From: Eutreptiella sp. 'Long Island Sound 2002' | Lineage: Eukaryota; Protista; Euglenida | NCBI GenBank assembly: GCA_964036045.1 | Contig: OZ038378.1 | Location: 18,290,001 to 18,354,000, forward strand | Direction of reading: 5' to 3' | Length of the DNA: 64,000 bases | Part shown: piece by piece, positions 1 to 64,000 of the stretch | Layout of the letters: the number at the start of each line of letters is the position of its first letter | Numbering within the stretch: the first letter of the stretch is position 1 | Position numbers and translations under genes: made by a program | The notes under the pieces: model-generated | The model's input: only the letters and a program-made list of their open reading frames with translations | Database searches by the model: none | What the model was told of the DNA's origin: nothing

Positions 1-2879
1 TGCTACTGATTTGGCTTATTTGATGAGGACACAGTGTGGGCAGTGGAGAAACAATTCGGAAGCATCAAGGAGATGGTTTGTGTGCATCGTCTACTTCGTG
101 GAAAAACAAACGACAATTTTTGGTCAATAATGGGTTACGTCACAAACAATAGCCGGAAATTACTAATTGTTTTGAAGAAGAAAAACAAAATAACATTTCT
201 TTTTATTTGAATAACTAATTTGAATTAACGATTTATTTTACAAAAAGACCTGGGTCGATGCATCTTCATTCACGACAAAGTGTACACAAAGGTTGCATGC
301 ACACAGTGACCAAAGAAACGGGGGGAACACAGCAGCACGCATTGGTCTATAGAGTATACGAGGATACCTTGGGATACAAAGTGTACAGATTTTTGTTTAC
401 AAACACATGTATAGCTACATTGTGTTGTGCATTGATGAATGGATTCATTGTTCAAAGTATTATTTTTTGTTGGCTTATGGTTGCTATAGTCATGCATCGT
501 TTGTTTTTAAATACCCCGTTCGAATGAAAGCAAATATCCGTTCCCAATGGCCTAAAAGTCCATTCAAACTGCTATTGAAATGCCATTTTGGCATCCAAAA
601 GTGAAAGAGAGCTCGTCCCCATAAGCCAAGCCCCTCCGTACCAGCTGATTGAATGCAAAAAATGGCCTATTCTAATTGCAAAAGGGTCCATCAAAATTGA
701 ATACCGCGGGTCTACACGCGCTGCTCGCCTGTTCAACTACCGCTAGGAATGGGTTTCTGTTTAATATCACCAATTATGTATAGTTACTTGTGGCCGAATG
801 ACGAGTTGATCCAATTGTAGTTCATCGCAATAATCAGGGTTTTCAAATCATATTTTCTCGGCTGTCCAATTATTGGTTAGCATTTCTAGTTTTGCATAAA
901 ACGGACAAAGCACGCAAAGTAGAAGGATGATTACCACAAGAGGACCTTGACTTTCAATGTACACAATTGTAACGGCACAAATGCGTGTATTTTAGGCATA
1001 AAACATGACTTGCTATGCAAATGAAATTTGGGGAACCCAATTCTGCGTGGTACCATTTTTCGGTTTGAATTGGTTTTCAAAGTAACCGTTTGTGGCGACT
1101 ATTTTGAAAAACCACCAACGGCAAGAGCAAATAATTGGTTGTTTTGTGTAACATTTTAATAGATTAGTTATTAAGATTAAAAACTCATGTTGAATGCGAA
1201 AACAACATGTCTAGTTTGCAACAATTGAAATTGCCCATTCTCTTAATTCAAAACGGCGTCAAATTTGACCCAAGAACCCCCAAATTGGCCCGTTAATATG
1301 GTTGAATATGCCATTTACGCTGGATATTGACCGAGAAAAATGACAAATCGCCTGTATAGCTACAAATCTAGCCCGCTCAAATCGAAGAGTAATGCAAAGT
1401 CAAAAAAAGCCCGTCAAAAGCTTCATTTGCGCGAAAAATAGTCGAAACGCCCATTTTCCTCGGATGCTGGCCCTTTATCTTTGTGTCATGGAAACGTGCA
1501 AATGCGGAGATGTTCCAGCGTGCATATACCATATACACAAATATACAAATACCTAAGATGCCACAGCATTTAAACTAAAAATTCAACACATACAAAGTGG
1601 TACGGTGGCACTTTATTCGCATTTAAAATACCGTTCAATGAAAAGCTCAACCAAGCTCAAGCGAGCACACTCTGCCCGAAATGCAAGGGCACAAGTTTTG
1701 GTCCTCGAGCATGGGTGGCATGACTCCTGGTCCTCTGTTACACCTCCTGCTTTAACTGAATGCGTGCCGACAAGAGAATAGACGCGATGGGGGGGGCTTG
1801 TGGACCGTGCACCTAGCGGTGGGTCCCAAAGAGACGAGAGGGGGACACCACAAGCACCGTCAAGGAGGAGAGTAAACGAGGTGGGACCGGAATGGGCACA
1901 AAAACTACTTGCTGCTGCTGTGCATACCGTACAGCTCCGAGGGTGTTGATTTCACTACGGCGCCGTGTCTTTCCAATGTGCACACTTGATGGAGGCTGCA
2001 ACTGCCGCTCAAATGATTAGCAAAGCCCCAAATATGCGCCGTTGAACAAACGTAGCGGCAAGGCATGGCATTCTTGGTATGTGGCAGATGCACATGGGCC
2101 TCTCGGGTGCATTGCATGTGCACCCACAAGACTGACATCTAAAGTGTGAGTGGTAGACAAAACACCTCTTCCGGAACAATAGAATGCTTATGATCGGAAC
2201 GGCATATGCTGTTCCAGAAGACTTGGGACTTGTTCCAGAAGACGTGAAACATCTAGTAGAACAAAATGACCAAAAGCTAGACGTAGGATCCAGCTCTACC
2301 AACCCAAGTCCGGCCCAGACCCACCCACTATGTTATGTTATGCTATGTGTAACCATGTGCCAGAGACATGTGTAATGTGTGTTGTTTTGACATACATGTG
2401 TGTCTTCATGTGATAATTCAACAAACCTAGGAGCTTGCAAGAACTATGGCAAAAGATTTTCTCACTACTTCTGTTGATTCTGCAGCCGAAGTGTCGAAGT
2501 GCCGGAAAGCCGACTGTTGCCATTGCTCTCTTGTGGTCCATTATCCGCGACCCATCCCTGAGTGAGGGCATGCATTCCAAACAATTTCGTTTGTTGGTCA
2601 CATCTGTTCACTTTTTTTAACACGAAATATTTTTTGCTTCAAGAAAATTCTTAGAGAACCTTTGCAAGAAAAATTTGATTGCTCACACCTGAAACATAAA
2701 AGTCAAGAACACGTAAATGCAATAACCCCATGTTACCATTGTCTTCTAGGATTTGTGCCGTGGTTGCACAAAGGGGAGGAGGGGGGGAGGGGTTAGGCCT
2801 GTCAAAAGCCTGCGAATCTCCACGCGCTGCGCACGTGCCCCATCAAGTGCTCCCCAAAAAGGGCCCCGAAACAAAAACT

Positions 2880-4100
2880 CTTTCAAAAATGGCTATATGA
2901 CACATGCCATCTAGGGGATCACCAAAGTGGTGCGGAGATCAAAGGTGGCAACCCAACCCTTGGCAGTTCTAGGGACCACATGTTGGCGACATGGCTACAT
3001 AACCTCTGCCATCTCGGGGGTGCCCAAACGGGGGACAGTGTCAAAGAACGTTCAAAACCTGTATCAACTTGGGGGCGCACACATGGGCAGAATGGCTCCA
3101 TAAGTCATGCCATCTTGAGAGTCCCCAAAGCGGGGATGGAATCAAAACGTGGCGACATAACTTGGGCCATCTAAAAGGCCCAAGGGTTGGTAAAATGGCT
3201 ACATAACCCTTGCCGTCTTGGGAGTCCCTGAAGCTGGGACATAACACAAAGTGGCAACACAACTTGTATCGTGTTGAACGCCCATATGTGGGTAGACAAG
3301 TTATGTTGTCCCTATTGTCTTAAAGAGCGTCACACCACGGACGGAAGCAAATATTGCCCACATGAACCCTACCTTTCGGGGGGCCAACATGTGTGCACAC
3401 AGGTACATAACCCATGAAATCTTGGAGATCCCCAAAGCGGACACGGCTACATACCCCTTGCATTCTAAGCGGCCCAAAAACAAGAAAAGCATGAAAAATG
3501 GTTGCACAACCCATGCAGTCTTGGGGTCCTAAGGTCCCCTAAGCAGTGATATATATATATATATATATATAAAAGAGCATCTTCATAACCATTGCCATCC
3601 CTGGTGCCCACGTGTCATTGGTCTATAACCTCTTGCCATCTTGAAGGTCCCCGAAGCGTGGACGGAATCCAAAGTGGCTAAATAACCCGTGCACTCTTGG
3701 AGGCCCATGTTTGGGCAGCTTAATTACGTAACCCCCGCCGTTTGATGCCGCCCAGAAAATGGACGGAATCAAACGTGGCCACACATACCCTACTGTCTTG
3801 GGGCCGACATGTGGGCAAAACCGCTTACATGACCCATGCCATTTTGGGGATCCCCAAAGCGGAAACAACACTAATATTGGCAACATTATCCCCCTTGCTG
3901 GAGGTAGCCAAAGCGGGGACGGAACCAAAAGTGGCTACAAAACCCCTGTTGTCATGGAGACCCAAATGTAGGCAAATGGGCTAAAAACCCTTGTCGTCCT
4001 AGGCAACCCCAAAGCAGGAATGGAAGGCAAGGAGGCAACATAACCAACCCCCATATTGGAGGCCCATGTGAGGGCAAACTGACTACGTAGTCCCTGCCGC
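2880..4100. repeat. Degenerate minisatellite-like array (unit core approx. GGCTACATAACCCTTGCC.TCTTGGG..TCCCCAAAGC)
   Basis: Core recurs with variation at about 2891, 2993, 3099, 3197, 3404, 3446, 3826, 3931 and 3985; ORFs here are short and unrecognisable. Confidence 0.65.
3549..3570. repeat. (AT)11 microsatellite
   Basis: Read directly from the sequence. Confidence 0.95.
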
Positions 4101-6262
4101 TGTAACGGGCATCATAGCCGGGACATAATCAAGTGTTATCTGCATAAGCCCTACCGCTGCGGGCTGACATGCCGGCAAAATGCCTGCATAACTGATGCCT
4201 GGGGGAAAAGCAGCGGTGCCTTCACAGAGCCCAAGCACCATGAAAAGTGCTGTTGTGTACCAGGCTGAATTTGGCGACTGGAAAAAGATGGTGCTGGCTG
4301 GTACAGACCTTATGACTGTCCGATGCCCGGACGAACAGAACTACTCCACATGACACATCAAGGCAATTTAAGTAATTGATTCCCCATCACAAACTGCGTC
4401 CCAACCTGGAACCCTGCCAAAACTCCGTTCCCAACACCAGTACAATTGGGAGCCCCCACCCGGATAGCTGGGAGGCACAGACCAAAAAACACCAGCACAA
4501 CGACACACCACACCCTGTTCCGGATCCGGGTCCAAAACCTGGGCTGACTCCCTATCCCCCATCCCAGCCTGGTCATATGCATAAAACCACCCCCACATGG
4601 GGGATAAAACCACCCTTAAAAGAACCCTGGGTGGTGTTATGCCCCCTTTTTGGGATAAAAACACCGTTTTGTGAGGATAAACCACCCTGGGGTGGTTTTA
4701 TGCCACCAGGACCACAAATGACACAACAAAGCAATCAAAAGCAGTCTGAACAATGGACTCTGTGCAACGTCAAATAAGGAGGGGAGGACCCATGACCCTG
4801 CCTGAGTTCAGAGGTGAAGCCATTGATAAGCCATTGATGAGCACAATGTTCAATTGTTCTGCCCCCGGTGGGTATGGTAAGCACCAGGGCTTTTTTGTGT
4901 AGGAGGGGGGCACAACTGACAGGTTGAAAAACTCACGGATAAAAAGTGGTGCGCACAGACAGACAGCATGCAGACACTGGTGTGTACTTCAGCTTTTACT
5001 AACTTCTATTCCTTTGAAATTTTTCCCAGGTTGTTAAACTGGTTGTTTAACGGAGGTTCGGGGAAGGGGTCGAGACCAGGGGGGTGTTAAGGGGTATGTT
5101 GGCCTGTGGCTGACTGATGAAACACACAAATTGGGTTCCCCCAATAAAGGGGGGACCCCAAGTGCATGACACCCACCACCCGTGGCAAACCACATCCCAC
5201 ATCACGTTGCCAAAGCAGGTCTTATTCCAAACCATGTCCCAATCCTCTGTCCATGTGGACCCCAAACCATGTCTGAAACCCCATCCTGGACCCCATCTGT
5301 CAACTTGTCCCCAGCCAGGTCAGACATCCTGCAACACGGATTCAAAGAGCAATGTGAAACAAAACACTGAGTGCAGAATCACATGTGGTTCCGTGACCTT
5401 CCATCACCTCTCCTACCTTCATAAATGAAATGGAAATGGGGCAAGCCCCCCCCCCCCCCGCTCCCCAAGGGTGTTCTGCATACAGCACAACATATCTCAT
5501 ACCAGATCTGAGTCTTCGACTTTGGCACGAGGCAGTCAAGTGCTGGTCTGGGTAACATTCTGTTCCAGCCACTTACAACCGATGCACCGGCAGCGGTGTT
5601 CAAAGTACTGCACCCAGGCACCCGATGTTGATGATGCATTGCTCAAGCAAAACCCCCATCCCACCTTCTTGTCCGCACACCAATACCATGCCATGCTAGA
5701 GATGCGGTCGCAAGGCGTCACAGGGTAGCCTCGTCATGCAACTCTGTCACCAGCAGACCCGGGTGTCGGCGTCTTGATCCACTGCTGGAAAATACGGATG
5801 GCGCCACACGAGAGCACGCAACGAGGACCGCAACTGGTGGAGGGTGAAATTCTCGTCAGGACACTGCCACATATACCACTCAGGACGATACCACTCAGGA
5901 CAGGCAGCGGAAGGGCAGGGGACTGCGTCCTTCCGGCCACACAACACCCACGAGCCCTGTTTGGCTGCGACGAAATTGGTGCCTGGCCCTCGTAGAAACC
6001 CGGGCGAGCCCCCCCCCCCCCCCCGGCGCCACTCACCGGGCAACGACACATGCGGGGGCTGCCTCGTGGCTCGGGCCAACGGAGTCCCCCAGGTCAGACC
6101 TAAACCTGAAGTCGCAACAAGAAATGTTCCCAGAAATCCGCAGATTCCGGAGATCTTGTGTGGGTCCGTGCGCGACGTCCGTCCCATACCGGTGCTTGAG
6201 ATCGCTTGTCCCGTGCAGTTGGCACATGTCAATCTGCCCTTCGGAGCTATGATCGCCCAGTG

Positions 6263-6713
6263 CTACACTGTCTCCTCCATTTCAGGGGCCTGTTCGTGGA
6301 GCCCAATCCGCCTCGCAAGGTAGTGGTCCAGTGGGGGACAGGCAGGCAACCCAAGGCACAGGGCGTAGCTCGTGGCACACTGCAACAGATCGTGCGTGGT
6401 CAAACACAAGAGCGGGCGCATGCCCTGAAAAATGACCCATTCTTCCCATGCCTTCGTGGCTTGTTCAACTTGTGCGGGGTCCGAGGCACGAGGACGCGGC
6501 AGTGCTTGGGGAGGCGGCGTGTCTTGCGCGGGGAATTGAAGCGGCAAGTCTGCGATGCACTGCAGGAAGGGCTTCTCAAAGGGGGCCAGAAGCAGGTGCC
6601 CCGACCCGTACTCGTTGCCTCCACGCGCAGTGCGTCCCAAGCGGTGGATGTACGTGTACCGTGTGGCTGGGCTGCCGAACTGGATCACTGCGGTCACGTT
6701 CGGATAATCCAAT
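6263..6713 (-). CDS. DEAD-box RNA helicase, exon 7 (last): LDYPNV (motif Va), YIHRLGRTARGG (motif VI), stop TAG
   Basis: Acceptor ttcgaatcAG at 6715-6714; GG from exon 6 + A gives Gly, restoring DIAALG-LDYP; stop at 6265-6263. Confidence 0.92.
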
Positions 6714-8369
6714 CTGATTCGAAAACATGGGGGCGAAGTTACAATGAGAAGGAGCTGGGGGACCGCGCAACGGAGAGGGGTCGGCGCAGCGCGGGAGTGC
6801 AGCATGGAATGAAGTGGGGAGGGACCAAGCCAACGGGCGAGGGAGAGAGACACACAGGGAAGGGGGAGGGCTAGTGTACGAGCCTTGATGAGAGTGTGGC
6901 CCGGGTTTGGGGGGTGGGGATGGGGGGGAAATCCCGGCGCTCCCACAAAAAAAAAAGGCAGAATTGCAGTCCCTACACAGTTCCGGATTGTAGTCCGTCT
7001 TCGCACTGTGACACGCACGCGTCCTCATCTGCCGTTGTGGAGAGGCAGAAGCAGCAGCAGAAGGCCCCGGGTGGGGAGGGCTACGTACGACGTTCCATTT
7101 GACCGGAGCGGGGCAAGGACAAGGAAGCGGGGCTCGATTTCGTGGAGGCAGAAGAGGAAGCCGGCGGATGTGGAAAATGCAGCGGGTGGAGGTCGACGCA
7201 GAGGTCATGGCCAGACACATGGATCAGCCGGAGAGGGACTGGGGGATGCAGGGGACGAGGTGGAGGCAAGAGACCTGGGCGACCTCCGAGGACCAACGAC
7301 CCTTCGTCATGAGCCCCTTCCGGCCTGACGCCCTGGCGCTCAATCCGGTTCAGCGCCGGTATTCGTGCCTCCCCCCCCCCCCCTGGGGGATCGATGAAAG
7401 GGCCTCTGGGGCACGCGGCATGCGCTGACACAGCGGAGCCACGTGGCCGCGCTCCATTCTGCCCTTGGGGCAGCCCGGAATGGCGGCCCTCATTTACGTC
7501 GGCTGGTCGACGTTTTGGTTTTCCCGGCGTCACCGTCCCGCACCAAAGCACTGAGCGCTCGGGGCATTCCTGCCGGGCCCCTTGGGAACGCCATCCAGGG
7601 CCCCCCGACAATCGCTGTACACGGCGGTGCGGAATGACGAATGCTCTGCCTCTTCCCGTGCGCATGTACACCCGCGTGCGCTCTCCCGCGAGGCATTACA
7701 TGACGCGGTCGACAAACTGTTTTGGCGGGTGGTAGCCAGTCATGTCAGGCCGGTGCTCGTACCGCCGGAAGAAGGAGTCACCCCAGCCCTCGCGGCGGCG
7801 GAAGGGAGAGGGGGGGCTGCGGCACCGTTGAGCTGCTGAAGCCAGATGGTCCCCCGGCCATGAACCTGGCGCCAACAATGGCATGCGTCATACTTCGGGG
7901 GCCCAACGTTTTTGACCGCTTGGACCGCCGCGCATCACCCGCGGCATCTGTTTCGGCCTTTTCAGCGATGAGACGCAGCCACCATTGCGTTGGAGGAGGG
8001 GGGGGGGGGTCGTGTATGCACACATGAGCACATCTGCATCACGTGGCGCGCAGCTACATCGCGAAGAAAGGCATGGGCGTGTGTCCAGTGGCAGGGCCGG
8101 GGAGGGGGAGGATGCGGAGAGGGTACTGTCCCCCGTGGACAATCCCACGGAGTGCCCACCAGGACCGGAGAGCGCGTACAAAGTGGTGCCGGGGCAGAAG
8201 ACGAGGAGGTTGGAGGCCCAAGTCCCCGGCAAAGGAAGGGGAAGGCGCACCGGATAACGACCGAGCACGGGGGTGCGGAGGGCAATGGGGGGGGGGGGGG
8301 CACGGGTGGCAGTAACTCCGGCTCTACACCCACAATGCGGGGCGGCACGGCGCGGGGCAGGGGTACGAC

Positions 8370-8536
8370 CCGAGGGCTGCGATGTCCGAACAGCAGAAGA
8401 CCATCCCACTTCCGTCGCGGAACTGCGCACACGCCTCCTCCCGCGCCCAGTGTTTGAGGCGGGAGCTGGTGGCCAGAACGGTCGTGCGAGACCCCAATCC
8501 CGTCTGCAGCAGAAGGACCTTCAGGTACTCCGAAAC
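8370..8536 (-). CDS. DEAD-box RNA helicase, exon 6 (VSEYLK...CSDIAALG, motif V)
   Basis: AG at 8538-8537, GT at 8369-8368; phases 0/2 match neighbouring exons. Confidence 0.9.
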
Positions 8537-9416
8537 CTGATCACACATGCGGCGCATTCCATAGATGATCAAGGGGTGAACACCGTCGGGGACGGTAGTG
8601 GGGGTTGTGCGATGAATTGACGGTGAAAAACATGGGGCACGTGCCTGACGCCCATGCCCCTGCGGGAGGGGCACTCACCCACACACACCCACACGGCTGG
8701 GGGAGTACCCACACACGTACATACACCTCTGTTGGGGCTTTGCCCCTCTCCCGTGGCTGGCGGTTGTCCCAAGGTTTCTCAATACCCACTTGTATTGCTG
8801 TCTCCCTGATATAAAGCACCTCAAGGGGCGCGCCTTTCTGGCCCCAGTAAATGCCCAGCAAGGCATGTATGTGCCGCCTGTGCAGCTGTGCCATCAGACT
8901 GCACCAGGGCTGAAGGTTTCATTCTTCTTTTCCCACCCCCCCTCCATGCACGCAGGTGTGTTGCAGTTTGTCTGACCCCCACAACGTGCGGTTTCCGTAA
9001 GCTTCAGTCCATTTCCCGCGACCCGGTGACGCTCTTGAACGCCTCCCGATGAATACACACACCCGGAAGGCGACTGTTGGCACAAGTCCAGTGCGGAGGG
9101 CCGCCTCAGGTGCACGACCTAGGCAGCCCCGAAAGATTCTTGAATCGCGACGCGAAGCGCCGCCCAGACGGTCAGCCGTGTGCTGGACCTGGTACACTGT
9201 CCCCTCTCAATTGCTGTGAGGGGGGGATGGGATGGGATGGGATGGGGTAGTGTCCACAGCCAGTATTGGCGCTTTCCTGAAGCGCTGGGCCCCTCTACCA
9301 CCGCAGCTGACCTTGCAGGGCGTCGCAGGCTCCCCCACGTTGGACTCGGGGCTGCAGGACACCACTGACCCTGGGCGACCCAGACACGGTGAATCCTGAC
9401 ACACTCCTGTACTTTC

Positions 9417-9418
<2 letters not shown>

Positions 9419-9508
<90 letters not shown>
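9419..9508. repeat. (CA)45 microsatellite
   Basis: Read directly from the sequence. Confidence 0.95.
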
Positions 9509-9510
<2 letters not shown>

Positions 9511-11490
9511 ATGTTATTTCATGGTACTGACCGGGGGCACTTTGTGCCCTACGCTTAGCAGTCAGTGGAGTATCTGCGCTCACCCGCAAGCAGTACTGCA
9601 GGTCCCACACTGTGCCACAGCGTCAGACCCACACAGGCAGTGGTGCACGGTCCAAGACATGATGCACGCGGTCAGGGCTGAGCCACTAGACCACAGGACC
9701 AGGTCGGCAGGTCTTGAGACTGGTGAGGCTTGCCAGAGGACATCACACCCACCGCAGCTCCAAGTGTGTAGCACTTGTTATGGCAGTGGTACCGGTGCCC
9801 CATCCGGATCGCACCTTCCCCGGAAGGGGTATCCACTGAAGCGGAACCCCCTGGTGGAGGCCCCCTGTCCAGGCCCATCCGACGCGGGTGTTGAGGGGGG
9901 GGGGCGGACTTATACGGTCCACATACTGTCACACACTCTTGCGCGTACATTGTTTCATGGCCTATGGTAATGATAATGATAATGAATGAGGTAACGGGCT
10001 CACTGTTATCAAATCCAATCAGGGCAGAGTCAAGGCAAAGAAAGCCATGGGCCACAAGAACATTCGGGTGCCGAAGGCACAGGAGGGGGGGTATGGAGGA
10101 TGTGTGCAAGAACCTGCAAAAGCAGGTCGAAGTATGTGGTTATGGATTTTTGTCACCCAAAGCCCCACCCATTTACACCCACCCACACCCGCGCACTCCC
10201 CAAGCCCAAAGGCCCCGTGCAGCAGGTATCTGGTCTCTACTGTTCCTCGTGTCCCTTGGTTCGCTGCAGTTTAAGCCAGAGCGTGGGGGTGGGAAGAGCA
10301 GGTGGTGACCCGGAGTTGAGATGATCCATTCCCAAGGACGCATTCGGTGTCATGGCTGTGTATAACAGCCAAAAACTCAGAGGAGAACACTTGTGTATCG
10401 CAAATTAAAGATTTGAAAATATGGGGTATGGTATGTGAGCGGGCCAACAAAGGGTGTGTGTGATGTTGTCCAAAAGCGCAACCATGCCTGGTTTTGATGC
10501 AACCCTCTACAAGGTGAAAGGATGGATCGGGTGAAATGGTGATAGGGAGAGGATGGGCGATGGCAAGGTTGAGCCCCTCAGCACCGTATTGTGCATAAGT
10601 CCGTTCCAGAGTACCCATGGGACCACTGTTCACATGAGACAAATCCGCTATTGCTTTGATGAGGCCTCATTTGTTGTGGATCGTTCTGGAGGGTTCTGGC
10701 AGCCTTTCACGATTTTCAGGATTTTTGCCTTGTTTTGACCACTTTTGGTGCTTTTGGCCAACCTGAAACTTTAAGTTACGTTGACTTAGCGTGTGTTCCT
10801 GTGACTTAGCGTGCGGTAGCACCAAAAACATGGGCGCGTTGAACACGTCTGCATGTCAACGCGCGTCTGCGCGCAGCACAGCGACCAAATGACAGTTCTC
10901 GCTCGTGACGATCCACCGCACCCCATGGCACACTGCTGTGGATGAGCTGGTCCCTGAGCGTTACGGTGACTCGGCGGGCGTTAGCGCAAAAGAGGCGCGC
11001 GTTAATAAGACACGCGTTCTTTTTGTTACCACGCGGGTTTACGTGGACATTCTTCACCGTGCGAGGTACGGTGACTGATGTCGAGACTACGACCAGCTTC
11101 CAGTGCACGTGGACAGGCAACAAGGGGCAAGCAGGAGGGCAGCGATTCAGGCAGCGGCGGCAAGGACCGCACAACAAATGAATCCGACATCACGAGAATG
11201 AGGAAGGGGTACTTCCTGCTTCCCTCGTGCCGATGTTGGCCACCGTTGGCCCGTCCCCATGTCTCCACTTCTGCTTCGCAGGCCCACCTCCCATACAAAT
11301 CTGAGTGCAGGATGGGAAAACCCGTGCAAAGCCGCGTCAATTACAAAGTGGAACCGCCAATTTCAAAGCTTGCGGACCCCGGACCTGATGCGCTGTGGAC
11401 AGGCCGCAGTTTGCGCACGGGGGAGAGGGGGCGATGGCGGGGTGGGTGGGCTCGACTCGCAATACAATCTGTGTGGGGTACAAATAGGGT

Positions 11491-11728
11491 ATGACATCAC
11501 TGCTCGCAGGATCCTAACCACAGCACCAAAATAGGTAAAGTCGGATGAACAACACCCAAAACAGTGTTCCCCACACCTGATATGGCTTGGTACGCTATAA
11601 GACTGATGCAGGGTAAAAATACTTCCCGCCGCTGTCTTATGGGGGTACAGAGGGGTAGTGTGCACTATTTTCAGGACAAAAATGGCCATTTCTAGTACTC
11701 TAGTTAGGATCCTACCCAGTGATGTCAT
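11491..11728. mobile_element. Small inverted-repeat (MITE-like) element, about 240 bp
   Basis: ATGACATCACTGctcgcAGGATCCTAAC (11491-11518) is the near reverse complement of GTTAGGATCCTacccAGTGATGTCAT (11703-11728); no clear TSD. Confidence 0.55.
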
Positions 11729-11964
11729 GCATATTTTTAGCGTTTCCTAAGCCTTTGTGGGGCCCGATACTCATCCACCACACTCCAAAATCGTCCCAGA
11801 ACATGTTTTCTTGAACTCCCCACCCTCAAAGTGGGGGGGGGGTGTCAAACTCGTCCTAAAGCCCACCGGGTGGTGGGGTGGGGGGGGGGGGGGGCAGAAC
11901 GTTGTGTTGCCGACATTCCAAGCAGTCGTCACAGCAGAGCATGTGGGCATTGGAGGCATTGCAC

Positions 11965-12144
11965 CTGCGGTGTGGCCCCAAACACCATGACTTTGTGACA
12001 CGGATCCTGCACTTCCTGCTCCAATATATCACACAAGACCGCCAGCTGCCGGGACAGAGGGACCACGTGCACGTGCTGCGGAACGTGCAGATGCGTTTGA
12101 TATTCTCCCACGGTACTGATGATCTGGTGGTCTGGGTGCAGGAC
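11965..12144 (-). CDS. DEAD-box RNA helicase, exon 5 (VLHPDHQ...HKVMVFGATPQ, motif IV)
   Basis: AG at 12146-12145, GT at 11964-11963; phase 0 at both ends. Confidence 0.9.
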
Positions 12145-13900
12145 CTGCACGCAGATGGACAAGATCGGCGGGAGGGGCGGGGATGGGGGTGAAGGCCGGA
12201 GGGCCAAGAGCAACCTGGGCATCAGAAGCAAAGTGCTCAACCGCTTGCGAAATGCTTTTGGGACACCGGCAGAAACGGGCTTGAGGGGGCTCGAGTGTGT
12301 CTGGCACAGGGCGGAAGTGTAAGATGGCTACGCCACAAAGGCTCCGCCACAAAGCCAGAGCCTCCAGAAATGCAGGTGCCGAAGGGCTCTGTTGCTCAGC
12401 TTCGGGGCAAAACCTACACTGCGCACAGAAGCACCCGTTCAAACACGTCCCACGGTTCCGTTCCGAGCTGGGGATCTGCAGGAATACCCACAGGCTGCTC
12501 GTGTCTCCTCCACACTCCCCTTCTTTACAGCCTCTCATCTCGACCAGGCTGCAGCAGTATGTGCCGGCAGCCGAGAATGGCAAACAAAGGTTGACAACCC
12601 GTTGCACAAGACTGTTCCAGGTGCTGAATCCCTGTCAATGGTACCTCTGGTCCCCCTCTGGTGTCACTTTGGTGTCACTTGAGGAAATACACATCCTCCC
12701 CCTGCTGCAAGCCCACCACCTTGTTGGAGAATCCAATTGGTGTGAAACACGCACCATCCGACCTTCCCACCCTACAACCCTACAACCGGCACGCTTCCCG
12801 AGCAGTTCACAGGATTGTTCCCGGCTGTAATGCACTCAGCCCGGCTCCTCTCGTGCAATGCTTTTACTGATACCATTCCTCTCTCTTCCCCCTTCCTTGA
12901 CCCCCGACACTTGGAAATGGTGTCCGCCATAAACCCAAACAAAGGTCTCCTGGAAATAGCATATGGCACAGTGCGTACCCCATGCAGCACCCCTGGAGGT
13001 AAGACGAGGACGAGAGCCTCCCCGCACGAGGATCCCATTGGCAGTGAATGCTCCTCGTCGAACTGGTATGACATGATGTCGTGTGTGTTTTTTGTGCGCC
13101 TCACCGCGTCACATCGCCGTGAAGGCATCTACTCTGGTTCGGTACGGCTCCATCCAGACACACACGTGCATGAACACACACGTGATCGGTAGGGCCATGA
13201 GGGCCGAAACCTACATGACACGGGTAACCTCAAGTAATCGCAACGGAGCCAGGCCGGGAGGCGGGCATATATGGCACTTCAGTACGAATCATTCCTCCTT
13301 GGGAATGCACAAGAATTCCGGACCCCACACATGCTCTCACGTCTGTTGCCATCCACTGTCCGCACCCCATCACAGAGCTACAGGTTCAATGCGTAGACAC
13401 GCATACACAGGAGCACAGTAGCAAGGGCTATTACCCAAGAGGGTACCACCTGGAAAGTGGGTTGTGTGTCTCCCCTGTCTTGGGATGTTGTGCAGTGCTC
13501 ATAGCTGCGGTGGGGGGCAGTGGGTGTATCTGTGGAGGCAAATCTTGATTTAGAGGGTGTTGGCACGTGGCCCTTTGGCCACTGAGCTGTGCATTGGGCA
13601 GCAACCGCCCAAGGCGAAGGCAAAATTTCTACCGCGGACATCAGCACAGAGCCTGGTGCGACAGGAATGCGGTGTAGAGTCCACACTCTCCCCCGACCCC
13701 CCCCCAAGACCTCAAGCTTCAAGGGGGGTGTTTGCCCGGCGCGCGCCCAGCGCGCTACTTTTGTATTAACTATCCCAGCTTTAAACCCAGACTTACCCTC
13801 CCCCAGAGGAGCCCCCAAGTCGACCAGAGTGGACCGCAAAGCACGTTGCATAAGTCCAAATAGTTGAATTCAACATCAATGTGTGTCCATCATGTATTGC

Positions 13901-14050
13901 CTAATAAACAACTTGTTCCCCACAAGTGTGGGCATCAATACATTCTTCACAGTAATGCTCCTGGCACTCACCACAAACTGTGATGGTGGAGCGCTTCTGA
14001 CAGCATAACACACACACATCTGCCTCATCCTCTCCCTCATCTTGCATGGC
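13901..14050 (-). pseudogene. Isolated Cys-rich zinc-finger fragment (CVLC-x8-CGEC-x4-CEEC-x3-HTC), probably a transposase C-terminal remnant
   Basis: Ends the 13901-14155 ORF; Cys spacing resembles C-terminal Cys-rich domains of DDE transposases; no catalytic core nearby. Confidence 0.4.
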
Positions 14051-15046
14051 GGCTGAGTTGCTTTTATCAGTCCAAACATGAGGTGGGACATGGTCCCATG
14101 GCCCATGAGGTGGGTGGCGGACCTGACTCTGAATGCAAAATTGCGTGAAATGCACCCTGCCTTCTCGGGGTCCCCATGGGGATAGATCAATATGGCTACA
14201 TCGCCCCTACCTTCTCGGGTTCCCCACCGTGGGGAGAAAAGAGGGATGGAAAATGGGTAAATATGGTTGAAAACGGGTAAAAATGGGTGACAATTCAAAA
14301 TATGCCACATCCAAAATGCATAAGAAGCTAAAAAAAAATCCGGGTATTGAACAAAAAACTTGTCAAAAGGGGTATTCCCCATATCTTCAACCGGAAAGGG
14401 GCCACACAACAAGCCTAGATTACGGCTCCGTGTCAAAAGTGGCCCAAAAAGATGCCCGGCGCGCTGCCGCACCCCCTCACTCAAACCAAGTGCTCAGCCT
14501 CTCGCACGTGCCATGTCACTTGCCCTCTCCATAGAGGCCTCAATTCCCTTTTTTATTCGACATTCCCAGAAAAAAAAGACTACTTACGAGAATTTACAGT
14601 CGTTTTTCAAGTGCTTTGTGAACACGAAAAAACTCGGTCACCGCCCCTTGAAACCATGACTCCCTCAGTGGGGGGGTACCGCCTGCCTAGTGCCACGCAC
14701 GAATCATCGAGATCTGCCTGCCTGGTCTTCCTTCCGCAGCTGCGTCGCCCCGGCCGCCCCTGCCTCGATTTCTTCCATTTTGCGCCGCCCTCCATCAATG
14801 ATCACCACTTGCCCTCCAGAGTGCTCCTGAGAAGACGCTTGAGCTGCTTCTCTTCCCCTTCCCCTGGATGGCGTAGTCTTGGCTGCCATGGCATTTGGCA
14901 CGGACCGTGGCTGATTCCCCTCCTACACCTTGTGCCCCCCCGCGTAGTAGCGACACCGTGGGTACAGTGCGTGCAACTGCAGCGCACCGGTCGACGGGTT
15001 GCCCATCCCCCCGTCCTGAGGAAGGCACGCGGGCAACAGCACTCAC

Positions 15047-15224
15047 CTCCGCAAGGGTGTCGGTCATCTCCGTGGCTGGGAAAGTGGCTGAGGCCAGAAT
15101 GGTTTGCCGCTGCATTTTCGAAGGCATCATCTGGAGGGCACTGAGCACTTGCCTGCTCATGGAATTGGAGGCATCCAGCAGCAAATCCGCCTCATCGATC
15201 ACCAGCGTGCGCAGCTCGTTCAGC
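15047..15224 (-). CDS. DEAD-box RNA helicase, exon 4 (LVIDEADLLLD motif II; ASAT motif III)
   Basis: AG at 15226-15225, donor GAG|GTGAGT at 15046; CG from exon 3 + G gives Arg in frame. Confidence 0.95.
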
Positions 15225-17569
15225 CTGCACGAAGGGCGCCCTGGCGTTTGTGTACACGCGCTGTGCTACGGGACTCCCACCGGAGCAGGTCTGTACCTGA
15301 CCTTACTGCACTATCTTGGGGCCTGCAGCCCCTCCCCCCCCACCTGCCCCACAAACACAGGCTGTGCCGGTTGGTACGTCCGGGTGTACGCACTGGTCTG
15401 AGTTTTCAGGAGGAAATTGTTTGCATTGAAGCCACTGGGGGAAAAGCAGTGTTGGGAGGTGGGAGTGGGACGGTCGTCCCTCTGCTCACGAGCGCTGCTT
15501 CTTCCCCTTGGCGTCCCTCCCACGCGGCGGCCATGCTTCAGTAATTCCCATGAACGTTTGGTTTTTTTGGGGGGGGTGCACAAATGATGTGGGAAATGCA
15601 ACCCCCCCCTCCGGGAACAACCGAAAATGGCTGTTTAGCCCCTGCCGCATCGGGGGTCCTGTGAGCGCAGAGAAGTCAAACTTGTAAAAAAAATTCTTCC
15701 GGCGCCTGTGGCTCCAACCCTCAATGTAGGCTCAAGGCCTCGACCTCCCCGCACTATCTTGTGGGGGGCTGAGACCGGAGCCCGTGCATCTGTGCCTTGC
15801 CCTGGCCCACGCCAATTCGCATCTCCCCAGATCTCGCGAGGCATCCTCTGGTACAGCACGCACTCGGGGGACAGTGGCAAACGCGGCCTTTCTGTTTCAG
15901 CAGACGGCAACGGAGCCCCCTCCAAAATTGGGGTGTTTCATGATTGTTGTGCGCCAACGCACTCTTGGCGCGCGGTTCCCCCGGGGCTGAACTTCAAGCA
16001 AAACATCTGTGCCCTTCGGGTCTACAAAGTGCAGAACTCCCGCCTGCAGACGTTTGTCATCGCTGGCTACCACGATCGCCCACAGCCCATTGATCCCTCT
16101 GCTGCGCTGCACCCCCGCTCCCCTTGCAAGTGACCCAAGTCTCGTGTGCCAACAAAAATTTCTCGGCGCACATTTCTTGCGGAAGCAAGAAAAAGATCGC
16201 AAAATGCCCTCGTCAGAAGTGAAACCGGAGGCCCCATTGGGTCTGAAGGTGGGAGGGGGGGGGGGGTTCTGTCGTATGTCAACCCCAGCCCTGTGACATC
16301 ACACTTGAATGCAGCGTCCGGCAGTACACCTTCGCCGCCGCTTGCACTGCTGAGCCTGGACCACTGCCCTCGCGGAACTCCTGTGCTCTTCGTGCCATTT
16401 GCACAGCTGTGCCCCCTGCAGAGTCTGCACCTGGGGCCATGTGCCGCGGGGTGATCGGTGCCATTTTGATCAAACCCCAAAACCACAATCACAACCCCAA
16501 CCAAAAATCTCTGCCAAACCATGCATGGACGCGAATGAACGACTTACGTAATCAAACTGGACACAAAGGCAATACATGGAGGGGGGGGGGGGTGCTTACT
16601 GCGCACCGGAAGTGAACAGAAACCCATTGTGATGCAGTTTCCACCAATCTTTCTAAAATGCAATGTCAGGGATCAAAATAAACCAACTAGATGTTCTTTT
16701 CAACTTTGCATGTGGCAATATGGGCATCAGCCTTGGCAGTTCGAATCTTGAGGAGATCCAAATGTGCCCGCTGCCAATCCTTTGTCTTTGTCCTACTCTT
16801 TTCCTTCGGGCCTTTGCTCAAAGTCTCTGCGAGGGGTGCAATATTGTTGACGTAAAGTAGATGACACTTTTGTTGCCAGAGCTCGCCACTCTTCCGACTG
16901 TGGGTCTGAGTTCGCAAAATGTAGGGTCTCACCACCTTCGCCCACAAGCACAAACAACTCATACGCCCCCCCTTAGGCCCCACAATGAAGAGTCTCAATT
17001 CCAAGTGTTCCCATAAAAGCAATCTCCAAATGCAAACTTTTAACATTGATCAATATTGGTCGCATAGTAGTCCACATGAAGAACAAAAATCAGTGGCAAG
17101 GTGCCAGAAAAATCTACGCTCCTAAAATACTGGTAGGTTTCTTTTCCAACGCGCCACAGGGCGTCTTGTGGGGCATGCCGCAGGCGTAGCAGGGGAAGCA
17201 CCCAATGTGCTCCCCACCCCATCCCCCTCCCCTCGACCAGCACCGGGGGATGGTGGTGTATGAATTGCACCTGAATGACTTCCCATCAGCACAGTGCGAC
17301 GCACATGTGCATTCCGCGACAAACAGAACAAAGCCGCCGTCTAAGCGGACATACCACACTGGACCGCAAAGACAGAGTATTGCGCTACCGGGCACTTTTC
17401 TGTGGACAATGGGGTTCCTTGACCGTCCCAACACACCCTGATTTCCACAGCCCAGGTCCTGCCTGGTGGAGTGGTAGCACTGCGTAGGACCATGCAGTGG
17501 CTGTGTCACCCACACCTACATGCACACACAGACCACGCCTGCAGGCCTGGACGCATTGGACCTCAGATT

Positions 17570-17790
17570 CGAGCGAATTCCAACGAATTCAACGAACGAA
17601 TTCGAATTCGCGTTCCACGAGAGCCCGAATGCCGGCCCCAATTGGAATTGCGAATCGGCCGGGGCAGGTGGACTTTAAGTGTAGATGGAGGGCGAAATCA
17701 ATGGTCCCTGTCGATTGAGCCCCTTTCCCAGCTCCCCCCTGCCCCTTAGTCGGGGGCTCTATAGACGCCCCCCCCCCCCCCCCTCTACAA
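17570..17790. repeat. Dispersed repeat: GAATTC-rich patch plus a copy of the arm motif of the MITE at 38940-39333
   Basis: cctgtcgattgagcccc...gggggctctatagacgcccc (17707-17780) matches cctgtcaattgagcccc...gggggctctattgaacacccc (39247-39310). Confidence 0.6.
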
Positions 17791-17893
17791 TGAACCCTGA
17801 CTTCGCCATGATGATACGCACGGAGGTATGCACCCCATTCCGCACGGCCCCAGGCACCGCAGCCCCCGCTGACAGGCGTTTGCAACTTCATAC

Positions 17894-18054
17894 CGCTTCT
17901 TCAGCCCCGAGCGCTGGTCCCTCAAATGATAACGCAGGCTGTGAGGTGTGGCCACGAGAATGTCCCGGTGGTACGAATCCCTCCACAGCCGCGCGGCCCT
18001 GCGGAACTGAATCCGTTCTTGCTTCTTGTCCGTGCCCGCGTGCATCGTTTGGAT
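17894..18054 (-). CDS. DEAD-box RNA helicase, exon 3 (IQTMHAG...DILVATPHSL, motif Ib)
   Basis: AG at 18056-18055, donor CG|GTATGA at 17893; phases 0/2 consistent. Confidence 0.92.
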
Positions 18055-19036
18055 CTGCAACCGAAGACGACCGCAGCCCCACACAGACACCAGACCAGCA
18101 GTGCCACCGGGGGTTTGATCGGGGGACACATTGGGCCGTGACACGGGACCACAACAACAACCGTCAAAGTCGCATCCCCCATCCTTGTGCCTCTGACGCA
18201 CCATCATGTGAGCCACTTCCCATTTCCCTCAATTCTGCACACCTCCCAAATGCGTACATCCCCCGTTGGCTGTAGCCCCCCCCCCCCAAAAAAAAACAAA
18301 ACAAAAACCACAGTCCCTGCCAAGTCGGACTCCCCCCGCCAGGACACTTCTCCGAATCCGCGCTGCCAGCAATTGTGTACCGTCAGCAAAACTTGGACTC
18401 CCTCCAAACCCAAACTCCGTCTGAAATCCGGTTTGCCCCACCACCGCAGATGACATGAGATGCCGATCGAAATGATGTGAAGTCAAAAAACACACGGAAT
18501 CGAATGAAATGGCGTTCATGAGTAACGACAACAGCAACAGCCATCCGTTTTTCGACCAGTTTCGTGCTTCTCCTGTCGCAGTGCCTGGTCCACAATGCTC
18601 TGCTTGCCCACAACGCAATCCATGCCCTTCTCTTGTTGCTGACCTGGCCCCACATAAAACATCTACGAATCAACACATGGGCCGCCCGCCCAAACCATCC
18701 CCTCCTCAGTCCCTGACGCACCCGTTACACAAAACGTCAACCGCAATACATCGGCAGAGACGGAAGAGCATTGATTCCCTCTGAGCGGCTGTCACTGACC
18801 TACCGGCTGCTGTTGTCCATCATCCGCAGCCAACTAATCATCGATGGCGGTCGGTTGGTCCCCAAACACCGTCAACGGGCCGCCAACCAACTTCATTCAA
18901 CCGCCGCGCTTGAGGGCAGTCAAACAGCGCAAAGAAGCGAAGATTCTCTTTTTGTCCAGCGACCCTGTTCTCTAACACCGCGAACCCGAGACCAAGAGGC
19001 AGGGACCCGGGCTGGGGTTGTACGTGCGGAGGATAC

Positions 19037-19200
19037 CCGGACGTCACAATACGCCATCAGCTGGCGCGCCTGCTCGGCAATCTGCTCCACAAGCTCCGCC
19101 GTGGGCGCGATGATTATCGCCGAGATCTGCCGCCTGGTTGCTGGCTTCCGGTAAAACACTTCAGCAATGGGGACCAAGAAAGCCAGTGTCTTCCCGTGCC
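19037..19200 (-). CDS. DEAD-box RNA helicase, exon 2 (GHGKT Walker A; IIAPTAELVEQI motif Ia)
   Basis: Acceptor ttcttggtAG at 19202-19201; G from exon 1 + GG gives ARAG-HGKT; donor CGG|GTATCC at 19036. Confidence 0.93.
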
Positions 19201-20207
19201 CTACCAAGAATAAGAAGATATGGTGGCCGATGGCGGGAGTCACGAAGTGGAGGCCCAGTGATGGAAGATGGCGTCCCTCAACAGGTCAAGTCCACAAACA
19301 ACGCTGTGATTGGTTTGAAGTGTTTGTATCGCTTCAGTCCCATCACCCCCCATCCCCCAAAGGGGCAAAATGCCAGGCGCCAGCCTCTGGCACCCTTATG
19401 ATGCCAGAGGGTGGGGCAGTTCCAAACCGGGGACATTGTCACGGTGGCATCATGAGCGGGCTCCCCACCACTCGCAATTTTTTTAACCCGCCCCCGTTCA
19501 CCTCCAACCCCGTGGGGGACAACCAACCCACCTATCTACGTGTGGAGGATTCCCTTCTCAAAAGGTGGGGAGCTATTTATGACCATGCCCGTAATGCATG
19601 GTGTCTTTTATGCGATCAAGGGTGTTGAGCGGCTTGTCACCCGCAACATTTTCTTATTGCCGTGCTGTATGCAGACAACATGCCGAAAAGCAGATATGCA
19701 GTCGATTTCCGCTCTGACAGTGCATTTCACCAGTGTGCTCTTCACACACCCATTTGCATCGTTCCTCCTTCCACTCTTTTTTGAAGCCATGTGCCCCTGG
19801 GTGCAACCAGTAGCTCTTGGTAGGCTGTGTTAAACAGGGTAAGTCAACCAAACAGTCCACCTAATCATTCGCTTAGCTCACCTTAATTAGGCTTTAGCCC
19901 CCCCAGCCCCCCCCACCCTTTTTGAACATTCATATTCCAATTCCCAGGGGTTGCCATGAAGGCTGAGTGAGTATGCCAGTTGGTACTTCCGGGTGTACCC
20001 AGCTTACGTTCAGAACGGGGGGGGGAGTCCCATTTGTGTGCAACAATGACAACCTGTTCAGACAATGTCATGGACAGAGATGAGCAGACATGAGGGGGCC
20101 AACACACAATACTGGTCACCCAGGTGTGTGTGCCAAGGTATCAATTCCCGTCATGCTCAAACTGCGAGGTTCAACAGTCCTACATCCTACCACAACTGCA
20201 AACCATC

Positions 20208-20209
<2 letters not shown>

Positions 20210-20248
<39 letters not shown>

Positions 20249-20263
20249 CGCGTGTGTGTGTGT
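20210..20263. repeat. (GT)n(GC)n(GT)n alternating purine-pyrimidine tract
   Basis: Read directly from the sequence; Z-DNA-prone composition. Confidence 0.85.
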
Positions 20264-22284
20264 TGGAATGGGGGCTGGTTGGCTGAAGAGGGCGGGGCTA
20301 CCTAAAGCCTGGTTGGTCACCTAATGATCAGCCCAATGTGAGGAGGCCACACCGCAGGGTATCAGCTGCACTGGACTACGGCCACTCACTAGCTGCTGCC
20401 GGGGCGAAATGACACATCGTTCTATCCCAACCGCTTCTGGCCGCCATCAATGGTGGGCCTACCGAGTTGTGACTGCCAGAACTTGGTCCCCAGCTGCTTT
20501 CCCAACCGCCAGTGACCGCTTTGCATGCTTTGGAAACCCCTCTTCAGGTTCCCTCTCCCTTAAGCGCATCCCAAGGGGGACGCTTGGCTCGTCCCTCAGC
20601 AAAGGAGGAAGAGGAGGAGGAGCTGCTGCTGCAACCCAAGTTGTACCGGCCACCAAGCCTGTAACGTTTGCAAGGCCCGCTCCTCATGCGGGCCCAAGTG
20701 ATCCTATGGGGATTGAACAAATAGGGATGGAACTGGTGGTTTCGCCACATGTGTGCGTGCCATGCCTCGTTTATGGGGGGTTGGGTTGGGTTAGGTCTCG
20801 GCTCGCGCCAAAGGCGGTGCCCCATGGCAAGTGTGACCTTACCACACCGGCTTGACACGGTTACACCGTGGTTGTCCTTTCTCACAGCTGCCACACTACC
20901 AACGATCCCCGAACCTCACCAAGGCACCAGTGCGAGGGAGATATCCCGGTGTCTGTGTGCATGTCGCACGCACCCAAGGGGTTGTAGGGGGTTCAGGGCA
21001 CAGGGCACAACAACGCACCTTTCATCTCCATCGGGTAGCGGTCCTCCTGTTGGCGGGGGGGGGGGGGGTGCCCGGTGCTTCAAGCCCAGCATCAGGGCAC
21101 GGGAGCGCGACACTACGGATTTTGGGTGGGTATGTGGGTCGGGTGACCTACGGCTTCCTGTAGCCCATGACTAAACCCAAACCGCAGAGAGCTGCATGGG
21201 GCATATGGTCTGAGGTGCTCCTTGACTTACCCAGAGTTCCACTGTGGATGGAAGGTCCTGGGGCGTGCTAAGCACTTCCCTGCCCCAAGAGCACTCGAGG
21301 GACAGGAGCTCCCGGTGAGCCCGATGCGCCTTCTTCAGCTCAAATGAGTTGGGGCCCCAAGGGCTACGCCACTCGCCGACCCTTCCTCTTGTTTAATGGG
21401 GGGGGGGGGGTTCCGAGCCTCCAAACACCCACCCACCCAATACAAATCTTGGCCCAAATTTGGCTCACGAAAAATCACATTTGAATAAGCGGCCCACCAC
21501 GAGACCCACCCAAGGCTCCCTCCCTCCAACTTAATTCCTTGTAATCGAGGCTTGGTGTGCACATGGTGGCTAGATGATCCGCACAAGGAGATACTTCACG
21601 GTGGCATGGACTGCAACAAGAAGAGGTCCGCATGGTGTCAAGCAATGCTCTAATGCTTCCAACACACCATCACAAAAAAAAAGAATGCACTTCATGAGGC
21701 ATCCGTTTTGGGTACCTCCCAATGGAGGATATTTCCCACAGCTAAGCATAAATAAAGTCGTTGTGCATTGCAAGAAGCCCAGCTCCCCGATTGCTCCCAC
21801 CTGCGGACCCCTACATCAACATGGTCTCACCCAAATCCTTATTTCACCTCTCCAAATAGTGCGTTTGTTGGACCCTCCACATGTTTGTGTCATTGCAGTC
21901 TCATCAAGATATCATTTGTGTGTTCTCATATTCCGGTCAGTGGCAGCAGGCAACCGCCGAGGCCTTGGGGGCATTCAACAATTGCTCCAGCCCAAGGATT
22001 GGCCCTTTGCGAGGATACTTGCTCTGATGCAAACAAGACATAAATATGGGTGATGGTGTTGATAGTGGATGTGTGTGGTGCCGAAGTGGGGGTTGTCGTA
22101 ACGCAACCACCTCCCGAATCGACAAAGAAATGCCAACAAATTGGCGGAACAAATCAGTGGACCCATTTTTCACCAAAGCAGCTTCCCACTAACCTCGGTT
22201 GTAGGCCCCAAACACACCTTCCTTTTGGTTGTCGTTTCATTACAATCAATCAATTTTCAAAAAAAAATTCACCCCGCAGTTTGT

Positions 22285-22378
22285 AGATGGTCCTTGAGCA
22301 ATGGTGTGTGACACACAGCTTGTACCCCTGTCTGTATATGGTCCTTGAGCAATGGTATGTGACACACAGCTGGTACCT
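22285..22378. repeat. Short tandem duplication (about 52-bp unit, two copies)
   Basis: atggtccttgagcaatggt(g/a)tgtgacacacagct(t/g)gtacc occurs twice in tandem. Confidence 0.8.
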
Positions 22379-23136
22379 TGGGGGTCTATGTGCTAATCTT
22401 GCATTTGAAAGTTGCTGGTTCAAATCCTATTGATTGCAGTTTTATCCCCTGCCTTAGACTAGTCAACTTGATGGAGAACTGTTTTTGCATGCACAAACAA
22501 AGCCCACCACAAGAAGACAAATGCACACAGAACTACCATCAAAACATTGGTGGAATTCAACATTGTGACTTGCAAGCACCGCAAATCACAGCAAACTAAC
22601 GTCAAAATAGGTGCATTCTAGACTATTGCAAACCTTTGGCTACAGGTACGCATTTCATAAAGTCCGGTCTTCCGGTCTGACCGGTCTTCCCGTTTCGCGC
22701 AGATTATTCTAGCAAAACTTCTACTTTACGCCGGTTTACGCAGTTTATGCAGTTTATGCAGACCGAACAGTTTATGCAGTTCGTGCGGGAACACGGAAGA
22801 CCGGTCTTGTCCGGTCTGCCCGGTCTGGTCTGGTCTCTGTACGAACTGCATAAAACCCTGTACGAACTGCATAAAACCCCTTAAACCGAGCGGTCCGATC
22901 AGTTTGCGCAGTTCATTTCACTTCATAGTGTATGTGCGTTTGTGTGTGTGTGTGTGTGTGGTGTACGTGTGTTTGTGTGTTTGCACGTGTGTGTTTGTTT
23001 GTGCCACATACCAATGCCTTCCATCCCCAGCCAGAGCCGTCGAGGGGTGGCCGCATTCGGGGTCGTTAGCTCTATTATACGGCGGGAGCTTCGCAATGGG
23101 GCACTTCCCCCCATGCCATATGACCGCCCTTCAGCC

Positions 23137-24489
23137 CTACTGATGGTACTTCGCAAAGCAATCAACGTGCAACGAAACGCCACAAGCTTGGCATTTGTAC
23201 ATCGATGTGCCGCCCCGACAGCACACGCATGTACCTCGCTTGGCACGGATAGGGAGGTGCTTTGCCTGCACCTCAATTGTTCGGGCTGGAAAGATGTACC
23301 GCATGAGACGCCACTGCCAATTGTGCATGGTTTCCCCCGGGGCACAAAGTTTCAACGCTTTGCACGAGGTAAAAGCGTTGGTGGATGCCATGCGGAGCAA
23401 CATGCCGTTCAAGGCCTTCCACCAGTTTGGAAACCGCCGCTCCTCCCGATGCTGCAAGCACAGCTGGTTGCACACATCGACCCCGGGTGCAAATGTGCGG
23501 TAGTTGGCCACAATGCCGGGTAGGCGATACCCACGTTTCCGCCATACATGGGGGCCATGGTGGCAGTTGGTGACCAAGGGCACGGCACGTGCGGCCTTCT
23601 TGCCCACCTTTGGGCTTTTGAAAATGCTCAAGGCATACTCATCCTCCTTGTGAACCACTGTGTTCACCTTCCCAGGGTGCAGCCCCTTGCCCCCCTGCTC
23701 AACGAGATCTGCTGATTTGGGGATCAACATCAAGAAGGGTCGAGACTGTGCCGCTAGAGACCTAGCTGTACCATGGGAACCAAAGTAGGTGTCCGCCACC
23801 AACACCCGGTTGCTGGGTGCCACATCATGCCAGAGCTGCACAATCTCCACGGGGGTGTAATGGCCAGCATAGGTGGTTGGAGGTGGGGGGTTGTCACGAG
23901 GCATCGCACCACGATACAAATAAACATGCCAAATGTACCGGTCCTGAGCATAACACAGCAGATACAATTTTACCCCCGTGGTATGGGGTTTCCGAGGGAT
24001 AAATTGTCTAAATAGGAATAGGCCCTTGTGTGGGACGATAGATTCATCGCCACACACAATGTCACCTAATACCCACCCATTCTGCCATTGTTCGGTGCAC
24101 AGCTCAATCAGGGCATCCACATCCGGATCCGCGAAGCGCTGCAACTTGTAGAACGCCCCACGGTCCGGGAAGAGGTACTCCATGTAGGGGTTGTAGTACA
24201 TGCTATCCCTATCCCATAGGTCATCAATGCGGCGGGGTTGTAGCATTCCGAGACCTAGTTGGAAAAGGATGTAGCGGGGAAGCAAGGGGACCAAGTCGGC
24301 ATGCCCCTTGGCGCGGAGACAAATGTCCATGCACTCCATGATGGGCCGCATCATGTACTCATACACCGTGACCGCTGTGTCCGCGGCGCATGTACCCTCC
24401 AATAGGCTTGTGCCTCGTGCAACACCTTTGGTGAAGTCATACAAAGCCTCATCAGGATCCAAGGGACGCGGTTCCCAATCCGATTGCAT
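23137..24489 (-). CDS. piggyBac transposase (DDD triad plus C-terminal Cys-rich domain), 450 aa
   Basis: Motifs CGDESIVPHKG, LVADTYF, PGVDVCNQL and C-terminal CVCC...CQACGVSLHVDCFAKYH. The ATG at 24489 lies about 10 nt after a polypyrimidine-AG acceptor (24501-24500). Confidence 0.93.
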   Translation of the reverse strand: MQSDWEPRPLDPDEALYDFTKGVARGTSLLEGTCAADTAVTVYEYMMRPIMECMDICLRAKGHADLVPLLPRYILFQLGLGMLQPRRIDDLWDRDSMYYNPYMEYLFPDRGAFYKLQRFADPDVDALIELCTEQWQNGWVLGDIVCGDESIVPHKGLFLFRQFIPRKPHTTGVKLYLLCYAQDRYIWHVYLYRGAMPRDNPPPPTTYAGHYTPVEIVQLWHDVAPSNRVLVADTYFGSHGTARSLAAQSRPFLMLIPKSADLVEQGGKGLHPGKVNTVVHKEDEYALSIFKSPKVGKKAARAVPLVTNCHHGPHVWRKRGYRLPGIVANYRTFAPGVDVCNQLCLQHREERRFPNWWKALNGMLLRMASTNAFTSCKALKLCAPGETMHNWQWRLMRYIFPARTIEVQAKHLPIRAKRGTCVCCRGGTSMYKCQACGVSLHVDCFAKYHQ

Positions 24490-24984
24490 AGTGATTTGAC
24501 TGCAGAAGAGGGAAAAGGAACTTTGCTGCTCAAACTGCACAAACTGCACGAACTTGCCGGACCGCCCGGTTCGTTTCAGTTTAAGATAAGACCGGTACAG
24601 ACCGGTCCGGACCGGTCCTTGGACAAACTGCATCAACTCAACTAAGCTGTCCGGTCCGAGCAGTTTACGCAGTTTATGCTGTTTGTTGATTTCCCCTATT
24701 TTTTACCTTTTTTCGCGTTATTGTCCCCCCATTGGCTACTTTCTATTTTTATTTCTATTTCTATTTCTATTTCTATTTCTTTGGGACGGGGGGGGGGGAT
24801 GGAGGGGGGGGGTGGCCTCTTCCTCACAGGACTGAGAAGGTCACATGCACTGGGCATTGTTGCAATTCGTCGAACAAACAACGTGACACACGGTCCCAAT
24901 GTTTGAAGAAAGTGTTGGAGAAGCGAACATCACCAACGGCATGGCTCACCACGGCAACACCATGGTAAAGCGGTCCGGGGTGCT

Positions 24985-27628
24985 TTAGGCTGTGCCTGGG
25001 ACATCAGAGCCAAGGCCAGCATCACCACCACCCTGGCCCGGCCCGGAATCATCGGCATCATCGGGCTTTTTCTTAGCATCCAATTTAGCTTGCATCTGGG
25101 CCTCCATTTGCCTTTGCTTCTGCAGGAACATCGGGTTGACCTTGGTGGACCCATTCTTCGTGTACCCGCGCACAGAGGCAACTTGCAGCTGCAACCCCTG
25201 AGTGCTTGTGTCCTCGGCCTGGGGAAAAATGCAACGAACTGCACGAACTGCACGAAACGCCCGGACCGCGCGGTTCGTTTCAGTTTACGAGGAGACCGGT
25301 ACAGACCGGTCCGGACCGGTCCTTGAACAAACCGCGTAAAACGATCTAAACGGGCCGGTCCGATCATTTTGAGCAGTTTATGCAGTTGATGCAGTTCACA
25401 CCTGTGGCTCGGGTTCAATTTCCTCATTTTCCTCAATTTCCTCTTCTTGCTGGCCTGGCTGGCCTTCTTTTGCCGGGGCTTCTTCCTTCTCCTCTTCTTT
25501 TACCTCCGTCTTTCCTCCATTGCCTGAGCTGGCGGCTCGCACCTGCAGTGTTATGTTGTACAACGTAACGTTGGCCCATGAAATGAAAACCACAACCCCG
25601 CAACATGGCAACAAACCTTCGCCTTCTTCAAGGCGTCCAACTCATCTTGGAGCCGTTGCTGCTCCCGCTTCATGCGCTCCAACTCCTCTGCCCGGTCGCG
25701 CATCAGCTGGTCCGCCTGCTCGGCCGCCTCGCGTGCCTCTTGCTCCTCGCGCGCTCGCTCCATCTCCTGCCTCTCTCTTTCAGCCTGTGAGAAAAACAAC
25801 GAAATGGGACAAACTGCACCAACTGCACCAAACGATCGGACCGGACAGTTCATTTCACTTGGCACAGAGACCGGTCTGGACCGGTCTTGTACAAACAGCA
25901 TAAACCGATCGAACCGATCGGACCGCGCAGTTCGTTTCAGTTGACACAAAGACCGGTCTGGACCGGTCTTCGAACAAACAGCGCGAACTGCGACAAACTG
26001 CAAAAATAGACCTCTTCCAAGGCCCCCTGATGCTTTGCTTCCACCATTCTTTCCCATTGCCGGGCGAACCAAGGGATTGACTGGATCTCCGCCACAAGCT
26101 CGTCGGTGGTACGGGTGCTCTCCAACGGTTCCTCCCAGCTGGCATCCGGCAGCTCCCCTTGACGCACCTATGGGCATAAAGGGTTAAGACAACGAACGGA
26201 ACAAGACAAGTCGAAGGGGTGGGGGGAACAATTGTTGACCTGTGTAATCTCATGCTCCGTCCGACAAAGCTCACGGCGCAGCAACTTGTACCGGTTCCAC
26301 ACGTCCGCAGTCGACAGATCCTCCAGCGGGGGCGTGAGGAGGTCGAGCAACCGCTTCGCTGGGGACTGATGGGAACGGGGGGCGCCGGTTGCGCCGGTCA
26401 CGGGGTTGCGGCGGGGGTTGGATCGAAGTGAGCGGGAGGGGCTGGGGTCGCGCGGCGGGGAGTAGGGGTCGTAGTCCCCGTGGTCCCGGACTTCTTGCTT
26501 CACCCCACAGCCTCGGCACTTCGCGATGTTGCGCAAGAGGTCCTCTGCAGAAAAACAACACAAAAGGGTGTAAAGGGGTCGAACCGGGCGGACCGCGCAG
26601 TTTAGCGCGTTTTATGCAGTTTGTTCAAAGACCGGTCCAGACCGGTGCGGTCCGGTCTTTACACGAAGTGAAATGAATGGTTCGGTCCGGTCGGTTCGAT
26701 CCGTTCGTGTCATTTTATGCAGTTGACGCAGAAAGTGCAAACCTGAATAATCCTTGTACTTGTAGGCTTCTGTGCGGAGCGTGGACACCACTTTTGTTGG
26801 CGCGGGGATGTACTCGCTCCGCAGAAAGAAGTGCCACCGCAGCAGGTTGTTGGGGACCTCCAGCAGCAATCTCAGCGCGGCCGCCAATTGCTTCTTTGCG
26901 TGGACGTTGTTCCTAAGGCACAACTTGACATGGGTCCCCACGGAGTCTATCGAAACCCCGTATTGTTCCAACCCATTGTTGACCCGAACCACCTCCCTGT
27001 TGGTGAGGGTGTCGTCGTCCTCCTGTGACCCTTGCGCCTTGCGCCGCCTTTTGGGTTCCCGCCTCCCATGGGGGTCGTCCTCCTCGCTATCTGCCTCCTG
27101 GAAGAACTCTTGTGCCAAACTTTTCTTGCGCCTACCCTTCCCCTTGTCCTGTTTATTTGGTTTCTCCTCCTCTTCGCTCAACGGATCCTCGTCTACAATC
27201 AACCCCTCCTCGCCCTCGGGCTTGTCATCCCCCTCTTCATCCTCCTCCTCCTCATCACCATCCTCCTCATCAACCTCGTCCACATCCAAAGCCCGTTTGG
27301 ACCTCTCTGCCCGACTCCCGGATGCCCGCTGTTGCACCCTCTCCCTGGGGGTCTTTGCCTTGGCACCTCCCTTCTGAATCAACCAACTCCCCACGACCGT
27401 CTCAACGTCAAACACCACATCCCCTTTGTTCTGTTGCCTCTTGATGTTTCCATTTTTGTCTTCCGTGTATTCCTTGGTGTTTGTGAGTGTCACCTTCCCT
27501 TTTTCCACCTTGGACACCAACCCACTGAAACGGGCTCCGTGTGAGCCCTTCTTCAAGAAAACGACCCATTGCCCTTTCTCAGTGTTCTTGAAGGCCTGGG
27601 GTACCACCTTTTACCTCCTTGGTGGCAT
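24985..27628 (-). CDS. 6-exon accessory gene of the piggyBac element (acidic/lysine-rich, coiled coil, about 622 codons; in-frame TAA at codon 6)
   Basis: Exons 27628-26743, 26544-26240, 26167-26012, 25784-25617, 25542-25402 and 25197-24985. All introns are GT-AG with matching phases (1,0,0,0,0); total 1869 nt. ATG CCA CCA AGG AGG TAA at 27628-27611 suggests a disabled copy. Confidence 0.75.
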
Positions 27629-28880
27629 GGGGGAGGGCTTCACCGGGACCTTCCACAGGCATGGCAAGGAAGAAACTAAAGCAAAAAGGTGGAAAAACAT
27701 GTTGAACACTAGAAAAAAGCACAAACTGCACGAACTGCACGAACCGGTCGGACCGGCCCGTTCATTTCAGTTTAGATGAAGACCGGTCCAGACCGGTCTG
27801 GACCGGTCTGCGTACCAACTGCGCGAAATGTCATAAACGGAATGTGCTACACGACAAAGCCTATTAAACCATCATGGTGACCTAAGGTCCTTTGGGGAGT
27901 ATGCATACACAAGCATGGCAAAGCAGGGAGACTGCAAAACACCTGCACCATCATAAACTGCAGTGTTGTTGTCCAAGTAGGTGGACCGCTCGGTTCATAC
28001 TAGTTGACACGGAGACCGGTCTGGACCGGTGCAGACCGGTCTCTGGACGAACTGCATAAGGTGATCTGTCACAATGGCTCTACATTTACATGACCATCAT
28101 GCAATGTTAAGGTGTTCTAATACCCTGAGAACCCTAGGGAAACATCCATGCAACATGCGGAGTAGGTGGTATGTGTGTGCACGCTCTGTAGGTGTGTCGT
28201 ATGTGCATGTTGTGTGAAGTGTGGTGAGCTGCGCAAACTGATCGGACCGCCCAGTTCGTTTGAGTTGGTACAAAGACCGGTCTAGACCGGTCTTGTGGTC
28301 TGCCAAACTGGTCTACATGGAAAACTCTAAACCTTCATTAAATCATCAAAAAACACCAAAACCACAAGATCCGCCACATGCAAATACCCCTGACCCAACC
28401 TTTCACACAAAAGTCACACTTTGCACAAAAATCCAGACCGGACAAGACCGTTGTGCTAGTAGCCAAAGGAATATAGGTATAAGCGGTTGTTGGAAGGGCT
28501 TCAAATTCAGCATCTCCAAATTTTGGGATCCTCTGTCATCATCATCCGTCATTTATTTGGGTCACAAAGAAAAATTCATGTTTTTTCATGCTCATTGTTC
28601 AAATTGACACCATGAAGTGAGTCTATTGCCAACAAAAAGGTGCATGTGTGGCCACCTAGAATTGCTTGTCTCGTATTGATCAAATTCTATTGCCTTCGGC
28701 AGTGCACCTTGAACAAAGGCTGGCAGTCAGCCAATCAGTTACATAGTGATAGTCAGGCAAGCAGTCATCGGGCAAGCAGGTAGGCAAACAGAAACACACA
28801 GTTCGGGTTTTTTCAGTGGTAAACTCGGCTTCAAGCAGTGGGGAGAATTGCTATTGTCAGAACAAGCAGAACAAGAACAA

Positions 28881-28950
28881 GCAGTGGTCGAATGGTAATG
28901 CAGCCAACCGCAGACGTATAGGTCGGCGGTTCGAATCCCAGCGGCGCTAG
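28881..28950 (+). ncRNA. tRNA-like sequence (SINE head or tRNA pseudogene) with Pol III A/B boxes
   Basis: TGGTCGAATGG (A-box-like) and GGTTCGAATCC (B box); GCA triplet in anticodon-like position; stems imperfect. Confidence 0.55.
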
Positions 28951-30510
28951 CCGGCTTGTTAGCTCTGCCCTGTCTGACCCTTGTTCAAACCCTTCCGAGC
29001 ACAAACTTTTGACAAACTTTTGACCCCCCACCCCCATCCAGTTTCAGGGGGTAGAGGCCTCAGAATCAAAAAATCCATTGGGGGATTGTCTTATTGGGCA
29101 AAATAATGATTTTACAAGGGGTTGGACATCAAATATCATGTGTATGTATGCTACGCGAATGACCCCCCAAAAAGGCGGGGTATACGACACCCGCACCTGC
29201 GCTTGACCTAACAACCTCTCTTCGAGGTGATTTTCTGCAAGAAAAGCACCCTGATGCTAGTGAGGGTGCACTGTGTGACTTGTGTGTTAGCTCTGCAGGC
29301 CCTAGTTCATCTCTCGCGCGCTCAGCCACACAGCCAGGTGCTGCGTCATGAGCCACCAAGTCAGTGGATTTGGGCTGCAGGTGCCTTTGACTCATCTTGT
29401 AGAGTCTTGGGGTACTACATGTTTGGCCACACAGTCAGTGGATTCTGGGTTTCCACAGCCTTCAACATCTCTTGTGGAGTCTTCTAGCATTGCCACAACT
29501 GTTTGGCCCACGTGCTGAACAGTTGTTTCCCCCTGGGTCCAGGGGGGTTTGGGCTTTGGGCTATTCTCTCCGTGCCTGAACAGACCTGTATGGTCTCATG
29601 GGTTGCCTCTAGCGGGAGACGCACCTCACTCACCAAGCCCGCCACACGGCAGGTCGGTGGGGCACATACCTTTCTAAGTGCAAGTGTGCATACCTTGTGC
29701 TGCACCATGCAGCATGTGCGGCGGCAGCACGTGCATGGTGCTAGCGTGCTTGTGCCTAGGCTTGGTTCTGTTCACCTTGAGGCTGTGGGGGTGGGAGGGT
29801 GCGGGGCTGGACCCTTGCCCCCTCCCCCCTCTGAGCCCCAGGCTAAGCCCATGGCTACTCCCCAGACAGAACCTCAACTACGGGCACCTCAACTAGGGCT
29901 CGGGAGGGTGCCAAGGGTGCCAGGGGGCCCGCCGGTATCACAAAAATTGGTGGCGCCTGTCCGAAAAACTCAGTGCTTCCTTGACGCCGCCGAGGAGGTG
30001 TCCAAACCCAACTTGATCAACCACGGTCTCGGTCGGGAGGGCGGGTGAAGCCACCACAATGCCACCGGCATGAGCACAACTGTACACCTATAAAGCATGA
30101 GGCTACGTGCCATGTACATCATGGAAGGTGGTGGGAACTCCGAACAGGTGCCCCCCGTTGTTGCCACTTTGCTGTGATTTGCTGCATATTGCACTTCTTG
30201 TCCAATCGGCGTGGAGAAGAGGTCAGAAGTATGGGTACGGTAGGGGGTGGCAAAGGCACGATTTTCATGGTTGTATCTCACCCACGCTCTTTCGCTTCTT
30301 GCGCCCCTCTAGCCTTCCGTTCCTCTGGCCGCTCCATGGGTCCCTCCCTCCCACCCTTTCGATGAGTCCTCCAAACATCCCACTCCACACCCCACACCCC
30401 ACACGCCCCTCTCCAGGATCCTGAGAAGGGACATAAAGACCTTCAGTTCAGGAAACAGGGCCCTGTGCATGCGCCCTGCAAAATATCGCCGCACCAACAA
30501 AAGTACGCAC

Positions 30511-30973
30511 CTGCCCGAGCCATCAGGAGGGTGTCCTTCCGCTGCACCAGGCGAGGCAAGCTGGCTTCCTGGATTTGAGCAGCGTGGGTGAGGCCCATGT
30601 GGTGGGTCATAGCATACTTCACGTGCAACGACAAAGGCAGCGAGTCAAGGGTTGTGGTGGTGAGCATTCCTGCCTCGGTACTCAAGGCGCGGTCCATTGG
30701 AGGTGAAGCCGCATCCTCCGTTGCGGCTGCGTCCACAGCGGCGTCATTCAGGATCGTTGATGATGCAGGCCCCACATCATTTTCATGGCGTAAACCTGGT
30801 GCCATTGTTCCCACCGTCCGGTAGGAAGGCAACAGCGTTTTCCTGCATCCGTGACCAATGACACAAACCCCTTTCACAAGCCGAGGACATGCACATGCCG
30901 CAGTACCATGACACTGTACCAACTTGACCACAGAGCGGCTGGCAAAACGCAGCGGACGGACGTTCAGCAACAT
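30511..30973 (-). CDS. DEAD-box RNA helicase, exon 1 (basic N-terminal presequence, Q motif ...MGLTHAAQIQEASLP, DTLLMARAG)
   Basis: ATG at 30973, about 15 nt after a ttgcAG acceptor (30989-30988); donor GCAG|GTGCGT at 30510. Spliced CDS is 1764 nt = 587 aa. The Arg-rich N-terminus suggests organellar (Mss116-like) targeting (inference). Confidence 0.88.
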
Positions 30974-32158
30974 CCCATGACAAATCCTGCAACGGCGCAA
31001 CAAAATGATGGGTCCTGGCGCTACAATTAGGCTGAGCGCGTGGGCCTCTGAACGGGGTGGGGGATCGTCACCTTGATGCCCACCAAAAATGGTAACGGGG
31101 CAATGCTACAAGGTGGACGCTTAAGGGATCCTGTTTGAGTTGTCCCTGTGTGCTGCTGCTGCTTCTGCTCCTGATGATGATTGTAATGACAATGGGGATG
31201 ATGCTTTTACCGCTGCTGTAACTGTGCTGGATGTAGGAATTCTCGTATCGCTGATGATTACACACATCAATCTGCAACTTTCCTCTCCGGCTTGGCCCAC
31301 TGCTCCCCACACGGCCCCACGCGGGTCACCTCCGCAACTGAAGTTACGAACTAGAAACTAAGGTTTGGAACCTGGTAGTTTCCAAAACAAGCGGTCTTTA
31401 CCGGTCGTTTTCACAAAAACAACCAGTTTTGCTAATGAATGGCTATCAAAATAGCCGCCTTTTCCGATCAATTGTTTTTCAGTAACCGAAATTTTGCCAT
31501 CCCTCTAAAGAGAGCCCATAGAAGTCAGAGAGCAGTGGTCAGTCTCCGAACTCCCAGCGCATGCTCCTGTCACTCGTGCCGAACCTGGTTAAAAAATGTG
31601 CCTGGTATAGATTTGACACGTGTAGTTTCATACAAAATGTACATAAGGTTTCATCTCTCCTGATCCGAAAAGGTTACCCTTCAACCTGGTGGCGCCCTTT
31701 GCTCCTAGCAAAAGCGGAAACCATTGGTCTACAACAGCATGCGAGGTCAGGTATCCAACTTGCACTTGCACAACTGCACGGACCCGGAGCGGGAGAATCG
31801 AACTGAGACGGTCCATTTCCAAGTTACACCCCAAGTAGTGCATGACGGTCGGGAATATGGGAGACACAGTGAGTCCCCTCGTGCCTCACCATGGCGTGCC
31901 CGTGTACCCAGCCCGAACGTGCACTCCTCGCTTTTTGCAGCAAGGCCTGGCCTCGTGTGATTTGATTTGTTCTTTTGCTGCTCCCGCTTTGTTTCTTTGA
32001 CCGGGTACACAATTACTGGGACAAGTGCATTCTAAAGCCGGACGCCAACAAACAATCACGGGCATCCACCAGTCGACGCAAAAAGTGTTTACTAGAGGGA
32101 AATTCTTTGAAGCTTGATATCGTGTCCACTTTGATCGCCAAGGATTGAAGCTACCGAA

Positions 32159-32815
32159 ATGTCTCATAACAACGACAATCATTCGATCAATAATTCGATC
32201 AATAATTCCAACGCTGTGCCTCATGTGAATACAAACGCACTACAAGACTCCCTGTCCAATCTTCTCTCTGCACACGTACCAGTACCAACAAATGCTGCGG
32301 CGCAAGTCGTGTCACCGGTCCAAGCAGAACAACAAATTCAAGCACACCAACTCCAAGCTCTACTCTCGCAATTTTCTACATCTCAACCGGCAAGTTCGCA
32401 AATCCCGGAAACACAGTCCCACTGCACGCCTACGCAACTCGGACAAGGCAACGTAATCCCGGGAACACCATCTTCCGTTGGCTCGGCGGCCCCTATGTCT
32501 ACACCTTCACCGCAATCATCTAACTCTGGTATTGCTGCGCTCATCGGGCCGGACATTGCTCAGGCCCTAGTACAAGGCCTCACCGGATCGTCAGAACAAG
32601 GCGGTGGCAAAGGTGGACGCAGATTCCCCTGCAGATCGTGCAAAGCGTTCGGCCATTCTTGGCCCAAATGCCCAAGCTTAAACGTGGTTAACGTGATTAT
32701 TTCTCTGATTACATCAAAGAAGGAACAATATGACAGGGATAACAATGTGAAGCGAGTCAGCGAGGCTTTGGCCACACTTGGCGTGGACCCTACAGCACTG
32801 GGCGTGAATTTGTAA
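32159..32815 (+). CDS. ORF1a, gag-like: N/Q/S-rich plus CX2CX4HX4C zinc knuckle (CRSCKAFGHSWPKC)
   Basis: Exact retroviral-type knuckle spacing; lies directly downstream of the 5' repeat. Confidence 0.75.
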   Translation: MSHNNDNHSINNSINNSNAVPHVNTNALQDSLSNLLSAHVPVPTNAAAQVVSPVQAEQQIQAHQLQALLSQFSTSQPASSQIPETQSHCTPTQLGQGNVIPGTPSSVGSAAPMSTPSPQSSNSGIAALIGPDIAQALVQGLTGSSEQGGGKGGRRFPCRSCKAFGHSWPKCPSLNVVNVIISLITSKKEQYDRDNNVKRVSEALATLGVDPTALGVNL

Positions 32816-32884
32816 CGAAACCAGACGCCGCAGCAGCACGCTTCACATTCTACAGGCGCCACCTCTCAACTCGAATCCGCGATC

Positions 32885-34138
32885 ATGACAGCGCTTAATG
32901 GGTCCAACCCCGCACAAACCCCAGCGTCCGCTATGCCATCCCCAACCGTGCCAACACCTCCACCCGTTGCGCCCCAGCCGACTCCAATACCCACGCTACC
33001 AACCAACAACAACGCCACACACCCGCTTCAATCGCTATTCGCATCGATGGGAATCCAATCTGCGAACTCTCAACCCCCGGATCAAGCGACTCTGATACGG
33101 CAACCCGCACATGTGCCCGCCCCAACGAACCAGACCGAGGTTCCTAGCATGCCCACAAATACAGCGCCTCCCAGTACTACATGCCAACCAATGCTATCTA
33201 CCACAGGGTCCATCCAAATTAATCCCAACGACCCAAATGCTGCAGACACTCTCCGTGCCCTGCTAGCGTCTCTGGAAAGCACGAATCCTGCACCTGTACG
33301 CCAACCCCAACACTATAAAGTGCCTGTGACCAAACCTCCTGCAGCGCCACCTATCCACGTTATATCTCCACATCGTCCAGAGCTTTCTGATGACCTACAG
33401 AAGCGCACCAGGGACATGCGGTCCCCAGCGGCAGCGGTACCCACCACCGAAGATATACCAACCACTAAAGTTACAGACACGCCACAGGCTAAGCGACCTA
33501 ACGTGACTGTACACACGCCCGGGACCCCGCACAATCTGGCTCGAGGATTAGATGAAGAGTTGTCTGACATGCTGGACGACGACGCTACTTCTCTATGCGA
33601 CCGCCGAGACGAACTCGAGAAGCAGCTCCAGGCATACAAAGACATGGTGGAAGAGTTGCTGAGTGAAAAAGCTGCTTACTCCTCCTCATCTTCGGCGTCA
33701 AGCAGAGAGGCCAAGCCAGCGGCAAGTGCACCCAAACGCCCAGCTCGGGCAGCACCGAAAAGCAAGGGACATGAAATCGGAGCACTAGACCTACCCGCCC
33801 GCAGAGCTTTAACGAAAGCCGCAAGGGTACTCAAGGAGAATGATGATGTATATGCTATCAGCCCAGCTGCCCCAACCCCCGCGAATGCGACCCAGGCTAA
33901 ATACGTATATGTCAAAGACACCGTAGACCATGTGGAAACCCCGTTCGTGTACGTCAAGGTTTTCCCGGAATGCATCATCGAAGGAGCTGACAACCCCCCA
34001 GATATCCGTGTGTTCGACCGACACTGGGTATTTTCAAATGAAGCATATGCGAGGGAAGCGATTGTGTCACTGAATGATCTACTGGCGGAGCCCATGGCGC
34101 GTGCAACTGCAAAACCGGCGACCGGCGCCCCCCAGTAG
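32885..34138 (+). CDS. ORF1b, Pro/Thr-rich protein with short coiled coil, unknown function
   Basis: 417-aa ORF in the same frame as ORF1a, separated from it only by the TAA at 32813-32815. Confidence 0.65.
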   Translation: MTALNGSNPAQTPASAMPSPTVPTPPPVAPQPTPIPTLPTNNNATHPLQSLFASMGIQSANSQPPDQATLIRQPAHVPAPTNQTEVPSMPTNTAPPSTTCQPMLSTTGSIQINPNDPNAADTLRALLASLESTNPAPVRQPQHYKVPVTKPPAAPPIHVISPHRPELSDDLQKRTRDMRSPAAAVPTTEDIPTTKVTDTPQAKRPNVTVHTPGTPHNLARGLDEELSDMLDDDATSLCDRRDELEKQLQAYKDMVEELLSEKAAYSSSSSASSREAKPAASAPKRPARAAPKSKGHEIGALDLPARRALTKAARVLKENDDVYAISPAAPTPANATQAKYVYVKDTVDHVETPFVYVKVFPECIIEGADNPPDIRVFDRHWVFSNEAYAREAIVSLNDLLAEPMARATAKPATGAPQ

Positions 34139-37100
34139 TTGATGGCCTAATCCCCCCTACACCCGATGACTACTCGCGTCTCTCCTCACTGGCAATCCAA
34201 GCCATATCAACGTGGCACCCCCCTCCGTTTGTATGCGAACAACTGCGTCTCCGACAGTCTGCGCTCCTTGGGGAACGTATCTGCCGGATTAATTCCACTG
34301 TGGAATGTCTTTTGCCCTTTAATCACCATCCTGATGCAAAGCGGCTGCTTGCGTTAGCGCATACTCTACAAAAGGGACTGCTGTCGCTACCAATATTGGC
34401 TAACACCTGTGAGTTCTGCGCCGCCCTATCGTTGTCGGACCCCAAGACCACTGAGCGATACCTGAACTCTGCCCTGACCGCGGTCTCAGCAGAATGCGCG
34501 TACCGAGCTCACCAACGCAAGGCTGTAATGGCCAACGGCCGCGGCTACTTTCTTGCACCACATGCTTCTGTCTTCCAAGTCGCAGCGACGTGCCCAACGA
34601 TAGGCACCCCACTTGGACCCTGTAATGTTCTCCATGCTTTCCGAGAATTTCTCCAGACCGCCCCCGCCCTCTCACAGATTTTTTCACACTGGTGCGATGC
34701 TAACCGGATATACTCCTGGTTTAATGTCCGACTGTCCACCATTAATAGCTTTATAGACTGCATTGTAACAGACATCCACGCGTGGGTGTCCATGGCCTCG
34801 GCTGGCCCCACCCCATCCTTCCTGTCTACCAAGTGGTACAACGCCCTGTATTCCGCACTCCACGTGTGCTCCAAGTGGTCCCCTTTCTTCACACTTGGCC
34901 CCATGCTGCCCGCCCTCCACACACACCCACTATCACACCGGCTACGTTCACTGCCGTCTGTCTACACTCCCGATCTCTGCACAGCCACACAAACGTGGTC
35001 TGTCCAATGGGATCTAGTCAGACGAATTTTCCGTTCCGTCATAGGCCGTGGCAACCAGTCCCATCAGTGCTTGGTTCTACCATCAACCCCTGAAACCATT
35101 AGGAAAATACTCATGATCGCACGCCTGACCAAATCACACACACACAGGTTGGCTGAGGACCTGTGTTCACCGGATTTGTTCTCTGGACTCCAGTCAGATA
35201 CACGGTTCATCCTGTGGGTAATTTCCAGCAGCCCCCTCCACCCACACACCCGGCAGCGTGCTATTGCGGTACTCCAACCCATGTGTAAAACTGCGTCGGG
35301 TTCCCCCTCCCCCCAAGCAGACCTGATCCATAGCCTCTTTGCACCAGGAGAGCACTGCACCAAAAATCCCCCCTATCCCAATGAACCCCCAGCTGTCGCC
35401 CAAGAACCATTCACTGACCTATGGCACCGCGAAACTCAGATCAGAAGGGATGCGCTTGCACCAAGCTGGAACCAGCACACACGCCGTGTAGTCCACAAAA
35501 AACAGTGGCCAGCAATTTTCCGCTCATGGGACCGGGTTAACCAAAACCTCCACTCCGCTACACCAGCCCACCTACGCAAGCTACACGCAATGAGACTCAC
35601 CACCCAATCTGTCTTCACCCCAGGCTGCTGGGTTTACGCCCTCTGGCACATTGCTGACGGCCGGGTGTATGTTGGACAAACTGGCGGGAGGGCCAACCTA
35701 CGTAGCGTAGCGGAGCGTGGCCGAGAACACGTTAGGCTAGCTGCGGATTTTCTCAGACTGAACAACGGCAGGCGCCTGTGGCTCCCCCAAAGTGTCTACC
35801 GCTGGATGATGCAGCGGGGCCCCGAAAATTTCGTTATCACCCCTCTAGAATCCTGCCCTCCTGATACCGTCACCCAACGCGAGCGTTTTTGGATGCTCAA
35901 ATGGGGGGTCGGTAAATTGTTTAACATAGACATTCCCTCGCTGTCCAACAACCGATGGGATTTTCTCCAGTCCAGAAAGGTGTGGAAAAAAGAACTTGAA
36001 GATAAGGGCGGGTCATACCTCAGCTATGCCCGCAGCATCCTGGCCGCTGGCCAATACATCCCCCCCGACAGGCACCCACCACCGCTACTCCTAGCGGTAC
36101 TACAAAGCACCAGCCGTTACCTCCCAAGCAGCGACCACAAACGGCTGTTTGACATGGTCGCCTCGCTTTTTGCTAGACAGTTTCATGTAAAAATACCCTA
36201 CAGAATCACACTAAAAATACCATTACTGACCACCGCAGACAAAAAACACCTACACCAGAAAATAGCGACGGTGATTGACACCGTCGATGCCTGGCCCCCC
36301 TACCTACGCTCATACTTGTCATCTCGCATCTTCATTGTATCCAGGCGCACACCTTCTGTTTTTGCGGCACTGTCCCAACAGCCTGTAGCTACATGCCCCA
36401 CGCCTGTGCTTGATGACACCCCGGCGCCCCAGTGTCCCTGCTCCAAGTGGCTCAAGCTCCCAGGTGTCGGGAGTATCAACGGCCACGCGGTATTCCGTGA
36501 CCCACGAATCCTTGAGACCCATTGTGATTCACGCCCCACACGGAAACGATGTGATACCTCCATTTTCCAGCAAAATATGAAAAATGCTGTCGTCCCTTCC
36601 CTCAAATCCCTGAAGCATGATTTGGTAGACAGTCTGCGAAGCCTTGCCACCTCCCTCCCAGACCACCAGACGTCTGTCGCACACAAGTGCATTGCAGACA
36701 TAGCCTCTACATGTGCCACGACCTATCATGCACTGGCCAGCTCCCATCCAAAGACAGTATATGAACCGTACATCAAGAAACACGGTCAGCGATTGCCTGA
36801 TGGTATCGTCTGTACAGTATTGGACAAAGCACCACAGGTGCCCATTTTTTGCTGTGCTAACGTGTGGCGTCACATACACAGCACAACTTTCCTCCAGTCT
36901 GGCCGATTCCAGGAGCTGTCCCGCTTTCCCACGAATCGGGATGCACAATGCTGGCTGTACTGGGAACTGGCTGACTCAATTTCTTTGTCAGTGCGAGGCG
37001 AATACTGTGCGTTTAGCGTGCTTCATGGCGTGTCCCCTCTCCCTGCAAAGGACCTAGCATTAGCATACCAGACATACCTCTCCTACCCCTCGTCACCGCA

Positions 37101-38030
37101 TATGAAAAGGAACCTGTCCCCCCTCCTGGATGGTTGCTGTACTAAACTAAAGTTGTGGGGGCCAAGTGCGAGCCAATTGCTGGCCCCAGGAGCGCCCACT
37201 ACTACCGCCCTGCTTCACCGAGCTGAACTGAAGGCCTTAGCTAACCATACCACTCTCCTCCCTGATCCCTCACTCCCCACACCCACACAGAACCCGGGAG
37301 CTGACCCCCCACCACAAAGAGGCCAGAGTGCACGCCGAGGTCGCGCACCATGCCGCCCCACAATCCCCCCACTCAGGCGCGTCTCAGCGGCGGGTGTAAC
37401 CCAGCGACGTCGGTCTGGAAGACCTCCACCGATACTGGCTCTGGATGAACAAATCTGCGCACTGGAACGTGCAGTCATACACTCCTCCGGGGAGGGACGC
37501 ACCCATAACCCCGAAACCCCGGCCCGGCCCCACCCCATGCATCGCTTCCTTAATGCTACAGCCATCCCTAATGACGTACCTGCAGACATCACAATGTCGT
37601 CAGGCGTCAGCCGCAAGCCACCCCCCAAGCCACCGGAGAGTGACAGGCCCAAACCAAGGTCCTACCACCGGGCGACACGTTTTGGCGTACCGGATGCCAT
37701 GGTCATGCTTAAGCATAAGTTTCAGGAGTGCACCCCCCAAGCGAAAATCAAGGTTCGTGAAGTTATTAGGCACGGCGGTAACCCCTTCAAACGTGTGGCG
37801 AAATTGATGAGTAGATGCCTGTCTGTGCTATGGAAATTTGTTACTGCCCACCACTCCTCCATTGAGATCATGGCAATGCATGAGTTACGCGGTTTTGTGG
37901 AAATGCTACGCGAATCACAGGCCCCCCACAGTGGATCGTTCTGGGGCGAACTTGACGTGGAGGAAATGTTTCCGAACATACCCAAACACCTCATCCCCAC
38001 GGCGGTTCGGTTCTACTGGGACATGATGTG
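34078..38030 (+). CDS. ORF2: GIY-YIG endonuclease followed by the N-terminal half of a Penelope-type RT (truncated after motif A)
   Basis: WVYALWHIADGRVYVGQT...RGREH...LESC...RERFW (GIY-YIG); VLDKAP, LKHK, ELDVEEMFPNIP (RT motif A). The frame is stop-free from 34078; motifs B' and YxDD are missing. Confidence 0.85.
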
Positions 38031-38555
38031 TGTCCTCATCCCCAATCCTTTGTACGTTCCAGCCCCTCTATAGATTCTGCACAACAGTTTTTAACCCAGG
38101 TAAAGCGCACCATATCCTGTGACTCTACTTTGAAACTCACAGTCGAAGGGTGGGGACAGTCCATGCCATTCCTTGACTCTGAGGTGCTCATCTCTGGAGG
38201 TTTACCGAATATAGAGGTCAAGCCACCCGTGTTTGCCACTGCCCCAGGGGACTCGCAGCCGGCAGCACACCGCCGACTGCTTGACTGTCAGTCTCCGAAC
38301 TCCCAGCGCATGCTCCTGTCACTCGTGCCGAACCTGGTTAAAAAATGTGCCTGGTATAGATTTGACACGTGTAGTTTCATACAAAATGTACATAAGGTTT
38401 CATCTCTCCTGATCCGAAAAGGTTACCCTTCAACCTGGTGGCGCCCTTTGCTCCTAGCAAAAGCGGAAACCATTGGTCTACAACAGCATGCGAGGTCAGG
38501 TATCCAACTTGCACTTGCACAACTGCACGGACCCGGAGCGGGAGAATCGAACTGA
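38028..38555 (+). pseudogene. RT C-terminal/thumb segment of the Penelope-like element, frameshifted by an internal deletion
   Basis: PFLD...KGYPSTWW parallels WCD...KGYPWKWW in the second element (48935-51199). Confidence 0.75.
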
Positions 38556-38939
38556 GACGGTCCATTTCCAAGTTACACCCCAAGTAGTGCATGACGGTCG
38601 GGAATATGGGAGACACAGTGAGTCCCCTCGTGCCTCACCATGGCGTGCCCGTGTACCCAGCCTGAACGTGCACTCCTCGCTTTTTGCAGCAAGGCCTGGC
38701 CTCGTGTGATTTGATTTGTTCTTTTGCTGCTCCCGCTTTGTTTCTTTGACCGGGTACACAATTACTGGGACAAGTGCATTCTAAAGCCGGACGCCAACAA
38801 ACAATCACGGGCATCCACCAGTCGACGCAAAAAGTGTTTACTAGAGGGAAATTCTTTGAAGCTTGATACCTCGGAAGTTCTATTTCACCATTGGCGTTCC
38901 TTTAGTGCTAATAAAGCTGCTGCCGTTGCTGGGGCAACT

Positions 38940-39333
38940 GGGCTTGCAATTGGAGGGGGGGGGGTTCGATAGAGCCCCCTGGCTAGACCCCAGCCTCCCC
39001 CAAAAAGGGCTCAATTGACAGGACCCCCAAAATCCTCCCGAGACTGACCCCCGGGCCTCGGAGGTGACCAAGACCCAAAATTGGGCAAAAAATGAAAGTC
39101 AGATTTTTGGAATCAGCGCGTCGAGGGGGTTCAGAAAAGTCATCATTTGCCATATATTTGGTGGAAAAAAAATTGACCAATTTGAATGCTCAAAAAAAAA
39201 TTTCGGCGCCTTTGGCGCCGGAGTTCATAATAACTGATTAATGGTGCCTGTCAATTGAGCCCCTTGCCCCCCCCCCCCCCCCAGATTTTGGGGGCTCTAT
39301 TGAACACCCCCCCCCCCCTCCACTTGCAAGCCC
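38940..39333. mobile_element. MITE with about 85-bp imperfect inverted arms
   Basis: GGGCTTGCAA (38940) / TTGCAAGCCC (39324); GGGCTCAATTGACAGG (39007-39022) / CCTGTCAATTGAGCCC (39247-39262) is a perfect 16-bp inversion. Confidence 0.75.
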
Positions 39334-39449
39334 GACAAGCCCTGCGACTGCTGCTGTTGATGCAGGATTTGTCCTACTGATTTGCTGCATTGCCAATGCC
39401 CATACCCTGGATAACACGGGAGGGAGATGACAAAAGGAAGGTGGCTTAG

Positions 39450-39985
39450 AACCGCACAAAACTGAACAGAGTTCAACATAAATGAGGAGCATTCAATAAA
39501 TCTGAATTGAAAAAAATGGAATGGAATACAACGATGCTGCATAGCAAAACTCAACAACACTGGAGAGAAATGCAACAAAATCCAGAAGATTTTCCGACAA
39601 CTGGGTGAAACTTGAGTGGAAACCAACAGACCTGAGTGAAATTAAACAAAACTGAGTACGACTGAGCAAAATTAACAGAAATGAATAGAGATCAACGAAA
39701 CCAACAAAACTGAGCAGAAACCCAAAAAACTGAGTGGACTCCAACAAACAGAGCAGAATTCGTCGTCGTTGAATCAAACAAAAATAGGTAGAACCTAACA
39801 AAATTGAGTGGAATGCAAAAAAAAAAAAATGAGTACGATCAGTACAATGAAACAAACGAAGGAATCTAACAAAACTGAGAAAAATCCATGAAAACTGAGT
39901 CTGCACAGACTTCAATAAATCGGAGAAGATTTCAACAAACTGAGAACTAAGCAGAAATCAAGTAAACTGAGTTGAACTAAAATGC
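39450..39985. repeat. A-rich degenerate AAACTGAG/AACAAAACTG repeat tract
   Basis: Many copies of aaactgag and variants; strong A bias on the + strand. Confidence 0.7.
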
Positions 39986-41148
39986 TGACCTAAATTCACA
40001 AAACGGTGTGCAGATCGACGAAAATTGAGCACAACCCAACATAACCTTTTGAAAGGACTGTGCAGGAGCAGTTACAAAAGCGGCTACTGCTGAGGAGGAA
40101 AATGGTTGGAAGCAGTTTGCACTGCTCACGGAAGCGATGGGCAGAGGGTCAGATGTTTGCCGTTTTGGGTGGAGTGACCCCATTCCCCCCTTCGCCCTTC
40201 AATCCTTCGGTTGGGCAAACAATCAATCATGGAATCCAATGGCTCAATGTTTACGCAGAACAAGACCACCCCAGGTTGGCAGCAAGGGCCTGTGTGCCCA
40301 CCGTTGTGGAAAGCCCGAATGCCCGTCTGAAACCACACCACACACCATTCATGAAGGAAATCAAGAGCGCATGAGCCCAAAGGTCAACCATCCTGGCTAC
40401 AAACCACCTTGTCTCTAGCGCCACAGCCCCCCCTGCACAACATTGACATTGCGCCTGTGCTTCATATCCTCTGTGCCAAAATGCTCCATATGGCATCCCC
40501 TCGTGTTCCCGCACATACACAACTGAAGAAAACCAATGTACAACCCTCCCTGTAGCTGCAGGATGGCTCTAAAACACTGTCAAGGTCCAAGCTCCCCGAG
40601 ACTTCCCAGATTAAAATCAAGCTGAAGCACCGCCCAAGATGGGCTTGCGAAACTCAGAACACACTACCCGCCCCCCCTTGTATAAGCTGCGACTTTGACA
40701 GCTTTGACAGCTTTGACTTTTCCAATGCATTTCCCACGTTGTCACACACATTCATTGAAGCTGTGTTAACACACATTCACCTACCTTTAATGCTGATCAG
40801 ATTCATTGTTTCCACGCTTACAGCCCCCTACATGTTCTGTGTAGGGCAGGAGGTAGTGTCAGAAATTTTGTTTTTCCCCAGGGCAGGGATTGGTCAGGGA
40901 GACCCCTTTTCCCCCTTGCTATTCTCTTTTTGTGTATCTTTCTTACTGCACCCACTGTATGGACTGCATTGCACGGACCCATATCTGTATGTTGATGATC
41001 TCTGTTTTCTCTTGACGGGGAACAAAGTGCACAAGAAATTACGTCGCTTGCTAGAGGCGATGGAAGAATTTAAGGTGGTTTCTGGGCTCACCCTGAACCT
41101 GGATAAATGTGGAATCGTTTTAAAAGGCAACTACTCTGAAGCGCAACG

Positions 41149-41745
41149 TAGGATTGATAAATTACGGTAATTTAAGGTTTTTAAATTACGGGCCGTAACT
41201 TACGCCGTAACTCACAAAAATTACGTAATTTATGGTCCGGACCAAGGTTTTACGCCAAAAGCATGTAATTTTGCCAAAAATTGTACTTTTCCCGCTTTTG
41301 TAGGGGGGGTGAGGGGTGGGGGAGTTGTTGGCAACTTTTGTGGGGCCCCCATGGGCGAGCCACAACCTTCCACCTTCCCAAGTGGAGTATCTAGAGGAGT
41401 ATCCACGGGTAGGGCATCTTCGACCTCCTCAGGTTGAGTGTGTTTGTCCCTCCAATGTTGAAGCATCCGGTTTTGGTTCGCAGCCTTGCGGTAGTCACAA
41501 CCAGGGTGCTTGCATTGAACCGTTTTGGGTGTCTTCCCATCATCTTTGAACTCAACAATGGTGTATTCATCCCAAATAGCCCCTTTAGTCTTCATGTGTG
41601 TGAAAAGAGGCCTATGGAGAAGGGGTGGCGAAAAATTCGGGCGGGGCGTAACTTACGGCCCGTAATTTATGATCGCCGTAACTTACGTAATTTACGGCCG
41701 TAACTTACGTCGTAACTTACGTTTGTAACTTACGTTGCAATCCTA
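41149..41745 (-). mobile_element. Non-autonomous hAT element (597 bp)
   Basis: TAGGATTG...CAATCCTA termini; exact 8-bp TSD GCGCAACG (41141-41148, 41746-41753); removing it restores the RT frame (EAQR|QHIADLG); TTACG/CGTAA subterminal repeats. Confidence 0.93.
41230..41595 (-). CDS. BED zinc-finger fragment (hAT transposase N-terminus)
   Basis: AIWDEY...CKHPGC...HWRDKH, BED-type W-C-C-H-H pattern. Confidence 0.75.
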   Translation of the reverse strand: MKTKGAIWDEYTIVEFKDDGKTPKTVQCKHPGCDYRKAANQNRMLQHWRDKHTQPEEVEDALPVDTPLDTPLGKVEGCGSPMGAPQKLPTTPPPLTPPTKAGKVQFLAKLHAFGVKPWSGP

Positions 41746-43372
41746 GCGCAACGGCAACACATCGCTGACCTTGGCATTGCCATTAGAGATTTTGTCAAGT
41801 ACCTGGGGGTGTTAGTAGGTCATATCACCACAGCACAGGCATTTGCTAAGGTACTGGGTGAGGCACAAAGAAGAGCTTCAATTCTAGGAGCCTTCCCCTT
41901 TTCACTCCCTGAACGCGTCCAGCTACTTAAAGTGTGGATCCTACTGTGCCTCCTCCTGACGGCACGCACGTACTGCCCAGATGACATGGTTGAAAGGTCA
42001 CTAAAAACAATCTACAAAACGGCACTTGGTTTGGATAGCTGGGGCATTACTCTCACTCAGCTTACCATGCCACCTGAAGAGGGAGGTTGCTCACTGGCGA
42101 TGCCTGACACATGGCTTCGGGTCCAAGCTGGACTGGCCTTTATCAAATATATGGCTAACAATGACTCCTTCCCGGTGTTGGTGAGTGATCATTTCCAGTT
42201 GTGGGCGTTCAAATACGGTCTGTCTGCATGCGCATGCCATCCCATTTCTGCAGCTGGGTCCTATACCCTATAAAACCATGGGGTATTTGGCCAGGACATT
42301 GAAAGCGGCTTCGCAAGCCCGGAGGTTCCTATGTGAGGGGCTCTTGACCTGCACTCCTGTGGAGTCCCTGCCGCTCTGGCTCAGTGCCATTTTTCAGAAG
42401 GGCAGTCATCTCACCTATTACTGCCTGGCGGTCATCAGAACAGGTATTTTGACCGCAGGTGACATGTATGACGCTGCGGGGAATCCAGGCACATGCGCAA
42501 AATTGGCTCCACTTGGGAGTCAGTTTATCAACAGGGACTCACCTGGGTCCAGGGCAAGTCACAGTCTGACTGGAGCATCCCTTCTGTCTGGATGGGGGCG
42601 TGGGGTAAGTCCGACATGCTCAAACTATTGTCGCGAACACCTTATGCTGAACATCGGCAGTCTGCTGAAAATTGGAGGGTGTTTTGGAGAACACGCTTTC
42701 CCCCTTTCTAACGTGATTTTATCTTTGCCGTGCTCTGGCGGCAGTTGAAGGTAGGAGAGCGCCTCATGCATTGGACGCATGAACCTCATTGCCCCATTTG
42801 TCATGAGCTTGGAACTATAGATCACTCTCTTCATGCATGTAGGTTCCACTCCCTCATACTATTAATAGATTAATACTATTAATAAAAATAATCTATTAAT
42901 ACTATTAATAGATGTCATTGACAAGTGCTGGCCTCCTGTGATACAGGGTACGGTGGCACACTCTGCACGTAGTCTACTGGTTGCCCTATCGTTGGCCACG
43001 CCTATGGGCATTATGTTGTGGTCGGCACATGTGGCACACTGGGCACTAAGGGGTGAAACTAGCCATGGTGGCTGGTGGCTGGTGGGTCGAGAATAGGGGG
43101 AGACCCACCCACCCCCCTCCCCCCCCCCCCTAGACACGGCTAGCCGCGGCTGGGGGGTGAATTGCGCCGAGGCCCCGTGTGGACAAAAATATTGAACAAA
43201 CGCTTACCCTAGGGCGCTCCTAGGGATATCAAGGAACTCAATCGGATGGAACACAATGCAATTGGACATGCATGCATAGGAGGTGCAAACACAAAGGCAA
43301 ATGGACCATGACTTCTCACCATATCCCATCGTGATAGCCCAAGACAGCGGGCCACATGTTGGAACGTTGGAA

Positions 43373-43616
43373 TGGTTCAAGGGGCAACCAAGTTCGAAAT
43401 ACTGAAGAAGAAAATCGCAAATGGCTTTGCAAAGGCCAAGAGGGGTGGAGTTTGCATTGTCATATCAAAGAGCATTTGCCCATAATTATGAGGGTGGTTC
43501 AAGGGGCAACCAAGTTTGAAATACTGAAGAAGAAAATTGCAAATGGCTTTGCAAAGGCCGAGAGGGGTGGTGTTCGCATTGTCATATCAAAGAGCATTTG
43601 CCCATAATTATGAGGG
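43373..43616. repeat. Tandem duplication, 2 x 122 bp
   Basis: tggttcaaggggcaaccaag...cccataattatgaggg repeated with a few substitutions. Confidence 0.9.
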
Positions 43617-44284
43617 TGGGTGTGTCTACTCATGCTCCGCATCCCCATCCCCAACCGTGTATCCAAAAATTCGCACCATGCAAGTTTGCTTCCCACTTGG
43701 TAGTAGGCACAGTAGACATCACTATAAAGTAGAAGCGGGCAATGCATTGTCTAATACTATTGCAGAAGGAGCATTGCAAGTAACTGACAATGAGACAAAC
43801 AATTTCCAACATATGTTGTTCAGAAAGAATTGTTCCATTAGCATATCATGTGCTATGTGGGGCTCTGTGGCATGCAAACACAAAGCAAGACAAGGTCTAC
43901 ACCAGCCGGCCGGCCGGGTGGCTGGCCAGCCGGCCAAAGGACCGAGAATAGGAGGAGAACCCCCCCCCCCCTCCCCCCCCCCATGGTCGCTTTCACTCCT
44001 AAGATGTGCGGTACGTCAAAATATGGTGATACCCACATTTGATTCCTTTTTTAACACGTGCGTAAACTTGGTTGACAAAGTGGCTGGATGGGAGGGCTTC
44101 ACTCACTTCACGCAGCCTTTCCTTGCCTTTAAACATGCGCTCATCCTTCTAAAGACTGGAGGATCATTGCCAGATTCAAAAATCCAGGTTTCCAAGCCAG
44201 AGCCTACAACACCAGAAAAAGAGCGGAAGCGAAGGAAATTGATCACAAACAGCTCCTAGGAGCGAAAGCTCGCCACGCCCTAGC

Positions 44285-44580
44285 GCAGCTTGAACAGCAG
44301 GGGTACATTGTAGTGTGGACTGACGGCTCTGCCAAATGGGGGACCAAAACAGGCTGGGTGGCAGGCTATAGCCACCATATTGGGGTAATGGGAAGCATGC
44401 GGTCCACTAGCGCCAGAAATGAAGCACACCATTAACAGGGCAGAGTCAATGGCTGTCATTGTTGTGGTTAAACAATTTGGGACACTAAATAGGAGAATAG
44501 CAGCGGCCATGGACTTAGAGTACATCTACTCTGGCCTCCAGGGTGCAGCAGCTGGAAGCAAAACGGGTGGGTGTCTGCAA
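44285..44580 (+). pseudogene. RNase H fragment of a retroelement
   Basis: YIVVWTDGSAKW, HTINRAE, MDLEYIY: D/E/D catalytic pattern split by frameshift. Confidence 0.65.
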
Positions 44581-45086
44581 CAGGACCAGTCTCCAATACT
44601 TTTAATGGTGTGACTGCTCCTTTAGGCCGCGGGAACACTATTCCGAGTGGCCGGTGGTCGGTCGAAGGATTTTGCCGCTTCGGGTGGCGGCATGAATCAG
44701 ATTATCGAGAATGCACCGCGACAACGGTCCCGTCGCGGTGCTATGGTTGAAGACTCGGGCTCCGACTCCGAAGATACGGAGGCGGATGAGGCGGAGTGGG
44801 AAGACATTTTGGCTACCATGGGAGATGGGGAGTCTCCCAGTCTCCCAGTCTAAGGGTGACGGGGTTGAGGTAACGGATGATGAAAAGGACACGGTGTTGC
44901 CGGATCCTCTGGTCGAGTGCTTCACTCGGTCAGGGAGGCGCGTCAAGCGACCCAAGAGGGACTAGTACGGTGACGATGCTTTAGTCATACTTCAGATAAG
45001 TGTTGCTTTGGTGTACCGCTTGTCTTATGTGCCTTCCAGAGGGTGAGAGGGAGTCCACAAAAAAAAAAGAAAAAAGAAAAAAAAAG

Positions 45087-46830
45087 GAGGGAGTCCACAT
45101 GGGGCGCCGAAGGCGCCGAAGCAAAAGTTGACAAAAACATCCAATTACATTATCCGAGACACCCGTCCATTAAAAAATAACATTACCCATTTTTCGGCCA
45201 CATTATTCTTTTTTAACATTTACATTTTACATTTTCGTTTTTCGTCGACGTTATTATATTGTAAATCACTTTGTAACCCCAGTACCAAGAATTAAAAAGT
45301 TACCAGAAGGAAAGATTTAAAAAAAGTTACCAGAAGGAAAGAATTAAAAAAAGCTACCACATGGAGTCCACATGGGGCGCTGAAGGCGCCGAAGCAAAAA
45401 TTGAGAAAAACATCCAATTACATTATCCGAGACCCCCGTCCATTAAAAAATAACATTTTACATTATCCATTTTTCGGCCACATTACTGTAGTAATCAATC
45501 GAAATAGAGAATAATAACTCCGTCGAGAAGCATTTCCTCTTTTCCTTTCCCTAATTTTTAATAATGTAGCCCGGACTGCTGGGATGTTTTCCTTATCTTT
45601 TAATGCTGGGCATCATCGCAGGATGTATTTTTAATACCCTTGCGCTGTGCTCAGCGATTGCTTAGGCCGCTGCGCACGCTGATCGCTGCTGAAAATTTTA
45701 AAAAAAAGTGCATAACAGCTCTACTTACCGTGCAAGTACCAGGAATCGAACCAATGTTTGCCAAGTCGTACCCGAACGCGTTGGCCGCTAGGGTACTCCC
45801 TCTCAGCAGGTTGCGCACAAATCATTTATATGACTTCTGGGTTTATCCACGCAGGAGCCGTGCCGGCAGCAGCGCCGAACAGCTTTTCTGTAAATCGGAT
45901 TTCTGTACTTTTTAATTGGCAGAATTTCAATTCCTGTAAATTTTTTTCTGTATTTTTAATGAAAACCGCCGCTGCCAAATTCTTGATCTGTATTTCGATT
46001 GATTACTACAGTATTCTTTTTTAACATTTACATTTTACATTTTCGTTTTTCGTCGACGATATTATACTGTAAATCACTTTGTAACCCAAAATAAGCAAAA
46101 TTTAAGCAAATGTAAGCAAAAATTGAGAAAAACATCCAATTACATTACTGTAGAAATCAATGAAGTACAGATCCAGAATTTGGCAGTTTTCATTATAAAT
46201 ACAGAAAAAAATTTACAGGAATTGAAATTCTGCCAATTAATCCCAACATGGTTTGCTGCATCATGCAAAGAGATGTGATTGGCATTCGCGAGTTTTGTCA
46301 TGACCACCCGTCGGGCAAAAAGAGAGAAACAAACTAGTGATAACATTTCTTGGCCAAGAAACGTTATCTACTCACATTTCTCGGCCAAGAAATGTTATCA
46401 TGTCACATTTCTTGGCCAAGAAATGTTATCAGCCAGTGGGGTCGGTGATCACATTTCTTCGTCGAGAAATTGTGACACCGATAACGGATATAAAATACAT
46501 CCTCCGATGATGTCCAGCATTAAAGGATAAGGAAAACATCCAAGCAGTCCGGGCTACATTATTAAAAAATAAGGGAAAGGAAAAGAAGAAATGCTTCTCA
46601 ACGGAGTTATTATTCTCTATTTCGATTGATTTCTACAGTATCCGAGAACCCTTTCCATTAAAAAATAACGTTTTAAATTATCCATTTTTCGGCCACATTA
46701 TTCTTTCTTAACATTTACATTTTACATTTTCGTTTTTCGTCGACGTTATTATACTGTAAATCACTTTGTAACCCCAGTACCAAGAAATAATTAAAAAGTT
46801 ACCAGAAGGAAAGAATTCAAAAAAGTTACC
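45087..46830. repeat. AT-rich mosaic of direct and inverted duplications
   Basis: ggagtccacatggggcgc...cattatccgag recurs at about 45090 and 45363; ttaacatttacattttacattttcg... recurs at about 45214, 46021 and 46709; 45484-45631 is inverted at 46492-46640. Confidence 0.8.
45731..45800 (-). ncRNA. tRNA-like sequence (SINE head or pseudogene)
   Basis: Minus strand reads GGGAGTACCCTAGCGGCC...GGTTCGATTCCTGGTACTTGCA: B box and acceptor-like pairing (GAGTAC/GTACTT); central arm aberrant. Confidence 0.5.
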
Positions 46831-46890
46831 GCTATGGACGGCGAGATACTACACTTCTGGCAAACCAGTGAAGGATCACCGGGCCCATCC

Positions 46891-47246
46891 CAGGGTTTTG
46901 CTTAGTGTCCGTCCTACCCTACCCTAGGGGGGGGGTGGGTGGGTGGGTCTGGCAGAATTTCAGGGTGGGTGGGTGTCCAACCACCCCCCCCCCCCCAGGG
47001 TGGGGTGGGACTTTGTGGGGGCCCTTGGGTCTATCGAGCCACCTCTGTGAAAGACTTGGTCTTCTGTATTGCGTGTCTCAGTTGGGTATGTGGGTGGGTG
47101 GGTGGGTGGGTGGGTGTCAGACCCCCCCCCCCCCCCGGGGGGGGGGGGTGGGACATTTGTCGGTCTGTGGGTATGCCAAAATTCTGGGTGGGTGGGTCCC
47201 TGAATTAACCCCCCCCCCCCCCCTAGGGTGGCTAAGCAAAACCCTG
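46891..47246. mobile_element. hAT-type MITE (356 bp), G-run rich
   Basis: 15-bp perfect TIR CAGGGTTTTGCTTAG; exact 8-bp TSD GCCCATCC (46883-46890, 47247-47254). Confidence 0.92.
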
Positions 47247-47741
47247 GCCCATCCCGAGCACCAGGCGAAGAGGTCAAGGTTAGTCCGCCGGTGCGACACA
47301 ATGCCGCGTTTCTGCCATATGGGGTACGACACATGCACGTACCACTTTATGGTGGTTCAGATACCGATACTCGGCGGTTCCTTGCGTGGCGCATGCGACG
47401 CGACATTCAGTTTGTCTACAATCGTGGGTTTTCAATTTTCTGATTTTGGATGTTCCTGTACAATTGATACAATGCCCCTAACGTGGTAATTCCAAAATCT
47501 TCGATCTTACGGGCAAAAAACCTGAATTCGACTTTTTCACACTTTGTGGTGTTGTTGTTGCCGTGTCACGGCAACTAGGAAGCAGGTTATGCTAGGGAGG
47601 TTTCTTCAAGAAAATGCCAAGAAGATGTCTAAGCTTGACAGAGGACCAGGACTTGCTACAACAATTGCAATTACACGGTTTGGAGGGCACTCATCAAGGT
47701 AAGCTCACCAAAGAGGTCCTCACCACAGCGGACAAAAAATA

Positions 47742-48130
47742 CACTACCCTGCGTGCGCGCAATGTTGCATTTTTTTCATAGTGCGCGCAAATTTTCAAAA
47801 ATACGACCTTTATAGCGCGCCTATTGCGCGCGCTCTACCGCGCTATATTGTCCCGTTTTTCAAATTTTTCAAAACCGGAAAATGTTTCAAAACCATGCTT
47901 TTTCCAGTGTCCTGCGTTTCTCAAAAACCCCTTGCTTTTCAAAAACATTCCCTGTTGCTCATTCAACCCAAGACACATGCAAAAACACTGTCTGAAAGGT
48001 CTGAAAAGTGTGCAACAGTACAGGTCCTCACGGACGAAAACAGTGTAGCGCGCGCAACATATTTACAGCGCGCACTATATATATATATAGGAGCCTTATG
48101 GCGCGCGCTATACCAGGTATAGCGCGCGCT
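47742..48130. mobile_element. Probable CACTA-type transposon terminus with GCGCGC/TATAG subterminal repeats
   Basis: CACTACCC at 47742 directly precedes a cluster of tatagcgcgc-type palindromes (47750-47850, 48045-48130); no partner terminus found in the window. Confidence 0.45.
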
Positions 48131-48213
48131 GTCATTCAGTGATATCCTTAATGGTTTGGACCACCACTTCGGCCTCCCACTCCTTCTCCCATTCGGGTTT
48201 GTGGTCTTCTGCC

Positions 48214-48945
48214 CTAGTGGCAGCTGGGGCTGCATCCCCTTCTTTGTGGTCTTCTGCCCCAGTGGCAGCTGGGGCTGCATCCCCTTCTTCTTGTGGGCTT
48301 GGGTCGCCTTCTGGGGTTGCTCCTTCTGGTGCCTCTTCTTCTTTCGGGGCTGCTCCTTCTCCTTCTTGTGGCGTGGCCGCTGGTGCCTCTTCTTCTTGTG
48401 GTGGGGCTTCTTCTTCCTCCTCTCTTCTTCTCCCTCTCCTTCTTCTTCCTCTTTTCCTCCTCATCCTTCTCCTTCTTCTTCCTCTTTTCGTCCTCTTCCT
48501 TCTTCTTCTTCTTTGCTTCGTCCTCTTTCTTCTTGGCCTGTTCCGCCTGACGTTGGACTCTGTGTGCCGCCTGTGCCATCAGCTGCTGGTCGGCAGTCTT
48601 CTGGGCAAGGACCTTTCCAGGCGGGTGGGGGGGCTTAGCGGTGTGGGAGGCGGAGATGGCTGGTGGTAGGTGGCTGGTGGCTGCTGGCTCCTCGGTACGC
48701 TTCTTCTTGGGCCTTGGGACTGTCACGGATTCCGTCTCCGGCACGGCAAAGGCGTCGGCCCAGTCCACCTCCAGCTCCTCCAGCTGCCGCTTAGCCCGGG
48801 CCAGCACCGGGGAGGGGCCTTGCTCCTTCCGTCCGTCAAGCCAGTCGGCCGCATGCTTGGACTGCCCGGCAATGTCCGCGGGCACGCTGATCATCAACGG
48901 CCCTCTGCGGGATCCCAGGCACAGAAGCTGCTCGAAGCTGCCCAC
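48214..48945 (-). pseudogene. 3' part of a decayed K/E-rich minus-strand gene (probably the accessory gene of the CACTA-like element)
   Basis: RAKRQLEELEVDWADAF, KKKEDEAKKKK... low-complexity charged ORF ending near the CACTA terminus; frameshifts present. Confidence 0.5.
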
Positions 48946-51199
48946 CTACGGCTCCCAACAAGCAGCAAAGCACGCTGTACGTCAGGCCTGTGAGCAACTA
49001 CCCTGTAACTGCCAGAAAATGCGCCATAAATACCCAGGCCTGCTGCAACCAGGCCAAGACCATGTGGTCATCCGCACAAAGGAACAGTGGTGTCAACTTC
49101 TGAACCCACTGGAGGTGGCCTGCATCACCCAAAATGCCCGTAACACGACGCTACCCGACGACGAGTTCGTTGAGCAATGTATAGCCCGCCTGCGTGATGC
49201 ATGCTCGCCTTTCACACACACGCACGGCAGTGACCTGCTGCAGGCAGAGTCCATAAAGCGCACAATCCATCAGTCCAATGCTCAGCACATTTCCAAGTAC
49301 CCCTGGTACGACGCATCTGTTTTTGCCTCCATTAACGACACACTGTCCGCGCTCCACGTACAGACTGCAATCTGGGATAAGGCGCCATGCAACATACACG
49401 GCACGTGCACTGTACATTATCAGCGGGCTCTGGCCACCTTGACTGTCACTGACCCAAATTTCAGCATTGTAGCTGTGGAAACAGTACCTGGAGGGGCAAA
49501 CCGCCTGGTGATTGATCAGGTCATCCAGTCAGCAGACAGGGCAGGGGTATTACGCCTGGGGAAACGTGTGGGGCTGTGGCCTAAGTCACTCGATACACCC
49601 GCAAAATTGAATGCACACGTACGGAAAAATGTGACGGCGCGCACCTGGCGTGCGCCCACAGCTTTCCACCTCCTTAAGTGGAAGACCAATGAAAAGCTGT
49701 CCGATTGGAAGTGGCGCCTCGTAGTGAGTCATGCTCGCCACCCGCTGCGACGCCTGTCTAAGCTTGTTGGCAGAGGACTAACCCTCCTGCTCCAGGAGTT
49801 GCATGCAGTGTTTCCCTACTGGGGCTGCCCGACGATGCGAGGGGTCAGGGATGTGTGGAAGCACCTGCAGCAGGACAGACCGAAGGTGCTGGACCTTTGG
49901 GAGCGTGATATCGACAATGCGTATTGGGAGTTAAATAAAAAACGCGTGTTAGAAGCGGTGCGCACGGCAGGGGCCCTGGTGAAACAACGACGACGTGTAC
50001 GCGGCACGCTGAGTTTCTCCATTGCGAAAGGCGGATGCAAGGCCCTGGACCGGGTGGGTGAATCGACAACGCGCAACTACAGGGTGCTAACCCTGGAGGA
50101 CCTTGTCATGTTTGTTGACTGGGACCTGAACCAAAATACCCTCTTTGAGGTATGGGGTGTTGCACTCCGCCAAGCGAAACGCGGCGTGCCCATTGGAGGC
50201 TTTCTCAGCGCACAGTTGATGTGCCTGTGGGCCCTGGTACAGGAGAATACGTTTTTCAGTGATCCAACGAAGGAAAAACTGATCAGCGCAGTGCGCACCC
50301 AATGGCCCAGGCAGTGGGAACCTGTTTCTGTGAAGCCTGGTCCGCAGCTCACGTTTCCCTCCGTGGCCTGGGTGCCGCGGGACATTTCAGTTTTGCACAC
50401 ACACGGTATGCACGGCTGGTTTCAGCCAGAGGCACGCCTGCTGTTCACCTTGATGTTGCAGGGCCACCAGATCAAGTTTTATGCCATGAATTTGTGGGAT
50501 AGCCATCCGCTGGGGAGGACAGGGAAGATCGTTGATCAGTCGATACCCAAACAGCAGTTTTTCTTGCGCGGGTATTTTGCCAACTTGAATATCACACAGT
50601 GCATGCTCGCCGACATGCGTGGCGATGGTACAGTGAATGAAGAACAGTCTGTTCTGCTCACACGGTACATGGACAACATGTACCAGGCAGTGTGCAATGT
50701 CCCTACACACATACACGCGCGCCTCAAACGCTTTCTGGAGATCTTACAACATGTGGTGTATAATATAAAGATGAAGTGGGAACCTGAAGGTTTGTCTGTG
50801 GACTGGTGCGATGCACGCCTGCACTCCAATCCAAAGCTGGACCTGACCATCAAGGGTGTGCCCATTGGGGATGGTATAGCCCCCGTGGTACACTTATGGG
50901 CACGTTGGCCCGATGTGTGCTCACAAAACTGTCCCACGGTCTTGCAGTCTATGTTACCCTCCCTAACCAACAAATCCTGCGAGCTGGCAGGGTCCACGCA
51001 TGCCATCAGGTGCAATATACGTGCTGTCATTCAGGGCTGTGGATATAAGGGATACCCTTGGAAATGGTGGTGGCAACCAATGCGGGCGCGCCTCCAAAGG
51101 TTGAACCTCCAACACCATGTACCCTTATGCCAAGTGAAACAATGGTACAAGCAAGGATCCAGCTGGGCGGGCAGGGTGGGTCATTCACTGCATGCATAA
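48935..51199 (+). CDS. Penelope-type reverse transcriptase (open frame, YMDN at motif C)
   Basis: ERDIDNAYWEL (A), QAKRGVPIGGFLSAQL (B'), TRYMDN (C), VDWCD, KGYPWKWW; stop at 51199. Confidence 0.85.
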   Translation, partial: KLPTYGSQQAAKHAVRQACEQLPCNCQKMRHKYPGLLQPGQDHVVIRTKEQWCQLLNPLEVACITQNARNTTLPDDEFVEQCIARLRDACSPFTHTHGSDLLQAESIKRTIHQSNAQHISKYPWYDASVFASINDTLSALHVQTAIWDKAPCNIHGTCTVHYQRALATLTVTDPNFSIVAVETVPGGANRLVIDQVIQSADRAGVLRLGKRVGLWPKSLDTPAKLNAHVRKNVTARTWRAPTAFHLLKWKTNEKLSDWKWRLVVSHARHPLRRLSKLVGRGLTLLLQELHAVFPYWGCPTMRGVRDVWKHLQQDRPKVLDLWERDIDNAYWELNKKRVLEAVRTAGALVKQRRRVRGTLSFSIAKGGCKALDRVGESTTRNYRVLTLEDLVMFVDWDLNQNTLFEVWGVALRQAKRGVPIGGFLSAQLMCLWALVQENTFFSDPTKEKLISAVRTQWPRQWEPVSVKPGPQLTFPSVAWVPRDISVLHTHGMHGWFQPEARLLFTLMLQGHQIKFYAMNLWDSHPLGRTGKIVDQSIPKQQFFLRGYFANLNITQCMLADMRGDGTVNEEQSVLLTRYMDNMYQAVCNVPTHIHARLKRFLEILQHVVYNIKMKWEPEGLSVDWCDARLHSNPKLDLTIKGVPIGDGIAPVVHLWARWPDVCSQNCPTVLQSMLPSLTNKSCELAGSTHAIRCNIRAVIQGCGYKGYPWKWWWQPMRARLQRLNLQHHVPLCQVKQWYKQGSSWAGRVGHSLHA

Positions 51200-51292
51200 T
51201 CAACAGCGTGGTAGGAACACGAGCATGGACGAAAATCGAGTCACATTAATTGTTTGTGGACAGATTCCCATGATCTTCTGAGCTGCTGAGCC
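48935..51292 (+). mobile_element. Second Penelope-like retroelement, 5'-truncated, inserted antisense into the minus-strand gene
   Basis: Homologous to the first element (CNC/CPC...HVVIR/HAVFR, DKAP, KWK/KHK, KGYP..WW). Candidate 7-bp TSD CTGCTCG at 48928-48934 and 51293-51299 (weak). Confidence 0.8.
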
Positions 51293-51332
51293 CTGCTCGC
51301 TTGCTTCGCATTGTGTTGTACATAGCGCGTAC

Positions 51333-51713
51333 CTGTGGCTGTGCCAGTTGTTGTTGTTGTTGCTGCTGTTGCTGGGCCATCTGCACCCGCTGCTGCTGCT
51401 GGAGCAGCTGCAGTGTTGCCTGCTGCACGGCTGCCTGCTGTTGGAGCTGCTGCTGCTGCACTTGCTGCTGCTGCGGCTGCTCCTCGTCCTTGACCGCCGT
51501 GGTTTTGACTTTGGCGCCGGTTGCAATTGCCCTTGCGGCACTGGCTCCTCTTTTGGCTGACCCCCGCATCAAACTGGCACCCGCACTTCTCACCGAGGCG
51601 CACTCGTTCTTGAAGGCCATTGCCCCCGCGTCGGTCGCGTTGATGAAGCTCGGTGGGTCCTTGTTGAAGTAGAAGTGGTGGACGGTCTTTGCGGTGGCAC
51701 CCGGAGGCGTGTG
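51333..51713 (-). pseudogene. Middle part of the decayed minus-strand gene (HTPPG...polyQ)
   Basis: Joins 63425 in frame once the 51714-63424 insertion and one TSD copy are removed (GYVRT|HTPPGATAK). Confidence 0.65.
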
Positions 51714-52100
51714 TGGGATGCAGCGTTCTAGGGCGTGGTGCGGAACCCCCCCAATTTTTGGTGTTGTTAATATGGTTGGAACCCGGAATTTCACATGTTA
51801 CATGGGTGCACTATGATGCAACAATGTGCCTTCCATGTTTCGTTTGCTCGATATTGCCCGTTTTGCACTTTTTGCGATTTGATCTTTGTGTGCTCTAACT
51901 AGTTATCGCAGGGTTAGAACGGGGTTAGAGCACTAGTTATCGCGTGGGTTATCGCGCGATAACCTAGTTATCGCGGGGGTTATCGCGGGGGTTATCGCGC
52001 GATAACCTAGTTATCGCGTGGGTTATCGCGTGGGTTATCGCGCTTCATTTTATGTTTCCCCTTTTCGCTGTAGCTCTCAAAGCTTTCATATTCTTTGATA

Positions 52101-54221
52101 ATGGCCCTTGCTGCTGCCCACGCTTGGTGCGAGCACCATCAAAAGCTCCTTGGGGTCCGTCGCCTTGGCGGTCCTGAGGGGTTTACGATGGGTGATGCCA
52201 ATGTGAGGCGCCCTGTGGCGACCCGCTTTGAACATGGTGTGGACTTTGGACTCCTTGTCCATAAGTCCCCCTTCATGGCGGACAAGCGAGACCCCCTGGT
52301 TCTCAGCAACTACATCTTCGAGTTGCTAGAGGTAAATCCAGGGGTTGCTGGATTTTTGATCCAGCTTCATCCGGACGATGTGGACGCCGTGGTGGAGTCC
52401 GTCACCGCCCATGCCGAGAAGGGTGCGGGGACGAAGACGACCCTCTATGCGGGTCAGGAGGAGGAGGAGGAGGAAGTGGAGGAGGAGGAGGAGGATGCGG
52501 GGGGGGTGGGGGCTGGGGGGAGGAAGGAGAAGCCCCACAACCCCCTCATGATGAGTGTCCAGAAGGTAAGGATCCGACCGGGCAAGGGGAAGGGGAAGTC
52601 GGATGGTTGGTTCCTCCAACCCCTCACCCACAACACCCGCCGGGTCTGCACTGACGACCCCGAAAACAAGCTCCCCATGCACTCCCTTTGCCCCACAATG
52701 GAGTGGGAGCGTGAGTGGTATGGGATCACCACTCCCAACATTGTTTCGGGGCAGGGGGTGATTCTTTTTCCATTTGGGGCAACACCCCCCCTTATTGGGG
52801 AGGCGGAGGAGGTGGTTGCCGCCCAGCCCTTGGGGGCCTTTAATAGGGACCCCAATGACCTTGTGCTCACGGTGGGGGGAAAGCTGGTGGTCAACCACCT
52901 CCTGGAGCACGATTTTTTGAGTGATGTGCAGCTGCAAAGTCTTTTGGATGATTTGGATAGGGTGCCTCTCTCAGAGAAGGCACCCATTTTCAATGAGAAC
53001 CTCCCCATTGTCGGCAGGCCCCAAGATTCTGGGACCCGCCGTACATTGTATGGCAACTATGGGGGTGCCAACCACCACAGGCACAACCCCCACAAGCTCC
53101 ATGATCTGCCAGTCCTCAAAAGGGTGGCAGATCGTGTGCTTGAGACGGCGAAGAAGACTGTGGTGGGGGGGGTTGGATGGAGCTGCACCATCCTTGACAT
53201 GGCCGAAATTTCGAGCTATGACCACACCCCCCAGCACCTCCATCGCGACGCCCCCCCCTACACCATTCCTGAAGGCACATTGATTGTCAATTGCCTTATT
53301 ATGCTAACCCATAATCATGAGGAGGAGGATGGGTCACATTTTCTTTTGGTGCCCTCCAGCAGTTCGGGGTTCCCTGACCCTTGGGTGGAGAGGGCTGTGC
53401 CATTCAAGAGGGGCACTGCCTTTTTTTTTAATGCCCTTGATGTCCACAGGGGGTCGGGGATTCCCAAGGCCTCCCCCATGGGGGTAAGGGACCCCCGCCT
53501 CATGGCATTTTTTGCCATTGAGCTTACCCAGGGGGGGAATCTTCGATTCCCCAACCTGCACGTGACGCAGTCCATTAAGAGGCCCCAGCTGGGGGCACCT
53601 GCTGGCCGGGTGGCTAGGACAGTCCAGTGTGATGGGGCGGTTAGGTGTAGGGTGAAGGTGGTAGCCAATTGCTACGGATGCAATCGGCTGATTTTGTGCA
53701 CCGCCCACAAAGATGGCCTTTGTGTGCCATGCCAGGAGGGGGAGGAGGTGGAGGGGGGGGAGGAGGAGGAGGTGGTGGTGGACCCCAATGGGGTCAGCAT
53801 TGAGCAATCTGCTCAGTGCTTGCTCCCGGTGGGAACAACCACCGGGCATTTTTTGTTGTCGGGGTGGGGGATTGGGAGGGAGGTGATTGCCCCCCTCACT
53901 AATGAGGAGGCGGGGGCGGTCGCAGGCCACCCCGATCAGTGCCCCTTGGCCAAGGTGTGCCATGGGGAGGCACTGCCCTGGCCCACCTTGCAAGGGCATG
54001 TTGGGATGAAGGTGCCGGTGGGCACCATTTTGGTGGTGAGGAGGGGGTTGTATGGGGGAGTGGCAAGGGTGGCCCCTGAGGTGGAGGGGGTGGCCCAGGT
54101 GGTGGAGTGGCGGCAGGTGGGGGAGTATGCGGCCGTCACGGACTTCGTGTGGCTGCGGAGGCTGGGCCTGGTGCTGGACGACGCCAAGAAGGAGGGCCAA
54201 GGCATGTGTCCATGTCACCAG
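52101..54221 (+). CDS. Cargo gene exon 1: PhyH-like 2OG-Fe(II) oxygenase domain plus Cys/His cluster
   Basis: PQHLHRD...LLVPSS...GTAFFFNALDVHRG...DPRLMAFF (HxD...H...R); CDGAVRC...CYGC...CTAH...CVPC. ATG follows a ttttcgctgtAG acceptor (52072-52073); donor CAG|GTGTAA at 54222. Confidence 0.85.
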
Positions 54222-54463
54222 GTGTAAAAACTTCCCACAACACCCTGCTCTAACCCCTGCTCTAACTAGTTATCGCGCTAGGTTATCGCGTTCTAACTAG
54301 GTGCTCTAACTAGTTATCGCGCTAGGTTTTCGCGTTCTAACTAGTTATCGCGGAGTTATCGCGGGGGGTTATCGCGGGGGTTATCGCGCGATAACCTAGA
54401 TATCGCGGGGGTTATCGCGCGGGTTATCGCGTGTTTTTTTTTTGTTTTTTTTGTTTTTTTCAG

Positions 54464-54948
54464 GCTACCATCTTGCAGCTGCCCCGCATCTTCGTCAAGG
54501 ACGACGCCCAGGCAGCCGAGGCAGCAGGCGGAGCGGCAGAAGCAGCGGGGGCACGGCCCGCCAAGCCGGTGGCGGCCCGGTTGGAGCTGGAGGGGGAGAA
54601 GAGGCTGCCGGAGGGGGCGTCGTGGCGGTTTGGGGAGCCTGGGGACGAGGCCTGCAGGATGGGGGGGACGGGATGGTACCGGCAGGTCACCATCACAGAG
54701 AAGGAGGGGGGGGTGGAGAGGAAGACCAACCTCACCCTCCCCTCCTATGTGTGGGTTGGGGGGGAAACGGCCAAGTGGCCGCAAGCCGCAGAGGGGGAAA
54801 CGGTTGCGGCTTTTTTGTGTTTGTTTGGGATGAGCGACCCCCCCCAAAGGAAATCTTATTTCCTTTTGAGGGTGTGTTTTTTGTGGGAGGGGGAGTATAC
54901 GGGGAGGGAAGTGTGGCAGAAGCTGCACAGGGGGGGGGGCATCCACCA
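54464..54948 (+). CDS. Cargo gene exon 2, 5' part (ATILQLPRIF...GIH)
   Basis: Long T-tract plus AG at 54462-54463; phase 0 matches exon 1; interrupted at 54949 by a nested element. Confidence 0.78.
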
Positions 54949-56086
54949 TGTACCCTTCGTGAACCGGCCGTTTGAATCCGAGATTCACGGTACCGTGAAT
55001 TTCACCTATTTTTGCTGTGTTTTGCTCGTAACTTGGTGCTATCGTGTGCTTTTGTCGTGCTATCTTCGCCCAAAGTAAGATCCAACAAATGTGTGCAATT
55101 TACAGTTTTGAAGTAGCCGCATGGTTCAACACATTTGGTGAGATCACCGTGAATGTGAAATTCACGCACCCAAATTCACGCATAAATTCACGCTAGATTC
55201 ACAGATTCACAAGAATGTGAAATTCGCACGAATTTCGTACGAATTCGTACGAAATTCGTATGAATTTCGTACGAATTTCGTGCGAATTCGTACGAATCGG
55301 CCCCAATTTTGTCTTGTCACTGCTATTTGTTGCACACATTGGATATTGAACAATTCCTTTTGTAGATCCTTAGATACACGCTAGCACGCACAATTTTGTT
55401 CTAGCCTAAAACGACATCGCGAGGGCGTTCTAGCCTACAACATCTAGCTAGAACGTAGACTAGAACAGGAATCATTCTAGCCTAGATTTGTTCTACACTA
55501 GAACACACATAACAAATCAAACCATTATACACATTACATTTCTTATGCTTTGTTGCGTTGCTCACAAATTTGTTGGGAAGGGCATAGGTTATAGGTGATA
55601 GTGGATGCAGTGGTGGGGGGTCCATTCTGGTCAAACCATTGTTGCATTGCTCACACAGTTGTTGGGAAGGGCAAAGGTGATAGTTGCTAGTAGATGCATG
55701 AGGGTGGGGTGGGGGGGTCCATTGGGTCAAACCATAGGAGCGTAATCAACCACGTCTAGGGTTGGGAGGGGGGGGGGGGGGCAAGGAGACCCCCACTTAC
55801 ACCTGAGTGTCTGGGTGTGGGGTTAGGAGGGTGTCTTGCTTGTTGCAGTGCGGTTAAGGTTAGGGAGGGTACTCCTTTTCTCTTCACAGGTTTTTTCTAC
55901 GTGCGACCATGCACAAAATGCAGCAATGTGCAAGCAACCATGAAGACAAATTACAAACATGACACAGACAGCAACAAGCACACAGAGCAATCAACAGCGC
56001 AGACCAATCACCATATTATTTCTACGTGCGATTGGGTGCATCCAGACTGAGGTATGTTGCGTGTAGTTGTTTCGTGCTGCCACATA

Positions 56087-56141
<55 letters not shown>

Positions 56142-58144
56142 CCTCGGGAACTGTGGTGCATGAAATAAGGGGTGGCCCCCCAGTGATCGACCAGGGGGGG
56201 CGCCAGCCCCCCCGGGAGCTTCTTTGGATATTGCGGTACATGAAAGAAGGGGTGGCCCCCTCCTCCTGTGTGTGTGTGTGTGTGTGTGTTTGTGCGGTGT
56301 GTGTGTGTGTGTACATTGCTGGTGTGTTGTCTGCCTAGAGGGGCATTCCGCTTCGCTTCACAGGTGGACAATTTCAACGCTGATGGACCGATGGACACAG
56401 GTGTGTTTCCTTTTTTTTTTTTAAAAAAAAACAAAACAAACAAAGAAATGGACAAACGGTACAACACAGGGTTAGCCAAGGAAAACACAATGGGTGGGGC
56501 ATGTGTGGGGCATGCCTAGTGCAGTGCAATACGCACGTGGCCGACAAGATGGAGTAAATCCCCCAAGTGATCAGGGGGTCCCCCATGTGCGCAGGGGGTT
56601 TTTCAATGGGGACGACCCACGAATGAGTGGGGGGGCGTTGTCCCCAGGGGCCACATCTGTAAATCCCCCAAGTGTTCAGGGGGTCCCCCATGTGCAAAGG
56701 GGGTACTTTTGATTTCATACAACAACAACAACATGTGCGGTGTGTGTGTGTGTGTACATTGCTGCACTGTATGTGTGTGTGGGTGCCGGGGGGGCAGGTA
56801 TAGGGAAATGTGTGTGGGTGTGGGGACTCCGGTACATGCATAGGTGGTGTTGGTGTGGCTCTTCTGCCAGTGTCCTGCAAAAATGGTGCGAGATTCGTAC
56901 GAAGTTCGCACGAAATTCGTACGAAATTCGTGCGAATTTCGTACGAATTTCGTACGAATTTTGTGCGAATTTCGTACGAATTTCGTACGAATTTCGTCCC
57001 TCAATACGCGGTTGTTACGAATTTCGTACGAATTTCGTACGAAATTCGTACGAAGTTCAAACAATTTGCATGAATTTGTGTCATTTTTGTGTGTGTGTGG
57101 GTGTGCCTGGTCGGAGGGGTTGTTGTTTGTGTGGGCGTGGGTGCATGGTGTGTGCGTGCCTGGGTGATATGTGCATGCATTGGTGGTTCTTGGGTTCTTG
57201 GGTGGTTTTGTTGAATCATGTGGGACAATACTTTTGTGTTGTTTGTAGTTTGTGACTGTCTGTCGTTTGTGTTTGTTGCTGTCGAATGTCATTATGTGGG
57301 TTTAATGCCTGCTTTTCGACTGCGTTGGTATCGCTGTTTTGCTTGCTGCCTGTTGTGCTTCGTCTGTCTGCTGCTCCTCACTGGTGACTGGTGCTGATGA
57401 CCTGACTGTGTTGTTCTTCTGTGTTGTTGTTGTGTTGCTGTGCTGTGTGCTATGAGTGGGTGTGGATGGTTGGATGGGTGGCTGCCTGTTGTTGAATCAT
57501 GTGGGACAATACTTTTGTGCTGTTTGTAGTTTGTGACTGTCTGTCGTTTGTGTTTGTTGCTGCTGATTGTCATGATGTGTTTGTAATGCCTGCTTTTCGG
57601 CTGTGTTGGTACCGTTGTTTTGCTTGCTGCTTGTTGTGCTTCGTCTGTCTGCTGCTCCTCATTGGTGACTGTTGCTGATGACTTGACTGTGTTGTTCTTC
57701 TGTGTTGTTGTTGTGTTGCTGTGCTGTGTGATATGGGGTGACTGTGTTGTTCTTCTGTGTTGTTGTTGTGTTGCTGTGCTGTGTGCTATGGGCTGAGTGT
57801 GTTTGTTCTGCATAAAAATGATACAAATTCATGCAAATTGGTCGAAATTCGTACGAAATTCGTGCGAATTTCGTACGAAATTCGTAACAACCACATTCAC
57901 GGTACACTTTGGGGACGAATTTCGTACGAAATTCGCACGAAATTCGTACGAAATTCGTACGAAATTCGCACGAATTTCGTACGAATTTCGCACGAATTTC
58001 GTACGAATTTCGTGCGAAATTCGTGCGAATTTCGTACCATTTTTGCAGGACACTGGCAGAAGAGCCACACCAACACCACCTATGCAATAACGAAGTCCCC
58101 ACACCCACACACATTTCCCTGTACCTGCCCCCCCCCCCCGGCAC

Positions 58145-58179
<35 letters not shown>

Positions 58180-58511
58180 GACACACACACACACCCATGC
58201 ACAAACACACACATACCCTCAATGAAAGCAAACAGCCCCCCATGCACTCGACCCACACCCACACACTGCCCGCTCACACACCCTCATACGTACCTGGACA
58301 GTGGATGTGCCACGGTTAGATGTTTAGGGGGGGGGGGGGGTTCTGTGTGTGTGTGTGTGTATGTGTGTCTGCCTGTGTGTGTGGATGGGTTTCTGCAGAT
58401 GTGTGTGTGTGTGTGGGTGGGTGGGTCGTTGTGTCCATGTGTAGTTGGGTGTCCGGTTGTGTGTGTTTGTGTGTATGCGCGTGTTGGTGTGAGGTGCAGG
58501 AAGGGTGTGTA

Positions 58512-58547
<36 letters not shown>

Positions 58548-59547
58548 GCTTGTGCGTATATCTGGTTTGGTGCTCCTCACACCCTCACCCGCCCCACACA
58601 CAAAGGCGCACGCCCACACCCATAACCAAAAAGACAGTCATACACCCCCCCCCCCACACAGAGACACACACACACCCATGCACAAACACACACATACCCT
58701 CAATGAAAGCAAACAGCCCCCCACTCGACCCATACCCACACACTGCCCGCCCACACATCCTCATACGTACCTGGACAGTGGATGTGTGTGTGTGTGTGTG
58801 TGTGTTGATTGGTTTGTGCGCGTGGGTGCGTGTTTGTGTGTGGGTGTGTATCCATGGGTCCGTGGTTGTGTGTGTGGGTGTGTGGGTGTTGGTGTGAGGT
58901 TTGGGGCGGGTTTGTGTGCGTATGTGGTCGGGTGGCCCCCACATCCTCACACACACCAACACACAGACGCACGCCCGCACGTAGAAACAAACAGGAAGTC
59001 ACGCATCCACCCACATGCAAACCCAACCATACAACCATACACAAACCCACACAAACCCACACACCCCACACAAAGGCACACCCACACACATGTGCACATG
59101 TTGCCTGTAGCCAGGGTGCCTGCAGGGGTGTTTGGGGGGGAGGTACCCCGGGTGTTAGGACAAATGAGGGGGTGCACAAGGGTGAAATTGGTATGAATTC
59201 ACGTGAATTCACGTGAAATTCGTACGAAATTCGTACGAAATTCGTGCGAATTCGTGCGAATTTCGTACGAATTCACGTGAATTCACGGCCGTGAATCGGC
59301 TACAGGCTTGCCGGGTTCCGGCACCTCTCGTTTTGGGTACGGTTCGGACATGATGGATGCTTTTGGGGCGGGACTTTCATTGGATGATGCGTAACGAAGC
59401 TAGGGGAGGAATTTTGGTTCCTCAAATCCCTCGGAATGAACCAATAATATGGCATTTTCCCCCAAAAACCTCAAAATTTGGGTAAATTCACGTGAAATTC
59501 ACGCAATTATTCAAACGGCCACTTAACGGCCGTTCACGAAGGGTACA
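54949..59547. mobile_element. 4.6-kb non-coding TIR element nested in the cargo gene
   Basis: 16-bp perfect TIR TGTACCCTTCGTGAAC; 2-bp TSD CA (54947-54948, 59548-59549). Interior holds AATTCGTACG arrays (about 55148-55296, 56892-57056, 57845-58035, 59196-59293) and GT/CA microsatellites. Confidence 0.88.
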
Positions 59548-59549
59548 CA

Positions 59550-60274
59550 GGTTGGTGGGTATGACCCCCCCCCTTCTGTGGTGGACGCCACTGCCGATTG
59601 GGTTCGGCAGTATGCACCCAAGGGGGGAATGCCGCGAAAAGGCCAGACGAAGCGGGGACCAGACGTGGTGGTGGTTGAGCCGGATGCCCCCCCCTCCCCT
59701 TAGGGGTAAGGGCCAAACCCCCGCCCCCAAGCCCTCCCCCAAGCCATCGAAGGTGGCAAAGGTGGCGGCAGCCCAGCCCCCCCATGAGGCCCTGGACGTG
59801 GAGGCCTTGGGGGCCAGTGTGGCCACCCACGTGACGGACGCTTGCCAGGTTTTGGTGGAGCAGGCGGCCGCCACGGGGGTCGAGGCCGCACTGGCCAAGG
59901 GTCGGTCGGCCGACCACAAGTCGGCCTTGGCGAAGGCCGAAAAGGCCCAGGGCAACACCCAGCGTGCCCTGGACCAGGCCCTCAACCTCGCCGCCAAGAG
60001 GGGGGAGGAGGTGGAGGCGATGAGGGAGGCCCTGAGGGAGGCCCAGGAGGGGAGGCGGAAGGCGGAGGTGGAGGCGGCCCAGCTTAGGGTGGAGGTGGAG
60101 GGGCAGCGGAGGAGGGGGGATGACCTTGGGCAGCGCTTGGGGGTGGCTGAGGCGCAGGTGCGCAGCCTCACCTCCACCCTCTGTGCCTCCTTCGGGGCGC
60201 AGCAGGCCCAGCAGGGGCTGGCGCCGCAAGGGTTGCAGAGTCAGGGTAGCGGGGGTAGGAGTGGGAGCCAATGA
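59550..60274 (+). CDS. Cargo gene exon 2, 3' part: Pro-rich linker and coiled coil
   Basis: The empty site gives GIH-Q-VGGYDPPPSVVDATADW...; one 1-nt shift in the C-run near 59687-59694 links it to KVAKVAAAQ...EAMREALREAQEGRRKAEVE...SGSQ*. Confidence 0.7.
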
Positions 60275-60910
60275 CTAGTGGATTTGCTCAAGGGGTTGCC
60301 CAAGGGCATTTTTCGTGGGGAGGAGCGATATGGGGCCCAAGTGGACATGTGCCACTTTGGCCTTGTGGGAAGTGGAAACCCCAACCCCTCTAATTTTAGG
60401 GCGACTCACATGGCCGCTGCTACCGTCAGGCCTGCCCTCACCCCCTTGGTTGCAGACCTCAATGGGTATTGCACCTCCAATGCTCCACCATGGTTCACAT
60501 GGTGTAGCATCCAAATTGTTCGCCCCCAAGGGACGGACACCATGGGCCTCCACTCCCATTTGCGGGATGGGGCGCCCATGGCGCTTATTGTGTGTGTGGG
60601 GTCTTTCACGGGGGGTGAGTTTTGGGTGGAGAGTGGTGGCCTGCTGAATCCCTCCTTGAGGGAAAAAAAGCGGCACACGCGTGTGTGCAAGGGTAGGGCG
60701 GTGGAGGGTTGGGCATGCACCGCCACCCTTCAAGCCCTGGTGTTGTTCAACACCAGGGCACTACACGCTCCATTGCCATGGGAGGGCGAGCGATGGAGCG
60801 TGATTTTTTATAGTGCGGGGGGGGTTCTGCACTGCACGCCTGTGTGGCGGCAACAGCTGCTGTCCATGGGTTTTAGGGTGCCCAATGCTTCCTCTAACCC
60901 CTCCAGCTAG
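60275..60910 (+). CDS. TET/JBP-like 2OG-Fe(II) oxygenase domain, in frame after a single TGA
   Basis: WCSIQI...LHSHLRD...IVCVGSFTGGEFWVE...VLFNTRALHAPLPWEGERWSVIFY (double-stranded beta-helix pattern H...H...R.S). Family assignment is by motif recognition only. Confidence 0.72.
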   Translation, partial: LVDLLKGLPKGIFRGEERYGAQVDMCHFGLVGSGNPNPSNFRATHMAAATVRPALTPLVADLNGYCTSNAPPWFTWCSIQIVRPQGTDTMGLHSHLRDGAPMALIVCVGSFTGGEFWVESGGLLNPSLREKKRHTRVCKGRAVEGWACTATLQALVLFNTRALHAPLPWEGERWSVIFYSAGGVLHCTPVWRQQLLSMGFRVPNASSNPSS

Positions 60911-61381
60911 TGTTATTTGTGATTCGATTATTGTTCACTATTTCTATTACTGTACTCTGTGGACTCTGAGGAGGGGCAACTAGCCCGGAACATGTCCATT
61001 TGACTGATTTGAATTTGTGATTGTGGCGCCATGTACCCCGTGCCTGCACATTGTTGACATCTCCAAGGTTTCCTGGGTGCAAAATCAACGTTTGTGAAGG
61101 TTTTAGGGTGCCCAACGCTTGCTCTAACACCACCAGTTAGTGCGCACTAACCCCTGCTCTAACTAGTTATCGCGGGGGCTATCGCGCTCTAACTGGGTGC
61201 TCTAACTAGTTATCGCGGGGGGTTATCGCGCTCTAACTAGTTATCGCGGGGGGTTATCGCGGGGGTTATCGCGCGATAACCTAGTTATCGCGGGGGTTAT
61301 CGCGTGGGTTATCGCGTGTGTTTTTTGGGCCCTTGCTTCAAAACCCTCCCTCATTTCGTGTCCCAGGTCCTCTTATTCTTC

Positions 61382-63042
61382 ATGGACAGTGCTGTCAATG
61401 AGGCCCTGCGGGCTCTCAACACAGCTAACCTCCGGCGGTACACCGATCTGCAGTGCCCCAAGGCCCGGCGGCGGCGTTTGAAGGCGGTTCAGCGGCTGGT
61501 GCGAGTTCTATTGGGTGACCCAGACGTCGTGTGTGGCACCAACACCAAAGGCGAAGTTTGTTTAAGTGGTGGGGCGTGCACTGCCCTGTCTGGCCCACTT
61601 GGCGGCCATCTTGCATTCACAGCTGAGGAGCATGAGGCCCTGAGCATGCTACGCATGGCATGCAGCATGCATCTCTCCCAACGGGCCCTTTTGCGAATGC
61701 CCCGCCGTTGCACACAACGGGACCTAAGGACCGTTCGGCAACGGATCATGCCCTACTTTCCCCAAACCACCATTGTAAAGTCTACCACAGGCCGCAATAG
61801 GGCAGCTGCCCATGTGCCTTTGCAATCAATTGTGCAAAATGCAATATCTATGGCCCGAGTTATTGGGAAACCCCCCCCTAGTGGCGTTGCCATTATTGTT
61901 ATTTCAGTTGATGCGACTTCCTTGTGGAAGGCATCCTCTACCCGTGCGGATGTATGGGTTAATGTATGGGGGGGGGGGCAAAATATGCTTCGAAGGTGAA
62001 GCTATGGGCCTCATGGTTTTGCATGGATGGCGGGGATGAACAGGCTTTTTTGAGAAGCCTGGACATCTCCGCCAACCTCAACCAAGAGGTGAGGGATGTG
62101 GAAGAGGACGTTGTCCTCTTTCAAAACCAATTTTTGACTTGCACTGTCATTTTGACAGGGGATGGGAAGGGGATGCAAGCAATGGGGGGGGCTGGGTCTA
62201 AGTGTTGGTTGTGCAAAGACCCCAACGGGATTGTTGAGCAAATGGGGGTGGAGTCCACCTCAAGATGGGGGGCATTCTTGAGAAGTGTGACCCCTGATAG
62301 GCGGCCGGGGGACTACCAACATGCAGCATGCCGCATCCTAAACGGCATTGCAAAGCGCATTGAGACCACCCTTCAGGCCCTCCCCCCTGGTACCCCTGGT
62401 AAGGCCCAAGCTCTTGCAGCTCTGCAGGCCTTCAAGCAAGCCCTCAAGGATGAGACCTCAGGCATCCCTCTGAGGGAACGCCTCCCTTCGGCCTCGAGGG
62501 CCACAGAAAAAGATTTCGATCTAACAAGCACCAAAGTTTTCCTAACCTCCCCCCCCTTCCAAAGGCAATTTGTGGATTGCCTCAAAGAGCATGTCCCCAC
62601 AGCGAGGACCCCTGGGGGACCTATGTTATGGGTTGTTGTGCATGTCATGGTGAAATGCATTGAGGGTTTGTATGAGCTTTGGAGGGTGAGGGAGTTGTAC
62701 ACTCTAACCCAAGTGGAACGCCACCGTGCGTTGACCACAAAATTTTCAAAAGCGTGGGGAGACTCAAGTTGGTCCCCCACCAGGTGGATCCATTGGTGCT
62801 TGGCACATTCCACCTTTTTTGCGCAGAAATGGAGGAACATTTTTCAGTTTTCCTCCATCCCAACGGAGTATCGGCATGGGCCTTACAAGAGGAGGCTCAA
62901 AAATTGTTTTAAGGGTTGGTCCTTGGTGAGGCCAAGTATGTCCCTCCGCCACATGCACCATTGCATGTCCATGAACGCCCTGGACCAAGGGCTTTTGGGA
63001 CTGGAGGCAGCCAAGGCCTCAGACATTGATGACTTTGTATGA
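61382..63042 (+). CDS. RAG1-core/Transib-like DDE transposase (about 553 aa; 1-nt shift in G11 run at 61968-61978)
   Basis: ISVDAT (D1), LTGDGK...SKCWLC (D2 plus ZnC2), DYQHAAC, WIHWCLAH (ZnH2; RAG1 YFHKTLAH), SSIPTEYRH (E). ATG lies about 15 nt after a cccAG acceptor (61365-61366). Confidence 0.85.
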
Positions 63043-63424
63043 AAAACGACCACACATGCTTTGTGCCAAGTGTTTTGTGTTGTTTGTCCTAGGGAGGGAG
63101 GGAGGAGGGGTGCGCGATAACTACCCGCGATAACTGCGCGATAACTGAGTTATCGCGCGATAATTAGCGCGATAACTAGTTAGAGCAAGGTGCTCTAACT
63201 GCGTTCTAACTCTGTTCTAATTGTGCTCTAACTGTTTGACCCCCCCCCCAAAAAAACCACCCCTACGATGAGGGTTATGTGGGGAAAGAAAGGGGATGGG
63301 GGGTTTTTGAGGGTGCTGAATCCATTTTTTAGGTGGTTTGCCCCAAAATTGAGGGTAGGTGGGTGTTCCAGAAATTGCGTTCTAACTAGGGGTTCCGCAC
63401 CACGCCCTAGAACGCTGCATCCCA

Positions 63425-63980
63425 TGGGTCCGAACGTAACCCCACCCATAACTTGCCCAGCACGAGAACAGCAGCTCGTACTCCTCCACCTTGCAGTGTC
63501 TACAGGCAGCTTGTCCTTCTTGGGTTGGCACGGAGGGGTTCAACAGGTTGTGGAGACTGCACCAGGTGCCAGTAATGCTCTCGTCATACCAGCAGGGTTT
63601 CACGGCTCCGTCTGGGATCTTGGCAATGGCCGTGGCCCTTTGGCGCCAGAACTTGTAGAAGGCCACCTCGAAGAGGTAGGCCGGTGCTGCTGCTGCTGCT
63701 GTTCTGGGCTGCCGACTTGCTGGGCCGCAGCCTGCACTTGCTGCTGCTGCAATTGTTGCGGCTGCTGCACTGGCAGTGGGCCGAAGAGCACTTGTTGCAC
63801 TTGGCCCACTGGAAGACTGCCGCGCACTGGGGAGCCCAAGGTGGGCGACCCACCGGGGAACAGCATGGGAGACAGCTGCTGTGAGGCACCTCGTAACGGG
63901 GATTGCGGCGCGGGCCACAGAGGCTGAGTTGGGGAGAACTGGGTCAGCTGCTGGGACAGCGTCTGCGGAAAACAGGACAA
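63425..63980 (-). pseudogene. 5' part of the decayed minus-strand gene (Q/P/S-rich, then Cys/His-containing segment)
   Basis: The Q-rich frame shifts to PAYLFEVAFYKFW...WCSLH...CRHC...GYVRT; continues at 51713 and probably beyond the window end. Confidence 0.55.
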
Positions 63981-64000
63981 AGCACGCGCAACCAGGACGT

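Follow-up and report, generated by a model that had tools for sequence, protein, structure and literature searches.

A probable CMCT-clade cut-and-paste transposon with a RAG1-fold transposase and a PhyH-type dioxygenase gene in Eutreptiella

What kind of mobile element occupies positions 51714-63424 of the window, and what do the genes that accompany its transposase encode? The window is the whole stretch of DNA that was analysed, 64,000 nucleotides of contig OZ038378.1 (positions 18,290,001 to 18,354,000) from Eutreptiella sp. 'Long Island Sound 2002'. An initial annotation had described a RAG1/Transib-like transposon bearing two 2OG-Fe(II) dioxygenase domains, one PhyH-like and one TET/JBP-like, in a single spliced cargo gene. 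The reading that we favor, with a probability of about 75%, is that this is one dead copy of a cut-and-paste DNA transposon that carries several genes, has a high copy number, and was recently active. Its lineage would be an uncatalogued one within the broad CACTA/Mirage/Chapaev/Transib (CMCT) clade, placed by predicted fold and motifs alone.

Boundaries, copies, and decay of the element

Exactly two copies of the 36-bp sequence TGGGATGCAGCGTTCTAGGGCGTGGTGCGGAACCCC are present in the window, in inverted orientation and with a chance expectation of 0, and they delimit an element of 11,711 bp with perfect terminal inverted repeats (TIRs), just as had been described (Table 1). Comparison with the intact copy L001 gives 7,112 bp without the nested insertion, in agreement with the earlier estimate of about 7.1 kb. 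The termini are 5'-TG..CA-3', and the target-site duplication (TSD) is 2 bp and variable in sequence between copies; matching dinucleotides flank all eight complete copies (TG, CA, TG, AT, TG, TT, TG, AT). The copies are ~98% identical to each other. Clustering at 90% groups 275 members with the intact 552-aa transposase and 235 with the second domain. A single metatranscriptome run contributes 9,538 contigs that map onto the element; because these span the TIRs and flanks too, their source may be DNA or read-through transcription. Internally deleted copies that retain only the transposase and the ends are still flanked by TSDs (for example, L004 9161-12040), indicating that such copies did transpose, though possibly in trans.

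The copy in the window is interrupted by an unrelated, non-autonomous transposon with the ends TGTACCC...GGGTACA. The TIR of this nested transposon is present exactly twice in the window, and its 2-bp TSD, CA, lies at 54947-48 and 59548-49. Inside it lie CGTACGAAATT-type repeat arrays and, at 56837-58086, a further hairpin element. The insertion splits ORF2 at 54948/54949; in L006 and L001, ORF2 (399-442 codons) runs through this point uninterrupted. A run of G at 61968-61978 contains 11 G in the window copy versus 9 G in seven other copies, and the two extra G break the transposase frame, a lesion that the initial annotation did not mention. As read from its sequence, the window copy therefore cannot make transposase. 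Because its ends are intact, it could still be mobilized in trans.

Table 1. Features of the element, in window coordinates
Feature	Position	Strand	Basis or remark
Left TSD copy (TG)	51712-51713	.	TG at both element ends
Left 36-bp TIR	51714-51749	+	Starts 5'-TGGGATG; exact inverted match to 63389-63424
Left subterminal GTTATCGCG array, 10 exact copies	51891-52052	+ mostly	Repeat families D9, D11
Gene 1, PhyH-type 2OG-Fe(II) dioxygenase	52101-54227	+	ORF; intact in window copy
PhyH-like double-stranded beta-helix domain, codons 274-453	52914-53453	+	Pfam, Atlas, L011 homologue
Gene 1 Cys/His cluster, codons 512-546	53628-53732	+	Conserved in L011 homologue
GT...AG interval, long T-tract ahead of AG	54222-54463	+	Sequence; motif positions
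Motif array 2	54247-54441		Within GT...AG interval 54222-54463
ORF2, first part	54464-54948	+	Continuous ORF in L006, L001
Nested unrelated non-autonomous transposon, 4,599 bp	54949-59547	+	Empty site in L001 at 8168/8169
ORF2, second part, coiled-coil region	59548-60274	+	Stop TGA at 60272-60274, context CAA-TGA-CTA-G
Second domain, candidate 2OG-Fe(II) oxygenase	60275-60910	+	Same frame as ORF2; Atlas features
Motif array 3	61144-61326	+	Stops ~66 nt upstream of transposase ATG
RAG1-fold DDE transposase gene, 552 aa if intact	61382-63042	+	ORF, motifs, predicted structure
Right subterminal GTTATCGCG array	63113-63190	-	Orientation mostly inverted
Right 36-bp TIR	63389-63424	-	Inverted partner of 51714-51749
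Right TSD copy (TG)	63425-63426	.	2-bp duplication

Transposase fold and placement of the element

The candidate catalytic residues of the transposase are D177 (61910), D260 (62161), and E495 (62866), with putative zinc ligands C274-x2-C277 and H470-x4-H475 situated between D260 and E495. The order D, D, CxxC, HxxxxH, E, recognized earlier as that of the RAG1 core, is present with RAG1-like spacing, is conserved across 41 relatives, and is kept at identities down to ~30%. The H470-H475-E495 spacing (5 and 20 residues) equals that of H937-H942-E962 in RAG1 structures. Structural comparison with RAG1 and Transib, which the initial annotation had proposed, yields a fold match over the whole core. 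The AlphaFold model (pLDDT 89, pTM 0.82) was searched against the PDB with Foldseek, and the top 49 matches are all RAG1, BbRAGL, or HzTransib (E 4e-11 to 7e-6). VIA-align gives Z scores of 23.1 to RAG1 residues 459-1008, 21.7 to HzTransib, and 20.0 to BbRAGL, followed by weaker matches to the P element (14.9) and to ISCth4 and Hermes (8-9). We know of no solved structure of any CACTA, Mirage, or Chapaev transposase for comparison. Among 41 family members, no Pfam family matches at E ≤ 1, RAG1_RNase_H, RAG1_ZnC2, and RAG1_ZnH2 included, and a profile search of PDB sequences returns nothing at E ≤ 10. The fold neighbors comprise Transposase_21 (CACTA), DUF1280, Plavaka, RAG1, and unnamed clusters; Transposase_21, DUF1280, and the unnamed clusters have TM scores to the transposase at least as high as that of RAG1.

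Taken together, the 2-bp TSD, the TG..CA ends, and fold neighbors across CACTA, Mirage-like, and Plavaka elements point to a CMCT-clade lineage rather than to Transib. The RAG1/Transib-like assignment thus survives for the fold of the whole core, but a strict Transib/RAG-type element is ruled out by a TSD of 2 rather than 5 bp, TGGGATG ends rather than the CACWRTG heptamer, the lack of any Pfam match to RAG1 or Transib, and fold neighbors that are clade-wide. With Transib, RAG1, and RAGL (4WWX, 6XNY, 6PQX, 6B40), the element shares the whole-core fold (Z 20-23 over ~420 residues), the DDE triad, the CxxC and HxxxxH zinc ligands, and the H-to-E spacing; unlike them, it has no RAG2-like gene and carries two extra genes. 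The placement of its CxxC and HxxxxH pairs between D260 and E495 agrees with the definition of the CMCT clade, and its 2-bp TSD falls within the 2-5 bp range of that clade, in which PlavakaA and Mirage make 2-bp TSDs; termini in the clade are CA..TG "in most cases", with the TGT..ACA of PlavakaA being a known exception (PMC12730594).

The initial annotation knew of no earlier description of such a pairing, but TET/JBP genes have been reported in fungal EnSpm, Plavaka, and ESTA transposons, and the ESTA transposase matches RAG1 by HHpred (Kojima 2025, PMC12730594). The apparent novelty lies in the lineage, in a host that is not a fungus, and in a partner gene of PhyH type. Like the fungal elements, the present one is cut-and-paste, belongs to the same broad clade, and combines a RAG1-like transposase with a 2OG-Fe(II) dioxygenase gene. 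In contrast to them, its confirmed dioxygenase is PhyH-type rather than TET/JBP, its transposase is matched by neither Pfam Plavaka nor Transposase_21, and it adds a coiled-coil ORF with a stop-separated domain as well as an array ahead of each gene. CACTA/En-Spm and Mirage elements are likewise multi-gene, with subterminal short-motif arrays in direct and inverted orientation (see also PMC12730594), whereas the ends here are not CACTA and the accessory genes are of oxygenase type, confirmed or candidate, rather than encoding a TnpA-like protein. KDZ (Kyakuja-Dileera-Zisupton) elements with TET/JBP share the concept of a transposon bearing a nucleic-acid dioxygenase; their transposase family is unrelated, and Zisupton makes 8-bp TSDs (PMC12730594) versus 2 bp here.

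Gene 1, the motif arrays, and ORF2

The gene 1 ORF of 710 aa (start 52095) encodes a PhyH-like domain and, after it, a Cys/His cluster; its C-terminal part has no assigned fold. The match to Pfam PhyH (PF05721) covers profile positions 12-202 of 213, with an E value of 0.025 and a score of 15.3 bits, below the cutoff of 22. In L011, a metagenomic relative with a 36% identical transposase, the homologue of gene 1 (BLASTP 8e-25) passes the PhyH threshold (27.9 bits, E 3.4e-6). PhyH is carried by 67 of the 100 Atlas clusters nearest to gene 1, and the triad H383-R-D385 ... H451 (710-aa numbering) is invariant across the window, L006, and L011. The L011 homologue, in which the Cys/His cluster is conserved, also has a weak IBR-like match. 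On these sequence features, gene 1 encodes a PhyH-type Fe(II)/2OG dioxygenase, a candidate enzyme with a Cys/His cluster. Because it is kept beside so divergent a transposase in L011, gene 1 is a conserved partner. No partner gene is recognizable within 10 kb in L013 and L014, which come from the same genome and hold a distant family of this transposase.

The GTTATCGCG motif is present in 35 exact copies in the window (0.16 expected), every one of them inside the element. Palindromic GTTAYYGCG arrays lie ahead of each gene and at both element ends, where they are inverted; the left array stops ~59 nt upstream of the gene 1 ATG. L011 keeps the same array architecture with the motif GTTACTGCG in place of GTTATCGCG.

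The GT...AG interval between gene 1 and ORF2 may be an in-frame (phase 0) intron joining the two, or else an intergenic spacer that contains a splice acceptor. No RNA contig spans the gene 1-ORF2 splice joint. The coiled-coil region of ORF2 has a weak ATG16 coiled-coil match, and the PhyH-like region, Cys/His cluster, and coiled coil described previously are all present. L006 and the diverged copies L002 (two) and L003 share the in-frame TGA and keep the reading frame, and divergence directly downstream of the TGA is coding-like. The proposal of a single spliced cargo gene fares less well: the GT-AG is in frame, but the joint is unseen in RNA contigs, and the conserved stop ends the coiled-coil ORF ahead of the second domain.

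The second domain and the role of the dioxygenases

The second domain is under purifying selection (dN/dS 0.19 versus L003). Its motifs follow the order H94-L-R-D97 ... H163 ... R172-W-S (210-aa numbering), which fits 2OG oxygenases generally, although the first spacing, H-x-x-D, is atypical relative to the canonical H-x-D. The Atlas feature score is 0.96 to unnamed clusters automatically labeled 'Fe2OG dioxygenase', with 213-215 of 256 features in common. The 100 nearest Atlas clusters comprise 37 Tet_JBP, 3 2OG-FeII_Oxy_3, and 60 unnamed ones; the best-scoring named neighbor is 2OG-FeII_Oxy_3, not Tet_JBP, and the structural neighbors of the first Atlas match are 2OG oxygenases. Pfam Tet_JBP (PF12851) gives no match at E ≤ 10 in 12 copies, PDB sequences give none at E ≤ 10, searches of Pfam, PHROG, NCBIfam, and phage sequences return no match, and hhalign does not relate it to the gene 1 PhyH domain. 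Because the alignment is shallow (12 near-copies), the AlphaFold model (pLDDT 28.6) is unusable. Language-model similarity is thus the one line of evidence that suggests a 2OG oxygenase, and membership of TET/JBP is unproven. Of the two dioxygenase domains originally claimed, the PhyH-type one in gene 1 stands, whereas the TET/JBP identity of the other finds no backing in sequence or structure.

Under our favored reading of a CMCT-clade transposon, the transposase would bind the TIRs, and probably the subterminal arrays as well, and excise the element by RAG1/Transib-like DDE chemistry, with integration at a 2-bp stagger. A DNA-binding module encoded by the element may use the internal GTTAYYGCG arrays as promoter or regulatory platforms. 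Low-level readthrough at UGA-CUA could add the second domain to the coiled-coil protein as an extension. The dioxygenase(s) might act on chromatin, DNA, or RNA and so protect the element from silencing, a role suggested by analogy to the TET/JBP genes that fungal transposons carry.

Three alternatives bear on this scheme. It is improbable that the element is a RAG1/Transib-type transposon in which a PhyH-like oxygenase is joined, within one spliced gene, to a genuine TET/JBP oxygenase rewriting 5mC/thymine marks on the element or host. RAG1/Transib is the best structural match of the transposase, the in-frame GT-AG at 54222-54463 has a long pyrimidine tract, Tet_JBP accounts for 37 of the second domain's 100 nearest clusters, and an H...D...H...R-x-S order is present. 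The 2-bp TSD and non-heptamer ends, however, misfit Transib, other fold neighbors match or exceed RAG1 in TM, Tet_JBP matches 0 of 12 copies even at E 10, the top named Atlas neighbor and the H-x-x-D motif point elsewhere, a conserved stop lies between the domains, and RNA contigs show no splicing. A doubtful but more credible possibility is that 60275-60910 is a conserved domain of another fold, translated alone or by readthrough, with a coincidental H/D/H pattern. Its spacing, its failure to be recognized by any HMM library searched, the lack of hhalign similarity to gene 1, and the model pLDDT of 29 fit that proposal, but all 40 named clusters among the nearest 100 are 2OG families, the Atlas score and the structural neighbors of the first match agree with them, and the shallow alignment accounts for the failed model.

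The last alternative, which we consider unlikely, is that the dioxygenase protein is an integral transposition cofactor, like En/Spm TnpA or RAG2, rather than anti-silencing cargo, with its Cys/His cluster binding the GTTAYYGCG arrays as needed for synapsis or excision. TnpA sites in CACTA elements are subterminal and in inverted orientation, and the arrays here resemble them. The linkage of gene 1 to the transposase in L011, and the retention there of arrays with a co-varying motif, are consistent with such a role. Against it, the transposase-only deleted copies have moved, possibly in trans, and L013 and L014 have no recognizable partner gene within 10 kb. Conservation of the H-x-D...H triad over the distance between the window copy and L011 argues for an enzymatic role rather than DNA binding alone.

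Boundaries and abundance of the transposon

The element is bounded by perfect 36-bp terminal inverted repeats (TIRs), which occur at no third site in the window and of which none would be expected by chance. Seven further family members in the same ENA assembly (loci L001 and L004-L009) served for comparison. They delimit a nested insertion of 4,599 bp, whose empty site, ...CCACCA/GGTTGG..., is present in L001. Without the insert, the element measures 7,112 bp, in agreement with the size estimated in the initial annotation, and full-length copies range from 7,060 to 7,142 bp. The flanking dinucleotides are identical on both sides in 8 of 8 complete copies: TG in the window, CA in L001, TG and AT in L004, TG in L005, TT in L006, TG in L008 and AT in L009. 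Because a chance match has a probability of 1/16 per copy, a 2-bp target-site duplication (TSD) of variable sequence is settled. Restoration of the host reading frame across the insertion was discarded as support for the TSD, being uninformative where two of three frames are open through the CAG-rich flank.

The copies are ~98% identical, the 90%-identity clusters of the intact 552-aa transposase and of the second domain hold 275 and 235 members, respectively, and 9,538 contigs of one sequencing run fall on the element's right half. These data indicate a very abundant, recently active family, with hundreds of near-intact copies and clear ends. Some derivatives have lost internal sequence and keep intact ends and TSDs, such as one in L004 in which only the transposase remains. 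The element is genuine and well defined; the window copy is inactive.

Coordinates of the element, its parts and other features (window positions unless a locus is named)
Feature	Position	Strand or orientation	Remark
Main element	51714-63424		
Left TIR	51714-51749		
Right TIR	63389-63424		exact inverted copy of left TIR
Motif cluster	51936-52042	mostly +	
Gene 1	52101-54227		uninterrupted ORF in window copy
Gene 1-ORF2 interval	54222-54463		
Motif cluster	54269-54431	mostly +	
Nested element	54949-59547		
Inverted-repeat arms in nested element	56837-56997; 57926-58086		94% complementary
Stop of ORF2	60272-60274		TGA
Second domain	60275-60910		
Motif cluster	61166-61316	mostly +	
Transposase gene	61382-63042		two ORFs in window copy
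G run in transposase gene	61968-61978		
Motif cluster	63113-63176	mostly inverted	
piggyBac-type ORF	23137-24636	-	499 aa
Long ORF	32885-34138	+	417 aa
Long ORF	34300-38073	+	1,257 aa
Long ORF	48641-51199	+	852 aa
Empty site of nested element	L001 8168/8169		
Diverged copy	L003 9809-11715		~70% identical
Internally deleted derivative	L004 9161-12040		
Nested-family sequence	L007 5931-5946		
Ty3/gypsy-type polyprotein	L008 13868-18745	-	
Distant transposase relative	L012 408-1250		36% identity

Fold and placement of the transposase

The transposase gene of the window copy is broken into two ORFs by two extra G residues in a homopolymer, which has 11 G here versus 9 G in the seven other copies. 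The 2-base difference recurs in read contigs, and the extra residues may be a long-read homopolymer error. The intact protein (P0005) has no match in Pfam, NCBIfam or PDB sequences, and neither do 40 of its relatives. A PHROGs scan of the transposase and a profile search of PDB sequences with its alignment also returned nothing. Among 1.84 billion representative proteins, a profile search yielded 993 relatives at E<=0.001.

An AlphaFold model of P0005 built from a 41-sequence alignment is confident (pLDDT 89.3, pTM 0.82). The first 49 Foldseek matches in the PDB are exclusively RAG1, amphioxus RAGL and Helicoverpa Transib (E 4e-11 to 7e-6); the 50th is the P element transposase (E 4e-3). VIA-align superimposes 423 residues on RAG1 (model 80-546 on RAG1 459-1008) with a Z score of 23.1, and the scores for HzTransib, BbRAGL and the P element are 21.7, 20.0 and 14.9, with ISCth4 and Hermes at 8-9. 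The conserved residues are D177, which closes the first RNase H-fold strand in the model, D260, C274-x2-C277, H470-x4-H475 and E495. The H-to-H (5) and H-to-E (20) spacings are the same as in mouse RAG1, whose corresponding residues are H937, H942 and E962 in the numbering of the RAG1 structure papers. The conserved residues, the fold match and the equal spacings bear out the alignment to the RAG1 core proposed in the initial annotation.

Throughout the CACTA/EnSpm-Mirage-Chapaev-Transib (CMCT) clade, which counts Plavaka, ESTA and Lanisha among its members, transposases have C(2)C and H(3-4)H motifs and resemble the RAG1 profile (Kojima 2025, PMC12730594), and the solved structures within this clade are of RAG1 and Transib members only. 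In a search of predicted structures, the TM scores are 0.67 and 0.66 for unnamed rotifer and cnidarian clusters, 0.62 for nematode DUF1280, 0.61 for Transposase_21/CACTA proteins and 0.56 for RAG1. The language-model neighbours of the transposase are a mixture of RAG1, Plavaka and Transposase_21. Transib is defined by a 5-bp TSD and a CACWRTG heptamer, whereas the main element has a 2-bp TSD and TG..CA ends, features in which it resembles Mirage and PlavakaA (2 bp; TGT..ACA; PMC12730594). Given the clade-wide motifs, the mixed fold neighbours, the 2-bp TSD and the TG..CA ends, we file the element as an uncatalogued lineage of the CMCT clade with a modelled RAG1 fold, and not as a Transib. A lineage with these ends and this TSD is thereby added to the relatives of RAG1 and Transib, which helps to root the origin of the V(D)J recombinase.

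The oxygenase genes

Codons 274-453 of gene 1 match Pfam PhyH over nearly its full length, below threshold (E 0.025), and 2OG-FeII_Oxy_3 weakly; PhyH is borne by 67 of the 100 nearest Atlas clusters. A distant relative on a metagenomic contig (L011) carries a transposase 36% identical to P0005, adjoined by a gene 1 homologue (BLASTP 8e-25, 407 residues). This homologue exceeds the Pfam cutoff for PhyH (27.9 bits, E 3.4e-6), and the H-R-D motif, a distal H-R-G and the Cys/His cluster are conserved in it. On the strength of this linkage, score and residue conservation, gene 1 is predicted to encode a PhyH-type Fe(II)/2OG dioxygenase and, as far as sequence can tell, is a long-standing partner of the transposase and not an accidental capture. 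The homologue and the Atlas clusters support the PhyH-like oxygenase noted in the cargo at the outset. No recognisable partner gene was found at two decayed loci (L013, L014) of a distant transposase family (~30% identity) in the same genome. Two metatranscriptome contigs (runs X3 and X4) match the end of gene 1 at ~92% identity and run into unrelated sequence (GTTGAACGAATTGG...) past window 54224, which indicates a subfamily with another region downstream of gene 1.

The cargo had been described as a single spliced gene. The interval between gene 1 and ORF2 starts with GT, ends in a long T-tract and CAG, and would join the two in phase 0. Each of the three coding blocks (52101, 54464 and 61382) has upstream of it a motif array, then a pyrimidine tract and AG, and given this shared layout three separately processed units fit equally well. 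Contigs from four estuarine metatranscriptomes match portions of every gene at 95-100% identity; the gene 1-ORF2 joint was not found among them, and they are no proof of transcription because the TIRs and flanking DNA are covered too. A single spliced gene is one possible reading. Searches of the window for a dinoflagellate spliced leader and with Rfam returned nothing.

In intact copies, ORF2 begins where the second motif array ends and runs for ~400-440 codons up to a TGA; in the window copy it is split by the nested element. Its second half resembles a coiled coil, with a weak ATG16 match. The ORF of the second domain shares its frame. The TGA, its context (CAA-TGA-CTA/CTC) and the shared frame are retained in 70-80% identical copies (two in L002, one in L003), the 23 codons from the stop to the first ATG show coding-like divergence with synonymous changes (e.g., CGA to AGG), and the second domain has a dN/dS of 0.19 versus L003 (176 codons). 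Gene 1 ends in TAA, the second domain in TAG and the transposase in TGA-A. Because the transposase gene itself ends in TGA, UGA is a genuine stop in this host, and UGA reassignment is ruled out. A 33-nt GT..AG mini-intron across the TGA is also ruled out, since its 3' AG is not kept in L002 and L003, whereas the stop and frame are. UGA-CUA(G) is a leaky stop context, which points to putative programmed UGA readthrough, by which the second domain would be made from ORF2. The metatranscriptome contigs covering both element halves showed no joint that bears on readthrough at 60272.

The second domain has no match in Pfam, NCBIfam or PHROGs scans, a profile search of PDB sequences with its alignment found nothing, and tblastn against phage genomes gave chance-level matches only. 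Homologue searches with the single sequence and with the alignment retrieved same-genome copies only and no deep alignment; the low AlphaFold confidence obtained with this shallow near-copy alignment (pLDDT 29) reflects that limit. No similarity to the PhyH domain of gene 1 was detected by hhalign. By language-model similarity, the Atlas score to clusters named Fe2OG dioxygenase is 0.96 (213-215 of 256 features common); Tet_JBP occurs in 37 of the 100 nearest clusters and 2OG-FeII_Oxy_3 in 3, the best named being Oxy_3. The domain also contains the pattern H94-x-x-D97 ... H163 ... R172-x-S, in which the H-x-x-D spacing is atypical. These two lines of evidence make it a probable 2OG oxygenase. 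Of the earlier TET/JBP-like assignment, the oxygenase part is probable and the family unproven.

Transposon-borne TET/JBP genes are known from KDZ elements and, in fungi, also from hAT, Harbinger, IS3EU, Helitron, EnSpm, Plavaka and ESTA; HHpred matches the transposase of ESTA to RAG1 (Kojima 2025, PMC12730594). The initial remark that a RAG-like transposase with such cargo was undescribed is therefore outdated. A literature search found neither a report of a DNA transposon linked to a PhyH-type dioxygenase nor one of dioxygenase-carrying CMCT elements outside fungi. Documented cases of a transposon equipped with an oxygenase that modifies DNA or chromatin have until now come from fungi, and in each the enzyme is of TET/JBP type; the present family suggests a like strategy in a non-fungal microbial eukaryote with a different oxygenase family, in which the linkage of oxygenase gene and transposase persists over deep divergence.

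Motif arrays and neighbouring elements

The motif GTTATCGCG, of the palindromic GTTAYYGCG family, has 35 sites in the window versus 0.16 expected. All lie inside the main element in four clusters, the outer two 220-250 bp from its ends. L011 carries GTTACTGCG nine times versus 0.02 expected, partly as the palindrome GTTAnnGCGCnnTAAC, in two clusters upstream of the transposase and of the PhyH gene. Judged by sequence, its array layout is that of the main element, with a co-varied motif. The layout persists under a changed motif, which suggests that a protein encoded by the element may bind the arrays. If comparable to the subterminal TnpA sites of En/Spm, the arrays would serve as end-recognition platforms and promoter-proximal elements.

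These observations permit a broader proposal, to which we assign a probability of only about 0.15. The element would represent an unnamed, superfamily-level RAG1-fold lineage (~1,000 representative metagenome proteins) in which the transposase has evolved jointly with a PhyH-type dioxygenase/zinc-cluster protein and with the CpG-containing GTTAYYGCG palindrome, arrayed at the ends and upstream of each gene. One or more element-encoded oxygenases would act on the arrays or the overlying chromatin, keeping promoters and ends unmodified and active. If true, the element would be a self-contained, "self-demodifying" transposon built unlike the fungal TET/JBP transposons. Intact copies such as that in L006 offer a tractable system for the function of a transposon-borne oxygenase; they could distinguish arrays that are oxygenase targets from transposase binding sites and show whether the UGA-CUA stop doses the second enzyme.

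Upstream of the distant transposase relative in L012 lies an array of ~45-nt repeats of different sequence (GGAAGGGTCACCAGACCAGGAAGGGGTCCAGGAAGCG...), and such arrays ahead of the transposase may be a general feature of the lineage. The diverged L003 copy has kept the second domain and the conserved TGA, and its right TIR, also diverged, ends in ...GCATCCCA; no transposase lies between second domain and TIR, and GTTATCGCG motifs are absent. This copy is either a non-autonomous derivative or a member of a related family, and its subterminal repeats are of another kind.

The nested element is non-autonomous and belongs to another family, with ends TGTACCC...GGGTACA and a 2-bp TSD (CA). It shares the integration signature of the main element (TG..CA ends, 2-bp TSD) and is probably moved by a related transposase. 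Palindromic CGTACGAAATT-type repeat arrays lie near both of its ends, together with (GT)n tracts, and it contains an inverted-repeat element. The right end of the same family abuts L007 5947 (window 52712), and in a metatranscriptome contig a nested-family end adjoins window 52998; the nested family is either very abundant or prefers the main element as a target.

Host ORFs in the window have no Pfam match, and neither do the three long ORFs listed in the table, which may be host genes or parts of other mobile elements. The piggyBac-type ORF carries a clear transposase domain (Pfam DDE_Tnp_1_7, E 2e-23), and similar genes lie near main-element copies in L001 and L009. A full-length copy in L008 lies beside the Ty3/gypsy-type polyprotein, which has RVT_1, RNase H and integrase domains and a faint chromodomain.
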